DNA of 64,000 bases, taken from NCBI GenBank assembly GCA_036488155.1, contig DASXIA010000321.1, positions 16,023 through 80,022 of the forward strand, in the 5' to 3' direction. The position numbers and the translations under genes were made by a program. The notes beneath the pieces are model-generated. The model had not been told where the DNA came from, did not search any database, and saw nothing but the letters and a program-made list of their open reading frames with translations. This stretch comes from Streptosporangiaceae bacterium. Its GTDB lineage: Bacteria; Actinomycetota; Actinomycetes; Streptosporangiales; Streptosporangiaceae. This document shows, one piece after another, positions 1 through 64,000 of this stretch. Within the stretch, counting starts at the first letter, position 1, and the number at the start of each line of letters is the position of its first letter.

Positions 1-137
1 GCCCGGCCCGCCTCGGCACCTTCGCCGGTCCACACCACTGACGGCTCGCCGTGCGCCCGGGCCAGCGTGAGCAACTCCGTCGTGACCTTCTTGACGGTCT
101 CGCCATCGTGCTCGGCAAGTACCAGGATTTCCGCCAT
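1..137 (-). CDS. etfA: Electron transfer flavoprotein alpha subunit, N-terminal fragment (gene runs off the left edge)
   Basis: Absent from the ORF track because it is truncated. The reverse complement of 1-137 starts with ATG at 137 and reads MAEILVLAEHDGETVKKVTTELLTLARAHGEPSVVWTGEGAEAGR, a typical EtfA N-terminus. It lies 69 nt downstream of etfB, as in the conserved etfB-etfA pair. Confidence 0.8.
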   Translation of the reverse strand, partial: MAEILVLAEHDGETVKKVTTELLTLARAHGEPSVVWTGEGAEAGR

Positions 138-206
138 GTAAGACAGCCTTTCCGCCTCGGCCCGCACTACTTCAGGTCGGCAGTGCTCAAGATGAACCGT
201 GGGTGC

Positions 207-986
207 TCAGATGAACTTGCGCGAAGCCAGGAACTCGGCGGCCTTCGTGCCGCCGTCTCCCTCGTCGGTGACGATGGTCCCGGCCGCGCGCGGCGGCCGG
301 TTAGCGAAACTGACCACCTCGGTGGCGCTCGCGGCCAGGCCGGCCTGGCTGGCATCCAAGTCGAGGTCGGCCAGGCTGAGGGTCTCAACCGGCTTCTTCT
401 TGGCTGCCATGATGCCCTTGAACGACGGGTACCGCGGTTCGTTGATCTTCTCGACCACGCTGACTACCGCCGGTAGTGTTCCTTCGACGGTGTCGTAGCC
501 GTAGTCCGCCTGGCGGTGGATGCTGATCTTGGATCCGTCGGTCTCCACCTTGCTGGCGAACGACATCTGCGGCACGCCGAGCCGCTCGGCCAGCATCGCC
601 GCCAGCGTGCCCATCCGCGCGTCAGTCGACTCCGAGCCAAGAATGACCAGGTCAAAGCCAGTACGGCGGAGCACGTTCGCCAGCACGGCCGACGTCACCA
701 GGCCGTCCGAGCCGCGCAGCGCCTCGTCGGTGACGTGCACGGCCTTGTCGGCGCCCATCGACAGCGCCTTGCGGATGGCGTCCGCGGCTTTGTCCGGGCC
801 CATGGAGACGATCGTGACCTCCCCGCCGTGCGCCTCCTGCAGCCTCAGCCCTTCCTCAATGGCGTAGTCATCAAGCTCGTTGATCACGGCGTCGGCCGCG
901 TCCCGGTCGAGGGTGCTGTCATCGGCCCGTAGCTTGCGCTCCGACCAGGTGTCGGGTACCTGCTTTACCAAGACCACGATGTTCAT
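207..986 (-). CDS. etfB: Electron transfer flavoprotein beta subunit
   Basis: 259-aa ORF. MNIVVLVKQVPDTWSERKL... and ...SFKGIMAAKKKPVETLSLADL match the EtfB/FixA family along the full length. Confidence 0.93.
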   Translation of the reverse strand: MNIVVLVKQVPDTWSERKLRADDSTLDRDAADAVINELDDYAIEEGLRLQEAHGGEVTIVSMGPDKAADAIRKALSMGADKAVHVTDEALRGSDGLVTSAVLANVLRRTGFDLVILGSESTDARMGTLAAMLAERLGVPQMSFASKVETDGSKISIHRQADYGYDTVEGTLPAVVSVVEKINEPRYPSFKGIMAAKKKPVETLSLADLDLDASQAGLAASATEVVSFANRPPRAAGTIVTDEGDGGTKAAEFLASRKFI

Positions 987-1050
987 GACCGGCTGCTGAC
1001 CCTTCCGTCTATGTCCTGCAATGAGCTTATGTTACTGGCGAGTTAAGTAA

Positions 1051-1917
1051 CTAACCGGACTGGCCGCCCGCTGCCTGCCACTCGGCGGCCTCAACCACGT
1101 TAGCCAGCAGCATGGCCCGCGTCATCGGGCCGACACCGCCCGGCATCGGCGCGAGGTAGCCCGCCACTTCGGCGACACCGGGCTCCACGTCACCCACCAG
1201 GCCCGCCTCGGTGCGGGTGATACCGACATCGAGCACGGCAGCGCCTGGCTTGACCATGTCAGCGGTGAGCAGCCCCGGCCTGCCCGCGGCCACCACGACG
1301 ATGTCGGCAGCGCGGGTGTGCGCTGCCAGGTCCCTGGTACCGGTGTGGCACTGCGTCACTGTGGCGTTCTCGCTGCGGCGGGTGAGCAGCAGCCCGAGGG
1401 CGCGCCCAACGGTGATGCCGCGGCCGATCACGGTCACGTCGGCGCCGGCGATCGGGACGTCATAGCGGCGGAGCAGTTCAACGATGCCTTTGGGAGTGCA
1501 GGGCAGCGGGCCCCGCTCGCCGAGCACGAGCTTGCCCAGGTTAACCGGCTGCAGGCCGTCGGCGTCCTTGGCCGGATCGATCATGCCAAGCACGCGCTGG
1601 GCGTCCAGACCGTCCGGCAACGGCAGCTGCACGATATATCCGGTGCACGCCGGGTCAGCGTTCAGCTCGGCAATGACGTCGTCGACCTGTTGCTGGCTGG
1701 CGTCGGCTGGCAGGTCCCGGCGGATGCTGACGATCCCGACTTGGGCGCAATCGCGGTGCTTTCCGGCCACATAGGAATGACTGCCGGGGTCGTCGCCGAC
1801 CAGCACAGTGCCGAGGCCGGGTACGCGGCCCGCTTCCGCCAGCTTGGCCACCCGCCCGGCCAGCTCTTCACGGATCGCCCCGGCAGTCGCCTTACCGTCC
1901 AGAATGGTCGCAGTCAT
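1051..1917 (-). CDS. folD: Bifunctional methylenetetrahydrofolate dehydrogenase / methenyl-THF cyclohydrolase
   Basis: [15 protein letters not shown]..., [18 protein letters not shown] and [14 protein letters not shown] are FolD hallmarks. I place the start at the internal ATG (MTATILDGK, 1917) rather than at the longest ORF start (1947). Confidence 0.93.
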
Positions 1918-2075
1918 CGCGGGCTTATTCTGCCCGATGCGCTGCACTGAGCAGTACCCGAGGCAGGTTAACCAGGCCTCGGCATGCCACCGCCGGGCCG
2001 CGGACCTGCGGGCAACTGAGCGCGGCCAGAGCCCGTTCCCGGCCTGGAAGTGGATTCAAGCGGCTCGGGATATGC

Positions 2076-2106
2076 GTCCGGCCCGGCCTGTATGGCCGGG
2101 CCGGAC
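2076..2106 (-). terminator. Perfect 13-bp stem / 5-nt loop hairpin 15 nt downstream of the phosphoesterase stop
   Basis: GTCCGGCCCGGCC-tgtat-GGCCGGGCCGGAC read directly from the sequence. A GC-rich hairpin without a U-tract, as is common for actinobacterial terminators. Confidence 0.55.
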
Positions 2107-2120
2107 TTGGGCCTATTGCG

Positions 2121-4358
2121 TTACCTATGCATGATCAGCGGTATTTCGCTGCCGCCGTCGTCATAGATTCCGGCTGCCCACAGCTGGCCGTCCACGTCGG
2201 TGATGCCGCTGAGGATGTTGCTGCCGCTGCCCGGGTTGGGCGCCGGGTTGACGGTCCAGGTACCGCCTGTACCCTGCAGCACCAGACTGTTGTTGTTGTC
2301 GGTCGTCGGGTCCACGTAGCTCCCGGCCGCCCAGACGCTGCCACCAGACAACTGGATCCCCCACAGGTTCGTCCAGTTGGCTCCATCGGGGACGGTTGGC
2401 AGGGTGGGAATCGTCCACTTCCCGTTCTGATAACCCTCGACGAGCGGCTGGCCGCCGCCCTCGGGGCTGTCTGCCTCGCCAGCCACCCAGACCTGGCCGG
2501 CGTTCGCCGTGATGCCGTCGAGCATCACCAGGTCAGCCGAGGCCGGTGCTGGTAGCGGCACGACCGACCAGTGCTTGCCGTCCCAGTGCTCGACGAGTCC
2601 CTGGTCCGGCGAGTCGCCGCCCAGCTGCATGCCCGCCGCCCAGACGTTGTCCGGGCTGACAGCGTCGACGGCATACAGGTGGTTCCCGGTTGAGCCCGGA
2701 TCAAGAGTGGGGACGACGGTCCAGCTAGACCCGTCCCAGTGCTCGGCGAGCGTCTCGAATGTGTGATTCCTGCCTTCCTGATCCCCTACGACCCAGACGT
2801 CTGATGGCGAGAGCGCGGACGCCCCGAAGAGCATGTCGCGCACCGAGCCTGGCTGAGGGTTGTTTGCGATGGACCACTGCGAGCCGTCCCAGTGCTCGAG
2901 CAGTGCCCGGTCCTGGTAGCCGCTGTTCAGGTACTCACCGACCGCCCAGGCCTGGCCCTGGCTGGCCGCGAGTCCGTAGAACGAGTTGAAGTTGACGCCG
3001 GTGTTAGGCGTCGGCACCACTGACCACTTCTTGCCGTCGTAGTGCTCAGCGAAGCTGAGCGTGGCGTCCTGGTTGCTGTTCGCGGTGTCCGGCAGGAAGT
3101 CACCGACCGCCCAGATGTCGCTGGGTGAGGACCCGGCCACCGCCCCGACGCTGTTGTCGTTGCTTCCGTACAGCTGCGCTTTCTGCACGGTCCAGCCGCC
3201 AGACTTCTGCGTACTGACCGACATCGACGTCGGTTCGGTAGGCGTCGGGGTAGGGGTAGGCCAGGTCAGCTCGGGTAGCGGCTTAGTCGCGATCGCAGCC
3301 GAGCCAGTGGTCGCGAACAACGGCGAGATGGGCTGCACGTTCGCCGTATCACAGGTGAACTGCAGGCAGCCGAGGCCGAACGTGTGCTCGATGCTGGACA
3401 GCAGCGAGTAGTGATTCGCGGGCTGCGAGTCCTGGACTCCGCGCGGGCCGTGGCTGGTGACCACGATCGTGGCAACCTGGCCGGCGCCCGGGTTGGCGTC
3501 GCAGCAGCCAGCGCTGTCGTCGCCCTCATCGAAGGTGACCACGATCGCGTTGTTGCCCTGCGCCCAGAACGGCGCGTTCGTAATCGCGCTCACGAGATGG
3601 CCGAGATAAGCGTCGCCTACCGAGACCAGATGCTGATTCTGCGGGTCGCCGATATTGCCGCTGTCCAGGCAGTACGGCGGGTCGCCGTGCATATCGTGGC
3701 ATTCGTCCGGGATGACGTAGTTGAATCGTGGCACGTTGCCGGACTGCAGGTCGCCGGACAGCTGGCCGATCGGAACCTGGCGCGACCAGTCCTGCTGGTT
3801 CCACGAGCTGGTGAAGTTCTGGATGCCATCGTGCTTGGAGACGTAGAGCGGGTCGCTGTCCGGCGCCCCGTTGCACTTCTCCGGGTAGCAGATGCCCTCG
3901 TAGTTCGGATGCGGCAACGACTGGAGGTACGCCTTCCAGCTGATCCCGGCATGGTCGAGCTGGCTGATCAGGCTGGGCGCATCGACGCTGTTCTTCCAGT
4001 ACGCGTCGTCGCTGTTGACGTTGAAGGTGCTGCCGCCGAGCAGGCCCACGTAGTTGGCCTCGCTGCAGCACGGGCTGACCCCGAAGTAGTTGGTCTCCAG
4101 TCCGAATGTATTCGCCAGGGAGTTGAGGTTCGGTGCAGCCGGGTTCCCGATCACGTCGCTGAATCCGTTGTTCTCCTCCATGATGACGAATACGTGGTCG
4201 AGCTTGGGCATCGTGGACGAGGAGGTGCTCTGCGCCGACGCGGCCGGCGCGATGGTCATCGCGCCAGCCAGCGCAAGGCACGCTGCTATCAGCGGGATTG
4301 TCACTAGATGACGAGACCGACCCAGTCTCTGCCGTAACGATTGCGGGGGGAGTGACAT
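2121..4358 (-). CDS. Secreted phosphoesterase (AcpA / phospholipase C-type phosphoesterase family) fused to a C-terminal ~7-blade beta-propeller-like repeat domain
   Basis: N-terminal signal peptide (LVTIPLIAACLALAGAMTIAPAASAQ). The core (LDHVFVIMEENNGFSDVIGNPAAPNLNSLA...YVIPDECHDMHG...AIVVTFDEGDD) resembles the phosphoesterase family. A TPTPTPTEPT linker follows. The C-terminal part carries about six to seven repeats of ...SPSDIWAVG...EHWDGxxWSVVP. AAGGAGGA lies 3 nt upstream of ATG 4358. Confidence 0.8.
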   Translation of the reverse strand: MSLPPQSLRQRLGRSRHLVTIPLIAACLALAGAMTIAPAASAQSTSSSTMPKLDHVFVIMEENNGFSDVIGNPAAPNLNSLANTFGLETNYFGVSPCCSEANYVGLLGGSTFNVNSDDAYWKNSVDAPSLISQLDHAGISWKAYLQSLPHPNYEGICYPEKCNGAPDSDPLYVSKHDGIQNFTSSWNQQDWSRQVPIGQLSGDLQSGNVPRFNYVIPDECHDMHGDPPYCLDSGNIGDPQNQHLVSVGDAYLGHLVSAITNAPFWAQGNNAIVVTFDEGDDSAGCCDANPGAGQVATIVVTSHGPRGVQDSQPANHYSLLSSIEHTFGLGCLQFTCDTANVQPISPLFATTGSAAIATKPLPELTWPTPTPTPTEPTSMSVSTQKSGGWTVQKAQLYGSNDNSVGAVAGSSPSDIWAVGDFLPDTANSNQDATLSFAEHYDGKKWSVVPTPNTGVNFNSFYGLAASQGQAWAVGEYLNSGYQDRALLEHWDGSQWSIANNPQPGSVRDMLFGASALSPSDVWVVGDQEGRNHTFETLAEHWDGSSWTVVPTLDPGSTGNHLYAVDAVSPDNVWAAGMQLGGDSPDQGLVEHWDGKHWSVVPLPAPASADLVMLDGITANAGQVWVAGEADSPEGGGQPLVEGYQNGKWTIPTLPTVPDGANWTNLWGIQLSGGSVWAAGSYVDPTTDNNNSLVLQGTGGTWTVNPAPNPGSGSNILSGITDVDGQLWAAGIYDDGGSEIPLIMHR

Positions 4359-4443
4359 TGATCCTCCTTGCCGCGGGCACCGCACAACCGCGGCACGCCG
4401 CGTGTTCCGGTCCTGACAAAGCCTCACGAGTCAAGCAAGCCTG

Positions 4444-4505
4444 CCTGAACTCACCGTGACGAGACGGTGACCGGCTTGCCGAACTTCGGCTCCCTGCCGC
4501 TGAAC
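4444..4505 (-). promoter_or_regulatory. PHO-box-like array of phased direct repeats upstream of the phosphoesterase gene
   Basis: The minus strand reads GTTCAGCggcagggagccgaaGTTCGGCaagccGGTCACCgtctCGTCACGgtgaGTTCAGGcagg. The last four cores are spaced 12, 11 and 11 nt apart and resemble the GTTCACC core of actinobacterial PhoP 11-nt direct-repeat units. The array lies 86-147 nt upstream of the ATG. Confidence 0.4.
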
Positions 4506-4580
4506 TCGCTTTGCTGCCGTGCGCTACCGCGCTCGCCTGCCGGACTGCGGACGTCGGGCCAGCAGCGACTGGCGGGCAGG

Positions 4581-6200
4581 TCAGTGGTAAAAGTGCCGGA
4601 CGCCAGTGAAGTACAGCGCTACGCCGGCGGCCTGTGCCGCCGCGATGACCTCGTCGTCCCTGACCGAGCCGCCTGGCTCGGCAATCGCCTGCACCCCCGC
4701 CTCGGTCAGGATCTGCAGGCCGTCGGCGAACGGAAAGAACGCGTCGCTAGCGGCGACCGAGCCGACTGCCCGGTCCCCCGCTCGGGCCACCGCAAGGCGG
4801 CACGAATCGACCCGGTTGACCTGACCCATGCCGATGCCGACGCTGGCCAGCCCGGCAGCAAGCAAGATCGCGTTGGACTTGACCGCGCGGCAGGCCCGCC
4901 AGGCGAACTCCAGGTCAGCGAGCACGGGCGCGTCGGCCGGGCGGCCGGCCACGAGCTTCCAGCTGGCCGCCGAGTCGCCCGGCTCGGTGGCGGTGTCTCG
5001 GGTTTGCATCAGCATGCCGCCGCTGACTTGCCGCCAGTCCAGGCCAGCCGGGCCGCTGGCCCCGGTCAGCGCACCGCTCGCGTCCGGCGCGGGCGCTGCG
5101 CAGCGCAGCAACCGCTGGTTCTTCTTCGCGGTGAGGATCTTCAGCGCGGCCGGCTCGAAGTCCGGAGCAATGATGACCTCGGTGAAAACCTCAGCAACCT
5201 GGGCGGCCATCTCCTCGGTCACGGTGCCGTTCGCCGCGATAACGCCGCCGAACGCCGACACGGGGTCGCAGGCATGCGCTCTGCGATGCGCTTGCGCCAT
5301 GTCAGCGCCGAGCGCGATGCCGCAGGGGTTGGCGTGCTTCATGATCGCGACGCAGGGCTGGGTGAATCCGAACGCCGCCCGCCGGGCCGCGTCAGCGTCC
5401 ACGTAGTTGTTGTAGGACATGGCCTTGCCGTGCAGCACTTCGGCATTGGCGATCCCGGCCTCGCCGGCAGTTGCTCCGGCGCCGCCCGCCGATCGCAGGT
5501 ACAGCGCCGCGCGCTGATGCGGGTTCTCCCCGTAACGGAGAACGTCCTTACGGGTCCACATCGCGCCCACCACATCCGGCCAGCCGGTTTCCTCGGCTAC
5601 CGGGTCGGGTGCGTATGCCGCAGCGAACCATGACGAGACTGCTGCGTCGTAAGCGGCTGTGTGCGCGTAGGCCTGCGCGGCCAGCCGTCGCCGTTGCTCC
5701 AGCGTGAACCCGCCCGCCGCGATCGCATCGATGACGTCCGGGTAGCTCTCCGGGCTGGTTATCACCGCGACGGTGCCGTGGTTCTTCGCGGCCGCGCGGA
5801 CCATCGCGGGGCCGCCGATGTCGATCTGCTCAACGCTCTGCGCCGGGCTGGCACCGCTGGCGACCGTCTGCTCGAACGGGTAGAGGTTCGAGACCAGTAG
5901 CTCGAACGGCGCGATGCCGAGGCTAGCCAGCTGCTCCCGGTGGCTGCTGCTGGCCATGTCGGCGAGCAGCCCAGCGTGCACTGCCGGGTGCAGTGTCTTG
6001 ACTCTGCCATCCAGGCACTCGGGGAAGCCGGTGAGCTCTTCCACCGGCGTCACCGGCACGCCGGCGGCAGCGATGACGGACGCTGTCGTCCCCGTTGACA
6101 CGATCTGCACGCCCGCCTCGTGCAGCGCTTCGGCCAGCGCCGTAATCCCGTCCTTGTCATAGACGCTGAGCAGCGCCCGCTTAATCGGCACCCTGGTCAA
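4581..6200 (-). CDS. purH: Bifunctional AICAR transformylase / IMP cyclohydrolase
   Basis: 539 aa. [13 protein letters not shown]..., STGGT-like STGTTA and [12 protein letters not shown] give a full-length PurH pattern. The start overlaps the purN stop by 4 nt. Confidence 0.95.
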
Positions 6201-6886
6201 CTGCCTATCCTCACTCTCCGGCCTTGGACCGACCAGCCTTCACGGACCATCCGGCCGACGGTCGCCACCACGAGCGATCGCTCGGCCACCTTGATGCGCT
6301 CATGCAGCGATTCCTCGTCGTCGTCATCAAGCACCGGCACGGCCGCCTGGGCCGCGATCGGGCCGCTGTCGATCCCGGCGTCGACCAGGATCACGCTGCA
6401 GCCGGTCACCTTGACGCCGTGCTCCAATGCATCGCGGACACTGTGCATGCCGGGGAACGACGGCAGCAGCGCGGGATGCGTGTTGATCATGCGGCCGCCG
6501 AACCTGCCGAGGAACTCGGTGCCGACCAGTTTGAGGAAACCGGCCGCGATGATCAGATCGGGGTCGAGCGCTGCACAGTCTGCCGTCAGCGCCTTGTCCC
6601 AGGCGAAGCGGTCCGGCGAGTCTTGCACCCGCCGCACGAAGGCGGGAATCCCCGCCGCGGCTGCCCTGGCAACACCGCCGGTTCCGTCGCGGTCCGCGCC
6701 GACTGCGACGATCTGCGCGCCAAAACCGGGGTCGTTGCAGGCGTCCATGAGTGCCTGCAGGATCGAGCCCGTGCCCGAGACGAGCACGAGCAGTCGTGCT
6801 GGTGATCGCAAGCGACTGACAGCGAACTCCCTGGTCGATGAACTGGTCGTGTCCGGCATTCCGGGCTGTTCCGATGAAGCCAGCAA
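6197..6886 (-). CDS. purN: Phosphoribosylglycinamide formyltransferase
   Basis: [32 protein letters not shown] and [16 protein letters not shown] are PurN motifs. The start is uncertain (alternative ATG at 6859). Confidence 0.9.
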
Positions 6887-6987
6887 CCCGCATGAACAGG
6901 CGGCTCACCCGGCCGACGGCTTCAGCGTACAAGCCAGGGCGTGCCGCACCGCTCGCCGGCGCCCAGAGTTCGGGCGCTGCACGCAGC

Positions 6988-7023
6988 GGGGCTCCGCAAC
7001 CGGTGTCCCGGCTGCGGAGCCCC
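6988..7023 (-). terminator. Hairpin (11-bp stem, 14-nt loop) 39 nt downstream of the PstS-like gene
   Basis: GGGGCTCCGCA-accggtgtcccggc-TGCGGAGCCCC read from the sequence. Confidence 0.45.
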
Positions 7024-7061
7024 GCGAGTAGCTTGGCTAGGCAGTCAAGCCATCTGGCGTG

Positions 7062-8357
7062 TCAGCCAGTGGTGCCGCACCTGGGATCCGGCTCGAAACC
7101 GTATGCCTTCACCACGTTGGTGTCGGTGCAGAAGAGGCCCTTGTGGCCGATGAACTTCTCCAGGTTGGACGGGATGTGGTCCTTCGTGCCCGTGGCAAAG
7201 GGAACCACGACGTAGAGCCGCCGCTCAAACTGGGAGCTCACCCACTTCGGGTTGGTCACCGGGACCTTCGCCCCCCTGGGCGTCACGTATGGCGCTCCGA
7301 AGGGCTTGATGCTGTTCAGGCCGAACACGCCGATCTGGTTGCAGCCGAACTTGTTCTTGCCCTTGTGGCTTGCGTTCTTGCTGCAGCTAGCGGAGTGGTA
7401 CTTCTCGGCCAGGTACGCGCCGGTCGAGAACGGGTAGATCACGTTCGGGTTGGGCTTGCCGGATTTCGTCCCGCCAACGCGGAACACCGGGCTGATGCCC
7501 TCGTTCTCCTCAGGCTGCTGCGCGACGCCCAGGTTAGCAGCGGTGCCACAGGTGGGCTCGGAGGTCGTGGACAGGCCCAGCGCGGTCGCCATCCAGAACG
7601 AGAGCGTTCCTGACCCGGCCTGCGGGACGATCGGGTCGATGGCGCTACTTGCGCCCTTCGCGCTCGCCCCGAGCAGTGCGCCCCAGGTGTTGGCGCCAAA
7701 CCCGTTGGCGGCTGGCACGCTGCAGCTGAAGATTTCGATGAGCTGGTTCCTCGTCAGGTTGTTCGGCACGTTGGTCGATTCGCCCTTGAGGTTGGTGCTG
7801 GCGTAGGTGACAGCGTCAGCCCACAGCTCGTCGAACGCGATGCCGCCCTTAGCGTAAGGGGCGTCAGACGTCCCGCGTGGCCGCGAGGACCGCGCGAAGT
7901 TGGCGCACGCAACCGTGTGCGTCTTGCCCTTGTAGCTGTAGTGCGTGCTGCCGAGCTCGTTGGTCTCGAGCGCGGTAATACCGGCCCCAGACCCGTCGGG
8001 CCGCAGGTTCCGCTTGCAGCCTGCCTTGGGCACGATCTTCGAGGTGGTGTCGTTCAGGTTGCTCGGCGGCACCGCGTCCCAGCTGTAGATGTACGGGTTC
8101 GCCGGGGAGTCAGCCTTGGTCGTGCACCTGCCGGTTGTCTTCTTAGTGTTGGTGCCAAAGCAGTCGTAGTTGTACGTCAGCTGGTCGGTGATGTACGAGA
8201 TCGACTGCGACCCGACGCCGACGATGTCCCACGCTCTTGGCGTCACCGTCTTGTTGGTGTGCGGGTTGATCGGCTCAGCCAGAGCTGGAGCCGCCAGCAC
8301 CGCACTCGCGACGGCCGCTACCGCACCCGCCGCGAACAGAGTTTTCAGAAAGCGCAC
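7062..8357 (-). CDS. Secreted PstS-like (PBP_like_2 type) substrate-binding protein, orphan (no adjacent permease or ATPase)
   Basis: Signal peptide FLKTLFAAGAVAAVASAVLAAPALA. PstS-family landmarks are present: DIVGVGSQSISYITDQL, LRPDGSGAGITAL and IVPQAGSGTLSFW. I chose GTG 8357 as the start because GGGAGGA lies just upstream; the longest ORF starts at 8462. Confidence 0.7.
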   Translation of the reverse strand: MRFLKTLFAAGAVAAVASAVLAAPALAEPINPHTNKTVTPRAWDIVGVGSQSISYITDQLTYNYDCFGTNTKKTTGRCTTKADSPANPYIYSWDAVPPSNLNDTTSKIVPKAGCKRNLRPDGSGAGITALETNELGSTHYSYKGKTHTVACANFARSSRPRGTSDAPYAKGGIAFDELWADAVTYASTNLKGESTNVPNNLTRNQLIEIFSCSVPAANGFGANTWGALLGASAKGASSAIDPIVPQAGSGTLSFWMATALGLSTTSEPTCGTAANLGVAQQPEENEGISPVFRVGGTKSGKPNPNVIYPFSTGAYLAEKYHSASCSKNASHKGKNKFGCNQIGVFGLNSIKPFGAPYVTPRGAKVPVTNPKWVSSQFERRLYVVVPFATGTKDHIPSNLEKFIGHKGLFCTDTNVVKAYGFEPDPRCGTTG

Positions 8358-8460
8358 GCGTCCTCCCACAGACGATTGAGCGCGAACTACCGTGCAAGCA
8401 CTCGCACGGACCGCCGAGTGGCCGTCGCGCCTAAATATGCATGATGCTCGATAGGGCAAC

Positions 8461-8505
8461 AAGAAACGTTAATGAAGGCCTATCTGATGACTTGGTGAAC
8501 GGAGC
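8461..8505 (-). promoter_or_regulatory. PHO-box-like phased repeats abutting a candidate -35/-10 upstream of the PstS-like gene
   Basis: The minus strand reads GCTCCGTTCACCaagtCATCAGAtaggCCTTCATtaacGTTTCTTgTTGCCC, with TTCA-type cores recurring about every 11 nt. TTGCCC-16 nt-TATTTA follows. This is the first copy of the 13-mer TGGTGAACGGAGC (8493-8505). Confidence 0.3.
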
Positions 8506-8705
8506 TGGTCTAACCGGCAAATGGCCAGGCGACTGCTTACTGTTCCGCCGTGCCACGCGCCCGCTCCCGTCATGATCCCGGCTGGTAACACCAGCTCAGG
8601 TCAGGACTAGATCCGGGCGAACGGGCCACCGCATGCCAAAAGTGCTGGCGACGCCGGCAGCCTCACGCGCGGTTGCTAACCGCTCGCAAGACAACAACGT
8701 CGTTC

Positions 8706-8718
8706 TGGTGAACGGAGC
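8706..8718 (-). repeat. Second exact copy of the 13-mer TGGTGAACGGAGC (GTTCACC core on the minus strand)
   Basis: Exact 13/13 match to 8493-8505, 213 nt away, in the same ~330-bp more A/T-rich intergenic region between perM-like and the PstS-like gene. Confidence 0.6.
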
Positions 8719-8792
8719 AATGACCTGAGATGTCTTGCTCGTAGCACTGAGAGGAAAATTGGGCGCCGGGTAGCTGGCAGGAACAGCCTGGT

Positions 8793-10343
8793 TTATGGCA
8801 GCGCTGAGGGTCCGGCCGAAGCTCGGCGCTGGCCGCGCGGCGGGTCACCGGCCCACGGATCCACGTAGATGGAGTGCCCGTCGCTGGCCTGGGCTGCCGG
8901 GTCCGCCACTGGTGCTGCTACGGGCGCTCGCGCGGCGCCGCGCTGCCCGGCCAGCGCGCCTGTCATGCGCAGGGCGCGGTAGTTCGCCAGGCCTGCGGTC
9001 ACCGCGGCGCTCACGCCGATCTCCAGTGCCGACACGACGCCGACCTGCCAGGCGGACGGTCCGACCGCAGCGAGCCGCCCGTCGCCCAGCGGGCCGCCGG
9101 AGACCGCCGCCAGCAGTCCCAGCAGAATGCCTGCCGCCGCGCCGCACGCGAGGCCGAGCAGCGGCGCGGTGTCCAGGGACAGCGCCGGCGCGGCCCGGAC
9201 CAGCAGAACGCCGCCGAGCACGCCGGCCAGGTACGGCATCGCCAGGACGGTCGGCCCGATCCAGCCGGGCATCGCCGCATGCAGCCCCGGCGGCAGCGCT
9301 GCCAGCATCGGGAACGCCGGCAGCTGTGCCAGCGCCGAGCCGGTAGGCCCGACCACGGTGCCGGAACCGAATGCAAAGCCCGGGCCGAGCGAGAACGCGA
9401 TGGCCCAGATCACTGCATTCGGCAGGTAGCCGAGCTCCAGCAAGAACAGCAGGACCGAGCCGATAGCGCCGGGATCGAGGTCCCGCTCCAGCACGGCGGC
9501 CTCATGCATGTGCACGACCAGTGACGTCCCGGCAACCAATGCGCCTGCAGCAGCTAGAGTCGCTAGCGCGCCCGCGACGCCGACCACGACTGATCTCAGC
9601 CGGGCCGGCAACAGCCGGACGAGCTGGGGCCAGGGGGCCAGCGCCCGTGCGCCGCCGAGCCCGCCAGCGGCGAGCGCCAGCAGCAGCCCCCAGGCCACCG
9701 ACTGCAACAGTGACGACGACTCCAGTGCTGACCTGCTGGCCAGAGCTAGCGCCCCGGTCAGCAGCGCGTAGGGCGCGGCAAGCGCGACCGCTGCAGAGCC
9801 GACATGGCGCAGCCGCCGCACCTGCGCCGCCCTGACAACCCACTGGCCGGCCCGCCAGAGCAAGGCGCCCGGCAACAGGACAAGGCCGAGCGGAAGCAGG
9901 CCGATCCTGCCCGCACCGCGAAACGTGAAACCAACATGCTGGCCCACCAGCCACAGCGCCGCCGACATCCGAAGCACATCGGGCAGGCCGACACCCTCGT
10001 GCGGCGCCGCGATCCAGCCGATCAGCGCCAGCAAGGCAAGGACCGCAACGCCGGTCGCCGTGACTGCGACCGCAGCTAGCACACCCGCCACCAGCAGCGA
10101 CCGCTCGCCAGTGCCGGCTCCGTTACTCGCGGAGCCACTGTTTCGAGGGGCACGGTTTCCAGGGGCACCGTTTCCAGGACCCGTGCTTCCACGGGCACTG
10201 TCTCGGGGAGCGCTACTCCGCTGACCGCTGCTCCGATGATCGCTGCCAGCCGGACCGCCGGCCGCCCGCGCACCGGCCTGGGCGCGCTTGGCGGCCTGTC
10301 CGGCACCAACGGCGAAAGCAGTCACAAGACTCAAGCCTGGCAA
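8793..10343 (-). CDS. perM: Polytopic membrane protein, probable PerM (DUF6350-type) homologue
   Basis: 516 aa. A Gly/Ser/Arg-rich N-terminus is followed by roughly ten predicted hydrophobic segments. It sits between sucD and purN, as Rv0955 perM does in M. tuberculosis. The call rests on synteny plus architecture, and the start is uncertain. Confidence 0.5.
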   Translation of the reverse strand: MPGLSLVTAFAVGAGQAAKRAQAGARAAGGPAGSDHRSSGQRSSAPRDSARGSTGPGNGAPGNRAPRNSGSASNGAGTGERSLLVAGVLAAVAVTATGVAVLALLALIGWIAAPHEGVGLPDVLRMSAALWLVGQHVGFTFRGAGRIGLLPLGLVLLPGALLWRAGQWVVRAAQVRRLRHVGSAAVALAAPYALLTGALALASRSALESSSLLQSVAWGLLLALAAGGLGGARALAPWPQLVRLLPARLRSVVVGVAGALATLAAAGALVAGTSLVVHMHEAAVLERDLDPGAIGSVLLFLLELGYLPNAVIWAIAFSLGPGFAFGSGTVVGPTGSALAQLPAFPMLAALPPGLHAAMPGWIGPTVLAMPYLAGVLGGVLLVRAAPALSLDTAPLLGLACGAAAGILLGLLAAVSGGPLGDGRLAAVGPSAWQVGVVSALEIGVSAAVTAGLANYRALRMTGALAGQRGAARAPVAAPVADPAAQASDGHSIYVDPWAGDPPRGQRRASAGPSALP

Positions 10344-10549
10344 TCCAGAACGGCTCAGCGGCGGAGGCGCGCCGGAGTGCCAGGAACGGAAGCCGCGCGG
10401 AGGAGCGTGGCGGAGCTTGTCCAGCGGAACAGCCCGGCAGAGGCATACCAGGACTAGCCCGAGTCAGCGCCCACTGGGCCAGTCCACGCAGGCCGGGGCC
10501 AGCCGGCCCGCCAGGCTAGCCAGGCCACGCTGGGCCGACGCGGCGGGGC

Positions 10550-11437
10550 CTACCCGGCCTGCATGACCTCGCGAACCAGCACGGCAGTCTCGCTCGGAGT
10601 CCGGCCGACCCGGACGCCGACCTTTTCGAGCGCCTCCTTCTTCGCCTGCGCGGTGCCGGCGGAGCCGGAGATAATCGCGCCGGCGTGGCCCATCGTCTTG
10701 CCTTCGGGCGCCGTGAAACCGGCCACGTAAGCGACGACAGGCTTAGTCACGCTCTTCTCGATGAACGCAGCCGCCCGCTCCTCGGCGTCGCCGCCGATCT
10801 CGCCGATCATGACGATTGCGTCCGTCTCCGGATCATCCTGGAACGCCTTCAGGCAGTCGATGTGGGTCGTGCCGATGATAGGGTCGCCGCCGATGCCCAC
10901 CGCAGTTGAGAAGCCGATGTCTCGCAGCTCGTACATCATCTGGTAGGTCAGCGTGCCGGACTTCGAGACAAGTCCGATCCGGCCCTGCGAGGTGATGTCG
11001 GCCGGGATGATGCCGGCGTTGTACTTGCCCGGTGAAGCGACACCAGGGCAGTTCGGGCCGACGATCCGGGTGACGTTCCCGGTCGCGACCGCGTGAGCCC
11101 AGAACGCGGCGGTGTCGTGCACTGGTACACCCTCGGTAATCACGATGACGAGCGGGATACGCGCGTCGATCGCCTCGATGACGGCGTCTTTAGTGCCAGC
11201 CGGCGGCACGAAGACCACAGAAACGTCGGCCCCGGTAGCCTCCATCGCCGCGCCAACGTTCGCGAAGACCGGCACTTCCCGGCCTGACAACTCGACGGTC
11301 TGGCCCGCCTTGCGCGGGTTCGTGCCGCCGACGACGTTGGTGCCTGCTGCGATCATCCGCGCACCGTGCTTGCGGCCTTCCGACCCGGTGATGCCCTGCA
11401 CGATGACGCGGCTGCCGGCGTTCAGGAAGATCGCCAT
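10550..11437 (-). CDS. sucD: Succinyl-CoA synthetase alpha subunit
   Basis: [24 protein letters not shown] and GHAGAII (catalytic His loop) give a full-length SucD. Confidence 0.96.
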
Positions 11438-11438
11438 G

Positions 11439-12647
11439 TCATGCTCCGTTCACGGCCGCGGCGGCCAGTTCGGCGGCGCGGCGCGCCGCATCGTCCATGG
11501 TGGCGACCTGCTCGACTACCGGCAGGGCAGCCTCGGCCAGGATCCGGCGCCCCTCGGCGGCGTTGTTGCCGTCGAGCCGGACCACGATGGGATGCCTGAC
11601 CGGCTCGCCGCGCTCGGCCAGCAGGGCCATCGCGGACACGATCCCGTTGGCTACCTCGTCGCACGAGGTGATGCCGCCGAACACATTGACCAGGACGCTG
11701 CGCACATCCGGATCGGATAGCACGATGTCGAGTCCGTTGGCCATCACCTCCGCCGAGGCGCCACCGCCGATGTCGAGGAAATTGGCTGGCCGCACGCCGC
11801 CGAATTCCTCACCCGCATAAGCGACGACGTCCAGGGTGGACATCACCAGGCCCGCGCCGTTCCCGATGATCCCGACGGATCCGTCGAGCTTCACATAGTT
11901 CAGGTGCTTGGCCTTTGCGCGCGCCTCGATCGGGTCGACCGCGGTCGGATCCGCGAAGGATGCCCAGTCCTGCCGGAAGGCAGCGTTGTCGTCGAGGGTC
12001 ACCTTGGCGTCGAGCGCGACGACCCGGCCGTCGCCGGTGTAGACGAGCGGGTTGACCTCGACCAGGGTCGCGTCTTCGTCCGTGAAGACGGCCCACAGCC
12101 GCTCGGCGAGTTGCGCGGCGCCTTCCTGAGCTTCCTCCGGCAGTCCGCCGGCCCGGACGATCTCCAGCGCCTTCGCGCGGTCGACGCCCGTCAGCGGGCT
12201 CACCGGGATCTTGGCCAGCGCCTCCGGGTGAGTCCTGGCCACTTCCTCGATCTCGACGCCGCCCTCGACCGAGCACATCGACAAGAACGTCCGCTCGGCG
12301 CGGTCGACGAGGAACGACAGGTAGTACTCCTGCGCGATGTCGGTGTCCTCAGCCACCAGGACGGTGTGCACGGTGTGGCCCTTGATGTCCATGCCCAGGA
12401 TGGCTGCGGCCTTGTCCCGGGCCTCGTCCGGGCTGTCGGCCAGCTTCACCCCGCCGGCCTTGCCCCGGCCACCGGTCTTCACCTGGGCCTTGATCACAAC
12501 GAGGGGCTTCGCATCGCCCTTCCCGGCGGCTGCGAACTCCTCGGCAATCTGCTTAGCCTCATCCGCGGTGCTGGCCACGTTGCCGTGCGGAATCGGGACA
12601 CCGTATTCGGCGAATAGCTCCTTCGCCTGATACTCGAACAGGTCCAC
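11439..12647 (-). CDS. sucC: Succinyl-CoA synthetase beta subunit
   Basis: [18 protein letters not shown], the ATP-grasp region and [15 protein letters not shown] are present. It ends directly upstream of sucD. Confidence 0.96.
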
Positions 12648-12790
12648 TCGGGTCCGTCCTTCGTGCTCGGGGGATCAGTGCGGCGCGTCCGCCACCCTGC
12701 GGCTGGAAGCCTAATGCCGGCCTGGCTCGCGCTGGGCAACTGGGTGGCAGGCCACCGCAGGCCACCGCAGCTAGGCAGCGGGTTTCGTCG

Positions 12791-13198
12791 CTAACTGACG
12801 GTTTCGGCGCTGCCGAGCTCCGACCGAACCCAGTCCACGATCTCGGTCGTCGTCGCACCGGGAGTGAAGATCTTCGCCACGCCCATCTGCTCGAGCTCAG
12901 CAATGTCGGCATCCGGGATGATGCCACCGCCGAAAACTGTGATATCGGTCGCATCCTTCTCCGCCAGCAGCTCGAGCACGCGGCGGAACTGCGTCATGTG
13001 CGCTCCGGACAAGACCGACAGGCCGATCGCGTCGGCATCCTCCTGCAGGGCCGCGGAGACGATCTGCTCCGGGGTCTGATGCAGCCCGGTGTAGATGACC
13101 TCCACTCCGGCATCGCGCAGTGCCCGTGCCACCACCTTCGCTCCGCGATCGTGACCGTCCAGGCCGGGCTTCGCGATGATCACCCGGATACTGCTCAT
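12791..13198 (-). CDS. Stand-alone cobalamin (B12)-binding domain protein, acyl-CoA mutase small-subunit type
   Basis: 135 aa. [32 protein letters not shown] contains the DxHxxG B12-ligand motif. The remainder matches the C-terminal domain of methylmalonyl/isobutyryl-CoA mutases. Confidence 0.85.
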
Positions 13199-13320
13199 GG
13201 AACCCTCCGACCAGCCTTAGCGCTGCCGGCATGACGGCAGACGATTCAGCGTAACCGGCCTGAGGGGAACGGGCCGACCGGCTGGCGCGGTAACGCTTCG
13301 CCAGAGCGTCGCGCCAGCCG

Positions 13321-14226
13321 TCAGGGCGCCAGCGCGCTGGTCAGTCCCTCCAGGTACCTGTCAAGCAGGCTGCCGTCGGGGTCGTAGGTGGGGTTCACCT
13401 CGGTGAGCACCAGCGCGGCGCAGGACGGATGGCGCAGCAATACGCGCAGGCAGTGCACAACGTGCTCGAGTCTGACACCGGAGTTGTAATGCGGGAAGTT
13501 GCCGAGCGGAAGATCGCCGGAATCGACCACGTCGACATCGAAATGGACGATCATCGGCCGGCCACCCGCCAGCGCGGTCAGCGCCTTGCGCGCCGCCGCC
13601 TCCGGATCTGCCGTCAGTTCTGGGCCTTCGGTATAGCTCACGCCATTGTCGGCGAGGAACCTGCGGTCGTCGTCAGTAACCTCGCGCGGATCACAGCCGA
13701 CGATCGCCAGCCGAGACGGGTGCAGAAGCGGCGGCTCGCCAGCAAGCCCGGCAAGCTCAGGTTCCCCGTAGCCGAGGAGATGTGCGATGCCGGTATCGTC
13801 CAGGATCCCGGACCGCTCTGGCGACAACGCCCCGAGGTCCGCGTCTCCGTCAACGTAAGCGAGTCCGACGTCGGGATGGACGCGCCTGAAGCCGGCCACG
13901 ACGCCGAGGGTGATAGTGCAGTCGCCGCCAAGTACCAGCGGGCGCTGGCCGTCCTGAACCTGGGCGGCGACCGCATCCGCAACCTCGCGCGCGACTTCGA
14001 CAACCGCGCTCAGGTTGCGCGCCTGCGGATGATCGTGGTCGACAGCGAACACTGAGCCGGTCACGTCACCCTCGTCCGCAACGCTGATCCCCGCGGCCCG
14101 GAACCTGCCGACAAGGCCACCGGCCCGGAGCGCTGCCGGTGCCTTGTCCTGCCCGGCGTGATGCGCCCCGGCGCTGGTCGGTACGCCGGTCAGCGTCCAG
14201 TCGTTCCTGAACTCGGTGGTGCTCAT
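13321..14226 (-). CDS. Arginase/agmatinase/formiminoglutamase-fold protein with non-canonical metal-ligand residues
   Basis: LVLGGDCTITLG (canonical GGDHS), YVDGDADLG (canonical DAHxD), VHFDVDVVDSGD (DxDxxD) and TEVNPTYDPDG align with the ureohydrolase family. Confidence 0.75.
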   Translation of the reverse strand: MSTTEFRNDWTLTGVPTSAGAHHAGQDKAPAALRAGGLVGRFRAAGISVADEGDVTGSVFAVDHDHPQARNLSAVVEVAREVADAVAAQVQDGQRPLVLGGDCTITLGVVAGFRRVHPDVGLAYVDGDADLGALSPERSGILDDTGIAHLLGYGEPELAGLAGEPPLLHPSRLAIVGCDPREVTDDDRRFLADNGVSYTEGPELTADPEAAARKALTALAGGRPMIVHFDVDVVDSGDLPLGNFPHYNSGVRLEHVVHCLRVLLRHPSCAALVLTEVNPTYDPDGSLLDRYLEGLTSALAP

Positions 14227-14403
14227 GCCGCGTCTCCCGCCCAGATTCCCTGCCGACGAGTGCCGCCTGCCTTACAGGCACCGTCACCATCATTGCCCTT
14301 TTGCTAGTAACGATGCTAGTCCGCGTCTGACTCGTCGCGCAACCATCAGATGTAGAATGCCGGTGACGTTCCCGCGACTAGGACAGCACCTAGGAGGCGG
14401 CTG

Positions 14404-15006
14404 ATGGCGGCCACACCTGCCCCGGCAGCTGGCAGCGACGGGCGTATCGGGCAAGCCCCTGGCCGCCTGGCGCTGCTGCAGGCATTCGTCAACACGCTCG
14501 ACATCGAGCACGCAACGGACGAGCTCAGTTCTCCCGCAGCCCTCGATGGCTGGCTGAGATCGGCGAGCCTGGCCGCTGACAAACCTGAGCTGGCCAGCAC
14601 CGGGCTTGCCGATCTGGCGCTGGCCGTGGACCTGAGAGAAGCCCTGCGGGGGGTCTTGCGGTCACATGTGGTGCGTAAACCGGCTGCGATAGCAGACCCG
14701 GCCGCCCGGCTTGGCGAGATTGCCTCATCAATGCAGGCGAGAATCGTTGCAGGCGCCGACGGGAGCCTTGGCGTAGTCGCAGGCGGGCGGGGCAGCCAGG
14801 CGGCATTGGCCGAGCTGCTGCTGATTGCCGCGGAGGCGCAAACTCTCGGCACCTGGAGCCGGCTCAAGGTATGCAGTGCCGACGACTGCCAGTGGGCTTT
14901 CTTCGACCGCTCTCCCACCCGCAGCGGCTGCTGGTGCAGCATGCAGGTCTGCGGATCGAGGGCCAAGGCCCGGGCATACCGCAGCCGGGCAGGAAATACC
15001 GGCTGA
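14404..15006 (+). CDS. CGNR zinc-finger (ABATE + zf-CGNR) putative regulator
   Basis: The C-terminus LKVCSADDCQWAFFDRSPTRSGCWCSMQVCGSRAKARAYRSR is the CGNR zinc-finger signature. The N-terminal LALLQAFVNTLD is ABATE-like. Confidence 0.85.
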   Translation: MAATPAPAAGSDGRIGQAPGRLALLQAFVNTLDIEHATDELSSPAALDGWLRSASLAADKPELASTGLADLALAVDLREALRGVLRSHVVRKPAAIADPAARLGEIASSMQARIVAGADGSLGVVAGGRGSQAALAELLLIAAEAQTLGTWSRLKVCSADDCQWAFFDRSPTRSGCWCSMQVCGSRAKARAYRSRAGNTG

Positions 15007-15054
15007 GGCTACCGGGCTCAGGCCGATGCCATGGCCCGGCATGCCTCGCCTGGG

Positions 15055-17292
15055 CTAGAGCTTCTCGATCGGCGCGTAGCGCAGCACCAGGTGCTTGATG
15101 CCGTACTCGCCGCCAAAGTCGATCTTGGCCTCCGGGTCGTCGCCGCGACCCTCGACCGACAGCACGGTGCCGAGGCCATACGCGTCGTGGTTGACCCGGT
15201 CGCCGGGCTGCAGCGACGGGACCGGCCGGTTGCCGACGGCACGAACGCCGGGCCGGCGGGCCAGCCGCTCCGAGGCGGGCTGGGTGGCGGCCGACTCGTC
15301 CCGGCGCCATTCGATCAGTCCCGCGGGGATCTCGGTCAGGAACCGTGACTGCCGGTGGTAGCCAGGGCGGCCGAACCAGGTACGCGTCGCCGCCCTGGTC
15401 ACATAAAGCCGCTGCATCGCCCTGGTGATGCCGACGTAGGCCAGCCGCCGTTCCTCGGCCAGCTCCCGCTCGTCACCCAGAGACCGCTCATGCGGGAAGA
15501 CGTTCTCCTCCAGGCCGGTCAGGAAGACGACGGGGAACTCCAGCCCCTTGGCGGTATGCAGCGTCATCAGCGTCACCATGCCGCCGTGCTGCTCACCTTC
15601 CGGGATTTGGTCGGCGTCCGCGACCAGCGAGACCTGCTCAAGGAACTCGGCCAGCGTCCCGCCGGGATTACGGGCGTCGAACTCGCGCGCCACCGAGACC
15701 AGCTCGGTCAGGTTCTCGATCCGGCTTGCATCCTGCAAGTCCGAGGAGGCCTGCAGTTCGGCCACGTAACCGGTCCGCTCGAGCACGGCCTCGGTCAAAT
15801 CGCCAACCGGGCCCGCCGCTGCCAGCTCCCGCAATCCCCTTATCAGGTCGTTGAAGCCCTCGATCGCGCGCGCGGACCTGGTCGCCAGCCCCGGAACGTC
15901 GTCCGGCCGGGCGAGCGCGGCCGCGAAGCTGATCTTGTCCCGGCTGGCCAGCGCGGCCACGTACTCCTCGGCCCGGTCGCCGATACCGCGCCGGGGCGTG
16001 TTGAGCACCCGGCGCAGCGATACCTCGTCGCCGGGGTTGGCGACCAGGCGCAAGTAGGCCAGCAAGTCGCGGACTTCTCTGCGCTCGTAGAAACGGACGC
16101 CGCCAACGACCTTGTACGGCAGGCCGGACCGGATGAACACTTCCTCGAAAACGCGGGATTGCGCGTTCGTCCGGTAGAAGACGGCAACCTCACCAGGCGC
16201 CGCCTCGCCCGCGTCGGACAGCCGGTCGACTTCCTCGGCTACGAATGCCGCCTCGTCGTGCTCGCTGTCGGCGACGTACCCGGTGATCGGCGGCCCGTCG
16301 CCCGCCTCGGACCAGAGATTCTTCGGGATCCGGCCCGGATTGCGGGAGACCACGGCGTTGGCTGCGGCCAGGATGTTCTGCGTCGAGCGGTAGTTCTGCT
16401 CGAGCAGGATCACCCGCGCCCCGGCGAAGTCGCGCTCGAACTCCTCGATGTTCCTGATCGTTGCGCCGCGGAAGGCGTAGATCGACTGGTCGGCATCACC
16501 GACGACGACAAGCTCCGCGGGCGACTCGCCGCCCGACCCGGCCAACTCGCGGACCAGCACGTATTGCGCATGGTTCGTGTCCTGGTATTCGTCGACCAGG
16601 ACGTGCCGGAACCTGTCCCGGTACTCGGCAGCGAGATCAGGGAAAGCCTGGAGCAGGTTGACGGTCACCATGATCAGGTCGTCGAAGTCCATCGCGCCGG
16701 CCGCGACCAGCCGGCGCTGGTACTCCGCGTATGCCTCGCCGAGTGCCTTCTCCCGGTAGCCGCTGGCCCGCGCCAGGACCGTTTCGTAGTCGATCAGCTC
16801 GTTCTTCAGGTTCGAGACCTGGTTGATCATCCCTTTCGGCGGGAAGAACTTGGCGTCCAGCTCAAGCTCACGGCACACCATGGCCATCAGCCGCTGCGAG
16901 TCGGCCTGGTCATAGATGGAGAAGCTGGACGGATAGCCGAACCGCCGAGCCTCCCGGCGCAGGATCCGCACGCAGGCCGAGTGAAAGGTCATCAGCCACA
17001 TCGACCGCGCCCGCGCACCGGTGAGCGACGCCGCCCTGGCAGCCATCTCCCCGGCGGCCTTGTTCGTGAAGGTAATCGCGAGGACCTGGCTCGGCGCCAC
17101 GTCGCGCTCCGCGAGCAGGTAGGCGATTCGGTGAGTGAGCACCCGGGTCTTGCCAGAGCCGGCACCGGCCACGATCAGCAGGGGGCTGCCCTCGTGCAGG
17201 ACAGCGGCACGCTGCTGCGGGTTCAGCCCGTCCAGCAGGGAATCGACAACCATCGCGGTCACCTGCCTAAGCCTAGGCGGAACCGCCGACAT
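15055..17292 (-). CDS. pcrA: ATP-dependent DNA helicase PcrA/UvrD (UvrD1-type)
   Basis: LLDGLNPQQRAAVLHEGSPLLIVAGAGSGKTRVLTHRIAYLL (motifs Q and I), VDEYQDTN, TLHTAKGLEF and a C-terminal Tudor-like VNHDAYGLGTV. The start is set at MSAVPP by length analogy to Mtb UvrD1; the longest ORF starts at 17319. Confidence 0.93.
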   Translation of the reverse strand: MSAVPPRLRQVTAMVVDSLLDGLNPQQRAAVLHEGSPLLIVAGAGSGKTRVLTHRIAYLLAERDVAPSQVLAITFTNKAAGEMAARAASLTGARARSMWLMTFHSACVRILRREARRFGYPSSFSIYDQADSQRLMAMVCRELELDAKFFPPKGMINQVSNLKNELIDYETVLARASGYREKALGEAYAEYQRRLVAAGAMDFDDLIMVTVNLLQAFPDLAAEYRDRFRHVLVDEYQDTNHAQYVLVRELAGSGGESPAELVVVGDADQSIYAFRGATIRNIEEFERDFAGARVILLEQNYRSTQNILAAANAVVSRNPGRIPKNLWSEAGDGPPITGYVADSEHDEAAFVAEEVDRLSDAGEAAPGEVAVFYRTNAQSRVFEEVFIRSGLPYKVVGGVRFYERREVRDLLAYLRLVANPGDEVSLRRVLNTPRRGIGDRAEEYVAALASRDKISFAAALARPDDVPGLATRSARAIEGFNDLIRGLRELAAAGPVGDLTEAVLERTGYVAELQASSDLQDASRIENLTELVSVAREFDARNPGGTLAEFLEQVSLVADADQIPEGEQHGGMVTLMTLHTAKGLEFPVVFLTGLEENVFPHERSLGDERELAEERRLAYVGITRAMQRLYVTRAATRTWFGRPGYHRQSRFLTEIPAGLIEWRRDESAATQPASERLARRPGVRAVGNRPVPSLQPGDRVNHDAYGLGTVLSVEGRGDDPEAKIDFGGEYGIKHLVLRYAPIEKL

Positions 17293-17338
17293 CCGGGCGG
17301 CCCCGCGCGGGGCGCGCAAAGTGGCCGTCGTCCCCGCG

Positions 17339-17923
17339 TCAGCGCCGCCAGCGCGCGGTTACCAGCGCCGCAGGCACGATCTCGACCGGGAACGGGGTAG
17401 CCGTGGCGAACTGTTGCTCGCCGACTGCGCGGCCGACCTCGGTGTATTTGTCCCTCGTCAGCGCGTAGGCGGTCAGCGATGGCTGGTCCGGGTCTGGCAC
17501 AACGATCCAGTAGCCCGGAATGCCGAATTCCGCATAAACGACCTTTTTTCGGGCGCGGTCGTAGTGCGCCGTACTCGGCGAGGCTATCTCCACAACGAGT
17601 TCGGGCGGCTTGGTGACGTTCTTGTCGGTGACGCCCAGGGTGTCCGCCCGGACGACGACAAGGTCAGGAATCCGGTACTGGATTTCGCTCATCACGACGC
17701 CGGGACCGGGCAGCAACTCGAACTCGGGCGGGCAGGCTGTTTCGAGCAGGAACTCGAGGCGGTGCAGGACACGCTGGTGAATGGTCACGGGGGCGGGCGA
17801 CACGACGAGCACCCCGTCATCCAGCTCGTAACGGCAGCCGTCGTCGGGCGTGAGATCCAGGTCGGCCACTGTCAGCGGCCGATCGGCTGGCAGCACGAAC
17901 TGCGGGGCAGTCATGACACTCAT
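17339..17923 (-). CDS. Uma2-family (DUF820) putative endonuclease
   Basis: RYELDDGVLVVSPAP..., IPDLVVV..., PELVVEIASPST...D...K...YAEFGIPGYWIV follows the Uma2 restriction-endonuclease-like pattern (D...E.S/K). Confidence 0.8.
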   Translation of the reverse strand: MSVMTAPQFVLPADRPLTVADLDLTPDDGCRYELDDGVLVVSPAPVTIHQRVLHRLEFLLETACPPEFELLPGPGVVMSEIQYRIPDLVVVRADTLGVTDKNVTKPPELVVEIASPSTAHYDRARKKVVYAEFGIPGYWIVVPDPDQPSLTAYALTRDKYTEVGRAVGEQQFATATPFPVEIVPAALVTARWRR

Positions 17924-18040
17924 GGTCTCTCCGATCCGTCATGACCGCCACCTTGCCCGCCGCCACCGACATTTCGAGCGCCCGCGAAATGCGGAAGGCC
18001 CGCGCCAGGTCGTCCCGGCGCGGGCCCTCGAGCGGGTCTG

Positions 18041-19606
18041 CTACTTGTCCGGGACGAGGGTAGGCGTCGAGCGCGTCAGCGTCTGCTTGCGGAAGAACGC
18101 CGGGTGGACAACCCGCACGTAGATGAACGCGAGCAAGCCCACGACCCAGGACAGGAAGACGATCACGAACACGCCGCCGATCACCCAGTGGATCCCCGGC
18201 ACCGTGAAACTGGTGTAGGACGATTCATTAGCACTGTTCATGTCCCAGTCCAGCCACAGGCTCCAGCCGCCGAGGAACCAGAGAATCAGGCCGCCGAGCA
18301 GCGGCAAGATGCCCTGCATCCACAAGTTGCGGGCGCTCGAGAACAGGTTGCGCCGGTAGTACCAGACACAGGTGAAGCCGGTCAGCCCGTAGTAGGTGGC
18401 GATGAAGACGCCGCAGCTGGTCACCGCATCCGAGATCACCTGGCCGCCGGACATGTAATTGAACGCCGCGTACAACACGATCGAGATCCCGCCCATGACC
18501 AGCGTCGACACCGTCGGGGTCATGTGCTTGCGGTGCATCTTGGCGAAGGCCGGCGGCAGTGCCTGATAGGTCGCCATCGACAGGGTCGTCCTGGCCGTGG
18601 GCAGGATCGTCGTCTGCGTGGACGCAGCGGCCGAGGACAGGACCATCAGGAGCAGCAGCCGGTAAAGGACGTTGCCAAAGACGCCGGTGCCGAAGACCGC
18701 GTGGCCGAGCACGGAGAGCACGTCGCCAGAGTTGTTCCCGTTAGCGAGGCCGATGCCTTTGGTTCCGATTCCGGCGAACGACTGCGCGCCGAAGATCGCA
18801 ATGCCGTAGGTGACCACGAGGATGACCGTGGACACCATCGCCGCCCGGCCGGGGGTCTTGGTCGGGTTCTTGGTTTCCTCGTTCACCGACAGGGCGGTGT
18901 CCCAGCCCCAGTAGATGAACACCATGAGGATCAGCCCGGCAGCAAAGGCGCTGAATGACAGGCCTGACGGGTTCAGCCAGGACCAGCTCGGATGGATCGA
19001 CACCGGCGGGTGGTGGCCGGTACCGACCTTGACCAGCGCGACCACCGAAAGCACGATCAGCATCGTGATCTCGATCGACAGCAGCGCCTTCTGGAAGTTC
19101 GCCGAGACCTCCATGCCGCGGTAGCAGATGTAGGTCATGAAGACGATCCACAGGACACCGGTCAGCAGTACCCAGCCGCTCGCCGGGTTCTTGCCGATGC
19201 CATTGGCGTTGAACAGCAAGAAGATGTACTGGCCGGCTACCTGAGCCAGGCTCGCCATCACCAGGATGTCGGCGACCACGATGGCCCAGCCGCCCGCCCA
19301 GCCGGTCTTCGGCCCGAACGCGCGAGTCGCCCAGGTGAACGTGGTGCCAGCGTCCGGGTCAGCTTTATTGAGCTCGCTGTAGCCGATAGATGTCAAGATC
19401 ATCGGCACGAATGCGAGTATCGCGACCAGCGGGGACTTGAGTCCCACCGCCAGCACGACGAAGCCCAGCGTCGCCGCCAGGCTGTAGGCGGGGGCGACAG
19501 AAGCCGTAGCGATCACCGTGCTGGAGATCAGGTTAAGGGCACCAGACTTGAGGCCCTTATCCCTGACTTGCTCTACCGGCTGTAGCTCAGGGGTGGTGGT
19601 GGCCAT
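18041..19606 (-). CDS. APC-superfamily amino acid / polyamine permease
   Basis: 521 aa with about 12-13 hydrophobic helices. The N-terminal GLKSGALNLISSTVIATASVAPAYS is typical of APC permeases. Confidence 0.8.
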   Translation of the reverse strand: MATTTPELQPVEQVRDKGLKSGALNLISSTVIATASVAPAYSLAATLGFVVLAVGLKSPLVAILAFVPMILTSIGYSELNKADPDAGTTFTWATRAFGPKTGWAGGWAIVVADILVMASLAQVAGQYIFLLFNANGIGKNPASGWVLLTGVLWIVFMTYICYRGMEVSANFQKALLSIEITMLIVLSVVALVKVGTGHHPPVSIHPSWSWLNPSGLSFSAFAAGLILMVFIYWGWDTALSVNEETKNPTKTPGRAAMVSTVILVVTYGIAIFGAQSFAGIGTKGIGLANGNNSGDVLSVLGHAVFGTGVFGNVLYRLLLLMVLSSAAASTQTTILPTARTTLSMATYQALPPAFAKMHRKHMTPTVSTLVMGGISIVLYAAFNYMSGGQVISDAVTSCGVFIATYYGLTGFTCVWYYRRNLFSSARNLWMQGILPLLGGLILWFLGGWSLWLDWDMNSANESSYTSFTVPGIHWVIGGVFVIVFLSWVVGLLAFIYVRVVHPAFFRKQTLTRSTPTLVPDK

Positions 19607-19689
19607 CTACCTGATCGTCCCCTCCCGAATCACCCGAACCACATCAGGCTCGGCAAATTTGGCGTAACGCTCGCTCACAGAGAGTAGCC

Positions 19690-19731
19690 GCATGCTAGGC
19701 GTATGCGTATCAAGCAACGGTTCTAGCATGC
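19690..19731. promoter_or_regulatory. Inverted repeat (9-bp perfect arms, 24-nt spacer) in the divergent permease / saccharopine-dehydrogenase promoter region
   Basis: GCATGCTAG-n24-CTAGCATGC read from the sequence (coordinates +/-1). Nearby, GCAACGGTT occurs twice. Candidate operator; the regulator is unknown. Confidence 0.3.
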
Positions 19732-19824
19732 CTCAAACACGAAGGCAACGGTTTCAGTTGTAACGTGTGCAAATCGCGACTGTTACCGTCGCACCACTAC
19801 GGACTACAAAGCTAGGATCACTGC

Positions 19825-21036
19825 ATGCGCATACTGCTAGTCGGGGCCGGCGGAGTCGGCACCGCCTTCGCCCGGATCGCCGCCCGTCGCCCGTTCGCCG
19901 AACTGGTCATCGCCGACTACGACCTGACCAGGGCGCAGCATGCGGCCGCCGCCAAGGACAGCTACACAGCAGTTCAGCTGGACGCCCGGGACGAGGCAGC
20001 CACAGCGGCGCTGCTGGCCGAGTATCGCTGCGACGCGCTGATGAACGCAACCGACCCGCGCTTCGTCATGCCCCTGTTCCGCGCCGCGCTGGCTGCCAGG
20101 GTGCACTACCTGGATATGGCGATGTCGCTGTCACATCCCGATCCGGCAGAACCGTACGCCAAGACCGGCGTGAAGCTCGGCGACGAGCAGTTCGCGCTGT
20201 CGACACAGTGGGAGCAGACGGGCAAGCTGGCCCTCGCCGGGATTGGCGTCGAGCCGGGCCTGTCCGACGTGTTCGCCCGGTACGCAGCCGACCAGCTGTT
20301 CAGCGAGATCGACCAGCTCGGCGTCCGGGACGGCGCCAACCTGACGGTGGCTGGCTACGACTTCGCGCCCACCTTCTCTATCTGGACCACTATCGAGGAA
20401 TGCCTCAACCCGCCGGTGATCTGGGAAGCGGACCGCGGCTGGTTCACCACGGCACCGTTTAGCGAGCCGGAGACCTTTACCTTCCCGGCCGGCATTGGGG
20501 CGGTCGAATGCGTCAATGTGGAGCACGAGGAAGTACTCCTCATGCCCCGCTGGGTCAAGGCGAACCGGGTCACCTTCAAGTACGGCCTCGGCGAGGAGTT
20601 CATCGGCGTTTTGAAGACCCTGCACAAGCTCGGCTTGGATGCCACCACGCCGGTCACCGCCGGCGGCGCCAGCGTCTCGCCACGAGATGTTGTCGCAGCC
20701 TGCCTGCCCGACCCGGCCACCCTCGGGGACAAGATGTCCGGTCTGACCTGTGCTGGCACTTGGGTCACCGGCACCGGAAAGGACGGTGCACCCCGTGAGG
20801 TGTACCTCTACCACGTAGCCGACAATGCGCAGACAATGGCCGAGTACGGCTCGCAAGCGGTGGTGTGGCAGACCGCTGTCAATCCAGTGGTCGCGCTCGA
20901 GCTCATCGATTCCGGCGCCTGGACCGGCACTGGTGTACTCGGCCCCGAAGCACTGCCGCCCCAGCCGTTCCTTGACCTGCTGACGGAGTACGGCTCACCG
21001 TGGGCGTGCGAAGAGCGCACGCCGACGGGCGCCTGA
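19825..21036 (+). CDS. Saccharopine dehydrogenase-family NAD(P)-binding oxidoreductase
   Basis: MRILLVGAGGVGTAFARIAA Rossmann start. Length and the C-terminal region are consistent with the saccharopine / carboxynorspermidine dehydrogenase family. Confidence 0.75.
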   Translation: MRILLVGAGGVGTAFARIAARRPFAELVIADYDLTRAQHAAAAKDSYTAVQLDARDEAATAALLAEYRCDALMNATDPRFVMPLFRAALAARVHYLDMAMSLSHPDPAEPYAKTGVKLGDEQFALSTQWEQTGKLALAGIGVEPGLSDVFARYAADQLFSEIDQLGVRDGANLTVAGYDFAPTFSIWTTIEECLNPPVIWEADRGWFTTAPFSEPETFTFPAGIGAVECVNVEHEEVLLMPRWVKANRVTFKYGLGEEFIGVLKTLHKLGLDATTPVTAGGASVSPRDVVAACLPDPATLGDKMSGLTCAGTWVTGTGKDGAPREVYLYHVADNAQTMAEYGSQAVVWQTAVNPVVALELIDSGAWTGTGVLGPEALPPQPFLDLLTEYGSPWACEERTPTGA

Positions 21037-21093
21037 CCCGGCGGCAGGAACGCGACAACTACACAGCCCTTCATTACCGGAACGGAGTCGACC

Positions 21094-22521
21094 GTGGCTT
21101 ATGACCTCCAGAACTTTGTCGGCGGACAATGGACCGACTTGTCTTTTGACAAGCGCGCCGACTTGATTGACCCGAGCACGGGCGAGGTATTCGCGACCGC
21201 GCCGATCTCCGGCGAGGCCGAAGTGGACGCCGCGGTTGCCTCAGCCGCCGACGCGTTCCCTGGCTGGCGCGATTCAACGCCGGCCGAGCGCAGCCTGGCG
21301 CTGCTACGGATCGCCGACGCCATCGAGACGCGAGCGGACGAGTTCGTCAAAGCCGAGTCGCAGAACACCGGCAAGCCGCTCGGCCTGACCGCCTCGGAGG
21401 AGATCCCGCCGATGGTGGACCAGATCCGGTTCTTCGCCGGCGCTGCCCGGATGCTCGAGGGCCGCTCCGCAGGCGAGTACATGGCGGGGTTCACATCGTT
21501 CATCCGGCGGGAGCCCATCGGGGTCTGCGCAGCGGTGACGCCGTGGAACTACCCGATGATGATGGCGGTGTGGAAGTGGGCGCCCGCGCTGGCGGCCGGC
21601 AACACAATGGTGCTGAAGCCGTCGGACACCACGCCCTATTCCACGCTGCTGATGGCCGAGCTGATGAGCGAGTTCCTGCCAGCCGGCGTGTTCAACGTCA
21701 TCACCGGAGACCGCGACACCGGCCGGGCACTGGTCGCGCACAAGGTGCCGCAGATGGTGTCCATTACCGGATCCGTGCGGGCCGGCATGCAGGTGGCACA
21801 GTCAGCTGCAGCCGACCTGAAGCGGGTGCACCTTGAGCTCGGCGGCAAGGCACCGGTCATCGTCTTCGACGACGCCGACCCGGAGAAGGCGGCCGAGGCC
21901 ATCGCGATCGCCGGCTACTTCAACGCCGGACAGGACTGCACCGCCGCGACCAGGGTGCTAGCCGGCCCGCGCATCCACGACGATTTCACGGCCGCGCTGA
22001 CCGAGCAGGCCAAGGCGCAGGTGACGGCAGGCCCGGACAATGCCGAAGCGACTTACGGCCCGCTGAACAACGCCAGCCAGCTGGAGCGGGTGTCGGGGTT
22101 CATTTCCCGGCTGCCCGACCACGCCCGGGTGCTGACCGGCGGCAGCCGAGTCGGCGAGAAGGGCTACTTCTACGCCGCGAGCGTCGTCGATGGGCTCGAG
22201 CAGAACGACGAGATCATCCAGAACGAGGTATTCGGCCCGGTTATCACCGTGCAGAAGTTCACCGACGAGGCCGAGGCGCTGCGCTGGGCCAACGGCACCG
22301 AATACGGCCTGGCGTCCTCAGTGTGGACGTCCGACCACGGCCGGGCGATGCGGATGGCCCGCGCGCTGGACTTCGGTTGCGTCTGGATCAACACCCACAT
22401 CCCGCTGGTCGCCGAGATGCCGCACGGCGGCTTCAAGCACTCCGGCTACGGCAAGGACCTGTCGATGTACGGGTTCGAGGATTACACCCGGGTCAAGCAC
22501 GTGATGTCCTCGCTCGACTAG
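21094..22521 (+). CDS. NAD-dependent aldehyde dehydrogenase (aminobutyraldehyde dehydrogenase-like)
   Basis: [21 protein letters not shown] (Glu active site) and [14 protein letters not shown] (Cys active site). Confidence 0.9.
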
Positions 22522-22616
22522 AGGCGCCTGGGGACCCGAACACTTGGCGGGCTGGCACAGGTCCGCGCCAGTACCGTACTTAGGCCCGTTGCGGGCAGGG
22601 TGCTAACTGGCGCTCG

Positions 22617-22636
22617 CCACGTTTACGCCCGCTGCC
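22617..22636 (-). repeat. Inverted-orientation copy of the dispersed intergenic repeat core GGCAGCGGGCGTAAACGTGG
   Basis: The plus strand reads CCACGTTTACGCCCGCTGCC, which is the reverse complement of the core shared with 46.7-46.8 kb and 53.19 kb. Intergenic between the aldehyde dehydrogenase and SDR genes. Confidence 0.6.
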
Positions 22637-22714
22637 GTGTCCGGGTCCCCAGGCTCTTGCGCTCGCTCGTGGCGCCAGTCGGGAATGTCGGAGGGGTCTG
22701 TTTAACTCACTCGC

Positions 22715-23632
22715 ATGGCAACCAGTTTGAGTGGGAAAGTCGCGCTTGTGGCGGGCGCCACGCGCGGCTGCGGCCGGGCGATCGCGGTGGAACTTGCCCG
22801 GGCCGGCGCTTACGTGTACGCCACCGGCCGCAGCAGCAAAGCTGCTGGCAGATCCGAGATGGACCGCCCGGAAACGATTGAGGGCACTGGTGACCTGATA
22901 ACGGCTGCTGGCAACGGCCTTGCCCTCCGCGTTGACCATCTCGAGCCTGATGAGGTTGCCGCGCTAATCAAGCGGATCGACGGCGAGCAGGGTCGGCTGG
23001 ACATTCTGATCAACGACATCTTCGGCGGCGACGCCTATATGCAGTGGGACAAGAAGCTCTGGGAGCATGACCTATCCGGCGGCTTGCGGATGCTTCGCAT
23101 GGGCATCGACACCCACTTGATCACCGCCGCGCTGGCGCTGCCGCTGATGCTCAGGCACCCGGGTGGGCTCGTCGTCGAGATGACGGACGGCACCTTCGAG
23201 TACAACCGGAAATTCCGGGAGCGTGTCGGCTTCTACTACGACCTGGTCAAGGCAGCTGTTGGGCGGATCACGCTCGGACTCACCGCCGAACTCAAGGACG
23301 AGCAGTGCACCGCGATCGCGGTCACCCCAGGTTGGCTCCGCTCCGAAGCCATGCTCGACGAGTTCGGCGTTACCGAGGAGAACTGGCGCGACGCCGTCGA
23401 GCAGGTGCCGCACTTCTGCATCTCCGAGTCGCCGACGTATGTTGCGCGGGGTCTGGCCGCACTCGCCGCCGACCCGGGGAACGGTCGGTACGCGGGCCAG
23501 TGCCTGTCCTCCGGGCAGCTCGCTCGGATCTACGGCATTACCGACATCGATGGCTCCCGGCCGGATTGCTGGAGCTATGTCACCGAGATCGAGGACACGG
23601 GCCTCACCGCCCGGGAGAACGCCTACCGGTAG
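22715..23632 (+). CDS. SDR-family oxidoreductase
   Basis: GKVALVAGATRGCGRAIAVELARAGAYVYATGR (TGxxxGxG-type NAD(P) motif). 305 aa. Confidence 0.8.
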   Translation: MATSLSGKVALVAGATRGCGRAIAVELARAGAYVYATGRSSKAAGRSEMDRPETIEGTGDLITAAGNGLALRVDHLEPDEVAALIKRIDGEQGRLDILINDIFGGDAYMQWDKKLWEHDLSGGLRMLRMGIDTHLITAALALPLMLRHPGGLVVEMTDGTFEYNRKFRERVGFYYDLVKAAVGRITLGLTAELKDEQCTAIAVTPGWLRSEAMLDEFGVTEENWRDAVEQVPHFCISESPTYVARGLAALAADPGNGRYAGQCLSSGQLARIYGITDIDGSRPDCWSYVTEIEDTGLTARENAYR

Positions 23633-23729
23633 GACCGGCGCGGGCGCTGAGCCTCGAGCGCCGAGACGTTAGCCCGTCAGCTGGGCGGTCTTCCGGACTT
23701 AGGGAGCCAGGGAAGAAGTAGCTGTACTT

Positions 23730-24020
23730 ATGACCATGTCAGTGTCGGAGCAGATGCCGCTCGCGGATGTCAAGAACCGGCTGTCAGAGGTCGTCGACCG
23801 ACTGGAGCGGGAGCACGGCCGCGTGATCATCACCAAGCATGGGCACCCGGCTGCCGTCGTGATGAGTGTCGAAGACCTGGAATCGCTGGAAGAAACGCTT
23901 GACATCATGGACAGCACTGAGTTGCTGGCCGATATCCGGGAGAGCTTGGCTGAAGTCGCCGCGGGCGAGGCCGAAATCCTCACCAAAGACGAGGCACAGA
24001 GGCTTATCTCCGGCCAGTGA
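23730..24020 (+). CDS. Type II antitoxin, Phd/YefM family
   Basis: PLADVKNRLSEVVDRLEREHGRVIITKHGHPAAVVMSVEDLESLEETLDI is a textbook YefM/Phd fold sequence. It overlaps the toxin start by 4 nt. Confidence 0.9.
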   Translation: MTMSVSEQMPLADVKNRLSEVVDRLEREHGRVIITKHGHPAAVVMSVEDLESLEETLDIMDSTELLADIRESLAEVAAGEAEILTKDEAQRLISGQ

Positions 24021-24301
24021 CTAGCCAGGGCGCCTTCACGATCGCCTGGGCCGCCGCTTCCCGCCAGGCGCTTGCCAAGTTGCCAGAGAAAGCCGCGACT
24101 GCGGCGATTGAGTTTGTCTACGGGTCCCTTGCCGAGAACCCCCATCGGATAGGCAAGCCACTCAAACTCACACTGAAAGGGCTCTACAGCGCCAGACGCG
24201 GCGACTACCGCGTGAACTACCGCATTGACGATCATCTCCGCGCGGTCACGGTCATGGCGATTGAACATCGCTCGGATGTCTACCGGCCTCGACGGCTCTG
24301 A
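24017..24301 (+). CDS. Type II toxin, RelE/ParE family
   Basis: 94 aa. ...LPEKAATAAIEFVYGSLAENPHRIGKPLKLTLKGLYSARRGDYRVNYRIDDHLRAVTVMAIEHRSDVYR matches the RelE/ParE pattern. Confidence 0.88.
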   Translation: MTSQGAFTIAWAAASRQALAKLPEKAATAAIEFVYGSLAENPHRIGKPLKLTLKGLYSARRGDYRVNYRIDDHLRAVTVMAIEHRSDVYRPRRL

Positions 24302-24314
24302 CCGCAGGCCGGTG

Positions 24315-25310
24315 TCAGCTCGGAGGCGAGACCTGATGAACCTGATGGGGCGGCGGGCTGGGCACGGCATCGGGGTGGAGGATCGCAGCAAGTGCTTCGA
24401 CTCCGTCGATCAGGCGGGGGCCGGGGCGGACCACGATCCCGTCGGCGTCAATCGCCCACACCGGAACGCCGGGAAAGTGCCGGGCTACTGAACGCGCCTG
24501 CTCGACGGCGCCCGGCAGGTGGTAACCGCACGGCGCGACCACGACGTAATCGGGCTTCGCTGCCGCAATGGCCGGCCATGTCGTAGGGACCGATGCCTCG
24601 CCCGGCCGCGCCGCGACCGGCTGACCGCCCGCGGCACTGACTAGATCCGGGATCCAGTGCCCGGCGGTGTATGGCGGATCCACCCATTCCACGACAGCCA
24701 CCCGTGGCGTGGCCCGCCCGACCACGCTCGCGGCGACCTGGGCAAGCCGGGCCTGCAGTTCGCTGACCAGCCGGATGGCGCGGTCGGGCACACCGGCTCG
24801 TGCTCCGACCGCCTGAATCGAGTCAAGGACATCGCCGAGCGAGTGGGGATCCAGGGACACCACCTCTGCCTGGCAGCCCAGATAGTCCAGCGCGTCCTCG
24901 ACTTGCCCTGACGGCAGCGCGCAGACCCTGCACAGGTCCTGGGTCAAGATCAGGTCGGGTTTCAGCGCCGCCAGCGCTTGCGCGTGCAGTGTATAAAGAT
25001 CCCCGCCTGCCGCCAGTTGCTCGCGCACGTAGCTGTCGATCTCGCCCGCAGTCATCCCGCGGGTATCCCGGCCTCCCACCACGACGGTCTTAGAGCGGGC
25101 CGCGGCGGGCTCGTCGCATTCAAACGTGACACCCACCAACTGCTCGCCGAGGCCAAGCGCGTACACGATCTCAGTCGCCGAGGGAAGCATCGAAACCAGG
25201 CGCACCAGGCAAGGATAGGCGCGTAGCGGATGCGCCGACTTAGCTGCCGGCCCGGCGACTGACTTGCCCGCCGGGGAGCGGGCTCTTCGCAAAGGCCTCT
25301 GCTGCGCCAC
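24315..25310 (-). CDS. BtuF/FhuD-type (cluster A) substrate-binding-fold protein without a signal peptide
   Basis: RLVSMLPSATEIVYALGLGEQLVGVTFECDEP and LKPDLILTQ are typical of cobalamin/siderophore binding proteins. The start is uncertain (GTG 25310, GTG 25205, ATG 25190). None of these starts yields a hydrophobic signal sequence. Confidence 0.7.
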   Translation of the reverse strand: MAQQRPLRRARSPAGKSVAGPAAKSAHPLRAYPCLVRLVSMLPSATEIVYALGLGEQLVGVTFECDEPAAARSKTVVVGGRDTRGMTAGEIDSYVREQLAAGGDLYTLHAQALAALKPDLILTQDLCRVCALPSGQVEDALDYLGCQAEVVSLDPHSLGDVLDSIQAVGARAGVPDRAIRLVSELQARLAQVAASVVGRATPRVAVVEWVDPPYTAGHWIPDLVSAAGGQPVAARPGEASVPTTWPAIAAAKPDYVVVAPCGYHLPGAVEQARSVARHFPGVPVWAIDADGIVVRPGPRLIDGVEALAAILHPDAVPSPPPHQVHQVSPPS

Positions 25311-25452
25311 GGCTCGAGGTCAGAGCGGCCCCAGACCAGCCGGTGCGGTGCTGCTTGGGCTCCGGCCTGCGCGGGCACGCTCTCGGTGAGGCGTCTGGAC
25401 CGGCCGCTGGCACTGGCCACCAGACGATCCCAGTGCGGCAGGGGTCACTGAC

Positions 25453-25803
25453 ATGCGATTCACCGAGTACTCCTTCGGCTCCGTGCGGGTCGACGGCGTG
25501 ACCTACGATCACGACCTGATCATCGACCGGGGGAAGATCCGCAAGCGCAAAAAGCGCCCATCCAGGAAATTCCGTGACGCCTATGGGCACACTCCACTGT
25601 CGACCGGCGAGGACCTTCCCTGGCACTGCCGACGGCTAGTGATCGGCACCGGGGCTGATGGCGCGTTGCCGGTCATGGAGCAGGTCCGGCACGAGGCCGA
25701 CCGGCGCAAGATCGATCTTGTCGTCCTGCCCACAGCTGCTGCGCTCGGCGTGCTGACCGATACCGTCACGGACACTAACGCCGTCCTCCATCTCACCTGC
25801 TGA
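25453..25803 (+). CDS. Mth938-like (DUF498) domain protein
   Basis: 116 aa. FGSVRVDGVTYDHDLIIDRGKIRKRKK...LVIGTGADGALPV... follows the Mth938/NDUFAF3-like pattern. Confidence 0.7.
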   Translation: MRFTEYSFGSVRVDGVTYDHDLIIDRGKIRKRKKRPSRKFRDAYGHTPLSTGEDLPWHCRRLVIGTGADGALPVMEQVRHEADRRKIDLVVLPTAAALGVLTDTVTDTNAVLHLTC

Positions 25804-25846
25804 CCATGCGCCACAGTTGCTTGCCCAGATCGTAGGGAGACGACCG

Positions 25847-26758
25847 ATGTGGTACCAGCGTCTCAATCTCCGGCGCCGTTCTTCGCGGGCAGCTATCGCG
25901 ATCCTGGCTGTGGCCGCCGCAGCGTTCCCGGTCATCTCGGCAGGCAGAGTTGCGGCAAGCCCACCGGCAGCTTCGGGCGCGCCTACCGCATCGGCGCTGG
26001 TGCATCGGCTGAGAACATGCCTGGCACCCGGACAGACGAAGCCGACAGTCGTTCTGGTCCACGGCGCTTGGGCCGACACCTCTAGCTGGAGCGGCGAAGT
26101 CGCCACCTTGCAGGCGGCTGGTTACGACGTGCGAGCGATCGCGAACCCGCTCCAGAACCTCACCACGGACTCGCAATACGTCGCCGGCTACCTCAAGGCC
26201 ATCCACGGCCCGGTGGTGCTCGCCGGGCACTCCTACGGAGGGTCCGTCATCACGAATGCCGCGGCCGGGCTAGCTAATGTCAAGAGGCTGGTCTACGTCG
26301 ATGCGGCCGCACCGGCGGCGGGCCAGGCCACCGGCCAGGTCTCAGGTGCTGGTTCTGTCCTGACCAAGCTGAAGCCAGCCGAGCTGTTCTTCACCACCAC
26401 CAACCCGACCTCTTCCTCAGGCGCGCCCGAGCTGTATCTGAAGGAGAGCATTTTCGTCCGCAATTTCGCCAACGACCTGCCGCAGGCTGAGGCTAAGGTC
26501 CTGTGGGCGACTCAGCGTGGCGCATCCATGGCTGCCTTCACCACGCCGTCGACAGTGGCGGCCTGGAAATCTATCCCGTCGTGGTACTTCATCAGCACCG
26601 GTGATCAGATAATCACGCCTGCCTCGGAGCTGGCGATGGCCCATCGGGCGCACTCGCATATCACCTTGTTCCACGGCGGATCTCACCTGACGCTGATATC
26701 GCACCCGAACGCGGTAACCGCCGTGATCGCATCGGCGATCTGCTCACTGCGCAGATAA
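25847..26758 (+). CDS. Secreted alpha/beta hydrolase
   Basis: Signal peptide AAIAILAVAAAAFPVISAG. VVLVHGAWADTSSW, plus the nucleophile elbow AGHSYGGSV. GGGAGA lies upstream of ATG 25847. Confidence 0.8.
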   Translation: MWYQRLNLRRRSSRAAIAILAVAAAAFPVISAGRVAASPPAASGAPTASALVHRLRTCLAPGQTKPTVVLVHGAWADTSSWSGEVATLQAAGYDVRAIANPLQNLTTDSQYVAGYLKAIHGPVVLAGHSYGGSVITNAAAGLANVKRLVYVDAAAPAAGQATGQVSGAGSVLTKLKPAELFFTTTNPTSSSGAPELYLKESIFVRNFANDLPQAEAKVLWATQRGASMAAFTTPSTVAAWKSIPSWYFISTGDQIITPASELAMAHRAHSHITLFHGGSHLTLISHPNAVTAVIASAICSLRR

Positions 26759-26842
26759 TGCCCCGGCATGAGCACGTAAAGAATGTTTCGCCGGCGATAC
26801 GAATCTCTTCGTGATCATGGCCGGTAGCACTGCCAGACTGCG

Positions 26843-27979
26843 CTAACCGCGGCGGGCCCTGCGTCGGCGCAGGCCGAAGATCACCAGGAGTACCGCGATC
26901 AGCGCCGCGGCGGCCGGAGCTGCGCGCTTGAGCACGGGCAGCCCTGCCACGTCGAGCAGGTCAATCGCGTCGTTATCCGGCGGCTGCCAGCCGCTCGGCT
27001 CTCGCTGGACCGGTACCTGCGCAGCCGGGGGCGTCTCGTGCCTGGCAGGCCGGATCGGTGTCACCTCGGCCAGATCCTCGTCGGCCGCCGCCTCCGCGGC
27101 GGCGTGCCTGCCAGCAGCCGATGCCGCAGCGCCATTCAGGTCGGCCGTCGGCTCGCCCGCCTCGGCGGGCTGTACTGCTTCCTCCGCACTGGCCGCTTCC
27201 GGCGTGACTGGGGCCGTGGTTTCAGAAAGACCTGGGGCCTCTGCCGGACCGGGGGCCTCTGCGGCCGCCAGCGCCAGGCCTCGGTCCGCGAGCTTGGCCT
27301 TGATGTCGGCCAGCGAGGCACGACCGACGCCGTCGATGGCTAGCAACTGCTGGTCAGTCCGCCGGGTCAGGTCCCCGAGGGTCTGGATGCCGTCCTGGCG
27401 CAGACTGCTCCAGGCCCTGCTGCTGAGGTTGAGCACGTCGATTGGCAGCGCCTCGTCCGAAGTGGTGTCACTCAGGGCTACCACGTTCCCGCCCGGAAGT
27501 TCTTCTTCCTCGGAGATACCCGCCTCTGCCGCCGGCTCAGCTGCCAGCATGGCCGCCAGGTTGTTGGCGAATATGCCAATCAGCTTCCCGCCGACCTCGG
27601 TCATGACGCCCCGGCCGAACTGGGCCGGCTTGCCCGTCACGTTCAGCGTCGTGTGCACCGTGACCATGGTGTGATCGCCTTCGGGCGTCAGCTGCGACCG
27701 CACCGAGGCAGACGCGGTGCCCGCGCCACGGGTTTCCTTGCCGGACGCCTCCAAGGTCACCACACCCGCGTCCCGGTCCCGTTCGGTGAACTTCGCGGTT
27801 CCGGCATAGGTCATGCTGATCGGGCCGACTTTGACCTTAATCCGGCCAGCGATGCTGTCACCTTCGACCGAGTCAAGGGTGGCGCCAGGCATGCACGGCG
27901 CCACCCGCTCGACGTCCAGGAGCACGTCCCACGCTCGCTCCGCCGGTACCGGGACCGAGAATGAGTGCTCGAGCTCCAT
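26843..27979 (-). CDS. CoxG (SRPBCC) domain fused to an RNA-polymerase-alpha-CTD-like helix-hairpin-helix domain and a C-terminal transmembrane tail anchor
   Basis: Residues 1-145 (MELEHSFSVPVPAERAWDVLLDVERVAPCMPGA...) are CoxG-like. Residues ~178-237 (IDVLNLSSRAWSSLRQDGIQTLGDLTRRTDQQLLAIDGVGRASLADIKAKLADRGLAL) follow the alpha-CTD pattern. Residues 353-370 (AAPAAAALIAVLLVIFGL) followed by RRRRARRG form a tail anchor. Confidence 0.75.
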   Translation of the reverse strand: MELEHSFSVPVPAERAWDVLLDVERVAPCMPGATLDSVEGDSIAGRIKVKVGPISMTYAGTAKFTERDRDAGVVTLEASGKETRGAGTASASVRSQLTPEGDHTMVTVHTTLNVTGKPAQFGRGVMTEVGGKLIGIFANNLAAMLAAEPAAEAGISEEEELPGGNVVALSDTTSDEALPIDVLNLSSRAWSSLRQDGIQTLGDLTRRTDQQLLAIDGVGRASLADIKAKLADRGLALAAAEAPGPAEAPGLSETTAPVTPEAASAEEAVQPAEAGEPTADLNGAAASAAGRHAAAEAAADEDLAEVTPIRPARHETPPAAQVPVQREPSGWQPPDNDAIDLLDVAGLPVLKRAAPAAAALIAVLLVIFGLRRRRARRG

Positions 27980-27982
27980 ATA

Positions 27983-28840
27983 TCAGACTCCTGCCGCTGC
28001 CTCCAGAGCACGCCCGGTCAGCACCCGCGCGAGATGTCGCCGGTAATCCGGCGCTCCGTGCAGGTCCGCAGGCGGCTGTGTTCCCTCGGCCGCGCCAGAT
28101 GCTGCCTCGCGCAGCGTCTCGGAACTGGCGAGCGCGCCGGCGGCGGCCGTCTCGACGGCGGCCGCCCTGATCGGCACCGAACCCATGTTGGTCAGCCCGA
28201 CCCTTGCCTCGGCCACGTGGCCGTCGGAGCGCCGCACCAGCGCCGCGACGCCGACAATTGCCCACGCCTGCGCGGTCCGGTGGAACTTCTCATAACGATA
28301 TCCCCAGTCGGTGCCGAGCTTTGGCACCCGGATGCCGGTGAGTATCTCGCCGGGCTCAAGTGCCGTGGTCAGGTAGTCGACAAAGAACTCGCCGGCCCGG
28401 ATCTCCCGGCTTCCCGCCGGGCCGACGGCGATCAAGGTCGCGTCCAGCGCCAGGATGACGGCTGGCAGGTCGCCAGCCGGGTCAGCGTGCGCTAGCGAGC
28501 CGCCGATCGTGCCGCGATGCCGGACGGCCGGGTCGGCGACGGTGCCGGTCGCCTCGGCGAGCAGCCCGCAGTACTCGGCGATCAGCGGATCGTGAACGAC
28601 CTGGTAGTGCGTCGTCCGGGCGCCGATCAGCAGATGGTCGCCGCCGTCGGTGACGCCGTTCAGCTCGTCCAGGCCGCCGATATCGACCAGCAGCTCCGGG
28701 TAAGCAAGGCGCAACCGCAGCAGCGGCATCAGGCTCTGCCCGCCAGCGATCACCTTGGCGTCCTCACCGCCGCCGGCAAGAGCGCTCACCGCGTCGCCGA
28801 CAGACGACGGCCGGACGTAGTCGAACTTGGCCGGGATCAT
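27983..28840 (-). CDS. FAD-binding medium subunit of a xanthine dehydrogenase/CODH-family molybdoenzyme (CoxM-like)
   Basis: [21 protein letters not shown]...KVIAGGQSLMPLLRLRL. The start ATG 28840 overlaps the large-subunit stop (ATGA). Confidence 0.9.
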   Translation of the reverse strand: MIPAKFDYVRPSSVGDAVSALAGGGEDAKVIAGGQSLMPLLRLRLAYPELLVDIGGLDELNGVTDGGDHLLIGARTTHYQVVHDPLIAEYCGLLAEATGTVADPAVRHRGTIGGSLAHADPAGDLPAVILALDATLIAVGPAGSREIRAGEFFVDYLTTALEPGEILTGIRVPKLGTDWGYRYEKFHRTAQAWAIVGVAALVRRSDGHVAEARVGLTNMGSVPIRAAAVETAAAGALASSETLREAASGAAEGTQPPADLHGAPDYRRHLARVLTGRALEAAAGV

Positions 28841-31212
28841 GCCGCGCCTCCGCTCTGCTCGCTGCTCTGGACTGCCTGGATCGCACGCCAGACCCGTTCC
28901 GGCGTGCACGGCATGGTGACGTCACGGACGCCGAACGGCCGGAGGGCATCCACGATCGCGTTCACCACTGCCGGCGTGGAGGCGATCGTGCCTGCCTCGC
29001 CTACGCCCTTGACACCGAGCCGGTTGCTGGCGGGTGTTTCGGTGCGTTCGGTCTTGTACGACGGCAGGTCGGCCGCCGACGGCACCAGGTAGTCAGCCAG
29101 CGTCGTGGTGAGCAGGTTGCCTGCGTCGTCGTAGACGCCCTCCTCGTACAGCGCCTGGGCGATGCCCTGAGCGATGCCGCCGTGCACCTGGCCTTCCACG
29201 ATCAGGGGATTCACCACGACGCCGACGTCGTCGACCGCGACGTAGCTGCGGATCTTCACGAAACCGGTCTCGGTGTCGACCTCGGTCGCGCACAGGTGCG
29301 TGCCGTGCGGGAACGAGAAGTTGTCCGGGTCGTAGGTAGCGTCGGAGTCCAGGGAGGGCTCGACACCGTCAGGCAGGGCGTGCGCAGCGAAGGTGGCCAG
29401 CGCGACCTCCTGGATCGACTTGCTCGCCTCCGGGTCACCCTTGACCGAGAAGCGCCCGGCCGAGAACTCCAGGTCGTCCTCCGAGGCTTCCAGCATCGCC
29501 GCGGCGATGATCTTGGCCTTGGCAACCACCTTGTCGCAGGCGCCAACCAGGGCTATGCCGCCGACCGCGAGCGAGCGCGAGCCATAGGTGTCCATGCCCT
29601 TGGGCGAGACCTGCGTGTCGCCATGCAGCACCCTGATGTCCTCGAACGGCACACCGAGCTGGTCGGCCACGATCTGGCTCCAGGCCGTCTCGTGCCCCTG
29701 ACCGTGCGCGCTGGAGCCGGTGACTACCTCGACCTTGCCGGTAGGCAGCATCCGGATCGAGGCGGACTCCCAGCCGCCCGCGCCGTAGGAGAGTGAGCCG
29801 AGCACCCTGGAGGGGGCCAGGCCGCACATCTCGGTAAAGGTCGAGATGCCGATCCCGAGCCGCACCTTGTCGCCCCGCTCATTGCGCAGCCGCTGCTCCT
29901 CGCGCAAGCCGTCGTAGTCGAATAGCACCTTCGCCTTGGCTGTCGCCGCCTCGTAATTGCCCGAGTCGTAGGTGAGGCCGCAAATGGTCGTGTACGGGAA
30001 CTCCTCGTGCTTGATCCAGTTGCGCTCCCGCAGCTCCAGCGGCTCGATGCCGAGTGAGTCCGCGAGCTCGTCCATGATGCGCTCAATCGCGAACGTCGCC
30101 TCCGGTCGCCCGGCGCCGCGATAGGCGTCGGTCGGCATCTTGGTCGTGAAGACACCGGTGCACTTGAACGAGTACGCGTCCATCTTGTAGATCGCCGGGA
30201 ACATGAATGCGCCCAGCAGCGGCACGCCGGGCGTGACCAGCATCAGGTAGGCACCCATGTCGGCGAGCAGGTCGACCTCCAGGCCGCGGATCCGGCCGTC
30301 GGTGTCGGCGGCGATCTTGATCCGCTGCCACTGATCCCTGCCGTGATGGACGGTCTGGTTGCCCTCGGTGCGCGATTCGTTCCACTTGACCGGCTTGCCG
30401 ACCTTGCGGCCGATCAGCACGGCCAGCACTTCCTCAGCGGTGACCTGCAGCTTCGAGCCGAAGCCGCCGCCCACGTCGGGGGCGATGACCCGGACGTTCT
30501 GCTCCGGGATGCCGAAGAACGCCGACAGCGCGAACCGCAGCACATGGGGGATCTGCGTGGCCGACCAGAGCGTGACCTCGTCGCCGATCCACTGCGCGAC
30601 CACTGCGCGCGGCTCCATCGCACACGGGATCAGCCGCTGCTGCCGGTAGTTCCGCTCCAGTACGACGGGGGCGTCACGGAACGCCGCGTCGACGTCTCCG
30701 TTGGCGAACACCCACTCGTAGCTCTTGTTACCTGCGTCGTGCACCTTCGGCGAGTCCTCGTCCAGCGCGGTGCGGATATCCAGGACCGGAGGCAGCGGCT
30801 CGTAGTCCACGTCGATCGAGGCCAGCGCGTCCGCCGCGGCGTACCTGTCGCGCGCGACGACTACGGCTACCGCCTCGCCTACGTAACGGACCTCGTCGAC
30901 GGCCATCGGCGGGTGGGGCGGGATGACGATGTCAGGAGTCACCGGCCAGGCGCACGGCAGGCTGCCCTGCTCACCAGCGAAGTCGGCGCCGGAGAAGGCG
31001 GCAATCACGCCGGGCTGGCTGAGCGCGCCGCTGACGTCCACCCTGGTGATCTTCGCGTGCGCGTACGGGCTACGCAGAAACGCCAGGTGCAGCATGCCGG
31101 TCAGCTTGATGTTGTCCGTCCAGTTGGTCTGGCCGGTGATCAGCTTCGCGTCTTCCTTGCGCAGCCTGGCCCGGCCGAGCTCGGCGGCCGGCGTGTCGAT
31201 TGTCGCGGTCAC
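28837..31212 (-). CDS. Molybdopterin-binding large subunit, form II CoxL-like (AYRGAGR active-site loop)
   Basis: [18 protein letters not shown]...; the active-site loop is [14 protein letters not shown]. The start GTG 31212 overlaps the small-subunit stop (GTGA). Confidence 0.9.
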
Positions 31213-31676
31213 TGGGCCACTCCCGCCTCTGCCGCGCGCTTGACCGCGCGGACGATGTTCTCGTAACCGGTGCACCGGCAAAGGTTGCCCTCCAGGCCAT
31301 CCCGGATCTCTTCCTCAGTGGGATGGGGGTTGTCGCGGAGCAGGTCGGTCGCCGCCATGATCATGCCGGGCGTGCAGTACCCGCACTGCAGGGCGTGCTC
31401 CTCGTGGAAGGCCCGCTGCACCGGGTGCAGTTCGCCGTTCGCCAGGCCTTCAATGGTCGTCACGTCGGAGCCGTCAGCCTGGACTGCGAGAACTGAGCAA
31501 CTCTTCACCGATTGCCCGTCCATCAAGACTGTGCACGCACCGCAGTTCGAAGTGTCGCACCCGACTGGCGTACCGGTCTTACCGACAACTTCCCTGAGAT
31601 AATGGACGAGTAGCAAGCGAGGCTCGACTTGATCTGCGTACTTAACGCCGTCAACCGTGACGGTGATATGCGTCAT
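31209..31676 (-). CDS. [2Fe-2S] small subunit (CoxS-like)
   Basis: [11 protein letters not shown]...[16 protein letters not shown]...[12 protein letters not shown]...CRCTGY are the two 2Fe-2S cysteine clusters. Confidence 0.92.
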
Positions 31677-31762
31677 TCGCTGACACCTCCGGGGACATGG
31701 CACTTGCGCCTCAGGCAAACTTAGGACGGCAGAACCCGGCGCACCAGTCCCAGGCGTGGTGT

Positions 31763-32683
31763 TTAGCCGAACCGGCCGTGCACGTAATCCGCCGTCCGCG
31801 GGTCGGCCGGATCCTCGAAGATCTGCCGGGTCGGCCCTGCCTCGACGATGTGACCCGGAGTGCTGTCAGTAGCCAGGAAAAATGCGCAGTTCTCCGATAC
31901 CCGCTGCGCCTGCTGCATGTTGTGCGTCACGATCACGATCGTTACGACCTGCTCGAGCTCGCGTATTGTCTCCTCGATCACCCTGGTCGATGTCGGGTCC
32001 AGCGCAGAGCATGGCTCATCCATCAACAGCACGTCTGGCGAGATGGCCAGCGACCTGGCGATGCACAGCCGCTGCTGCTGGCCACCGGAGAGCGCGCCGC
32101 CGGGCGAGCGAAGCCTGCGGTGCACTTCGTTCCACAACCCGGCCCGGCGCAGGCTCCCCTCGACGATCTCGCTAGTGTCGCGAACCTTGATGCCGCTGAG
32201 CTTCAGCCCGCTTGCCACGTTGTCGTAGATCGACATAGCCGGGAACGGGTTCGGCTTCTGGAACACCATCCCGATCCGCCGCCTGACTTCAGCCGGACGC
32301 ACCGTGGGGTCGTAAATGTCGTGGTCGGCTAGCAGCACCTGGCCAGAGAGCTGGGCGCCCTTGACCATCTCATGCATGCGGTTGAGAATCCGAAGGAACG
32401 TCGACTTGCCGCAGCCGGACGGCCCGATCAGCGCCGTTACTGTGCCTGGTTCCATGCGCAGCGATACCCGTTCAAGGACCTTGTGCCCGCTGAACCAGGC
32501 GGACACGTTCCTTGCCTCCAGGCCAAGAAGCGGCGCCTGCGGGCTGAGGACCGCGGTATCGGCGCCCATCCACTGCGCTGCGTCCGGCGGATACACGCCG
32601 CGCTGTCCTTCGGCTGAATCAGTCATGGCGGCTGCTCCCGTTCGTCTGCGGGTCATCGTCATCGTGGCGTCTGTCCTCGGCAC
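31763..32683 (-). CDS. pstB: Phosphate ABC transporter ATP-binding protein
   Basis: [24 protein letters not shown] (Walker A and the PstB-specific context), [28 protein letters not shown]. The start is uncertain: GTG 32683 is 2 nt past the upstream stop, and there is an internal ATG at 32626. Confidence 0.93.
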
Positions 32684-32685
32684 GG

Positions 32686-33549
32686 CTAGAAGATGTTGGG
32701 CAGCAGGGCCGCCAGGCTCTCATACAGGTTCCAGAGAATGGCCACTACCGCCGGAGCGGCGACCAGGTACACCGCCCACGGCGACCATCGTGCGGCGGCG
32801 TAGCCGCACCCAACCGCCACCAACGCGAGCGCCAGTCCCCAGGTCATTGTCAGCACCAGCGAGCCGCTATCCCCGGCCAGCGCTAGCTCCGACGGGCCGA
32901 TCGCCGGGAACTGCACATACCCGTTATTTGCCTTTGTGGTCAGGTCAGCATCGACCTCTAGGTAGTAGGCAGGCACGTCTGGCGAGTTCGCCGTAAGCAG
33001 CACAAGCCGATTTAGCGTCGGATCCTTGACCGGATGCTGGCTGTCGCCGATCGCTGCCACCTTATAGACCGAGGTGCCCTGCTGCGTGATCGTGATGATC
33101 TTGTCGCCAAGCCGCAGCTGGTCCAGCCGGGCGAACGGGCCGCCGAAGGTCTCTCGCCTTCCGTAGATCACCGACAGGCCCAGTTGCCCAGGCAGTGGCG
33201 TGTTGCGCAAGTGACCAGGACCGAGAGTTAGGTTCTCCGGCGATGTCCCTTCGACCACCACCATGTGGCGTATGCCGATGGTCGGGATGTCCAGCAGCGC
33301 CAGTGGTGCGCCGGGCTTCGTCGGGCCGAGCGGGCCGGTGTCCTGGCCAAGTTCGTAGGCCAGCTTCGTGTACAGCCCGTGCTGCACGTTGGCCTCTTGA
33401 ATATCCGAGCCGCCCAGCAGATAGCCGATGAAGCCCGCGATCAGCAGCGTGAGCAACAGCAGGCTCACGGCTACGCAGCGGGCAGCTGAGTACCTGCTGG
33501 CCTCCTCGCCGGCGGTCGCCTCCCGCTTGGCCGGCACAACCACCGTCAT
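32686..33549 (-). CDS. Membrane-anchored sortase-fold protein lacking the catalytic His, Cys and Arg (pseudo-sortase)
   Basis: The core LDIPTIGIRHMVVVEGTSPENLTLGPGHLRNTPLPGQLGLSVIYGRRETFGGPFARLDQLRLGDKIITITQQGTSVYKV...RLVLLTANSP parallels class E sortase motifs. It has YGRR in place of AGHR and TANSP in place of TC.P. There is one N-terminal and two C-terminal TM segments. The ATG overlaps the upstream PstS stop (ATGA). Confidence 0.65.
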   Translation of the reverse strand: MTVVVPAKREATAGEEASRYSAARCVAVSLLLLTLLIAGFIGYLLGGSDIQEANVQHGLYTKLAYELGQDTGPLGPTKPGAPLALLDIPTIGIRHMVVVEGTSPENLTLGPGHLRNTPLPGQLGLSVIYGRRETFGGPFARLDQLRLGDKIITITQQGTSVYKVAAIGDSQHPVKDPTLNRLVLLTANSPDVPAYYLEVDADLTTKANNGYVQFPAIGPSELALAGDSGSLVLTMTWGLALALVAVGCGYAAARWSPWAVYLVAAPAVVAILWNLYESLAALLPNIF

Positions 33550-35150
33550 CTGGGGGCCCGTCGCCGGCGACGGGTAGCCGCGTAGATGGCAGGAGGCGCC
33601 CCGACAGCAACCAGGATCAGCGCCGCCGCGACGAACCCGACCATAGCGGGACTACCGTTGCTGGAGGCGACGAGCACTGCTGAGCCCGTCACGGGCCCCT
33701 GTTGCGCGGTCGTCCCGCCACCGGATTGCCCGGGGCCGGTCGTGCTGGCGTTCGAACCGCTGGGGCTCGTTGCGTTTCCGGTACTGGCGGAACTTCCCGA
33801 ATTCGGCGTTGCGCCCGGGGCCGACGCTTTCCCGTTCACGACTACGCAATCCAGCGGCTCGCCGGCTTTCTGACATGGCGATGGCTTCGGCGCGTCCTTC
33901 AGGACGGTGAGCACGCCTTTAGTGAAAGTCGGATTATTGCAATTGCTGGACAGGCTCGGCTCCGGCACGGCGCCAGGAATTTTGGCAGCCTGATTGAGCC
34001 CGCCCTGGACCAGGTTGAGCGGAAGCGGCGAATAACCTAGCTCGGCTGAGTATTGCTGGCCAGCACACAGGAAATAGTTAATATATGTACTCAGAGTATT
34101 GCCGTCCGCGTTGCTGAAATTGCCAGAGGTCTTAGTGCTAGATCTCGGCACGACCAGGTAGCTGTAGCTCGACAGCGGATACGAGCGCGGGTCTTTGTAT
34201 GTGTAAACACTGTCCAGGTCTTGCTGCAGGTAGTTCGGGCTGCTGGCGTTCTCGTTGATCTGTGCCTGGGTCAGCGCGACGGCCACGTTAGACGCCGTGG
34301 GCTTGACGTAATAGCCTGCCGGGTTCAGCAGGCTGACCACTGGGTAGTGGATCGCCAGCGCATAAGCATATTCGTCATAGCCGATAGCGCCCTGGCCATA
34401 ATTTGCCGAGATGTAGGTCGCGACATTCTCTGAGCCGTTCTGCGAAACTGATGCACCCCAGCCGCCAGGGTAGAACTCGGTCGCCCCGCATGGCTTGCCA
34501 GACCCGCCGACCTTGCCGTGGCTCACCCGATTACAGAAGGCACCCCATAGGCTGGGGTAGACATGTGAAAGCCAGCGGGTAAAGAAATAGGTAGCGCCCG
34601 AACCGTCCGACCGGACGACCGGGATGATCGGAATGTTCGGCAGCTGCTGACCGTAGTCGTGGGTAATTTCTTTATTGTCCCAGTTAGTAATCTGGCCAGT
34701 GAATATCTTCGCGACTGTCGTACCGGACAGCCGCAGGTTGGTGATCTGCTTCCCACCTACGTCCAGGTGGTACATGAAGGAAGTTCCGCCGGCTGTGTCC
34801 GGGATGTAGGAATACCCGTACGGCGAAATTTCCGCGCCACCCTGGTCGAACGGATCAGTGCTGCTGCGGAAAGGCGGATCCGACGCGGCGAAATTCACCT
34901 GGCCGCCCATGTAGTTCTGCCGGCCTGCCTCCGACCCGTCCGGGTTGAAGTTGATCACAATCCCGTCCGTACGCAGGTTCTCGGCCCACTGATTGAGGGC
35001 GACGTAACTCCAGGTAGAACCCGCGCCGTTGATTGCGGTGTAAGTGCCGGCCGAACTCGCCAGGGCGGGCGAAACCGGCGCCGCAGCCGCCAGGGCGACC
35101 CCAAGGATCAGCATGAGCCGGCGGCCGGCAAAGCGATGACGAGATCTCAT
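33546..35150 (-). CDS. pstS: Phosphate-binding protein PstS with Sec signal peptide, low-complexity stalk and C-terminal TM anchor (no lipobox)
   Basis: INGAGSTWSYVALNQW, NFNPDGSEAGRQ, NFAASDPP, LSGTTVAKIFTGQITNWDN and IPVVRSDGSGATYFFTRWL reproduce the PstS phosphate-ligand motifs. The N-terminus ends ...PALASS (signal peptidase I-like, no Cys). The C-terminus is ...GPVTGSAVLVASSNGSPAMVGFVAAALILVAVGAPPAIYAATRRRRRAPR. Confidence 0.85.
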   Translation of the reverse strand: MRSRHRFAGRRLMLILGVALAAAAPVSPALASSAGTYTAINGAGSTWSYVALNQWAENLRTDGIVINFNPDGSEAGRQNYMGGQVNFAASDPPFRSSTDPFDQGGAEISPYGYSYIPDTAGGTSFMYHLDVGGKQITNLRLSGTTVAKIFTGQITNWDNKEITHDYGQQLPNIPIIPVVRSDGSGATYFFTRWLSHVYPSLWGAFCNRVSHGKVGGSGKPCGATEFYPGGWGASVSQNGSENVATYISANYGQGAIGYDEYAYALAIHYPVVSLLNPAGYYVKPTASNVAVALTQAQINENASSPNYLQQDLDSVYTYKDPRSYPLSSYSYLVVPRSSTKTSGNFSNADGNTLSTYINYFLCAGQQYSAELGYSPLPLNLVQGGLNQAAKIPGAVPEPSLSSNCNNPTFTKGVLTVLKDAPKPSPCQKAGEPLDCVVVNGKASAPGATPNSGSSASTGNATSPSGSNASTTGPGQSGGGTTAQQGPVTGSAVLVASSNGSPAMVGFVAAALILVAVGAPPAIYAATRRRRRAPR

Positions 35151-37627
35151 GGCCTAGTCCTCCTCGGGAGCCGCAGACCGGGCAGGCGCTGGGTCAGCAC
35201 GCGCGCTCGGCGCAGCCTGCTGAGGGCAGCAGCGCCGCCGCGCCGCCCCACGACGAGCCCGGTAGAACCGGCCAAAGCAAGCAGTACGCCAGCGATGAGC
35301 AGTACCTGCAGGGCATACCTGGCTGGCCCAGAGGTACCCGGATGGCTGTCGTAGCCAAGGCTGATGGTTCGCGGACTCGACGACTTGGTAGCGGAAGCCG
35401 ATGACGATGGGCTCGCAGAAGCAGTCGGCGTAGTGCTTGCAGCGTGCTTGGCTTTCTTACCGGCCTGATTGAGTACCTCGCGGGCCGCTTTGAGAGTCTG
35501 CGCCCGCATCGTGGCGGTCAGCGGCAGGTAGCCAGGAGGCAGCTCGCCGGGACCGAACCCGGGCTGCTGGCCTGGGCCAGCTACGTAGTCAAGCCATTGG
35601 GCGATCTTGGCTGCCTTCCGCTTCGAGATTCCCCCGGTCGGGACCATTGCGTAGATGACTATTGTCAGCGGGTAAGCAGTGCGGAACTTCTTACTTGTGT
35701 TTTTCAAATTGAACTGCTGGGTGACGCCATTCTTCGCGGTCGTCATATCGCCAAGCGCAGCGCTCATGCTCGCCGCGGTAGGCGCGGCGTAATTGCCTGC
35801 TGGGTTCTCCACTGACGCCACCGGCAGACGGTAGGCGGCGGCGTCGGACTGGTCGAGGACCGCGAACAGGGAACGCGTGCCGGGAATCTCCGGACTTGGC
35901 GGTGGAAAGCTGCCGTTCGCGACCGGAATCCACTGAGTACCGGGCGACATGTCGTTCACCTGATTCTGAGCGACCGCACTGAGCGGGAAGACAGGAACAA
36001 ACTGACGCTGGATCGGCGGGAACGGATCGAACGAATTCAGCGCGCTGGTCGGAAGCTTCATGCCGAGGTACCAGGAATTGACATGCGCGCCCCAGGGGTC
36101 AAAGCTGCCGCCAGCGAACGCCTTCGCATCCTTGTTCGCGGATATCCACTTGGTGAGTTCCGTGGTCATGTCGCTTTGGCCGGACAACACGGTGGGTATC
36201 TCATACGGATACGCGGGACTCACGGGCGGGAAATGCGGGTTAAGCTTTCGGAACTCGGGATCCACGAAGAGTGACGCCGGGTCATTGTCAACCCCGTTGT
36301 CGCACGTGCGACCCTTGTGAGGCGGGCCGTTACCGCACCCCTCATTCGAGAAGTTAAAGGACTGGGTCAGCAGCTTGAGCACCAGCCTCGGGTCGAGTTT
36401 GAGATGGCTGTCCTGCTTTCCCGTCCTGGAGTTGTCGACCCCAAATGCGACGGACTCCGCCGTGATGGCCACCGGGGCGTAGGTAAATGGCCGCGCCGCG
36501 CCACCGGTCGAAGTGACCGGAAGCGTGGTGAATCCGACGTCCGCCGTGGGCGGGCTGGCCGTGAAATCCGTCCGGGCCAGCGGCTCGCCCTGGGTCGAGT
36601 CATACCGGATGACCACTGGGCTGGCGGAAGCGCACAGCTTGGTCTGCCAAGACGTCATCGCGCGAGCCAGCATCGGCGAGCCGATCGCGCTGAATTGAGA
36701 ATTGCGCACCGGGCAGTTCGTGGGCGTCGGCGCGAAGTGGATCGGCACTATAATCCGGTCTCGCCAGGCGCAGATCCCGGTTTGGGAACCGAATGAGGAG
36801 CTTCCGGTGGCGTATTCGAATAGCCCCTTATCCTCGCTGTGATCCTTGCAGTGGCCGTTGCCGGCATTGCCGCCATCGGCCGCATCTATGATCAGCGAGC
36901 ACGCGTGGCCTTGACCGCAGCCTAGGTTCGGGGCCTCTTGCGCAGTGAGCAACTGAATGTATGCGACTCCCGTTCCGTCGGGCGACGTTGTCGCGTACAC
37001 GGTGTTGTACGGCCCGAACTGGCTCTCCTGCGCTGCCGCACCGCTGTTGTTGACGCCGAAGCACTGGCTCCGTTTCGTCGGGTGAGGGACGGAGCACTGG
37101 GCAATCATGACCGGGTAGAAGGTCGTGATCGCCTGGTAGGGCAAGCCCTGACTCGGTGTGAACCCTCGCCACTTCACCTGGACTACCTGGTTGACCAGCG
37201 AACCCACCTGGGTGACCGTGACGTAGCTGGGGTTAGAGAAGTATTTGTGCTTCGCCGGATCCCACATCTTCGGCCCCTTGACGACCGCGCCCCCTGGTGG
37301 CGTTGGCGGCCGGGCTGTGGGGTGGCCCGGCTTGGGTGAATGACTCGGGCTGGGTTTCGGTGACTTGCTCGGTGCCGGTGACACGCTCTGCGTTGGTGAC
37401 GTGCTTGCCGTCGGCGACTGGCTGGGCGTGGACGACTGGCTCGGTTGCCCCGCGACGACACTCGCGTGCGCATCCGAGGCGATCCCGGCTGCCGAGGGCA
37501 GTAGCGCGACGGCCATCACTATCGATCCGGCACCGGCCAGCACGAACACTCGACGGGCAAAATCAGGTGCCGGCAGTCGCGAACGCAAGGTGCCCCTCAT
37601 CTGGTGGTCCTGACCGGGACGGTTCAT
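35147..37627 (-). CDS. Large (~826 aa) surface protein: signal/TM, Pro/Ser/Thr-rich stalk, Cys-containing domain, degenerate PstS-like domain, C-terminal TM anchor
   Basis: VFVLAGAGSIVMAVALLPSAAG, then a QPSQSSTPSQSPTASTSPTQSVSPAPSKSPKPSPSHSPKP stalk. The PBP-like part runs NSQFSAIGSPMLARAMTSWQTKL...IPTVLSGQSDMTTELTKWI...AYPLTIVIYAMVP. The tail is SHPGTSGPARYALQVLLIAGVLLALAGSTGLVVGRRGG. I chose ATG 37627 as the start because it overlaps the pstA stop (ATGA); the longest ORF starts at 37834. Confidence 0.65.
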   Translation of the reverse strand: MNRPGQDHQMRGTLRSRLPAPDFARRVFVLAGAGSIVMAVALLPSAAGIASDAHASVVAGQPSQSSTPSQSPTASTSPTQSVSPAPSKSPKPSPSHSPKPGHPTARPPTPPGGAVVKGPKMWDPAKHKYFSNPSYVTVTQVGSLVNQVVQVKWRGFTPSQGLPYQAITTFYPVMIAQCSVPHPTKRSQCFGVNNSGAAAQESQFGPYNTVYATTSPDGTGVAYIQLLTAQEAPNLGCGQGHACSLIIDAADGGNAGNGHCKDHSEDKGLFEYATGSSSFGSQTGICAWRDRIIVPIHFAPTPTNCPVRNSQFSAIGSPMLARAMTSWQTKLCASASPVVIRYDSTQGEPLARTDFTASPPTADVGFTTLPVTSTGGAARPFTYAPVAITAESVAFGVDNSRTGKQDSHLKLDPRLVLKLLTQSFNFSNEGCGNGPPHKGRTCDNGVDNDPASLFVDPEFRKLNPHFPPVSPAYPYEIPTVLSGQSDMTTELTKWISANKDAKAFAGGSFDPWGAHVNSWYLGMKLPTSALNSFDPFPPIQRQFVPVFPLSAVAQNQVNDMSPGTQWIPVANGSFPPPSPEIPGTRSLFAVLDQSDAAAYRLPVASVENPAGNYAAPTAASMSAALGDMTTAKNGVTQQFNLKNTSKKFRTAYPLTIVIYAMVPTGGISKRKAAKIAQWLDYVAGPGQQPGFGPGELPPGYLPLTATMRAQTLKAAREVLNQAGKKAKHAASTTPTASASPSSSASATKSSSPRTISLGYDSHPGTSGPARYALQVLLIAGVLLALAGSTGLVVGRRGGAAALSRLRRARVLTQRLPGLRLPRRTRP

Positions 37628-38880
37628 GAGTTGGCCGCCTCCCGGCTGAGCTTGCGGATTTGCCGCCTGGACAGCTCGCCTGGACGTCCGCCGCCGACCA
37701 CGCGCGCGATCGTGAACAAGACCAGCACGACGAGCATGAGCGCGAGGCTGGCCCCGAAAGCACGGGCGATGAACTCGGCCCGGCCTTCTGCCTCGACGTA
37801 GGTGAAGATAAGAGTCGGCAGCGTGGCTTGCCACCCGTGGAAGGGGTCGGCATTCATGACGTTACTGAACCCGTCCGCAAGTAGCACCGGCGCAGTCTCG
37901 CCGATTCCGAGTGCCATCGCCAGCACTACGGCTGTTGTCAGGCCCGAGCGGGCCGTTGGCAGGATCACTTGCCAGACGGTGCGCCATTGGCTGGCGCCAA
38001 GGGCGAAGGCTGCCTCGCGCAGTGTGCCCGGCACCACCCTGAGCACGACTTCCGATGCCCGGATCACCGTCGGAAGCATGATGATGGCGATGGCCAGCGA
38101 GGCGGCGAAACCGGACTCCGGCAAGCCGAGAGCAAGGATCGCCAGCGAGTAGATGAGCAATCCGGCGACCACCGACGGCAGCGCGGTCATCGCATTAACG
38201 ATCATGCGAACGGGGCGTTCCATCCTGCCGCCGATCTCGGTCAGAAACAGGGCCGCAGTAATACCGAGCGGCACCGAGGCCAGGCTGGCGAGAGCGAGAA
38301 TTTCAAGCGAGCCGACGGTGGCGTGCAGCACGCCTCCCTTGTTCAGCGGCGTCAGTGCAGCCACTGCTGCGGCGGTTGTGGTCCAGAAGTTCAAGTGGGC
38401 GATTGCCGGGAGGCCCTTGACGAAGCTGTAGCCAAGCTGGTCGGCGACGACCGCGCTGGCGAAGATCCCGCCGGTGCTTACGAGCACAGCGACGGTCTTG
38501 TCGCTGACCACACGCCGGTTCCACTGCAGCCCGGCGGCGGCCAGGTACAACACGACGAACGCCAGGTACCAGCAGAGCCAGAAACCGAACGCGCCGCTGA
38601 GCGGCAGCACCCGTTCGAAGAGCACCCAGGTCAGGCAGAGAGCGCCCACCGCGGCGCCGGCCACCGTGAGCACGTCCTCCGCCGTGACCCGACGGATCTG
38701 CAGCGGCACATCACTCTGCAGCGGCACATCGCTCTGCACCGACACATCGCTCTGCACCGGCACATCGCTCACGCCGTGATCAGCGCTGCCGGGCCGCGCA
38801 GCCGCACGTTCATCGACCGCACCGTCACTGCGCGCACTGTCAGATCGCTGTCGTTCGGTGGCCGGGCCTGTGGTGGTCAT
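37624..38880 (-). CDS. pstA: Phosphate ABC transporter permease PstA with a ~100-aa N-terminal extension
   Basis: LFLTEIGGR...MTALPSVVAGLLIYS...IIMLPTVIRASEVVLRVVP..LREAAFALGASQWRTVWQVILPTARSGL (EAA loop). 418 aa versus about 300 aa for typical PstA. Confidence 0.9.
   Translation of the reverse strand: MTTTGPATERQRSDSARSDGAVDERAAARPGSADHGVSDVPVQSDVSVQSDVPLQSDVPLQIRRVTAEDVLTVAGAAVGALCLTWVLFERVLPLSGAFGFWLCWYLAFVVLYLAAAGLQWNRRVVSDKTVAVLVSTGGIFASAVVADQLGYSFVKGLPAIAHLNFWTTTAAAVAALTPLNKGGVLHATVGSLEILALASLASVPLGITAALFLTEIGGRMERPVRMIVNAMTALPSVVAGLLIYSLAILALGLPESGFAASLAIAIIMLPTVIRASEVVLRVVPGTLREAAFALGASQWRTVWQVILPTARSGLTTAVVLAMALGIGETAPVLLADGFSNVMNADPFHGWQATLPTLIFTYVEAEGRAEFIARAFGASLALMLVVLVLFTIARVVGGGRPGELSRRQIRKLSREAANS
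38701..38772 (-). repeat. Four tandem 18-bp in-frame repeats inside the pstA N-terminal extension
   Basis: Units CAGCGGCACATCACTCTG / CAGCGGCACATCGCTCTG / CACCGACACATCGCTCTG / CACCGGCACATCGCTCAC encode VSDVPV-QSDVSV-QSDVPL-QSDVPL. Confidence 0.9.
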
Positions 38881-38913
38881 CGGGCGGTCCCCTTCGCCAG
38901 TGAGTGCATGCCG

Positions 38914-39915
38914 TCACTCCGCGGTCGCGGCACCCGACCGCGACCTGTTGATAACGAGCGCAGCAAACGAGTTCACGACCAGCGTGAGGGCGAACAGCAC
39001 CAGGCCCGACGCCATCAATGCGGACAGCTGAATATGGCTTGCCGACGACCAATCTCCCGCGATCAATGCGGCGATTGACTCGCTGCCCTCCTGCAGGACA
39101 TGCGGGTTGAACGTGTATATCGAGTTAACGATGAGGAGCACCGCGATCGTCTCGCCGAGCGCGCGTCCGATTCCGAGCATGCACGCGCCGATCACGCCGC
39201 CCTTACCGAACGGGATGACAACGGCCCTGATCATGCCCCACCGTGTCGATCCGAGCGCATAGGCAGCCTCTCGCTCGCCCTGCGGCGCCTGAGAGAAAAC
39301 CTCGCGCGACAGCGAGGTGATGATCGGGATCACCATCAGGCAGACCACTAGCCCGGCGATAGCCGAGGAGCCGACGAAGGCCGACGCGCTCGGCTGGATC
39401 GCGAGCCGGAACGGCGGGAACCATCTGCTGTTATGCGAGAGCCAGCCCATAGTGCCGATCGCCCTGGGCATGAACCAGTACCGGCCCCAGAGTCCGTAAA
39501 CAATGCTCGGGATCGCCGCCATCAGGTCGATGACGGCAATGAGTACCCGGCGAATCGGGCCGGGCGCATACTCGGAGATGAAGAGCGCGGTAGCGATCGC
39601 CACCGGGATCGCAAAGATGCTGGCGATAGCGCCGATGATGATCGTAAGTGGCAGCACGCCGCCGATGCCGAACTCGTTGTTGACGAAGTTCCAGCTCTGC
39701 TTCGTGAAGAAGGTCAGTCCGTCGGCACCGAATGCTGGAAGGCTGCGGTACATCAGGAAGACCAGGATGAGCCCGGTGAAGGCGAAGCTCGACAGGCCGC
39801 CAATGCGAAGTATGGCGCGGAACAGTGCATCGGCTCGTGACACTCGGGTTACGATCGTGCGCGGAGTGTCGTCGTCGTCCGGCACCGCCGCAGCGGAAGT
39901 CACCGCGATGGCCAT
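38914..39915 (-). CDS. pstC: Phosphate ABC transporter permease PstC
   Basis: FISEYAP..IRRVLIAVIDLMAAIPSIVYGLWG...SREVFSQAPQGEREAAYALGSTRWGMIRAVVIPFGKGG (EAA loop). The start is ATG 39915, preceded by GGGAGGG; the longest ORF starts at 39951. Confidence 0.92.
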   Translation of the reverse strand: MAIAVTSAAAVPDDDDTPRTIVTRVSRADALFRAILRIGGLSSFAFTGLILVFLMYRSLPAFGADGLTFFTKQSWNFVNNEFGIGGVLPLTIIIGAIASIFAIPVAIATALFISEYAPGPIRRVLIAVIDLMAAIPSIVYGLWGRYWFMPRAIGTMGWLSHNSRWFPPFRLAIQPSASAFVGSSAIAGLVVCLMVIPIITSLSREVFSQAPQGEREAAYALGSTRWGMIRAVVIPFGKGGVIGACMLGIGRALGETIAVLLIVNSIYTFNPHVLQEGSESIAALIAGDWSSASHIQLSALMASGLVLFALTLVVNSFAALVINRSRSGAATAE

Positions 39916-40008
39916 GCCGACGTCCCTCCCGTACCGGTAGCGGGGCAGCACGAAGCAGCCGCGCCCGCCTCAAACCAGGCCAATACATAGTGTTGGATTC
40001 GGATTTCT

Positions 40009-40041
40009 AGGTATCTACCGGTTGATGAACAGCAGGAGAAC
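40009..40041 (-). promoter_or_regulatory. PHO-box-like element: three contiguous 11-nt direct-repeat units upstream of pstC
   Basis: The minus strand reads GTTCTCCtgct GTTCATCaacc GGTAGATacct, exactly 11-nt phased. It is followed about 20 nt downstream by a -10-like TATGTA (39984-39989), so the third unit covers the -35 position. It matches the GTTCACC-type PhoP direct-repeat-unit consensus described for Streptomyces. Confidence 0.5.
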
Positions 40042-40174
40042 AAACAGTATCGCTACGGATACCAATGTTCCTCGATCTCCGCCATTCGCCCTCGGAGGCT
40101 CCCGTGCCGCGGCCAAATGGCCGACCTCTTAAGAGCGCCTGTCGCCAGGTGCCCGGCCAGGCTCGGCCCGGCAG

Positions 40175-40912
40175 TTATCCGGTCTGCAGAACCTGGAATG
40201 CCTCGGCCAGCCGGCCGTCAGGCAGCCCGCCCTGCGTCGCGGCCCGGCTCAGCCAGCCGCGCAGGAACTCCTCCAGTCCCTCCGGGTCGCTGATCTGGCT
40301 GACGTGGCAGCGCAGTGCCGCGACCTTGCGCGCGAACGTGTCGGTGATATCGACGTACGTGGCAGCCGCAGGGCTGGCGGTAATCCAGACCTCGCGGACA
40401 GTCCACGGCTCGAGCTTCTCGTCAGTCAGCAGCTCGGGGAAGGCGAACGGGTTACGAGAGTCGGGGTAGACAGCGTCCAGGGCGGCCGCGCCGACGGCGC
40501 GGTGGTCAGGATGGCTCGCGCCCATGCGGGCGTAGTTGCGCTCTGGTGACTGGCACACGACCCGGTCCGGGCGCAGCAGCCTGATCACCCGCGCCAGGTC
40601 CCGGCGCAACGCGATTGTGGCTTCGACGCGACCGTCCGGGTAGCCGAGGAAGTGCAGGTCATGAACGCCCACCTGCTTGGCAGCCGCGGTCTGCTCCGCC
40701 TGCCTGATTACCGCCATCTGGGTGCGGGTCACTGACCGGTCGCTGCCGCCGGCCTCGCCGTTGGTGACGATGCAGTAGCTCACTTCGAGGCCGGCGTCGG
40801 TCCACTGCGCGATCGTGCCGGCCGCGCCGAAGTCGACGTCGTCCGGATGTGCCGCGATTACCAGTACGCGGGCAACCTTCTGTTCCTCGGTCACTGTCTG
40901 CTCCTCAGGCAC
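40175..40912 (-). CDS. PIG-L/LmbE-family deacetylase
   Basis: VLVIAAHPDDVDFGAAGTIAQW (AHPDD metal motif) and HPDHRAVG (second His motif). Confidence 0.85.
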   Translation of the reverse strand: MPEEQTVTEEQKVARVLVIAAHPDDVDFGAAGTIAQWTDAGLEVSYCIVTNGEAGGSDRSVTRTQMAVIRQAEQTAAAKQVGVHDLHFLGYPDGRVEATIALRRDLARVIRLLRPDRVVCQSPERNYARMGASHPDHRAVGAAALDAVYPDSRNPFAFPELLTDEKLEPWTVREVWITASPAAATYVDITDTFARKVAALRCHVSQISDPEGLEEFLRGWLSRAATQGGLPDGRLAEAFQVLQTG

Positions 40913-41052
40913 TGTCCGATACTAAGGCTGGCCGGGCCAGGGAGTATTAAGGGCGTAGACAGACCTCGAGAGCGCGGAAGGCCCGGGCAGCACCTGCGGT
41001 GTTGCCGAGGGCCGGGCCGGGTACCGGGTGATCTGTCAGGCACTCAGTTAGG

Positions 41053-42324
41053 GTGGAAGCCGTGACGACTTTCTCGGCAGATCGGTCATATGCACAGACA
41101 CTGGACACGGCAGACCAGCTCGCGCCGTTCCGCGACAGGTTCGTGCGCCAGGACCGCGAGCTGGTCTACCTGGACGGCAACTCCCTGGGCCCGCTGCCAG
41201 TGCGCACTCAGGCGAGAATCGCCGAGGTCGTCGACCAGGACTGGGGTGTTGGCCTGGTTCGGTCCTGGGACAAGTGGATCCAGCTGCCCCGGCAGGCCGG
41301 CGATATGGTGGGCGAGCACCTGGTCGGCGCGGCGCCCGGCCAGGTAACTGTCTGCGACTCCGTCACCGTCAACCTGTACAAGATGGCATGGGCCGCGCTG
41401 GATGCCCGGCCCGGCCGTGACGTCATCATCACCGACGACGACAACTTCCCGACCGACAGGTACGTCCTTCAGGGCATCGCCGCGCAGCGTGGCTGCGAGC
41501 TGCGCGTGATCCACACCGACATGGATGACGGCATCAGCGAGGAGGCACTTACCGAAGCGCTGGATGACCGCGTCGCTCTGGTCGAGCTGTCCCACGTCGC
41601 GTACCGCAGCGGCGCGCTCACTGACATGAACAGGTTCACTGACCTGGTGCACCGGGCGGGCGCTTTGGTGCTCTGGGACCTGTGCCACTCGGTCGGCGCA
41701 GTACCGGTCGAACTCGATGCCTCCGGCGCTGATCTCGCGATTGGCTGCACGTACAAATACGTCAACTCTGGCCCCGGCGCGCCCGGCTTCCTGTACGTGC
41801 GTGAGGACCTGCAGTCACTCCTCAGGCAGCCCATCTGGGGGTGGTTCAGCCAGCATGACCAGTTCGCCATGGGCCCGCGGTACGATCCGGCGCCGGGCAT
41901 CGACTCGTTCCTCACCGGGACGCCGAACATCATCGGCACCATCGCGGTCGAAGAAGGCGCGCGCCTACTCGGCGAAGCCGGTATGTCTGCCCTGCGCGCC
42001 AAGAGCGTCGAGCTGACCAGCTACCTGATCGCGCTCGCTGACGAGTGGCTGGTACCGCTTGGCTTCACGATCGCCTCGCCACGCGACCCAGAGCGCCGCG
42101 GCGCGCATGTCACCTTGCGGCATGGCGATGCATGGCCGATCAGCCAGGCACTGATCAGCGCTGACGTGATTGGCGACTACCGGACGCCGGACCGCCTCCG
42201 GCTTGGCCCCGTTCCCCTCATTACGAGCTTTACCGAAGTATTCGACGCGATGGACCGGTTGCGCGAGATCACGGCGACCAAGTCCTATGCCGACATCCCC
42301 CTGGATCAGTCCAGGGTCACCTGA
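41053..42324 (+). CDS. kynU: Kynureninase (PLP-dependent, aminotransferase class V fold)
   Basis: YLDGNSLGPLP, VTVNLYK and CTYKYVNSGPGAPGFLYV (PLP-lysine region) are kynureninase landmarks. The start is uncertain by a few codons. Confidence 0.8.
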   Translation: MEAVTTFSADRSYAQTLDTADQLAPFRDRFVRQDRELVYLDGNSLGPLPVRTQARIAEVVDQDWGVGLVRSWDKWIQLPRQAGDMVGEHLVGAAPGQVTVCDSVTVNLYKMAWAALDARPGRDVIITDDDNFPTDRYVLQGIAAQRGCELRVIHTDMDDGISEEALTEALDDRVALVELSHVAYRSGALTDMNRFTDLVHRAGALVLWDLCHSVGAVPVELDASGADLAIGCTYKYVNSGPGAPGFLYVREDLQSLLRQPIWGWFSQHDQFAMGPRYDPAPGIDSFLTGTPNIIGTIAVEEGARLLGEAGMSALRAKSVELTSYLIALADEWLVPLGFTIASPRDPERRGAHVTLRHGDAWPISQALISADVIGDYRTPDRLRLGPVPLITSFTEVFDAMDRLREITATKSYADIPLDQSRVT

Positions 42325-42406
42325 GCCTGCGCGGCCACTGCCTGGTGGCGAGAGCTGCCGCGCGGCAAATTGACGCAGGCTATGTCAGATCCTTAGGCTC
42401 CGGAAC

Positions 42407-43027
42407 GTGCCTAGATACGGGCAGATCGACGCCGACTACGCTGGTCGGCTCAGATCGACTCGGCTCGACGGGCCGATTTACATGCTGGGGTTAGAGAAGT
42501 TCCGGCCCGACGTCGATCAAGGCGCCGCGCGTGGCCGAGCGGATCATTTCTACGCTCCGATACCGCTGCTCACCGCCGCCGGGGCGGCGCTGTGCTTCGC
42601 TGCCGACGTCGTCGCGAGCTCCGGCGGCTGGGATCGTGTTGCGGTGATCGCCTATCCGAGCAGGAGATCGTTCGTGGAACTCGCCTACGAGCCCCAGTTC
42701 CTGAACTGGCACAGCGCCAAGGAAGTCCGGCTGGAGCGCACGACAGTGATGGCCATGCTGCCGGCCGGGAACCTGCCCGGTCCGGCCAGCGCGGGCCGGA
42801 TCTTGCTGGAGGCCTGGGCAGGACCGACGCCGGCTCTGCTCGCCGAGGGACCCGCCTCCATATTCGACGTCGAAGGCACGGTCATCGGTGACGGTCGGCA
42901 GTGGAGCGGGATCCGGTACACGCCGATCGAGTCAGGTACCTCGCTGCCGCTGCGGGCCGCGACGTCCGGTTACCAGGCGCTGCTACTCGAGCCGGCGATC
43001 GAGCGCTGGCGATGGCCGCGCCAGTGA
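42407..43027 (+). CDS. Hypothetical protein (weak DUF1330-like resemblance)
   Basis: 206-aa ORF with good high-GC codon pattern. WDRVAVIAYPSRRSFVELAYEPQF recalls the DUF1330 dimeric alpha/beta-barrel motif. I do not recognise any family firmly. Confidence 0.5.
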   Translation: MPRYGQIDADYAGRLRSTRLDGPIYMLGLEKFRPDVDQGAARGRADHFYAPIPLLTAAGAALCFAADVVASSGGWDRVAVIAYPSRRSFVELAYEPQFLNWHSAKEVRLERTTVMAMLPAGNLPGPASAGRILLEAWAGPTPALLAEGPASIFDVEGTVIGDGRQWSGIRYTPIESGTSLPLRAATSGYQALLLEPAIERWRWPRQ

Positions 43028-43695
43028 CGGCCAAGCTAGCGGCGTCTGAGCCAGCGACGCCTGAGCTAGCGATGCCGGGGGTGGCCGTGTCGGCGGCTGA
43101 CAGCGCTGCGGAGTCGGACGGGCGGCGGCTGCGGCGCGAGCAGAACCGCGAGGCCGTCATCGACGCGCTGCTCGCTCTGTTTTCCGCTGGCCAGTACCAG
43201 CCGAGCGCCGCCGAGATCGCGGCCGGAGCGGGCCTGTCACCGCGGTCGCTGTTCCGTTACTTCGACGATGTCGAGGATTTGTACTACGCGGCAGCAGACC
43301 GCCACCACCGGGTCGCGCTGCCGCTTCTCCAGCTGTCCGTCAGCCCGCAGGATCAGGTTGCGGACAAAATCCAGGCCGTTGTGCACTCGCGGGTCCGGGT
43401 GTTCGAACGAGTTGCGCCGACTGCCCGCGCGTTGCAGGCCGGTGCCTCCCGTAATGAACTGCTCGCTGCCGGGCTCTCCCGCGTCCGAAAGGTCCTGCGC
43501 GGCCAGCTCAGCGAGTTGTTCGCACCCGAGCTGGCCGGCCGCGCTGCGGTCATGTTCCCGGCAGTCGAGGTGCTGTGCTCGTTTGGGTCCTACGATCGGC
43601 TCCGCCGCGAATCGGGCTTGTCGCCGGAAGCTGTCACCGCCACGCTGGTAGCAGCCCTCACCGCGTTGCTCAACGGAGATCCGGATGTCAGCTAG
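43012..43695 (+). CDS. TetR-family transcriptional regulator
   Basis: REAVIDALLALFSAGQYQPSAAEIAAGAGLSPRSLFRYFDDVEDLY is a TetR HTH. The start is uncertain (ATG 43012 or ATG 43072; the longest ORF 42901 is unlikely). Confidence 0.85.
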   Translation: MAAPVTAKLAASEPATPELAMPGVAVSAADSAAESDGRRLRREQNREAVIDALLALFSAGQYQPSAAEIAAGAGLSPRSLFRYFDDVEDLYYAAADRHHRVALPLLQLSVSPQDQVADKIQAVVHSRVRVFERVAPTARALQAGASRNELLAAGLSRVRKVLRGQLSELFAPELAGRAAVMFPAVEVLCSFGSYDRLRRESGLSPEAVTATLVAALTALLNGDPDVS

Positions 43696-44377
43696 CACTG
43701 GCGGCGAGCCAGGGACGGCCGTCGACTTTCATTTCGACATCATGTGCCCGTGGGCCTACCAGGCGTCGCTATGGATCCGGGACGTCCGCGATCAGCTCGG
43801 GCTCCAAGTCGGCTGGCGATTCTTCAGCCTCGAGGAAATCAACCGCGCGCCGGACAAGAAGCACCCCTGGGAGCGGGAGTGGTCTTACGGCTGGTCGATG
43901 ATGCGGATCGGCGCCCTCCTTCGCCGCATCGAGCCTGATCTGCTCGACCAGTGGTACCTCGCGGCTGGCACGGCGCTGCACGCCGACGGACGCAAACCGC
44001 ACCGCAAAGAGATCGCCGAGGAACTGCTCGCCGAGCTGGGCCTCGATCCGGCGCTGGTGGGCCAGGCCATCGACGACCCGACCACGACGCAGGACATCCA
44101 GACCGATCATGACCGGGTCACCAGCCTCGGCGGATGGGGCGTTCCGACGCTGGTGTTCGGCGGCGACCGCGCGCTGTTCGGGCCTGTCCTCATCGAGCCG
44201 CCGTCGGGCGCCGCCGCGGTCCGGCTCTGGCAGCTGATGACGGGCTGGCTAGAATTCCCGAACCTCTATGAGGTGCAGCGGCCTAAGAGCCGGCACGACC
44301 TGGCAGCGATTGCCGCCGCATTCCGGCCCTACCTTGAGGCGCGGGACTGGATCACCATCCAGAAGGAGACGCCGTGA
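43685..44377 (+). CDS. DsbA-like thioredoxin-fold protein (Rv2466c / FrnE-like), single-Cys CPWA variant
   Basis: VDFHFDIMCPWAYQASLWIRDV aligns with the N-terminal CPWC active-site helix of the DsbA-like family. The second Cys is replaced by Ala. It overlaps the TetR stop by 11 nt. Confidence 0.65.
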   Translation: MSASTGGEPGTAVDFHFDIMCPWAYQASLWIRDVRDQLGLQVGWRFFSLEEINRAPDKKHPWEREWSYGWSMMRIGALLRRIEPDLLDQWYLAAGTALHADGRKPHRKEIAEELLAELGLDPALVGQAIDDPTTTQDIQTDHDRVTSLGGWGVPTLVFGGDRALFGPVLIEPPSGAAAVRLWQLMTGWLEFPNLYEVQRPKSRHDLAAIAAAFRPYLEARDWITIQKETP

Positions 44378-45162
44378 CCGACCTGGCCACCATCCGGAGT
44401 TCGCTCGAGCAATGCTACGACGCGGTAGAGGCGCTGTCGTCGCGCCTGAACCCTGACCAATGGCAGGCCCCGTCGCTCTGCCCGGACTGGGACATGCGCG
44501 GCGTCGTCACGCACCTGGGCATGATGGAGCGGGTCATGACCGGCTGGCTGCCACCCAGTGTCGAAGAAACCCCGCCGCTGGACCGGATCGGGCCGTACTT
44601 CGAGGAAGCGGCAGCGCTCGATGACAAGGCCTTCGCCGCCCGGATCGCCGACATCTTCGCCGCCCGGCGCGCCGACCTGTCTGGCTTGCAGGAGCACGAC
44701 CTGGACCGGCCGTCGTGGACACCGATCGGCCCGCGGAGTTACGGCGGCTTCCTCGAGATACGGATATTCGACTTCTGGGTGCATGAGCGTGACATCACCA
44801 CGCCGCTTGGCTGGCCGTCGGACGACGCCGGAGCGCGCGCGGAGATCGCACTCGGCCAGGTCGAGAGCTCGATCGGCTATATCGTCGGGAAGAGAATCGG
44901 CATGCCGGACGGGTCCGGCATCGTGTTTCACCTGACCGGCCCGATCAAGCGCGATATATCAGTCGCTGTCAATGGCCGGGCCAAGGCGGTGGACCACATC
45001 GCCGACCCGACTGTGCAGCTGACCACGGATTCCGTGACTTTCATCCAGCTAGCTGCGGGCCGCATCGACCCGCAGGCGCAGATCGACGCCGGCAAGGTGA
45101 GCTGGGTTGGCGACGACGAGCTAGGCAGCAGGGCCGCCCGAAATCTCCGGTTCACCATCTGA
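44374..45162 (+). CDS. Mycothiol-dependent maleylpyruvate isomerase-type (DinB/TIGR03083) protein with C-terminal SCP2-like domain
   Basis: LNPDQWQAPSLCPDWDMRGVVTHLG is the TIGR03083 signature. There is a 4-nt overlap with the upstream gene. Confidence 0.75.
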   Translation: MTDLATIRSSLEQCYDAVEALSSRLNPDQWQAPSLCPDWDMRGVVTHLGMMERVMTGWLPPSVEETPPLDRIGPYFEEAAALDDKAFAARIADIFAARRADLSGLQEHDLDRPSWTPIGPRSYGGFLEIRIFDFWVHERDITTPLGWPSDDAGARAEIALGQVESSIGYIVGKRIGMPDGSGIVFHLTGPIKRDISVAVNGRAKAVDHIADPTVQLTTDSVTFIQLAAGRIDPQAQIDAGKVSWVGDDELGSRAARNLRFTI

Positions 45163-45180
45163 CTGACTGAGCCTCTGACA

Positions 45181-45204
45181 GCTCGCCGGGCGGAGCCGGC
45201 GAGC
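45181..45204 (+). terminator. Perfect 9-bp stem / 6-nt loop hairpin 19 nt after the operon stop
   Basis: GCTCGCCGG-gcggag-CCGGCGAGC. Confidence 0.5.
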
Positions 45205-45351
45205 TTGACGGGCGCACCCGTTCCGCCTGTTCCCTACGCGACGCATACACTGCGGCGTTTCCGGCTAAACTTAGTTGCCGAGAAGCAAACAAATCAGCCG
45301 TGGGTGGCCGGTGCGGTTGCGCTGCGTGCTGGCTAGGAGGGGATCAGCAGC

Positions 45352-46632
45352 GTGGCGCGACCCATCAGCGGCGGCCGGTCCGATCGCGGTTTCTGGCGGT
45401 CGACCTTCTCGTCGCTGAAGGTCCCGAACTACCGGTTGTACTTCACTGGCCAGTCGATCTCACTGGCTGGCACCTGGATGCAGATGACTGCCCAATCCTG
45501 GCTGGTCCTGGTGCTCACCCGGTCAAGTACCGACCTGGGCGTGGTGGTGGCGCTTCAAACGCTGCCGGTGTTGCTGCTGGGTCCTTACGGCGGCGTCGTC
45601 GCCGACCGCGTCGACAAGCGCAAGCTGATGATGGCGCTGCAGACGGCGATGGGCTGCCAGGCCCTGATCCTCGGGCTTCTGACCGTGCTCGGCGCAGTCA
45701 GGTTCTGGCAAGTCTGCCTGCTCGCGATAGTGCTCGGGCTGAACAACGCCTTCGAGAACTCGGCGCGGCAGGCCTTCGTGCGCGAGATGGTCGGCAAGGA
45801 CGAGCTGCGCAACGCCATCACGCTGAACTCGGTCACCGTGAACGCGGCCCGGGCAGTCGGCCCGGCTATCGGCGGCGTACTGATCGCTACCGTCGGGGTC
45901 GGAGTCTGCTTTCTGGCAAACGCGGCGAGTTTCGTGGCGGTAGTCACCTCGCTGCTCATCATGAATACCGGCGCCTTGCAGCCCAGCCGCCCTGCGCCGC
46001 GCGCACGCGGGCAGTTCCGTGAAGGCCTGCGCTATGCCGCGCGGACGCCGGACATCGCTGTCCCGCTCGCCATGATGGGACTCGTCGGAATGCTTGCGTA
46101 CGAGTTCCAGGTGTCGATTCCGGTGCTGGCCCGGCAGACCTTCCATGGCGGTTCGGAAGCGTACGGCTTCCTGACCGCCGCGATGGGAATCGGCGCGGTT
46201 GTCGGTGGTCTGTTCACCGCCGCGCGGGGGCGAACCGGACTGCGTTCGATGATCGTCGCCGCGACCGGCTTCGGCGTGGCCATCATCGTGTGTGCCTTCT
46301 CGCCGGTGATCGGCCTCGCTTACGCCGCCATGCTGTTCGTCGGCTGGGCTAGCGTCTCGTTCATTGCGATCGGCAACTCGACGATCCAGCTTGCCTCCGA
46401 TCCGAACATGCGCGGCCGGGCGATCGCACTCTGGCAAGTCGCCTTCCAGGGCACAACGCCGATCGGCGGTCCGCTGATCGGGTGGATCATCGACCAGACC
46501 GACCCTCGTGTCGGCCTCGCAGTTGGGGGAATCTCCTGCCTGGTAGCCGCCGCCGGGGGCTACTGGCTCAGCCAGCGCTACCGCCGCCCAGCCGTCGCCT
46601 TGCTCAGTCCTGCGGCCAGGGCCCAGCCCTGA
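45352..46632 (+). CDS. MFS transporter (EntS/MFS_3-like exporter)
   Basis: 426 aa with 12 hydrophobic helices. YRLYFTGQSISLAGTWMQ...GGVVADRVDKRKLM is typical of the enterobactin-exporter-like MFS family. Confidence 0.85.
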   Translation: MARPISGGRSDRGFWRSTFSSLKVPNYRLYFTGQSISLAGTWMQMTAQSWLVLVLTRSSTDLGVVVALQTLPVLLLGPYGGVVADRVDKRKLMMALQTAMGCQALILGLLTVLGAVRFWQVCLLAIVLGLNNAFENSARQAFVREMVGKDELRNAITLNSVTVNAARAVGPAIGGVLIATVGVGVCFLANAASFVAVVTSLLIMNTGALQPSRPAPRARGQFREGLRYAARTPDIAVPLAMMGLVGMLAYEFQVSIPVLARQTFHGGSEAYGFLTAAMGIGAVVGGLFTAARGRTGLRSMIVAATGFGVAIIVCAFSPVIGLAYAAMLFVGWASVSFIAIGNSTIQLASDPNMRGRAIALWQVAFQGTTPIGGPLIGWIIDQTDPRVGLAVGGISCLVAAAGGYWLSQRYRRPAVALLSPAARAQP

Positions 46633-46805
46633 CGCCGGCGGCTGGGAGTGCGGAAGCGCGCATAACCACGGCCAGAGCTCACCCCCAGACGCCGGTGGCT
46701 GGGCGTGCGGAAGCGGGCGTAACCGTGGCCTACGGTCAGTCCCGCCCAACGCGCCCAATCGGAATGCCGGCGGCTGGGCAGTGCGTAACGGGCGTAAACG
46801 TGGCC
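46631..46805 (+). repeat. Three imperfect ~43-nt direct repeats in the MFS/guaA convergent intergenic region
   Basis: Copies: 46631-46673 GACGCCGGCGGCTGGGAGTGCGGAAGCGCGCATAACCACGGCC; 46688-46730 GACGCCGGTGGCTGGGCGTGCGGAAGCGGGCGTAACCGTGGCC; 46763-46805 AATGCCGGCGGCTGGGCAGTGCGTAACGGGCGTAAACGTGGCC. Spacing between copies is 57 and 75 nt. Confidence 0.8.
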
Positions 46806-46905
46806 CCAGTCACCGCACGGTCAGCGGGCCTCGGGCCGGACCATGGTTGCCGGTGCCGACCTGAGCCAAGCCCGCGGAGCACTGTCCGGCCGTCGGCTGG
46901 AGCTA

Positions 46906-48519
46906 CTACTCCCACTCGATGGTGCCCGGCGGCTTGCTGGTGATATCGAGCACAACCCGGTTAACCTCTGGCACCTCGTTCGTGATCCGGGTCGAGATCG
47001 TGGCCAGCACCTGATCTGGCAACCGGGCCCAGTCCGCCGTCATCGCGTCCTCGCTGGTCACCGGCCTGAGCACGACGGGGTAGCCGTAGCTACGGCCGTC
47101 GCCCTGGACTCCAACGGACCGGATGTCGGCCAGCAGGACCACCGGGCACTGCCAGATCTGCCGGTCCAGGCCCGCCGCGGACAGCTCGGCGCGGGCGATC
47201 GCGTCAGCTGCGGACACGATCGCCAGGCGGTCGGCCGTTACCTCGCCGACGATCCTGATGGCCAGGCCAGGGCCGGGGAACGGCTGCCGCCAGACGATCT
47301 CGTCGGGCAGCCCCAGCTCGGTGCCGACCTGGCGTACTTCATCCTTGAACAGGTCGCGGAGTGGCTCTACCAGCTCAAACTTCAGGTCATCTGGCAGGCC
47401 GCCAACGTTATGGTGCGACTTGATGTTGGCGGCGCCGGTACCGCCGCCAGATTCCACCACGTCCGGGTAGAGCGTCCCCTGGACCAGGAACGTGGCAGCA
47501 TCGCTCTCGCCTGCTATTTCGCGCGCGGCCTGCTCGAACGCCCGGATGAACTCGCGGCCGATGATCTTGCGTTTCTGCTCGGGATCAGCCACCCCGGCCA
47601 GCGCGGCCAGGAAGGCGCCGGCCGCGTCCACGACCTTGAGCTCGACACCGGTGGCTGCGACGAAGTCCTTCTCAACCTGCCCGGCCTCACCCGAACGCAG
47701 CAGCCCGTGGTCGACGAACACGCAGGTCAGCCTGGAACCGATGGCACGCTGCACGAGGGCGGCAGCAACGGCCGAGTCGACGCCGCCGGACAGCCCGCAG
47801 ATCGCGCGACCGTCGCCGACCTGGGCCGCAATCCGCTCGGTTTGCTCCTCGATCACGCCGCGCATGGTCCAGGTCGGCTCGCATCCGGCGGCGTCCAGGA
47901 AGCTGCGGAGCATCGCCATGCCATGCTCGGTGTGCAGGACCTCGGGATGGAACTGCATCCCGTAAAGCTGGCGGTCCGGCGCCTCGGCCGCCGCCACTGG
48001 GGTGCCCGCCGTAGTAGCAGTGATCGTGAATCCGGGCGGCGGGGCGGCGCAGGTGTCACCGTGGGACATCCAGACGCGCTGGTCGCCGGGCAGGCCGCCC
48101 AGCAGTACTCCGGCGTCATTGGCGCTGCGGAGGTCGGTTGCCCCGTACTCCCCCGTTCCCGTATGGACGACCTGTCCGCCGAGATCGCGGACCATGAGCT
48201 GGAACCCGTAGCAGATACCGAGGATCGGGACCCCGGAGCTGAGCAGGCCGGCCGGGGCGGGCGGCGCGCCGGCTGCGTAGACCGAGGACGGCCCGCCGGA
48301 CAGGATGATCGCGGACGGGCGGAGCGCCAGGATCTCCTCGGCACTCATGGAATGTGGCACCACCCGCGAGTAGACGTGGCACTCGCGCACCCGGCGGGCG
48401 ATCAGCTGGGCGTACTGGGCGCCGAAGTCCACCACCAGGACCGGACCAGATTCGAGCCGGGCGGACTCGACACGGGCAGATTCGAGGCTGGCTGCACCGC
48501 CCTGATCTCGACCAGTCAT
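46906..48519 (-). CDS. guaA: GMP synthase (glutamine-hydrolysing)
   Basis: [11 protein letters not shown] (GATase Cys), [10 protein letters not shown] (PP-loop) and the C-terminal ...KPPGTIEWE. Confidence 0.96.
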
Positions 48520-48528
48520 GCGACGAGT

Positions 48529-49845
48529 TTAGTTGGCGCTGGCAGCAGCGCCCGGCTCCTCGGTCTCGGCTGGCCCTGCCGGACCGACGAGCACCCTGGA
48601 GATCCGGCGGCCGTCGAGCTGGGTCACCGTCAGCTTGCGGCCCGCCACTTCGGCCGATTCGCCGTTTTCCGGCAGGTGCCCGAGCGCGGCGAGCAGGTAG
48701 CCGGCCACCGTCTCGTACGGTCCTTCAGGCAGTTCCAGGCCGGTTTGCTCGGCGAACTCGTCCAGGTTCAGCAAGCCGTCGACCTCGAGCTCGCCGCCAT
48801 GAAGCTGGCGTGGATGGCTTACTTCTTCGTCATACTCGTCCTGGATGTCGCCAATCAGCTCCTCGACCAGGTCTTCCAGGGTCACGATTCCGGCGGTGCC
48901 GCCGTACTCGTCCACGACGATCGCCAGGTGCGCCCGGTCCCTGCGCATCTCCGACAGGGCGGACAGCACCGTCTTGCTGATCGGCAGGAACTTGACTGGC
49001 CGGCATACCTCGCCGACCTGCCGGGAGCCAAGCTCGGCCCGGCTGTCTAGCAGGTCACGGATGTGGACGAAGCCGATCACGTCGTCGTAGGACTCCTGAT
49101 AAACCGGGAACCTCGAGTACCGGGCATGCTCAGTCGCGGCGACTGCCGCAGACAGGGGCATGGTCGCGGGCAGGAACTCTACCTCCGTGCGCGGTACCAG
49201 GACCTCGCGGATCTGGCGCTTGCCTGCGTCGAAAACCTCACCGACGATGTGCCGCTCGTCCGGGCTGAGCGCCTGGTGGCCGGCCACCAGGTCGCGGAGC
49301 TCCTCGTCGGTCATGACCCCGCGGGCCTCGGCCGGGTTGCCGCCCAGCAGGCGTACCGCCAGGTTCGTCGACTTGGACAGCAGCCAGACCAGCGGCCTGG
49401 CGAGCATCGCCAGGCGGTCAACTACCGGGCCGGCCACTAGGGCGACCCGCTCGTTCCGCTGAAGCGCCAGCCGCTTTGGCGCGAGCTCGCCGAAGACCAG
49501 GGTGAAGAACGAGATGACCAGGGTCACCGCAATCAGGGCGACCGGGTTGGCCACATCCCTGGGCATCAGCTTGCTCAGCTTGTCGGCCAGCCGGTCCGAC
49601 AGCAGCGCCGCGCCGAACGCACCGGACAGCAGCGTCGCCAGAGTGACGCCGATCTGGACCGAGGCCAGGAACCTGTTGGGATCCTGAGCTAGCTTCGCCG
49701 TGCGCTCACCGCGCTTGCCATGCCTGCCGAGCGCGCGAACTTGCCCTTCCCGCAGCGACACCAGCGCCATCTCGGCAGCGGCGAAGAACCCGCCGATCAA
49801 GATCACGGCGAGGACGAGGAGAATATCCCAGCCGACGCCATTCAC
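48529..49845 (-). CDS. CNNM/HlyC-CorC family membrane protein (DUF21 + CBS pair + CorC_HlyC)
   Basis: The N-terminal TM domain FFAAAEMALVSL (DUF21) is followed by a CBS pair and a C-terminal CorC/HlyC transporter-associated domain. It ends 9 nt upstream of guaA. Confidence 0.85.
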   Translation of the reverse strand: MNGVGWDILLVLAVILIGGFFAAAEMALVSLREGQVRALGRHGKRGERTAKLAQDPNRFLASVQIGVTLATLLSGAFGAALLSDRLADKLSKLMPRDVANPVALIAVTLVISFFTLVFGELAPKRLALQRNERVALVAGPVVDRLAMLARPLVWLLSKSTNLAVRLLGGNPAEARGVMTDEELRDLVAGHQALSPDERHIVGEVFDAGKRQIREVLVPRTEVEFLPATMPLSAAVAATEHARYSRFPVYQESYDDVIGFVHIRDLLDSRAELGSRQVGEVCRPVKFLPISKTVLSALSEMRRDRAHLAIVVDEYGGTAGIVTLEDLVEELIGDIQDEYDEEVSHPRQLHGGELEVDGLLNLDEFAEQTGLELPEGPYETVAGYLLAALGHLPENGESAEVAGRKLTVTQLDGRRISRVLVGPAGPAETEEPGAAASAN

Positions 49846-50064
49846 GTCCGGATCCCCGACCCTCGTCGATGTGATTGCGCGAAGCTGCCGTCCCCCGCTC
49901 CTGGCAGCAGCCGGAACTCGGCCGCGCGGTAGTTTGCAATAGTCTATGCAGTCTGCCCGCTGCGGCGGACCGTACTCGCCTAGCCTGTCCGAACGGCACA
50001 GGTAAACGGCCGCAATTACGAAGACTTTTCGGACTCTACAAGTATCGTCGCTTGTGACCGCTCA

Positions 50065-51297
50065 TTGCGTGGAAGGACAGGTGGGCACGTGGCAGGTGTA
50101 CACGACGAGGCGGCGGCGATCGCGACTGAGCTGACGGAGCTCCGCAGGGCAATCCATGCTGAACCGGAAATCGGCCTCGACTTGCCGCGCACTCAGCGCA
50201 AGGTGCTCGACGCCCTGGCCGGACTGCCGCTGGAGATCAGCCTGGGCACGAGCCTGAGCTCTGTCACTGCAGTGCTGCGCGGGGCCAAACCCGGCAAAAC
50301 CGTGCTGCTGCGCGCCGACATGGACGCTCTTCCCGTCACCGAGCGGTCCGGACTGCCATTTGCGTCGAGGATCAACGGCGCCATGCACGCTTGCGGGCAT
50401 GACCTGCACACCGCCATGCTGTGCGGCGCGGCCAGGCTGCTGTCAGCGCACGCCGACGATCTGGCGGGGAACGTTATCTTCATGTTCCAGCCGGGCGAGG
50501 AAGGACCCGGCGGAGGCCGGATCATGGTCTCCGAAGAAGGCGTGCTCGACGCTGCCGGAGACCGGCCGGTCGCGGCATATGCCCTGCACGTCGCGTCCGC
50601 GCTGTTGCCGTACGGACTGCTGGCCAGCCGGCCCGGCACCATCATGGCGGCCGCTGACACCCTCCATGTCACCGTGCACGGTCGCGGCGGACACGGCTCC
50701 CAGCCGCACCGCGCGGCCGACCCGGTGCCGGCCGCGTGCGAGATCGTGCTGGCGTTGCAAACGATGGTGACCCGGCAATTCGACGTGTTCGACCCGGTCG
50801 TGCTGACCGTGGGAACTTTCCACGCTGGCACTGCGGACAACGTGATTCCGGATGAGGCAAATTTCGTCGCCACGGTCCGCTCGTTCTCGCCGCAGGCCCG
50901 TTCGGCCGTGCAGGAGGCCGCGCCCAGGGTGGCTCTGCAGATCGCCGCCGCTCACGGCCTGACCGCCACCGCCGAGTTCCGGGACGGTTACCCGGTCACC
51001 ATCAACGACGCGGCTGAGCTCGCATTCGCCGAGCAGACCGTCGCTGACCTGCTCGGAGACGGCCGGTTCATCACCGCGCCCGACCCGCTGACCGGTTCGG
51101 AGGACTTCTCTTACGTCCTTGAGAAAGTGCCGGGCGCATTCCTGATGCTGGGCGCGTGCCCTCCTGGCACCGATCCGTTCGCTGCGCCGTTCAATCACTC
51201 GGCCGAAGCCGTGTTCGACGATGCCGTGCTGCCGGACGGCACGGCGCTGTACGCCGAGCTTGCCCTGCAGCGCCTGGCCCAGGCCGCGGAAGCCTAG
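50065..51297 (+). CDS. M20D-family amidohydrolase (N-acyl-amino-acid / hippurate hydrolase-like)
   Basis: LRRAIHAEPEIG, LLRADMDALP, MHACGHDLHTAML and FMFQPGEEG. Confidence 0.88.
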   Translation: MRGRTGGHVAGVHDEAAAIATELTELRRAIHAEPEIGLDLPRTQRKVLDALAGLPLEISLGTSLSSVTAVLRGAKPGKTVLLRADMDALPVTERSGLPFASRINGAMHACGHDLHTAMLCGAARLLSAHADDLAGNVIFMFQPGEEGPGGGRIMVSEEGVLDAAGDRPVAAYALHVASALLPYGLLASRPGTIMAAADTLHVTVHGRGGHGSQPHRAADPVPAACEIVLALQTMVTRQFDVFDPVVLTVGTFHAGTADNVIPDEANFVATVRSFSPQARSAVQEAAPRVALQIAAAHGLTATAEFRDGYPVTINDAAELAFAEQTVADLLGDGRFITAPDPLTGSEDFSYVLEKVPGAFLMLGACPPGTDPFAAPFNHSAEAVFDDAVLPDGTALYAELALQRLAQAAEA

Positions 51298-51652
51298 CAC
51301 TCAGCGCGCCGGCTCCGGCGTGCCGGCGTGCCCGTGCGCCGGCGCTGCTCTGCGGGCTAGAGCTTGGTCGCCCGCGGGTTGCACGCTGTGCGTGGGTGCC
51401 ATGGGTGGTGCGGTTAGTTTGGGCCGCGGGAACTGCTCGGCTTCTCCTGGGCCGCGCATGCGGTGCTGGCCTTGGTTCGCGGGTTGTGCGGTGTTCGCGT
51501 GGGCGCTGAGCCTGCGATGGTCCGCGGTCGAGGTGGTGTGCGTCTCGGCGGAGCGGGAAGCGGGGGTCGTTCTGTGTGACGACCAGTGCCCGCGGGATCT
51601 GCGGCGTGTGACCACGACGAGCGCGGAAAATCGGATGATTCCGACAGCTTTT

Positions 51653-51666
51653 ATTGTCTTGACAAT
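51653..51666 (+). promoter_or_regulatory. Perfect palindrome ATTGTCTTGACAAT 28 nt upstream of the ArsR-family gene (candidate auto-operator overlapping a TTGACA -35)
   Basis: A 6-2-6 inverted repeat read from the sequence. A second, weaker TGTCggtGACA lies at 51673-51683. Confidence 0.4.
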
Positions 51667-51693
51667 TAGATTTGTCGGTGACACAGTTGCGGC

Positions 51694-52302
51694 ATGCACG
51701 ATGTCGCAGTGATCGAGGATGCCGCAGCCGCGGAGGTCTCGCTCGATCCGATCCGGGCTCGGATGCTCGCGGAGCTGGCCGAGCCACACACCGCGACCAC
51801 ACTCGCGGCGCGGCTTGGGCTTGCTCGGCAGAAGGTCAACTACCACGTCAAGACCCTTGAGCAGCACGGTCTGGTGGAGTTGGTCGAGGAGCGTCGCAAG
51901 GGCAACATGACCGAGCGGGTCGTGCGGGCTTCCGCCGCGGCCTACGTGATCTCGCCGGCCGCGCTCGCCGCGGTCGCGCCCGATCCGGCCCTGTCGCCCG
52001 ATCGGTTGTCCGCGCGCTGGTTGCTCGCGCTCGCCGCGCGGCTCGTTCGGGAGACGGGCGCGCTCATCAACGGGGCGGCGCGGGCCAACAAGCCGCTCGC
52101 CACGTTCGGGCTCGATGCCGAAGTGCGGTTCGCGAAGCCGGCTGATCGCGCCGCGTGCATAGATGAGCTCGTGGACGCACTCACCGGACTTATCAGTAAA
52201 TATCAAGTCGCAACTGGTCGGCCGCACCGCCTTATCGTCGCGGTGCACCCGAGCATCACCGAAGACGCCGACCCGCCAGCAGAGGAGCAGCAGCACTCAT
52301 GA
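51694..52302 (+). CDS. ArsR/SmtB-family winged-helix transcriptional regulator
   Basis: DPIRARMLAELAEPHTATTLAARLGLARQKVNYHVKTLEQHGLVELVEE. Confidence 0.85.
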   Translation: MHDVAVIEDAAAAEVSLDPIRARMLAELAEPHTATTLAARLGLARQKVNYHVKTLEQHGLVELVEERRKGNMTERVVRASAAAYVISPAALAAVAPDPALSPDRLSARWLLALAARLVRETGALINGAARANKPLATFGLDAEVRFAKPADRAACIDELVDALTGLISKYQVATGRPHRLIVAVHPSITEDADPPAEEQQHS

Positions 52303-53033
52303 CGCATCCATTCGAGGTACGCGAAGAGTTCACCGTCGACGCCACGCCGGACGAGGTGTGGGAGGCGATCGCGTCGGGGCCGGGAGTCGACTCCTGGCTC
52401 ATGGGGCGCACAGAAATCGATAGCGCCAGCAAGACCAGCACGTTCAGCATGTTCGGCGAGGTGTCCACCTCCAGCATCACGGTCTGGGAACCCGGTCGCC
52501 GCTACGCGACGCAGGAGGACAAGAACTCGGACGGCACGTTCATGGCGTTCGAGTGGCTCATCGAGTCGCGCGACGGGGGCGGCGCGGTGGTGCGCGTTGT
52601 GCACAGTGGTCTCCTCGGCGAGAACTGGGAGGCCGAATACAACGGTCTGTCCGTCGGCGACCACGCCTACATGACGAAGCTCGCCGTCTACCTGAAGCAC
52701 TTCGCACCGCGCACTGCGAAGGGCTCGCTGTTTATGCCGGGGCCGATCACCAAGGACTCGTGGGCGGCCATGACGGCGGCGGTCGGGGTCAGCGCAGACG
52801 CGGCGGACGGTCAGCCGGCGCGGCTCAGCGTGCCCGGGATCGAGCCGGTCGACGGCACCGTGGAGTTCGTGGGCTCGCCGAGCTTCGTCGGCATGCGTAC
52901 CGACGACGCGATGTACATGCTGATCCACGGCTACAACGACATGGTCTTCGCGACCGCGCACTACTTCGACGACCGCGACCCGTCGACCGAGACCGAGGCG
53001 TGGCAGAACTGGCTCAGCGGCCTCGCGGCCTGA
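52299..53033 (+). CDS. SRPBCC (Aha1/START-like) domain protein, duplicated domain
   Basis: FTVDATPDEVWEAIASGPGVDSWL... There is a 4-nt overlap with the ArsR gene, which is the common ArsR-SRPBCC pairing. Confidence 0.75.
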   Translation: MTHPFEVREEFTVDATPDEVWEAIASGPGVDSWLMGRTEIDSASKTSTFSMFGEVSTSSITVWEPGRRYATQEDKNSDGTFMAFEWLIESRDGGGAVVRVVHSGLLGENWEAEYNGLSVGDHAYMTKLAVYLKHFAPRTAKGSLFMPGPITKDSWAAMTAAVGVSADAADGQPARLSVPGIEPVDGTVEFVGSPSFVGMRTDDAMYMLIHGYNDMVFATAHYFDDRDPSTETEAWQNWLSGLAA

Positions 53034-53170
53034 TCAACGCACACCGGCCGGTCGGAACTGGATGCTGATCCGGGGCCCGATCGGCCGGTGCGTTTCCGGC
53101 ACCGCGTGCTCCCACCTGCCTGGCAGGGCTGCTGGTCAAGCCTGCAAACGGGCCGCCGTTTGCGCGCTAG

Positions 53171-53208
53171 GCCGGCCGGGTGCGGCAGCGGGCGTAAACG
53201 TTGCCCGC
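53171..53208 (+). repeat. Further copy of the dispersed intergenic repeat (core GGCAGCGGGCGTAAACGT) with a small internal hairpin
   Basis: GCCGGCCGGGTGCGGCAGCGGGCGTAAACGTTGCCCGC. GCGGGC-gtaaacgtt-GCCCGC can pair. It lies in the SRPBCC/mdh convergent intergenic region. Confidence 0.65.
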
Positions 53209-53309
53209 GGCCGTTGTAACGAACCCGCCACGGGCCAGCGGACGCCCGGGTTCGGCGACCTGTGCCAGCCCGCAGAGCACCCGGCCGGCCTAGCGCGCCA
53301 GCAAGCCCG

Positions 53310-54266
53310 TTAGAGGCTCGCGACGTCGGCCTGCTTGGCCCGGACCGCGTCGGCTGCCGCGTGCAGCGAGTTGAGCTCGGTCTCGGTCAGGTCGCGTTCG
53401 ACGACCCGCCGGACGCCCTCCCGGCCGAGCTCCGCCTCGACTCCGAGGTAGACGCCGGAGATGCCGTACTGACCGTCGACCCAGGCGCAAACGGGCATAA
53501 CCGAGCCAGAGTCCTCAGCCACTGCTCTGGCCATCCGGGCCGCAGCGGCCGACGGCGCGTAATAGGCGGAGCCCGTTTTGAGCAGCGCCACGACCTCGGC
53601 GCCGCCGTTGCGAGTGCGGTCCACCAGCTGCTCTATGTCGGCCGCCGGGAGGACGTCGGACAGCGGCTTGCCATCGACCGAGCAGGCCGAGGGCACCGGC
53701 ACCATGGTGTCGCCGTGCGAGCCAAGGGTCAGCGTCTGCACTGAGCCGACCGGAATACCAAGCCGGTCGGCCACGAAGTAGCTGAACCGGGCGGTGTCGA
53801 GCATTCCGGCCTGGCCAATGACGCGGTGCGCCGGGAAACCGGACACCTTCGCGGCGAGCGCGGTCATCTCGTCCAGCGGATTCGAGACGACGATGAGGAC
53901 AGCGTCCGGCGCGTGCTTCACCACCTGCTCGGTAACACTCCGGACGATCTTGGCGTTGACCCCGATCAGGTCCATGCGGCTCATGCCCGGCTTGCGCGGC
54001 AGGCCAGCCGTGATGACGACGATCTGGGAGCCGCCGATCGCCTCGTAGCCCTCCCCGGCCGGCCCGGTCGTCTGGCCGGTGACCTTAGTCTCGAAACCCT
54101 CGATCGGCCGCGACTGGCTCATGTCGAGTGCGAGACCCTCCGGCTTGCCCTCGACGATGTCGGTGAGCACGACCTCATCAAAGATGTCGTACTCGGCCAG
54201 TCGCTGCGCCGTGGTCGAGCCGTAGAAACCGGCGCCGACGACCGTTACCTTCCCTGTGCGGGCCAT
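53310..54266 (-). CDS. mdh: Malate dehydrogenase (LDH-like MDH)
   Basis: KVTVVGAGFYGSTTA, ITAGLPRKPGMSRMDL (Arg at the substrate-specificity position, as in MDH) and VSNPLD. Confidence 0.93.
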   Translation of the reverse strand: MARTGKVTVVGAGFYGSTTAQRLAEYDIFDEVVLTDIVEGKPEGLALDMSQSRPIEGFETKVTGQTTGPAGEGYEAIGGSQIVVITAGLPRKPGMSRMDLIGVNAKIVRSVTEQVVKHAPDAVLIVVSNPLDEMTALAAKVSGFPAHRVIGQAGMLDTARFSYFVADRLGIPVGSVQTLTLGSHGDTMVPVPSACSVDGKPLSDVLPAADIEQLVDRTRNGGAEVVALLKTGSAYYAPSAAAARMARAVAEDSGSVMPVCAWVDGQYGISGVYLGVEAELGREGVRRVVERDLTETELNSLHAAADAVRAKQADVASL

Positions 54267-54332
54267 TGAAGATGTCTCCTTGCGCTGCTGTGGTTCGCGG
54301 ATAGTGCGTTGCGATTGCGTCCGGCCTCGGAG

Positions 54333-55556
54333 TCAGGACGCAGCCATCGCGACGCGGAGGTTCTCGTCGAGGGCGGCGAGGAACTCCTCGGTCGTCAGGA
54401 ACGGCGTATCCTTGCCGACCAGCAGCGCCAGGTCCTTGGTCATCTTGCCGCTCTCGACGGTCTCCACGCAGACCCGCTCCAGCAATTCGGCGAAAGCGGT
54501 GACCTCGGGCGTGCCGTCCAGCTTCCCGCGGTGCGCCAGCCCTCTGGTCCAGGCGAAAATCGACGCGATCGGATTCGTAGAGGTGGGCTTACCCTGCTGG
54601 TGCTGCCGGTAATGCCGGGTCACGGTCCCGTGCGCGGCCTCCGCCTCGACCGTCCTGCCGTCCGGCGTCATCAGCACGCTTGTCATGAGGCCGAGGGAGC
54701 CGAAGCCCTGAGCGACGATGTCGGATTCGACGTCGCCGTCATAGTTTTTGCAGGCCCACACGATCCCACCGTTGCCCTTGATCACCTGGGCGACCATGTC
54801 GTCGATCAGCCGGTGCTCGTAGGTGATCCCGGCAGCCTCGAACTCGGCCTTGAACTCGGCCTCGAAGACCTCGGCAAACAGGTCCTTGAACCGGCCGTCG
54901 TAGGCCTTGAGGATCGTGTTCTTGGTGGACAGGTAGAGAGGAAAGCCGCGGTCGAGCGCGTACCGCATCGTCGCTCGCGCGAAGTCCTGGATCGAGTCGT
55001 CGAAGTTGTACATGCCCATTGCTACGCCGCTGCCGGTGAACTCGGCGACGTCGAACTCGAGCGGGACGGTTTCGCCGTCGGCGGGCACGAACGAGATGCG
55101 GACCGAGCCTGGTCCCGGCACCACGAAGTCGGTCGCCCGGTACTGATCGCCGTGAGCGTGCCTGCCGATCACGATTGGGTCAGTCCAGCCGGGCACGAAC
55201 CGCGGGATGCTGGAGACCACGATCGGCTCGCGGAAGACGACGCCGCCCAGGATGTTCCTGATGGTGCCGTTCGGCGACCGCCACATCCGCTTGAGGCCGA
55301 ACTCGCTTACCCTCGCTTCGTCGGGGGTAATTGTGGCGCACTTGACACCGACGCCGTGCCGCTTAATCGCATTGGCCGCATCGATGGTCACCTGGTCATC
55401 AGTCGCATCGCGATGCTGAATGGACAGGTCGTAATACTCAAGCTCAATATCCAGGTACGGCAGGATCAGCTGGTCCTTGATGAATTTCCAGATGATCCGG
55501 GTCATCTCATCGCCGTCGAGCTCAACGACGGGGTTTAGCACCTTGATCTTTGACAT
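54333..55556 (-). CDS. icd: NADP-dependent isocitrate dehydrogenase (homodimeric, eukaryote-like type)
   Basis: [30 protein letters not shown]..., [11 protein letters not shown] and NYDGDVESD. Confidence 0.95.
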
Positions 55557-55665
55557 TCAGCTGCGTTCCCTTCATCGCGGCGGCCTCGTTACCGCCGCGA
55601 ACCCTGGCCGGGCCCCTAACTTGCCCGGTTTCCGTCCTGCCCGTTCGCGCCTGACCACCCCGGCA

Positions 55666-56055
55666 TCAGCTGCTGACCTTGGCGAACAAGCCTGCGGCCA
55701 GCAGGCCTACGCCGAGTGCGGCCAGTACGGCGACGTCGGCAAGCCGCCGCCGGGACGCAAGCATTCCGGCTCTGCCGTCCGGTAGCACCAGCCTGATCAA
55801 CGACCCTGCCAGCAGGGCTCCGGCTATTACCAACGTACCGCCCTTTACCGCCTGCCCACCGCCACGAGCTGTCGCCAGGCCGGCCACCAGACCGGCCATC
55901 ACAATGCAGTACGGGAGCTGCGCAAGCCAGCGCCGGCCACTGCTTGCCGGTCCGGCTGGCCGCTCCGCCGCTTCCCCGGCCCGGGCCTGGCGTGCGTTGG
56001 CCTTGGCCTGGCGGGCGACCCCCCTGGCGGAATGTTTCACGGCAGCGTGCTTCAC
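55666..56055 (-). CDS. Small membrane protein, DUF3017-like
   Basis: 129 aa with a basic N-terminus and then three to four hydrophobic segments (LPYCIVMAGLVAGLA..., LVIAGALLAGSLIRL, VAVLAALGVGLLAAGL). The start overlaps the citrate synthase stop by 4 nt. The family assignment is from memory only. Confidence 0.45.
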   Translation of the reverse strand: MKHAAVKHSARGVARQAKANARQARAGEAAERPAGPASSGRRWLAQLPYCIVMAGLVAGLATARGGGQAVKGGTLVIAGALLAGSLIRLVLPDGRAGMLASRRRLADVAVLAALGVGLLAAGLFAKVSS

Positions 56056-57191
56056 CGGGCATCGAGCGGCACCCAGTGCATGCCGCGCTTCCCGATGTAC
56101 TCACTGTCCGGCCGGATAAGCCGGTTGTCAGCGTGTTGCTCGATCACGTGCGCCGTCCAGCCGGCCATCCGGCTAGCGGAAAAGACCGGTGTGAACAACT
56201 CAGTCGGGATACCGAGGTAGTGATAGACCGTTGCGGCGAAGAAGTCGACGTTCGGGAACAAGCCCTTCTCCGCCAGCACGACCTCTTCCATCCGGCGGGA
56301 CATCCGGTAATAAGTGTCGTCGCCGCTGGCGGTTGCCAGCTCTTCCGACATCTTGCGCAGGTGCGTTGCCCGCGGGTCCTCGGTCTTGTACACCCTGTGC
56401 CCGAAGCCCATGATCTTCTCACCCTGGGCGAGCCGGTCGCTCACCTGCCTGGTGACCGCGTCCAGCGGGTCCCCGCCTGACTGCCTGATTGCCTCAAGAC
56501 CACGCATGACCTGCTCGTTAGCCCCGCCATGCAGCGGCCCGGACAAGGTCCCGAGTGCCGCGACCACGGCTGAATGCATGTCGGCCAGCGTCGCTGCGCA
56601 CACTCTGGCGGCGAACGTCGACGCGTTCATGGTGTGGTCGGCGTGCAGCACCAGGCAGGTGTCGAGAATCTCGGCGGCCCTCGGCTCTGGGCGCTCGCCC
56701 GTGAGCTGCAGCAGGAAGTTGGCAGCAGTGCCGAAGCTGGAATCAGCCGCCGGAAGGTCCCGGCCAAGGCGCGCCGCGTGGTAGGCGGCGATCAGCACCG
56801 GCTGCTGCGCGGTCAGCCGGGCGGCTTTGCGCAGATTTGCCGCAGGCTCGTTCGACTCGGCGTCCGGATCGTCGGCGCTACCGAGCGACACCAGGCTCCG
56901 GAGCGCTTCCATGGGCCGCTGATGGCGGGCAATAGCTGGCAGGTCATCGCGGGCCAGCGCGCCGGGCTGGCGGCCAGCGGTGAGCTCGGCCCGGTAGCCG
57001 TCTAGCTCCCCGCGGTCGGGGGCATGACCGCGCTGCAGCAGGAAGGCGATCTCTTCGAAGGAGGCGTTGCCGGCTAGCTCGTGAATGTCGTAACCACGGT
57101 AGAAAAGCAGCCCGGCCTTACCGTCGATGTCGCTCAGCGCAGTAGCTGCGGCAACGACATCCGCCAGGCCCCTGGCTGGCGCCTCCGCCAT
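56052..57191 (-). CDS. Citrate synthase (small type; CitA / 2-methylcitrate synthase-like)
   Basis: LLFYRGYDIHELA..., LVLHADHTMNASTFA, GPLHGGANE, GFGHRVYKTEDPR and DFF... are citrate synthase catalytic motifs. The start is ATG 57191, preceded by GAGGAGGA; the longest ORF starts at 57344. Confidence 0.92.
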   Translation of the reverse strand: MAEAPARGLADVVAAATALSDIDGKAGLLFYRGYDIHELAGNASFEEIAFLLQRGHAPDRGELDGYRAELTAGRQPGALARDDLPAIARHQRPMEALRSLVSLGSADDPDAESNEPAANLRKAARLTAQQPVLIAAYHAARLGRDLPAADSSFGTAANFLLQLTGERPEPRAAEILDTCLVLHADHTMNASTFAARVCAATLADMHSAVVAALGTLSGPLHGGANEQVMRGLEAIRQSGGDPLDAVTRQVSDRLAQGEKIMGFGHRVYKTEDPRATHLRKMSEELATASGDDTYYRMSRRMEEVVLAEKGLFPNVDFFAATVYHYLGIPTELFTPVFSASRMAGWTAHVIEQHADNRLIRPDSEYIGKRGMHWVPLDAR

Positions 57192-57358
57192 ATGTCCTCC
57201 TCGCGCACCGCTCGGTGGGCAGTGTACTTGCGTGCCCTGGCTTCTCCCGACTTGCCCCAAGCGCTCCGGCTTTACGCTCGGCCGGCATGGATTTGACGAG
57301 AGCTGGGTAACCCTGAGGTGACACCTCACTAGCTGGCCGGACATGCCGGAGGCACGTC

Positions 57359-58015
57359 ATGGAGACCCCCCACATCCGGATCGAGAGCACCGGCGTTGTC
57401 ATGATGCTGCGCCCGGAAGTGACGACTATCGGCCGAGGCAGGTCGGTTGACGTTCGCCTCGATCACCCCAGCGTCTCGAAGCTGCACGCTGAGATCGTCC
57501 GCAGGGGACCGTACGCTTACGTTAGCGACTTGGGTTTATCTCGGCACGGCACACGGGTTAACGGCAAGGTCGTCGCTCAGCGACTGCTGGAGAACGGCGA
57601 CGTGCTGTCGTTCGGATCGCAGCGGTGCCGGGTCGGCGGGCTGGCGACCGAGGCCGCGCTGCCAGAGACCGAGCCGCGCCGGTCCGCTGTGCCGGAGCTG
57701 ACCCGGCGCGAGATCGACGTCGTGGCCGCGCTGTGCAAACCGGCTCTGTGCGACGACGCGTTCGTGACTCCGGCAACAGCCAGGGACATCGCAGCCGACC
57801 TCGTCGTGACCGAAGCCGCCGTGAAGCAGCATCTGCTGCGGCTCTACCAGAAGCTGAAGATCGCCGAGGGGCCGAACCGGCGGGTCAGGCTGGCTAACGA
57901 GGTGGTGGCGCGGGGCCTGGTCCGACCGCTCCCCGCAGCCGGCGGCACTTCGGCGCTCCCAGCAGGACAGACGTGGCCGCGCGACACGGCCGCGCCGTCT
58001 CAGATCGCGAGCTGA
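57359..58015 (+). CDS. FHA-domain / LuxR-type HTH fusion regulator
   Basis: N-terminal FHA: TTIGRGRSVDVRLDHPSVSKLHAEIVRRGPYAYVSDLGLSRHGTRVNGKVV...GDVLSFG. C-terminal GerE/LuxR HTH: LTRREIDVVAAL...ARDIAADLVVTEAAVKQHLLRLYQKLKI. Confidence 0.8.
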   Translation: METPHIRIESTGVVMMLRPEVTTIGRGRSVDVRLDHPSVSKLHAEIVRRGPYAYVSDLGLSRHGTRVNGKVVAQRLLENGDVLSFGSQRCRVGGLATEAALPETEPRRSAVPELTRREIDVVAALCKPALCDDAFVTPATARDIAADLVVTEAAVKQHLLRLYQKLKIAEGPNRRVRLANEVVARGLVRPLPAAGGTSALPAGQTWPRDTAAPSQIAS

Positions 58016-58114
58016 CCCGGTACGCGAGTGCCAGCCTGGCCCACGCCGCGCTGCGCGACCAGGCCGGGAACGGCAGTTCAGCGGGTTGGCCGCGGCCGGC
58101 CCGCTGGCTGTGGC

Positions 58115-59917
58115 TCAGAGCCGTCCGAGCCAGTGGGCTAGCTGCCTGCCCAGGTCGGTCACATGGCCCGAGTAGTGGTTCAGGGCCGGATGGGCGAAAG
58201 TGGCCGATTGCAGCTGGTTGCCGAGGTGCCAGTCTGGCCAGTAGCCGGGTGTGCTGGTCGCGGCCGCGACCACCACGCCAGCGACCATTGCCGCGAGGCC
58301 AAGCGATCCGATGGCCGCTGCCAGGCCGGAGCGCGCGACCCGGCCGTAGAACATGCTGAGCGGACGGCGGCAGGCGCGCGAGCCCGGCCCGATGCAGTAA
58401 CAGGCCACGAGCGCGCCGGCTGCGAAGCCACCCGCCCGCGGCAGCTCAGTCTGGCCGCCCGCCAGAACGGCCAGAACCGCCGCCACGGCGGCGCACAGCA
58501 GCGCCAGCGGCGCCCGCAGCAGGAAGCTCAGCACCGAGCGGCAGACCGCCCAAGGGTAAAACGCAGTCGCTGAGACCGGATCGCTAGACCGCGGACCTTG
58601 CCGCGACCGCCGCCGGCTCAGCCATGCGGTAGTCACGTCGGTCGCGTGCAACAGCACGAGGACCCCGAGTGCAGCCACCGCTCCGGCAATCGGCAGCAGC
58701 ACGCTGATGGCCACGAGCGCTGCCAGCGTCGCCAGCACCAGCGGCAGCCGGGCTGCCTGGCTCGGTGACCGCGCGGCAGATCCCGGCCGGGCTGGCGGCG
58801 CCTGACCTCCGGCCAGCTGGCCGCGGCCCGCCGACCCCTGAAGCCCTGACCCTGGCGGCGCGGACCATGGCTGCACTGACCCCGGCGGCACAGTGGGGGT
58901 TCCAATCAGCTGGCCAGGGCGGGCTGGTGCCGGGCTGTAGCGCACCGGTGTCAGCAGGTCGGCGAAGTCGTCCTGCGGCCGTGCCCCCATCGGCCTGGTC
59001 CCCGGCCAGATTGGGGAGGCGGCCGCAGGCAACTGCTGGGCGCCGTCAACTGCCGTGTGCGTCGCCTGACTCACCAGGGCCGCGTTGAGGGCTGCTCCGG
59101 CGGGCGCGGCCACTAGCGTTTCCGGCTTCAGGCCTGCTGCGAAATCCGCCAGCTCGGCCGCGGAGGGTCGTCGGCTCGGATCCCTGGCCAGGGCCGCCAC
59201 CACGATCGGCAGCAGCGCGGCGGGCATACAGTCCAGCTCAGGTTGGCCGTGAACGATGCGGTAGAAGATGGTCTCGAACTGGCCTGTGCCGAACGGTGGC
59301 TTGCCGGTGGCCGCGTACGCCACCGTTGCAGCCCATGAGTGGACGTCGGCGGCTGGACCGCTCGTGCTGCCCTCAATGACCTCAGGAGCGAGGTAACCGG
59401 GCGTTCCCATGAACATGCCTGTCATGGTCAGCCGGGTCGAATCCAGAGCCTGGGCGATGCCGAAGTCGATGACGACGGGCTGGCCGTCTACCAGCATGAT
59501 GTTGCCTGGCTTCAGGTCGCGGTGCACCACGCCCGCCGCGTGCACCGCCACCAGCGCCGCGGCCAGGCCGCGGGCCAGGCTGGCGAGGGCTGCGCCGGCG
59601 AGCGGCCCGTGTTCCCCGACCACGTCGTCAAGGGTCCGGCCGGCCACATATCTGGTCACGATGTATGGTTGATCGGCCTCAATGTCCGCATCGACGACCT
59701 CGGCGACAAAGGGACTATGCACCAGGCGCATGGTCGCCACCTCGCGCGCGAGCCGACGGCGCGCGGTAGCCTCGGCGGCCACGCCCTGACGGAGGACCTT
59801 AACCGCCACCAGGCTGCCATCAGGATCGCTGGCCAGATAGACCACGCCCATGCCGCCCTCGCCCAGCTGCTCTCGCAGCAGGTAAGGACCGAGCCGGCCC
59901 CCCGAGTGGGCATCCAT
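58115..59917 (-). CDS. Ser/Thr protein kinase with polytopic C-terminal membrane domain
   Basis: LGEGGMGVVYLA, VAVKVL, HRDLKPGNIML, DFGIA and GTPGYLAPE. The C-terminal ~250 aa contains at least four hydrophobic helices and no PASTA repeats. Confidence 0.9.
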   Translation of the reverse strand: MDAHSGGRLGPYLLREQLGEGGMGVVYLASDPDGSLVAVKVLRQGVAAEATARRRLAREVATMRLVHSPFVAEVVDADIEADQPYIVTRYVAGRTLDDVVGEHGPLAGAALASLARGLAAALVAVHAAGVVHRDLKPGNIMLVDGQPVVIDFGIAQALDSTRLTMTGMFMGTPGYLAPEVIEGSTSGPAADVHSWAATVAYAATGKPPFGTGQFETIFYRIVHGQPELDCMPAALLPIVVAALARDPSRRPSAAELADFAAGLKPETLVAAPAGAALNAALVSQATHTAVDGAQQLPAAASPIWPGTRPMGARPQDDFADLLTPVRYSPAPARPGQLIGTPTVPPGSVQPWSAPPGSGLQGSAGRGQLAGGQAPPARPGSAARSPSQAARLPLVLATLAALVAISVLLPIAGAVAALGVLVLLHATDVTTAWLSRRRSRQGPRSSDPVSATAFYPWAVCRSVLSFLLRAPLALLCAAVAAVLAVLAGGQTELPRAGGFAAGALVACYCIGPGSRACRRPLSMFYGRVARSGLAAAIGSLGLAAMVAGVVVAAATSTPGYWPDWHLGNQLQSATFAHPALNHYSGHVTDLGRQLAHWLGRL

Positions 59918-59972
59918 AGTGCTATAGCCTACGGGTCGCCCCGCGAGGGCAGGTGCCCCATAGTGTCCACAG

Positions 59973-60383
59973 CTAGCTCCCTGCGACCAGCCGGCGCAGC
60001 GCCTCGGCCGTCTGCGCGTTCTGCTCCGCGTGGCCGACCAGGGCCTTTGCTAGCTCCGCCGCCCACTGGCCAACCTGGACCGGTTGCCTGGACAGCACGA
60101 CTCCGCGCACCTCGCGGCAGATCTCGGCGGCGGGCGCGCCGCCAGTCAGCCGGAGCGTCATCACCTGCTCGCCCAGCCGGACTGTGATCTTCGATACCGC
60201 TCCAGGACGGCCTTTCACCCGGTCCGACATCGACCTGTCCCGGTCGACCGTCACGCAGTTGTCCGGCAGGGCATCGCCCAGCGACTCGGTCAGAACCTTG
60301 GCGTAGATCGCGATATCGCTGCTATCGGCGCGCAGCGCCGCCGTCACCATATCCAGCGACGGGCTGTCTGCGGGCTCCATCAT
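59973..60383 (-). CDS. Hypothetical protein upstream of, and co-oriented with, the kinase
   Basis: 136-aa ORF with high-GC third positions. I do not recognise a family. Confidence 0.5.
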   Translation of the reverse strand: MMEPADSPSLDMVTAALRADSSDIAIYAKVLTESLGDALPDNCVTVDRDRSMSDRVKGRPGAVSKITVRLGEQVMTLRLTGGAPAAEICREVRGVVLSRQPVQVGQWAAELAKALVGHAEQNAQTAEALRRLVAGS

Positions 60384-60477
60384 CGCTGCCGCGTCCTCAT
60401 TCTCGGTCGGTTGCTGTCTCGCAGGTCACGCTCATGTCCTCGCGCGTGGCATCACTGGTTGGCTCTATCAGGCCCGG

Positions 60478-61257
60478 TCACCGGCCGCTGAAAGTCGCCT
60501 TCCCAGGTCCATTCTCCAGGAAGCTGCGCATCCCCGCGCGCGCGTCATCGGTGCCGAACAGGCCGGCGAAGCTGACTCGCTCGAACTCGAGCCCGGTGGC
60601 CAGGTCGGTGTCCAGGCTGACGTCCACGGCTCTCTTGGCCGCGGCAATCGCGATTGCCGGGCCGCTGGCATATCCAGCCGCCATCTCCAGTGCCACCTGA
60701 TAGACCTGATCGTCGGGCACGACCTTATCCGCGAGCCCGATGGCCAGGGCTTCGGCCGCGTCAACGAACCTGCCGGTGAATATCATGTCCTTGGCCTTCG
60801 CCGGACCGATCAGCCTGGGCAGCCGCTGGGTGCCGCCTGCACCGGGTATCAAGCCGAGCAGGATCTCCGGCTGGCCGACCTTGGCGCTCTGGCCCAGCAC
60901 GCGGAAGTCCGCGCACAACGCCAGTTCGAGGCCGCCGCCGAGCGCGTAGCCGGTGACCGCGGCAATGACCGGCTTTCCGATGGTGGCCACCGCATTGAGC
61001 GCGCCTTGCAGCCTGCTGCTGTTCTGCGTCATCTCTGCGTAGCTGGCCTCCGCCATCTCCTTGATGTCAGCGCCGGCCGCGAAGAGCTTCTCGCCGCCAT
61101 ACAGGACGACTGCGTGCACCCCGTCGTCCGCGCAGACCTGCGCCACCGCGGCGGCAAGGTCGGCCTGAAGCGCGCCGTTGAGCGCATTCATTGGCGGCCT
61201 GTTCAGCCTGATGGTGGCGACCGCTTGCGCAGCCTCCACGACTACCAGCTCGCTCAT
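60478..61257 (-). CDS. Enoyl-CoA hydratase (crotonase family)
   Basis: ATIRLNRPPMNAL, FAAGADIKEM and AVTGYALGGGLELALCAD. The start is set at ATG 61257 (MSELVVV). Confidence 0.9.
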   Translation of the reverse strand: MSELVVVEAAQAVATIRLNRPPMNALNGALQADLAAAVAQVCADDGVHAVVLYGGEKLFAAGADIKEMAEASYAEMTQNSSRLQGALNAVATIGKPVIAAVTGYALGGGLELALCADFRVLGQSAKVGQPEILLGLIPGAGGTQRLPRLIGPAKAKDMIFTGRFVDAAEALAIGLADKVVPDDQVYQVALEMAAGYASGPAIAIAAAKRAVDVSLDTDLATGLEFERVSFAGLFGTDDARAGMRSFLENGPGKATFSGR

Positions 61258-61309
61258 CTTGTACCTCCCGTGCCGAGCCAAGATCCTACGCAGCCCGGAC
61301 CGGGGGCAG

Positions 61310-61741
61310 CTAGCCGGAGCGGGGGCCCTGCCGCGGGAACTGATCAGCCGACCCGCCGAACCCATCCGAGGGCTGAGTATGGCAGTCGCACTGGCAACTC
61401 AGCGAGGTGCACGGGCTACTCGCGGCCGAGCCTGTGCACAGGCCGAGCAGACAAGCTGGCGACAGCACGAAGTCAAGTTCCATGCTGTGCATGGCCGGCG
61501 GGCCGCTCGACAGCACAAGGTCGGCTGCCCGGGCTAGAGCGCGTGCCGCTGGCAGAAGCCGGGACTCCAGGCTCGTCTTCGACACCCTGCTAAGGCACCG
61601 GCCAGCGGCCTGGGCGTCGGACCGCAGGAAGGCAGCGAAGGCATCGAGGCACGCCTGTTCTTCCGCCGAGCGAGTGTGCTGGCCGCCGCGACTGCGGCCG
61701 CGACCTTGTTGCGGCCCGTCCAGGGAGAGCGATACTCCCAT
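61310..61741 (-). CDS. Hypothetical small protein with Cys-rich C-terminal region
   Basis: Third-position G/C is high from ATG 61741 onward (AGGGGG lies upstream) and lower before it. The C-terminus reads ...MELDFVLSPACLLGLCTGSAASSPCTSLSCQCDCHTQPSDGF. I do not recognise a family. Confidence 0.4.
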   Translation of the reverse strand: MGVSLSLDGPQQGRGRSRGGQHTRSAEEQACLDAFAAFLRSDAQAAGRCLSRVSKTSLESRLLPAARALARAADLVLSSGPPAMHSMELDFVLSPACLLGLCTGSAASSPCTSLSCQCDCHTQPSDGFGGSADQFPRQGPRSG

Positions 61742-61945
61742 CTGCTGCCCCCTACTCGGCTTACCAGCAAAAACAGGTACCGACCGTCCATCACGGTACT
61801 GCCGAGTTCTGCGAAGGGTCAAGGCTTCGCGCGAAGTTCCTTGCGTTCTGCAATTCGCACAGTGGGTGCGTAAGCTGCACATATAACCGCGTCAGCAGCG
61901 GCTGAATGGTTGGACAACGTGCGAAGTTTGTGCGAAGGTACGAGC

Positions 61946-62380
61946 ATGGCTGATCGACCTGACCCGCCTGCCTGGGGCCTGCTCATCGCTGCCGCGCTGC
62001 GCGAGGCCGGGATTTCGGCGCGGGAGGCCGCTCGCCGTGCTGGCATCAGCGAGGGCAGGTGGCGGCAGATCGCCGGCGGATACCAGGTCGTCAGTCCGGG
62101 CGTTTACGCTCACGTTCGCGGCCCGGCAGCGACACTGGCCAGGATGGCGACGGTGGCCGGGGTGACGCCGGAACAACTGACTGCGGCGGGCCGTGACGAT
62201 GCCGCCAGGATCATGCTGCGCCAGCAGGAGGACCGGCCGTCCGGGGACGAGATGCTCGCGCGCATCCGGGCCATGGATACCGATCAAGCCCGTGAGCTTC
62301 TCGCGACGATTGCGCTCCAGCTTGGCGTCAATCTCCCCGGATCCCAGCAGGACGAGGGCGACCGCCGATACGGCACGTGA
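61946..62380 (+). CDS. Helix-turn-helix (XRE-like) domain protein
   Basis: LLIAAALREAGISAREAARRAGISEGRWRQIAGG is an HTH pattern. The start is set at ATG 61946. Confidence 0.55.
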   Translation: MADRPDPPAWGLLIAAALREAGISAREAARRAGISEGRWRQIAGGYQVVSPGVYAHVRGPAATLARMATVAGVTPEQLTAAGRDDAARIMLRQQEDRPSGDEMLARIRAMDTDQARELLATIALQLGVNLPGSQQDEGDRRYGT

Positions 62381-62746
62381 CAGCTGCGTGCGGGATTGCG
62401 GATAGCGGTCGCGAAAGCCAAACCTTGCCCGCATTCTCGCGCGCGTCTGGTTGCGCTCGCGGGACCGGGCCGCGCTCGCCCGACGTCGAAGCGGGCACGG
62501 GTGCCGCGTAGTAGGTCGTGGACGGGGCGCTGGCGCGGGCGACCTTAGCGCCCGCGCGGCGCAAGCGGCCCCCGGCCCGCATCGCGCTACCCGGCGCCGG
62601 GTCAGCCGCAGCGACCCAGGAGAGGATCAATTGCGCCGGGCAGCCGGCTCACTGGCCGCCGCAGTGTCCCTGGTAACGCCGCTCACCTCCCCGGCAAGTC
62701 CGAAACAGGTGGATATCTGAACTACCTGCGCGCATGACCGAGAGAA

Positions 62747-62774
62747 CCTGCCCCAGGACCGCCACTGGGGCAGG
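62747..62774 (-). terminator. Perfect 10-bp stem / 8-nt loop hairpin 12 nt downstream of bldC
   Basis: CCTGCCCCAG-gaccgcca-CTGGGGCAGG. It can be extended by an outer ATGACCGAG/CTCGGTCAT pairing (62734-62742 with 62781-62789). Confidence 0.55.
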
Positions 62775-62785
62775 CACCTGCTCGG

Positions 62786-63004
62786 TCATTCCCCGGACGC
62801 ACGCTGCAGTGAAACGCCCTGCCAGCCATTCAGGAAACCACGGACTTCGCTCTCGCTGTACCGACGGTGACCACCGGGGGTACGGATTGATGAGAGCTTT
62901 CCGCCGCGCGCCCAGCGGGTAACAGTCTTCGGGTCAACCCGAAGCATTGCAGCGACCTCGGCCGGGGTGAGAAGACGGTTGTCCGGCTTGATCTGAGTTC
63001 TCAC
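62786..63004 (-). CDS. bldC: BldC-like MerR/excisionase-type small DNA-binding developmental regulator
   Basis: 72 aa. LLTPAEVAAMLRVDPKTVTRWARGGKLSSIRTPGGHRRYSESEVRGFL is near-identical in pattern to Streptomyces BldC as I recall it. Confidence 0.8.
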   Translation of the reverse strand: MRTQIKPDNRLLTPAEVAAMLRVDPKTVTRWARGGKLSSIRTPGGHRRYSESEVRGFLNGWQGVSLQRASGE

Positions 63005-63346
63005 GAGGAGGATCCTCTCGCACTCGGGGGTAATGGTCTGGTGACAGAACGTAACGATTCATGACCGTCACTTACTGGCATCGCTGTATCACAGGATGTC
63101 ACATCGACTCTGGCTTTGCTGGCGTTCTCACTAGCACGGCCGGAAAATCCCTTGGGTGACGGATGATGTCGTTGCTATGACGACGCGCCCGACAGGGACG
63201 CGGTTTACCCGTCAGCCTGGGGAGTTCTAAGGCGCCATGTCGGAATTAAGGCGCCAGAACGCCCCCCATAAGCCGGTCGCCGTTGGCGCGCCCGTTATCG
63301 TCGGGTCGCCGTTGGCCGATGGCAGCGGGCGGGCTGACGGCAGCCG

Positions 63347-64000
63347 TTAGCGCAGGTCGCCGTTGACCATTCCGGCCGGCGCATCGGGCAGCGTGACCAG
63401 GCCAAGCTCGGCAGGACCTGCCAGTAGCCGGTGCTTCGGCAGCACTCGAACCGTGTAACCGAACGGGCCTGGCTCCCCGAGCTCGGCGGCACCGGTATAC
63501 CTGGCAACGCCACCCGGTCCTGCTTCCCCGTCCAGCCGGAGGGCTGACCGGGACGGTTCGATGATCTCATCGGACTCCCCCGCGCGGCCGTACACGACCT
63601 CCACCGTCAGGTCGTCGGGCGTCAGCGTCCCGAGCGCCACGCTGGCCCGGACGATCAGCTGCCCGCCAGGGCTCAGGTCGCCATCATCGGCTTCGACGTG
63701 CTCGACCCGGACCGCGGGCCAGGCCGCGATCATCCGCTGCTTCCAGGCGGCAAGCTGCCGAGCGCCGTCGAACAGCGCGCCGCCAGGCGTGACCGGGTCG
63801 GTCAGCGCTCGGGATGACCGGGCGGCGGGCGCATACAGGTCGGTAACGTACTGCCGGACCATCCTCGTAGCCAGCGCGCGCGGCCCCAGCCCGCGCAGCG
63901 TGTGCGACACCATCTCCAGCCACCGCCCGGGCAGCCCGTCGCCGCTGGTGTCGTAGAACAGCGGCGCGACCGACTTGCCGATCAGGTCGTACAGCGCTGC
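63347..64000 (-). CDS. glgP: Alpha-glucan (glycogen/maltodextrin) phosphorylase, C-terminal fragment (gene continues past the right edge)
   Basis: The frame stays open to position 64000 (AALYDLIGKSVAPLFYDTSGDGLPGRWLEMVSHTLRGLGP...). The C-terminal ...FGYTVRVLPKHRLLA... matches actinobacterial GlgP-type phosphorylases. Confidence 0.75.
   Translation of the reverse strand, partial: AALYDLIGKSVAPLFYDTSGDGLPGRWLEMVSHTLRGLGPRALATRMVRQYVTDLYAPAARSSRALTDPVTPGGALFDGARQLAAWKQRMIAAWPAVRVEHVEADDGDLSPGGQLIVRASVALGTLTPDDLTVEVVYGRAGESDEIIEPSRSALRLDGEAGPGGVARYTGAAELGEPGPFGYTVRVLPKHRLLAGPAELGLVTLPDAPAGMVNGDLR

Follow-up and report, generated by a model that had tools for sequence, protein, structure and literature searches.

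A cluster of six co-directional genes on the minus strand of the window, by which we mean the whole 64-kb stretch of DNA that was analyzed, probably constitutes one phosphate-starvation-induced operon encoding a Pst-type importer with tail-anchored receptors and a non-catalytic sortase partner. PstSCAB is the textbook route of phosphate uptake, and this uptake has a central part in how actinomycetes control antibiotic production. The operon found here apparently represents a widespread actinomycete subtype of Pst-type importer that has been uncharacterized so far. Its parts were annotated singly as "sortase", "PstS family protein", or "hypothetical protein", and the system therefore went unremarked. 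A sequence-only reading of the window had not recognized the arrangement from any described pst system, and no description was found in the literature searched; most subscription journals lay outside the coverage of this search, so the absence is unproven.

The genes encode PstC, PstA, an 826-aa protein, a tail-anchored PstS-like protein, a sortase homologue, and PstB, in this order (Table 1). The open reading frames were located where the earlier reading had placed them, and the ATGA stop/start overlaps it had claimed were present at the pstA/826-aa, 826-aa/PstS-like, and PstS-like/sortase-like junctions, as was the gap of 33 nt between pstC and pstA. GGAGG-type Shine-Dalgarno sequences preceded the first two of these overlaps, and -4 overlaps were found again at the same junctions in related loci. 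The sortase-like/pstB junction had also been described as coupled. The stop codon of the sortase-like gene does lie 2 nt from GTG 32683, but ATG 32626 is the likelier start of pstB because it is preceded by GGGAG, because a 287-aa gene was called on an identical metagenome contig (L001), and because the PstB HMM match starts at residue 55 of the long open reading frame. This start leaves a gap of 59 nt after the sortase-like stop codon, and coupling at this junction is therefore looser than claimed. Inside the six-gene unit, counts of terminator-like and promoter-like sites were no higher than in shuffled sequence, and Rfam yielded no match in the operon or its leader.

Table 1. Positions of the six genes, the upstream repeat, and an unlinked homologue in the window
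Feature	Position	Strand	Description
pstC	38914..39915	-	333 aa from ATG 39915; longest ORF from GTG 39951
pstA	37624..38880	-	phosphate ABC permease with N-terminal extension of ~125 aa
826-aa gene	35147..37627	-	Ig-like and degenerate PstS-fold protein
PstS-like gene	33546..35150	-	tail-anchored, 534 aa
sortase homologue	32686..33549	-	287 aa, class-E-like, predicted catalytically dead
pstB	31763..32626	-	phosphate ABC ATPase, 287 aa from ATG 32626; longest ORF from GTG 32683
PHO-box-like pair	40020..40041	-	11-nt direct repeats GTTCTCCTGCT GTTCATCAACC, 126 nt upstream of pstC start
unlinked ~400-aa secreted PstS-family homologue	7062..8462 (ORF as listed)	-	true start probably near 8357

PstC scored above its equivalog cut-off (TIGR02138, 245.3 bits against 196.45), and GGGAGG is located 9 nt ahead of its ATG. 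PstA and PstB were just under theirs (TIGR00974, 185.7 bits against 193.45, with residues 130-395 matched; TIGR00972, 335.3 bits against 343.2). The Streptomyces orthologues of PstC and PstA exceeded the respective cut-offs, the latter with 215 bits, and that of PstB was again just under with 341 bits. PstB of the window was 63-73% identical to PstB of distant loci with the same system.

The GTTCTCCTGCT/GTTCATCAACC repeat upstream of pstC was the sole match of at least 9/10 to GTTCA-N6-GTTCA on both strands of the window. Streptomyces PhoP binds 11-nt direct repeat units (PMC7866108). Examination of 55 orthologous upstream regions revealed PHO-like matches of at least 8/10 at -110 to -142 of pstC in 41 of them, against a mean of 3.9 and a maximum of 9 in the shuffled control. 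The PHO-box-like promoter proposed from the sequence is supported by the uniqueness of the repeat in the window and by its kept position among relatives. Near pstC of the distant loci, a strong repeat (at least 8/10) was observed in two of the seven checked, so Pho control is claimed for the clade of the window only. In this clade, the operon would be induced by PhoP.

The PstS-like protein consists of a signal peptide without a lipobox Cys, a PstS domain (aa ~38-385), a Cys-containing extension, a Gly/Ser/Thr linker, and a TM helix (aa ~503-524) with an invariant Pro-Pro, followed by a conserved RRRRR tail. The Pro-Pro is conserved at long range. PF12849 was matched with 116 bits and TIGR00975 with 164 bits, below the cut-off of 205. 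With the phosphate ligands of E. coli PstS as reference (T10, S38, D56, R135, S139, G140, and T141), the protein retains T46, S73, D91, R180, S184, and G185, and seven of eight canonical phosphate-ligand positions are kept. The Thr141 position is occupied by A186-T187, comparable to SGDT of M. tuberculosis PstS-1. Phosphate is the likely substrate of the system.

The 826-aa protein had no match in Pfam. Its architecture comprises a signal peptide, a Pro/Ser/Thr linker, an Ig-like beta-sandwich (aa ~114-300), a degenerate PstS fold (aa ~305-723), a further linker, a TM helix (aa ~769-792), and an Arg-rich tail. Foldseek with the AlphaFold2 model (pLDDT 78, pTM 0.74) retrieved M. tuberculosis PstS3 (TM 0.81 on target), and with the N-terminal domain it retrieved macromomycin/neocarzinostatin. 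Alignment with the PstS-like family by hhalign gave a probability of 97.9%. Relative to the PstS-like protein, the ligand positions are changed from T46 to P318, S73 to G346, D91 to T368, R180 to a variable residue, D182 to G483, and G185 to D486, and the pocket positions are acidic, not basic, with an invariant Asp486 and Glu or Pro at 318. Ser485-Asp486 and several other motifs are conserved in distant lineages, as is R-[YW]-x-L-L ahead of the TM helix, and ten Cys are invariant. The model makes the 826-aa protein a second PstS-fold protein, of a degenerate type in which the canonical phosphate ligands are replaced. Lone paralogues of this protein were also observed, and each has a gene for the ~400-aa secreted binding protein ahead of it.

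The sortase homologue carries an N-terminal TM segment (aa ~22-47), a sortase-like ectodomain (aa ~80-205), and a C-terminal two-helix TM hairpin (aa ~228-286) that ends in LLPNIF, the helices being taken from a low-confidence AlphaFold2 model (pLDDT 51, pTM 0.34; 57-sequence, low-diversity alignment). It matched PF04203 with 54 bits against a cut-off of 26.6, over profile positions 1-83 of 125 only, and the class E model NF033747 with 71 bits, below the cut-off of 160; its nearest solved structures were sortases, several of them of class E, such as SrtE1. In the protein of the window, the catalytic His is replaced by Arg (YGRR) and the Cys of TLxTC by Ala (LLTANS). Among 45 close relatives, the His position holds Arg in 44 and Lys in one, and the Cys position holds Ala in 39, Ser in five, and Gly in one. 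The family forms 449 clusters (50% identity, E <= 1e-30); in the 150 best distant representatives, whose residues were checked, Cys was missing from the Cys position in all 150, and the His position was Arg or Lys in 144 and His in six. Judging from these residues, the sortase homologue is unable to carry out transpeptidation. The TM hairpin and the sortase motifs GPGH, PxPG, and G-R remain conserved, and the GPGH His is the sole conserved Cys or His of the ectodomain. This His is also present in class E sortases and is non-catalytic.

The dead sortase is closely associated with the 826-aa protein. The 826-aa-type gene directly precedes that of the dead sortase in eight of the nine distant six-gene loci, often with a 4-nt overlap, and in one ORF (P0345) an 826-aa-type protein is fused, TM helix included, to the dead sortase. 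Both tail-anchored proteins end in a hydrophobic segment and a basic tail, but they lack an LPXTG/LAXTG pentapeptide. Loose motifs were observed before the TM helices (GPVTG, ~13 aa ahead of the helix, and NPxT[SA]G), and GPVTGxVVN and NPxT[SA]G are conserved islands inside the Trebonia-like clade. Recognition of a degenerate sorting signal in the tails by the dead sortase was considered and downgraded: these motifs are absent in the orthologues of Streptomyces, Micromonospora, and Wenjunlia, so recognition of a sorting-like pentapeptide is unsupported at long range. What is conserved at long range in the tails is the TM helices themselves. In two distant loci, true LAxTG/LPxTG proteins adjoin the dead sortase, and given these neighbors, it could handle real sorting signals.

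The exact gene order of the window was found in approximately 55 of 61 related loci (Treboniaceae/Streptosporangiales), down to 40% identity in the 826-aa protein. The six-gene core, in other gene orders, was present in nine of the ten distant loci sampled, which include Streptomyces, Micromonospora, Wenjunlia, and Dactylosporangium genomes reached by profile search; other lineages have pstB at the start or the PstS-like gene ahead of the 826-aa-type gene. In the tenth locus (L075), the dead sortase is next to pstB with a partial 826-aa-type gene upstream, and pstC, pstA, and the PstS-like gene were not found within reach. The interruption of a pst operon by three genes, as the sequence-only reading put it, is not peculiar to this genome but represents one permutation of a widespread actinomycete six-gene core. 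The same reading had regarded the three genes as a working part of the transporter, not a passenger. This view was upheld, since the genes recur with pst genes in both sets of loci, their order is conserved, the overlaps recur, and the PHO-like repeat recurs. Synteny alone is weak evidence, because the PIG-L and Mo-hydroxylase genes flanking the operon are likewise syntenic. Neighboring surface proteins with Big_3_5 domains or LPxTG signals were frequent.

That no binding-protein gene precedes pstC is true of the window, but this is specific to its sublineage, since in 40 of 53 related loci a further secreted PstS-family protein (~400 aa) is encoded directly ahead of pstC, by one to three genes. 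The homologue in the window is located 31 kb from pstC and showed 37% identity to the L025/L045 copies (tblastn). Matches of this ~400-aa family to PBP_like_2 and TIGR02136 were weak. Neither a canonical pstS nor any other canonical pst gene was found in the 64-kb window. In Trebonia kvetii, an orphan canonical lipoprotein pstS lies 5 kb from the locus. A phoU gene that does not adjoin pst is normal in actinomycetes such as Streptomyces (PMC7866108).

Beyond what computation established, namely the gene layout, the protein identities, the loss of catalytic residues, the retention or loss of ligands, and the gene co-occurrence, we propose roles for the components. PstC, PstA, and PstB would form the channel and motor. 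The 534-aa PstS-like protein would be the phosphate receptor, held by a flexible stalk and a C-terminal TM helix and not by a lipid anchor. The 826-aa protein would be a second tail-anchored surface protein with an accessory function, either in capture or relay or as a scaffold. The partner on such a scaffold is possibly the soluble ~400-aa binding protein whose gene lies nearby in relatives. The sortase homologue would most likely act as an adaptor in the membrane, without enzymatic activity, and assemble or position the tail-anchored proteins at the transporter, the 826-aa protein in particular. A more ambitious version of this model, possible but rather doubtful, would make the dead sortase a pseudoenzyme subunit of a wall-spanning phosphate-capture machine common among actinomycetes, in which it holds the membrane tails of the PstS-type receptor and the 826-aa protein at PstCA and, with what is left of its active-site groove, perhaps binds wall peptide or lipid II, resulting in an Isd-like phosphate relay.

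It is also conceivable that the three accessory components, or at minimum the 826-aa protein with the dead sortase, make up a regulatory or sensing device and do not serve substrate capture. The degenerate PstS fold would then report envelope or phosphate status or gate the transporter, and the dead sortase would couple it to the membrane complex. Consistent with this, the 826-aa protein lacks the canonical phosphate ligands and has its tightest gene association, by adjacency and fusion, with the dead sortase, the window lacks a canonical pstS, and phoU of Streptomyces is likewise unlinked to pst (PMC7866108). However, neither protein has a cytoplasmic signalling domain, their tails being short and Arg-rich, and the Ig-like domain, long stalks, and Big_3_5/LPxTG neighbors resemble a surface capture apparatus; we consider a regulatory device unlikely. 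Transport of a substrate other than free phosphate, such as a metal-phosphate complex, polyphosphate, an organophosphate, or another oxyanion, with specificity set by the 826-aa and ~400-aa proteins, also seems improbable. Seven of the eight phosphate-ligand positions are kept in the PstS-like protein, its Ala-Thr variant parallels SGDT in the phosphate-binding PstS-1 of M. tuberculosis, PstC reaches the equivalog cut-off, and PHO-box-like control is conserved in the clade of the window. These observations must be set against a PstS-like protein whose score stays under the PstS equivalog cut-off and in which Ala occupies the Thr141 position, and against an 826-aa pocket that is acidic, with the invariant Asp486 and Glu or Pro at 318. 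Moreover, Streptomyces species generally carry canonical pstSCAB (PMC7866108), so the copy in the Streptomyces strain with this system is probably a second Pst system.

An active enzyme that uses other residues to process the C-terminal tails or the neighboring LAxTG/LPxTG proteins is very unlikely, since the nucleophile position is without Cys in the 45 close and 150 best distant members, 144 of the latter have Arg or Lys in place of the His, and the ectodomain has no conserved Cys or His beyond the non-catalytic one of GPGH. What speaks for such activity is the conservation of several groove-side sortase motifs, the true sorting-signal proteins next to the dead sortase in two distant loci, and the topology of both tail-anchored proteins, which share the TM helix and basic tail of unprocessed sortase substrates. 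Retention of the three middle genes by synteny alone, functionally unrelated to the transporter, is hardly credible. Gene order does vary among lineages, and the flanking PIG-L and Mo-hydroxylase genes are syntenic as well, but the six components stay together in nine of ten distant loci despite reshuffling, overlapping stop/start codons recur, two of the three middle-gene proteins have a PstS fold, and a fusion ORF is present. A passenger origin is already contradicted by these comparisons.

The Pst-type importer with a non-catalytic sortase partner would represent a second, widespread Pst-type system, in which two binding-protein folds are tethered to the membrane and a dead sortase is an obligatory component. 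Such a system raises the questions of what role a sortase has once it is unable to cut, and how phosphate is handed over from surface to membrane in thick-walled monoderms. The system is present in isolates of Streptomyces, Micromonospora, Dactylosporangium, and Wenjunlia as well as in the cultured Trebonia kvetii, which brings both questions within reach of genetic work and uptake measurements. It may also be of ecological importance, since acidic soils and peat, in which the Trebonia-like lineage is common, are poor in phosphate. If the dead sortase were indeed a pseudoenzyme subunit, a defined role would be assigned to a non-catalytic sortase for the first time, and the transporter would be the first ABC importer with a sortase-type subunit, as far as we found.

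The Isd haem-uptake locus of S. aureus is regulated by nutrient limitation and combines an ABC importer, Ig-like surface receptors, and the dedicated sortase SrtB in the operon. As an active Cys transpeptidase, SrtB attaches IsdC to the wall via an NPQTN signal, whereas the sortase homologue of the present operon has neither the His nor the Cys. In addition, the receptors encoded here retain their TM helices, and the likely cargo is phosphate, not haem. With canonical PstSCAB of E. coli, Streptomyces, and M. tuberculosis, the operon shares the PstC/PstA/PstB HMM families, a PstS fold with phosphate ligands, and an upstream PHO-box-type direct repeat (PMC7866108). It departs from the canonical order pstS-pstC-pstA-pstB, as pstS is not first and pstB is split from pstCA in this lineage. 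Moreover, a C-terminal TM helix tethers its binding protein, in contrast to the lipoprotein PstS of Streptomyces (PMC2605767), and two extra obligatory components are present, the large degenerate PstS-fold protein and the dead sortase. The znu cluster of Corynebacterium diphtheriae (ZnuE/F/G) and similar actinobacterial loci also combine an ABC importer with accessory substrate-binding surface proteins; these have a signal peptide, a C-terminal TM region, and a positive tail, some without a recognizable sortase signal (PMC12445094). However, that cluster has no sortase-like gene, and its accessory proteins bind zinc via HxD/HxH motifs and lack the binding-protein fold. Class E sortases (S. 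coelicolor SrtE1, PDB 5cuw; 5go5; 5uus) were among the best ectodomain sequence matches of the dead sortase and share its N-terminal membrane anchor and its GPGH and PxPG motifs. The dead sortase differs from them in the replacement of His by Arg and of Cys by Ala or Ser, in a domain match that stops before the C-terminal third, in a score far under the cut-off, and in its extra two-helix TM hairpin.

Six ORFs were found on the minus strand of the window at the positions assigned to them by the sequence-only reading, and the three ATGA overlaps that it had noted, at pstA/826-aa, 826-aa/PstS-like and PstS-like/sortase-like, were all present. GGAGG-type ribosome-binding sites preceded the 826-aa and PstS-like starts at the first two of these junctions, and a 33-nt gap separated the end of pstC from pstA. 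At pstB the coupling is looser than proposed: the sortase-like stop codon lies 2 nt from a GTG, but a downstream ATG appears the likelier start because it is preceded by GGGAG, because an identical metagenome contig has a 287-aa gene call there, and because the match to the PstB model starts only at residue 55 of the long ORF. Within the operon, terminator-like and promoter-like sites were not enriched over shuffled sequence.

Coordinates of features in the window and in related loci elsewhere
Location	Feature	Coordinates	Strand	Remark
Window	Six-gene operon	31763-39951	-	
Window	826-aa protein gene	35147-37627	-	
Window	pstB, likelier start (ATG)	32626	-	N-terminal extension ~35 residues
Window	pstB, GTG	32683	-	N-terminal extension ~54 residues
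Window	Tandem hexapeptide repeats in PstA extension	~38700-38775	-	SDVPVQ / SDVSVQ / SDVPLQ
Window	Conserved ~100-nt block before pstC	39916-40019	-	CTAGAAATACGAGTCGAAGAGTATGTATTTGCCTGAGGCGG...GGCTGCTTCA
Window	PHO-like repeat	40041-40020	-	GTTCTCCTGCT/GTTCATCAACC; 126 nt upstream of pstC
Window	CoxS/CoxL-like molybdenum hydroxylase genes	28837-31718	-	begin 45-90 nt after pstB
Window	~400-aa protein homologue	7062-8462	-	37% identical; adjoins purH
Window	8/10 PHO-like site	8500-8479	-	GTTCACCAAGTCATCA; ~125-140 nt upstream of probable start of 7062-8462 gene
L041 (Trebonia kvetii 15TR583)	Orphan canonical PstS	20879-22264	-	lipobox-like VTAC
L068 (Streptomyces)	Ig-like surface protein gene	8498-9892		just before dead sortase
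L069 (Micromonospora)	Ig-like surface protein gene	9204-9974		just before dead sortase
L068	Small ORF	15-458		
L069	Small ORF	702-1202		
L071	Small ORF	1314-1682		

The three genes between pstA and pstB had been read as a working part of the transporter, and gene neighbourhoods were tabulated in a scan limited to a single genome for each species. Genes for 826-aa protein relatives occurred at 64 loci, all in Streptosporangiales-type MAGs, Trebonia MAGs or Trebonia kvetii 15TR583. The inserted genes recurred with pst genes: about 55 of the 61 pst-bearing loci had the complete set, ordered pstC-pstA-826-PstS-like-sortase-like-pstB, an arrangement kept at 826-aa protein identities as low as 40%, and the remaining 6 were interrupted by a contig end. 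Junctions allowing a 4-nt overlap numbered 24 of 42 for pstA/826, 36 of 45 for 826/PstS-like and 16 of 41 for PstS-like/sortase-like. A coxS homologue lay <600 nt from pstB in 36/54 related loci; no terminator-like site was found between pstB and the CoxS/CoxL-like genes in the window, so read-through into these same-strand genes is possible.

Directly upstream of pstC, 40 of 53 loci carried one to three copies of a gene for a ~400-aa secreted protein; a PIG-L deacetylase gene replaces it in the window and its nearest relatives. The window's own secreted homologue lies 31 kb away, and its PHO-like site is spaced from the probable start much as the pstC site is. Three loci (L025, L045, L047) contained a lone 826-aa paralogue, each preceded by a gene of this ~400-aa type with a weak PBP_like_2 / PstS-family-2 match, and those genomes also have the full operon. 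In T. kvetii, the strand opposite the operon carries, 5 kb past it, a gene for a canonical PstS (TIGR00975, 318 bits) without adjoining pstCAB; no counterpart was found in the window.

A search of 1.84 billion representative proteins with a sortase-homologue profile yielded a family of 449 clusters at E <= 1e-30, most of which matched over the full length including the C-terminal hairpin. Through a second profile search, ten distant contexts were inspected: Streptomyces sp. NPDC087420, Micromonospora sp. NPDC000089, Wenjunlia tyrosinilytica, Dactylosporangium sp., one Actinobacteria MAG and five metagenome contigs. The dead sortase adjoined Pst-type ABC genes in all ten, and nine had the same six-gene core; in the tenth (L075), the sortase homologue alone remained next to pstB, and a partial gene of the 826-aa type lay 8.7 kb upstream. 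Identities were 63-73% for PstB among the loci compared by BLAST, 42-49% for PstC and PstA, 37-44% for the PstS-like protein (470-590 aa), 35-38% for the sortase homologue and 27-33% for the 826-aa-type protein (810-945 aa). Gene order in some of these loci was B-C-A-PstS-like-big-sortase-like, where "big" is the 826-aa type, and in others C-A-PstS-like-big-(~350-aa binding protein)-(LAxTG or LPxTG Ig-like protein)-sortase-like-B; the big gene followed by the sortase-like gene was the most constant adjacency, often with a 4-nt overlap. The Ig-like proteins of L068 and L069 end in a LASTG or LPRTG sorting signal followed by a TM helix and basic tail; in these Streptomyces and Micromonospora loci a true sortase substrate thus adjoins a non-cutting sortase. 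Several distant loci (L068, L069, L071, L074, L077) also had a small cytoplasmic-looking ORF of 120-190 aa before pstC or after pstB, absent from the window, and two such ORFs showed faint DUF1508 marks.

Among the transporter proteins, PstC scored 245 bits against TIGR02138 (cut-off 196), PstA 186 bits against TIGR00974 (cut-off 193) and PstB 335 bits against TIGR00972 (cut-off 343). PstA carries an N-terminal extension of ~125 aa ahead of the permease domain. The 534-aa PstS-like protein matched PF12849 at 116 bits (cut-off 27) and TIGR00975 at 164 bits (cut-off 205). Alignment to solved PstS structures indicated that the phosphate ligands T46, S73, D91, R180, S184 and G185 are retained, and the ligand residues were conserved in 47 orthologues; Ala, with Thr next to it, occupies the Thr141 position, as in SGDT of M. 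tuberculosis PstS-1. The signal peptide of the PstS-like protein has no lipobox cysteine, and its C-terminus consists of a Gly/Ser/Thr-rich stalk, a hydrophobic helix in which a Pro-Pro pair is invariant, and a closing RRRRR tail, which together make it a type I membrane protein rather than a lipoprotein; PstS of Streptomyces is a lipoprotein (PMC2605767).

The 826-aa protein had no Pfam match. In an AlphaFold2 model built from an alignment of 89 sequences (pLDDT 78, pTM 0.74), residues ~114-300 matched the Ig-like fold of macromomycin and neocarzinostatin, and residues ~305-723 matched PstS structures, the best being M. tuberculosis PstS3 (TM-score 0.81 on the target). Profile-profile alignment related the protein to the PstS-like family with 97.9% probability and showed its ligand positions to be replaced (T by Pro318, S by Gly346, D by Thr368, R by a variable residue, D by Gly483 and G by Asp486). 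Pocket positions are acidic and partly conserved, Ser485-Asp486 being kept everywhere and position 318 being Glu in distant members, and canonical binding of free phosphate is therefore unlikely. The family has ten invariant cysteines, and the C-terminus comprises a stalk, a TM helix and an Arg-rich tail. The protein may serve as a docking site for the soluble ~400-aa protein.

The nearest solved structures to the 287-aa sortase homologue were sortases, several of class E, and the protein lacks the defining catalytic features of these enzymes. Among 45 orthologues, the catalytic His was replaced by Arg in 44 and Lys in one, and the Cys of TLxTC by Ala in 39, Ser in five and Gly in one. In the best 150 of the 449 clusters, the His position was Arg in 135, Lys in nine and His in six, and none had Cys at the nucleophile position. 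The protein is unable to perform transpeptidation. GPGH, PxPG and G-R-R-x-T motifs and many TM residues were invariant in the orthologue alignment, and a low-confidence model placed a two-helix hairpin ending in LLPN at the C-terminus, additional to the N-terminal TM helix. Cysteines at alignment positions 188 (one after the lost nucleophile) and 197, numbered as in the window's protein and each present in 9/45 orthologues, may form a disulphide in one subclade. One homologue, P0351 (980 aa), fuses neocarzinostatin-like and PBP_like_2 domains to the dead sortase; its odd-looking topology could reflect a lost stop codon.

Across the whole window, only the repeat upstream of pstC matched GTTCA-N6-GTTCA at 9/10 or better. 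Matches of at least 8/10 occurred at -110 to -142 in 41 of 55 orthologous upstream regions (shuffled mean 3.9, maximum 9). The PhoP protein of Streptomyces binds paired direct-repeat units of 11 nt ahead of pstS, and phoU there is unlinked to pst (PMC7866108), so the missing phoU is unremarkable. This precedent and the positional conservation make Pho control a well-founded reading for the window's clade; only 2 of 7 distant loci had a PHO-like site. The block between repeat and pstC start, well conserved and also seen in the nearest relatives (e.g. L004, L005, L006, L007, L059), is probably the -10 region and leader. No Rfam family matched the operon or this block.

On the straightforward reading, the operon would be PhoP-controlled and phosphate would enter through PstCAB, to which the tail-anchored PstS-like receptor would supply it. 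The accessory pair is less easily fitted in. The dead sortase is strongly constrained and invariably comes with the big protein. Recognition of a degenerate LPXTG-like motif by the dead sortase fits the window's clade but does not hold up in distant loci. Conservation over large distances was seen in the TM segments of the two tail-anchored proteins, as Pro-Pro in the helix of the PstS-like protein and as R-[YW]-x-L-L where the big-protein helix begins, and in a fusion ORF (P0345, 1211 aa) the tail helix of a big-type protein leads directly into helix 1 of the sortase homologue. Together with constraint in the absence of catalysis, these features favour a non-catalytic membrane adaptor that would assemble the tail-anchored proteins at the transporter.

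No published account of a six-gene dead-sortase Pst system was found in the literature searched, and databases label its parts piecemeal, e.g. "sortase A" or "hypothetical protein". The system is widespread and occurs in cultured genera. It would work like PstSCAB but departs from it in gene order and in the lack of a lipoprotein PstS. In overall logic the operon comes closest to the staphylococcal Isd locus, where genes for an ABC importer, surface receptors of Ig-like type and a sortase occur together. The dead sortase sets the present operon apart from both the Isd locus and the znu cluster of C. diphtheriae, and with the latter it has C-terminally anchored accessory binding proteins in common (PMC12445094).

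Follow-up and report, generated by a model that had tools for sequence, protein, structure and literature searches.

The window, a stretch of 64,000 nucleotides from a Streptosporangiaceae bacterium, carries on its minus strand an ATG-started gene of 287 codons plus stop (32686..33549), supported by its open reading frame, Pfam, AF2/Foldseek and dN/dS. We call it pSrt, for pseudo-sortase. By hydropathy and an AF2 helix at residues 13-68, the protein begins with a transmembrane segment (TM1, residues 22-46) and an extracytoplasmic stalk helix (residues 47-68; together 33346..33486), in which Gln56 is invariant across the family. A sortase-type beta-barrel domain follows (residues 80-203, 32941..33312), delimited by the AF2 strands at 82-203, Foldseek and profile alignment to the structures 5go5/5go6. 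Beyond the barrel, the sequence-only reading had proposed two additional C-terminal membrane helices, and both hydropathy and AF2 place them at residues 230-254 and 257-280 (32710..32862). Near-invariant Arg254 (395 of 430 family members) sits in the short cytoplasmic turn of this hairpin. The chain ends with the seven residues ALLPNIF (281-287, 32689..32709), read from the family alignment, AF2 and covariation as an LPXT-like, putative pseudo-substrate motif. With basic residues before TM1 and Arg254 in the turn, the N-terminus is predicted to be a membrane anchor and the sortase domain to be extracytoplasmic. The only cysteines, C25 and C248, are both within predicted transmembrane helices, so that the ectodomain has none.

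Sortases are cysteine transpeptidases that pin proteins to the cell walls of Gram-positive bacteria; they are drug targets and protein-engineering tools. The Pfam Sortase model PF04203 matched pSrt with 54 bits, above its gathering score of 26.6, over model positions 1-83 of 125 only, and distant family members matched it over positions 1-124. The best NCBIfam model was class_E_sortase (NF033747), with 71 bits over model positions 8-158 of 211 only; the curated cut-off of this subfamily, 160, was not reached. A family profile built from 71 diverse sequences aligned with the class E sortases 5go5/5go6 over the whole domain (100 bits, E 1.5e-27), in line with the class E-like motifs read by eye in the sequence. 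An AF2 model computed from 38 close homologues (64-86% identity) was unusable, with a pLDDT of 47. The alignment of 71 diverse sequences was used instead, and gave a pLDDT of 94.3 and a pTM of 0.88. In this model TM1 and the stalk form a helix at 13-68, the beta-barrel occupies 82-203, two further helices span 230-254 and 257-280, and the tail (281-287) is ordered. When this model was compared with the PDB by Foldseek, all 50 best matches were sortases, with TM-scores normalized by target of 0.79 for SrtD 4d70 and 0.71 for SrtE 5go6. By profile and predicted structure, pSrt thus belongs to the sortase superfamily, with classes E and D as its nearest relatives, and the sortase fold first proposed from the letters alone, an eight-stranded beta-barrel, stands.

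The catalytic residues were located by alignment, taking as references His120, Cys184 and Arg197 of SaSrtA and His251, Cys320 and Arg329 of SrtE1. Four solved sortases align their aGHR with yGRR of pSrt, and together with the profile alignment they put Arg131 (codon 33157..33159) where active sortases have their catalytic His. The profile alignment pairs LTLvT-a of the family with LTLVT-C, and srrlyVdA with SHRLIVWA. It therefore assigns Ala187 (32989..32991, LTLxTC having become LVLLTA) to the nucleophile, and Tyr196 (32962..32964) to the catalytic Arg of the last strand. The three substitutions suspected earlier are those found. Among 430 aligned family members, the His position is R in 402, K in 22 and H in 6, and the Cys position is A in 239, S in 133, T in 40, G in 8 and V in 5, but never C. 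At the third position Y (210) predominates, with V in 36, T in 27 and others, and the sortase Arg is kept in a clade of 79 relatives. Judged by these alignments, pSrt combines the fold of a sortase with substitutions at each of the three catalytic positions, and is predicted to be catalytically dead.

The family is broad. At least 167 clusters at 50% identity were counted among representatives with E<1e-30, nearly all of them matching over the full length, including the transmembrane hairpin. They span three classes of Actinomycetota, the Actinomycetes, Acidimicrobiia and Thermoleophilia, with named sources in Actinacidiphila, Actinokineospora, Streptosporangiaceae/Trebonia, Acidimicrobiia and Gaiellales. 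TM1, a Cys-less sortase barrel, a transmembrane hairpin and a terminal L-L-P-x-x-x-COOH define the family, and this set is found in the window protein and its 430 aligned relatives. From the alignments, pSrt is an old, large and previously undescribed branch across the phylum; in the literature on sortases and PstS we found no account of it, nor of any conserved branch of catalytically dead sortases. Public databases label its members "sortase A", "class D sortase" or "class E sortase", which is functionally misleading.

Loss of all three catalytic residues, and a Pfam match restricted to the first two thirds of the domain, could also be signs of a sortase pseudogene in decay, or of an error in annotation. 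We give this practically no credence: dN/dS is 0.15-0.27, comparable to that of the adjacent PstS gene, 121 close and 430 total homologues share a constant length and many invariant positions, the AF2 model is compact and confident, and the family occurs in three classes. Selection and conservation together refute decay, and the earlier view that the gene has been kept is upheld. It is very unlikely, too, that the protein remained an enzyme by recruiting another nucleophile, such as Thr186, Ser189 or Ser187 with Arg131, and now processes the binding proteins encoded next to it by cleaving or transferring their C-terminal anchors. A sortase groove and substrate-like neighbours are still present, Thr186 is kept by 411 of the 430 members, and many of them (266/430) have Ser189. 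However, Thr186 corresponds to the Thr already conserved in the canonical TLxTC, and so is inherited rather than new; at the nucleophile position, 239 members have Ala, and the family varies among A, S, T, G and V. In 424 of 430 members the general base is no longer His but Arg or Lys, conservation is lacking at position 196, and no conserved polar triad has taken the place of the lost one. An alternative Ser/Thr nucleophile was rejected on this pattern of conservation across the 430 members.

The genes around pSrt, all on the minus strand, encode homologues of PstC, PstA, PstB and PstS, the components of a phosphate importer. The pstC permease gene (38914..39951) scored 245.3 bits with TIGR02138 (cut-off 196.45), and the pstA-like permease gene (37624..38880) scored 185.7 bits with TIGR00974 (cut-off 193.45). 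Next comes a gene for an 826-residue protein read from the ATG at 37627 (35147..37627), a PstS-related, binding protein-like product that we call Big. It matched TIGR00975 weakly at residues 664-779; nothing above threshold was found in Pfam, and its sequence had no match in the PDB. Big is homologous to the N-terminal parts of P0194, P0211 and P0234, single open reading frames in which a Big/PBP portion is joined to pSrt. A PstS-type phosphate-binding protein of 534 residues (33546..35150) matched PBP_like_2 with 116 bits, TIGR00975 with 163.9 bits (cut-off 205) and the PDB PstS structure 8ods with E 6e-25. Downstream of pSrt lies the pstB ATPase gene, whose longest open reading frame (31763..32683) scored 335.3 bits with TIGR00972 (cut-off 343.2); from the junction sequence, translation probably begins at an internal ATG, no more than about 60 nt away from where pSrt stops. 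We infer that the importer is specific for phosphate, PstA, PstB and PstS scoring just below their equivalog cut-offs. Four-nucleotide ATGA overlaps occur at the pstA/Big, Big/PstS and PstS/pSrt junctions, the last one between the PstS stop and the pSrt start, so that Big has one at each end. Such overlaps imply translational coupling, as had been proposed for pSrt and the two genes before it. Neither the pst operon, nor the PstS-type identity of the neighbours, nor the terminal tail of pSrt, LLPx(T/L) and a hydrophobic residue, figured in the sequence-only reading.

That reading had also credited the two upstream proteins with tails resembling sorting signals, which stands in part. PstS has a signal peptide without lipobox, a Ser/Thr/Gly-rich linker, the motif GPVTG, a C-terminal transmembrane segment and RRRRR; Big has a signal peptide and ends with HPGTSG, ARYALQ, a transmembrane segment and a basic tail. 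The general architecture thus holds, but the motifs are degenerate, neither LPXTG nor LAXTG, and they are not conserved: GPVTG and PxT[SA]G are confined to the clade of the window, and distant loci do not have them. When all six frames of the window were scanned for sorting signals of the type L[PA]xTG, none turned up.

The linkage to these genes was far stronger than a single sequence could suggest. In 16 of 16 genome loci the order was pstC-pstA-Big-PstS-pSrt-pstB. Related loci were retrieved with a 14-sequence subfamily alignment. For members at about 35-45% identity, the order became pstC-pstA-pstB-PstS-Big-pSrt, or the arrangement was divergent. PstS-like, Big-like and pstCAB genes were present at every locus for which 5 kb or more of sequence upstream was available, and the same linkage was found in one Acidimicrobiia and one Gaiellales genome, each with a 4-nt Big/pSrt overlap. 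Of 67 loci evaluated, 63 had a gene upstream of pSrt whose product ends in a transmembrane segment and basic tail. Between Big and pSrt, the loci of Actinokineospora and Actinacidiphila encode further secreted proteins, one of them with a genuine LAXTG signal, so that the set of pSrt partners is not restricted to Pst proteins.

The C-terminus of the family is constant. All but one of the 430 members (429) have Pro284, and in all 430 the chain stops exactly three residues after that position, giving a seven-residue tail that ends in L-L-P-x-(T/L/I/V)-hydrophobic-COOH and resembles LPXT. AF2 models it as coil with a pLDDT of about 95. In MI-APC analyses on 157-188 down-sampled representatives, the pairs 196-286 and 196-285 ranked first and second among 25,878, and 198-286, 200-286 and 200-285 were also within the top 11 to 15. 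By mean-field DCA, Y196-I286 was eighth of all pairs, the seven above it being plausible contacts within the fold. Positions 196, 198 and 200 form one face of the last strand, and tail residue 286 covaries most strongly with position 196, the former catalytic Arg. Coupling to the Cys position was weak in the MI analyses (187-286, rank 185 to 488). Where the sortase Arg is kept, the tail tends to be LP[AGS]T[LF]: Thr286 was found in 74 of these 79 members versus 17 of the 351 others. By UPGMA/Fitch this association comes mostly from one deep clade of 94 sequences, and therefore represents few independent events. A purely phylogenetic origin of the link was considered; the pair 196-286 nevertheless still ranked tenth of 25,878 after removal of the Arg196 clade. 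In the crystal structure of SrtE1, the bound peptide adjoins catalytic Arg329 and Cys320 (PMC5148588), and the covariation of the pSrt tail implies the same geometry. The covariation suggests that the former active site has the LLPx(T/L)-hydrophobic tail of pSrt itself as ligand; from covariation and pLDDT we infer that the tail physically docks there.

We propose that pSrt is a non-catalytic accessory subunit of a Pst-type importer, with its groove filled by its own pseudo-substrate tail, a reading that we favour at slightly better than even (about 0.55). The old LPXTG-binding groove would survive as a peptide-binding site. The transmembrane hairpin would return the chain to the outside just before the tail, whose LPXT-like residues could then enter the groove as pseudo-substrate, making of pSrt a rigid module at the membrane surface. 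PstS and its large relative would be held in the membrane by C-terminal transmembrane/poly-Arg anchors, not by lipid, and the module might organize or retain these proteins beside PstC and PstA, using its three transmembrane helices and its juxtamembrane surface. Contact of pSrt with binding proteins or permeases is suggested by the conserved neighbourhood. It counts against this reading that a permanently self-occupied groove would make the need for a peptide-binding fold questionable, that the Cys position couples weakly to the tail, and that other secreted proteins are encoded between Big and pSrt in two genera. More tentatively, and with odds well short of even, pSrt may be the first sortase pseudoenzyme and, as a self-capped module, a fifth, obligatory and hitherto unrecognized component of Pst-type importers across Actinomycetota, positioning the juxtamembrane segments of the binding proteins or exchanging its tail with them. 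This would be a new way to couple substrate-binding proteins to an ABC transporter.

A clearly less probable alternative, which follows the sequence-only reading and which we regard as doubtful, is that the dead groove binds the sorting signal-like C-termini of the upstream binding proteins in trans, without cleaving them, for retention or assembly; in one variant, the tail of pSrt would be an autoinhibitory lid, displaced by the C-terminal regions of the neighbours. Translational coupling and invariant adjacency to genes ending in a transmembrane segment plus basic tail agree with such binding, and the clade of the window does have GPVTG in PstS and [NH]PxT[SA]G in Big upstream of that segment. 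Throughout the family, Big-type tails show two hydrophobic residues, Pro, any residue and a hydrophobic one at the start of the transmembrane segment (ARYxLP, SRLVLP, KALPL), resembling the LLPx(L/T)-hydrophobic tail of pSrt itself, and in two cultured genera the gene directly upstream has a true LASTG or LAATG signal. However, the PxTG-like motifs are specific to one clade and missing from distant loci, and the groove residues covary most strongly with the tail of pSrt. A neighbourhood that is only coincidental or historical is more improbable still. The role of pSrt would then lie elsewhere, in envelope organization, as decoy or regulator of the housekeeping class E sortase, or as a wall tether through its LPXT-like tail. 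This tail does look like a motif recognized by sortases and lies outside the cell, where it could in principle be a substrate for a real sortase, and some loci contain additional surface proteins unrelated to Pst. Yet pstCAB and two binding-protein genes have stayed linked to pSrt across three classes and through rearrangements of order, the 4-nt overlaps imply co-translation, and the tail is without the Gly, downstream transmembrane segment and basic tail required of sortase substrates.

If the self-capped subunit is correct, the family would be a natural case of a peptidase groove re-used as a pseudo-substrate binding site, and its operon one in which ABC binding proteins on C-terminal transmembrane anchors have a dedicated partner. 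Because a large, old family is locked to a variant phosphate-uptake operon, it probably plays a role in phosphate scavenging by soil actinomycetes. Cultured carriers exist in Actinokineospora and Actinacidiphila, among them Actinokineospora auranticolor (CP154825.1) and Actinacidiphila yanglinensis, and these hypotheses are therefore directly testable.

Among known systems, class E sortases (Streptomyces avermitilis 5GO5/5GO6, S. coelicolor SrtE1 5CUW, Thermobifida fusca SrtE) are the best sequence and profile match. They share with pSrt the beta-barrel fold (TM-score normalized by target 0.69-0.71), the N-terminal membrane anchor, the actinobacterial distribution, and the motifs GPGH...PGxxG...G-x-R-x-T-[FY]-G-x-PF and LTLVT. 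They differ in that pSrt has exchanged His for Arg, Cys for Ala and Arg for Tyr, stays at 71 bits against their cut-off of 160, bears a C-terminal transmembrane hairpin, ends in the invariant LLPx(T/L)-hydrophobic motif, and is encoded within a pst operon rather than beside LAXTG substrates. The best structural match is the class D sortase SrtD of Clostridium perfringens (4D70; Foldseek E 1.1e-10, TM-score 0.79 by target, sequence match E 8e-10), which, unlike pSrt, is an active Cys transpeptidase for LPXTA-type signals and has neither C-terminal hairpin nor terminal tail motif.

In class C (pilin) sortases, the groove is occupied by a lid of the same chain, and the catalytic domain is membrane-anchored at both ends. 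Many of their structures were among the Foldseek matches of pSrt, and occupation of the groove by the protein's own chain is common to them and to our proposal. But the class C lid comes before the barrel, contains a motif of the DPW type and controls an active Cys/His/Arg site, whereas the proposed occupant in pSrt is the extreme C-terminus, is LPXT-like and would fill a dead site. A conceptual analogue is found in iRhoms and derlins, inactive rhomboids, which are dead relatives of membrane peptidases kept as client-binding or scaffolding factors for membrane-anchored proteins; their fold is unrelated, they belong to another kingdom, and client binding by pSrt is putative. Finally, the operon resembles the canonical actinobacterial PstSCAB, with pstC above its NCBIfam cut-off, pstA, pstB and PstS clear homologues just below theirs, and the 534-residue PstS matching solved PstS structures. 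It departs from it in binding proteins without lipobox, anchored by a C-terminal transmembrane segment and poly-Arg, in a second, PstS-related protein of roughly 650-830 residues, in an unusual gene order, and in the presence of a sortase-fold gene.

An ORF on the minus strand (32686..33549) has an ATG start, is real and encodes the 287-residue pseudo-sortase, pSrt. Sortase homology, claimed in the sequence-only reading, was borne out by Pfam Sortase (54 bits, gathering score 26.6, aligned over positions 1-83 of the 125-position model), and the top NCBIfam model was class E sortase, at 71 bits, far under its 160-bit cut-off. In phmmer alignments to PDB chains, the a-G-H-R motif of 5uus, 5go5, 4d70 and 5utt lies opposite y-G-R-R of the query, and the catalytic His position is therefore Arg131. 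Because the single sequence does not align across the Cys region, a family profile was built from 71 aligned relatives (31-54% identity). Across the entire domain it matched the class E sortases 5go6 (100 bits, E 1.5e-27) and 5go5 (98 bits, E 7e-27), with family 'srLtLvTa' facing 'RYLTLVTC' and 'srrlyVdA' facing 'SHRLIVWA'. Carried over to the query NRLVLLTANSPDVPAYYLEVDA, this alignment puts Ala187 at the Cys position and Tyr196 at the Arg position. The only cysteines, C25 and C248, are each within a TM helix. Replacement of His by Arg, an ectodomain devoid of Cys and a last strand without catalytic Arg, all proposed by eye, thus hold for the query. Catalysis through a different nucleophile is unlikely, given that Thr186 corresponds to the Thr of TLxTC, that Ala predominates at position 187 in the family and that the general base has been lost. 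Because pSrt falls short on all catalytic criteria and on the class E cut-off, it should not be classed among the sortase enzymes.

AlphaFold2 gave a pLDDT of 47 with an alignment of close homologues and of 94.3 (pTM 0.88) with a diverse alignment. The latter model consists of a long helix (13-68) forming TM1 and a stalk, a beta-barrel (82-203), two further helices (230-254, 257-280) and a tail in coil conformation (281-287, pLDDT about 95), in agreement with the one N-terminal and two extra C-terminal TM helices described earlier. All 50 best Foldseek matches in the PDB were sortases, with target-normalised TM-scores of 0.79 for SrtD 4d70 and 0.71 for SrtE 5go6. In structural terms, pSrt belongs to the sortase superfamily, where classes E and D are closest to it. 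Its N-terminus is basic, and the TM2-TM3 turn carries Arg254 in 395 of 430 family members; by the positive-inside rule, the TM hairpin is predicted to bring the C-terminus back outside, beside the barrel.

The gene has been maintained and is one of a large family. Among 121 close homologues, length is unchanged and G-R-R, LLT[AST][SNT]SP and YYLEVDADL are retained. Nei-Gojobori dN/dS against eight orthologues was 0.15-0.27, a range equal to that of the neighbouring PstS gene and slightly higher than that of pstB. Searched exhaustively with HMMER, 1.84 billion cluster representatives yielded 167 at E<1e-30; of the 150 matches listed, most span approximately residues 20-286, C-terminal helices included, at 35-55% identity. 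By source name, members come from Streptosporangiaceae/Trebonia MAGs, cultured Actinacidiphila and Actinokineospora, and Acidimicrobiia and Gaiellales MAGs, where they are annotated 'sortase A', 'class D sortase' or 'class E sortase'. Across the 430-sequence alignment, Cys is absent from the nucleophile position (Ala in 239, Ser in 133, Thr in 40, Gly in 8, Val in 5); the His position holds Arg in 402, Lys in 22 and His in 6; and the Arg position holds Tyr in 210, Arg in 79, Val in 36, Thr in 27 and other residues in the rest. The six that keep His131 all lack the nucleophile Cys. Cysteines occur at position 188 in 13 members and at position 197 in 13, flanking the former Cys and former Arg positions; if paired, they could form a disulfide bridging the final two strands.

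In the window, pSrt lies within a pst operon on the minus strand: pstC (38914-39951; TIGR02138, 245 bits, over cut-off), pstA (37624-38880), Big, a large PstS-related secreted protein (35147-37627), a PstS homologue (33546-35150; PDB PstS 8ods, E 6e-25), pSrt and, last, pstB (31763-32683). ATGA overlaps join pstA/Big, Big/PstS and PstS/pSrt. Big and PstS both have a cleavable-looking signal peptide, no lipobox Cys, a low-complexity linker and a C-terminal hydrophobic segment followed by a basic tail. The proposed translational coupling to two secreted, tailed proteins stands. The PstA-like permease has an N-terminal extension of about 60 residues (38700-38880, minus) with the tandem repeat SDVPVQ SDVSVQ SDVPLQ SDVPLQ. 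Directly downstream of pstB (27983-31718, minus), three ORFs were labelled coxS, coxL and coxM by inspection of translations (putative molybdenum-hydroxylase / CO-dehydrogenase-like); coxS and coxL are syntenic with the cluster in most orthologous loci. Elsewhere on the minus strand, 2121-4427 encodes a secreted 768-residue protein in which a Pfam Phosphoesterase domain (PF04185, phospholipase C / acid phosphatase type) precedes a long stretch of repeats rich in Trp and Gly; it is a further phosphate-scavenging candidate. A secreted 466-residue PBP_like_2 protein (7062-8462) has a signal peptide but lacks both a C-terminal TM anchor and an NCBIfam match, and 8793-10343 encodes a 516-residue member of DUF6350, an uncharacterised family (244 bits); both are also on the minus strand.

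The six-gene order was the same in 16/16 genome loci recovered. A more distant sample comprised 80 metagenome loci with pSrt relatives at about 35-45% identity: given enough flank, pSrt directly follows a Big-like/PstS-like gene, adjoining pstC-pstA-pstB-PstS, and the complete set was seen in about 20. The gene ending just 5' of pSrt terminates in a TM segment and basic residues in 63 of 67 loci evaluated. The module recurs, with Big and pSrt overlapping by 4 nt, in a genome from Acidimicrobiia and a MAG from Gaiellales. Three database proteins, P0194 (1211 aa), P0211 (980 aa) and P0234 (706 aa), are single ORFs combining a Big/PstS-like part, C-terminal TM anchor included, with a pseudo-sortase; whether these are genuine fusions or adjoining genes called as one, the adjacency is confirmed in distant relatives. 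pSrt is obligatorily co-inherited and co-translated with a Pst-type importer having TM-anchored binding proteins. The cluster is enlarged in Actinokineospora auranticolor and Actinacidiphila yanglinensis, with several extra secreted proteins between Big and pSrt. In both, the gene directly upstream of pSrt (CP154825.1, 7283-8875 of locus L097; FNVU01000002.1, 7410-8879 of locus L099) has a genuine class-E-type signal, LASTG/LAATG, with TM and basic tail. Extra PBP_like_2 genes (327-413 aa) are also present in the Actinokineospora, Actinacidiphila and Gaiellales loci.

The sequence-only reading missed the tail of pSrt itself, ALLPNIF. Its Pro is present in 429/430 members, and the chain ends exactly three residues later in all 430. 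The window's clade and its relatives have the form LLP-N-[LIV]-[YLMF]; some 90 sequences that make up a diverse clade have LLP-[AGS]-T-[LF], an LPXT-like motif ending one residue beyond Thr. By mean-field DCA (Meff 237), Tyr196-Ile286 ranked 8 of all pairs, below seven plausible intra-fold contacts, which include hairpin 84-98, strands 125-183, salt bridges 115-221 and 176-181, and TM2-TM3 234-275. By MI-APC on 157-188 down-sampled representatives, 196-286 and 196-285 ranked 1 and 2 of 25,878 pairs; 198-286, 200-286, 200-285, 223-285, 125-285 and 60-285 were also high, and these positions make a coherent surface on one face of the last strand. Thr286 occurs in 74/79 members retaining the sortase Arg versus 17/351 others; as the Arg clade is essentially one lineage (UPGMA/Fitch), this association reflects few independent events. 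With that clade removed, 196-286 still ranked 10, and further pairings appeared (Ser196 with Thr286, Phe196 with Ile/Val, Val/Thr/Ala196 with Leu). In the SrtE1 crystal, a tripeptide is bound against Arg329 and Cys320 (PMC5148588), so the covariation places residue 286 at the site of the substrate P1 Thr. We infer that the tail acts as a pseudo-substrate and fills the groove that once received substrate, either within one molecule (in cis) or from one molecule to the next.

pSrt has a dead sortase fold, a TM hairpin and an invariant tail, and we propose that it would act as a non-catalytic accessory subunit of the Pst-type importer. Its self-capped ectodomain and three TM helices, at the membrane surface, would organise or retain the anchored binding proteins at PstCA. 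It is possible instead that the groove binds the neighbours' tails, as first suggested, perhaps through displacement of pSrt's own. Family-wide, the TM of Big-type anchors starts with two hydrophobics, Pro, any residue and a hydrophobic (ARYxLP, SRLVLP, KALPL), which looks like the LLPx(L/T)-hydrophobic of the pSrt tail; however, PxTG-like motifs are limited to the window's clade, and nothing links the groove to them.

In the literature searched, which was incomplete so that an earlier description may exist, neither the pSrt family nor a link between sortases and Pst was described. The closest functional analogies are the active-site lid of class C sortases and the inactive rhomboids, which are client-binding pseudo-proteases.
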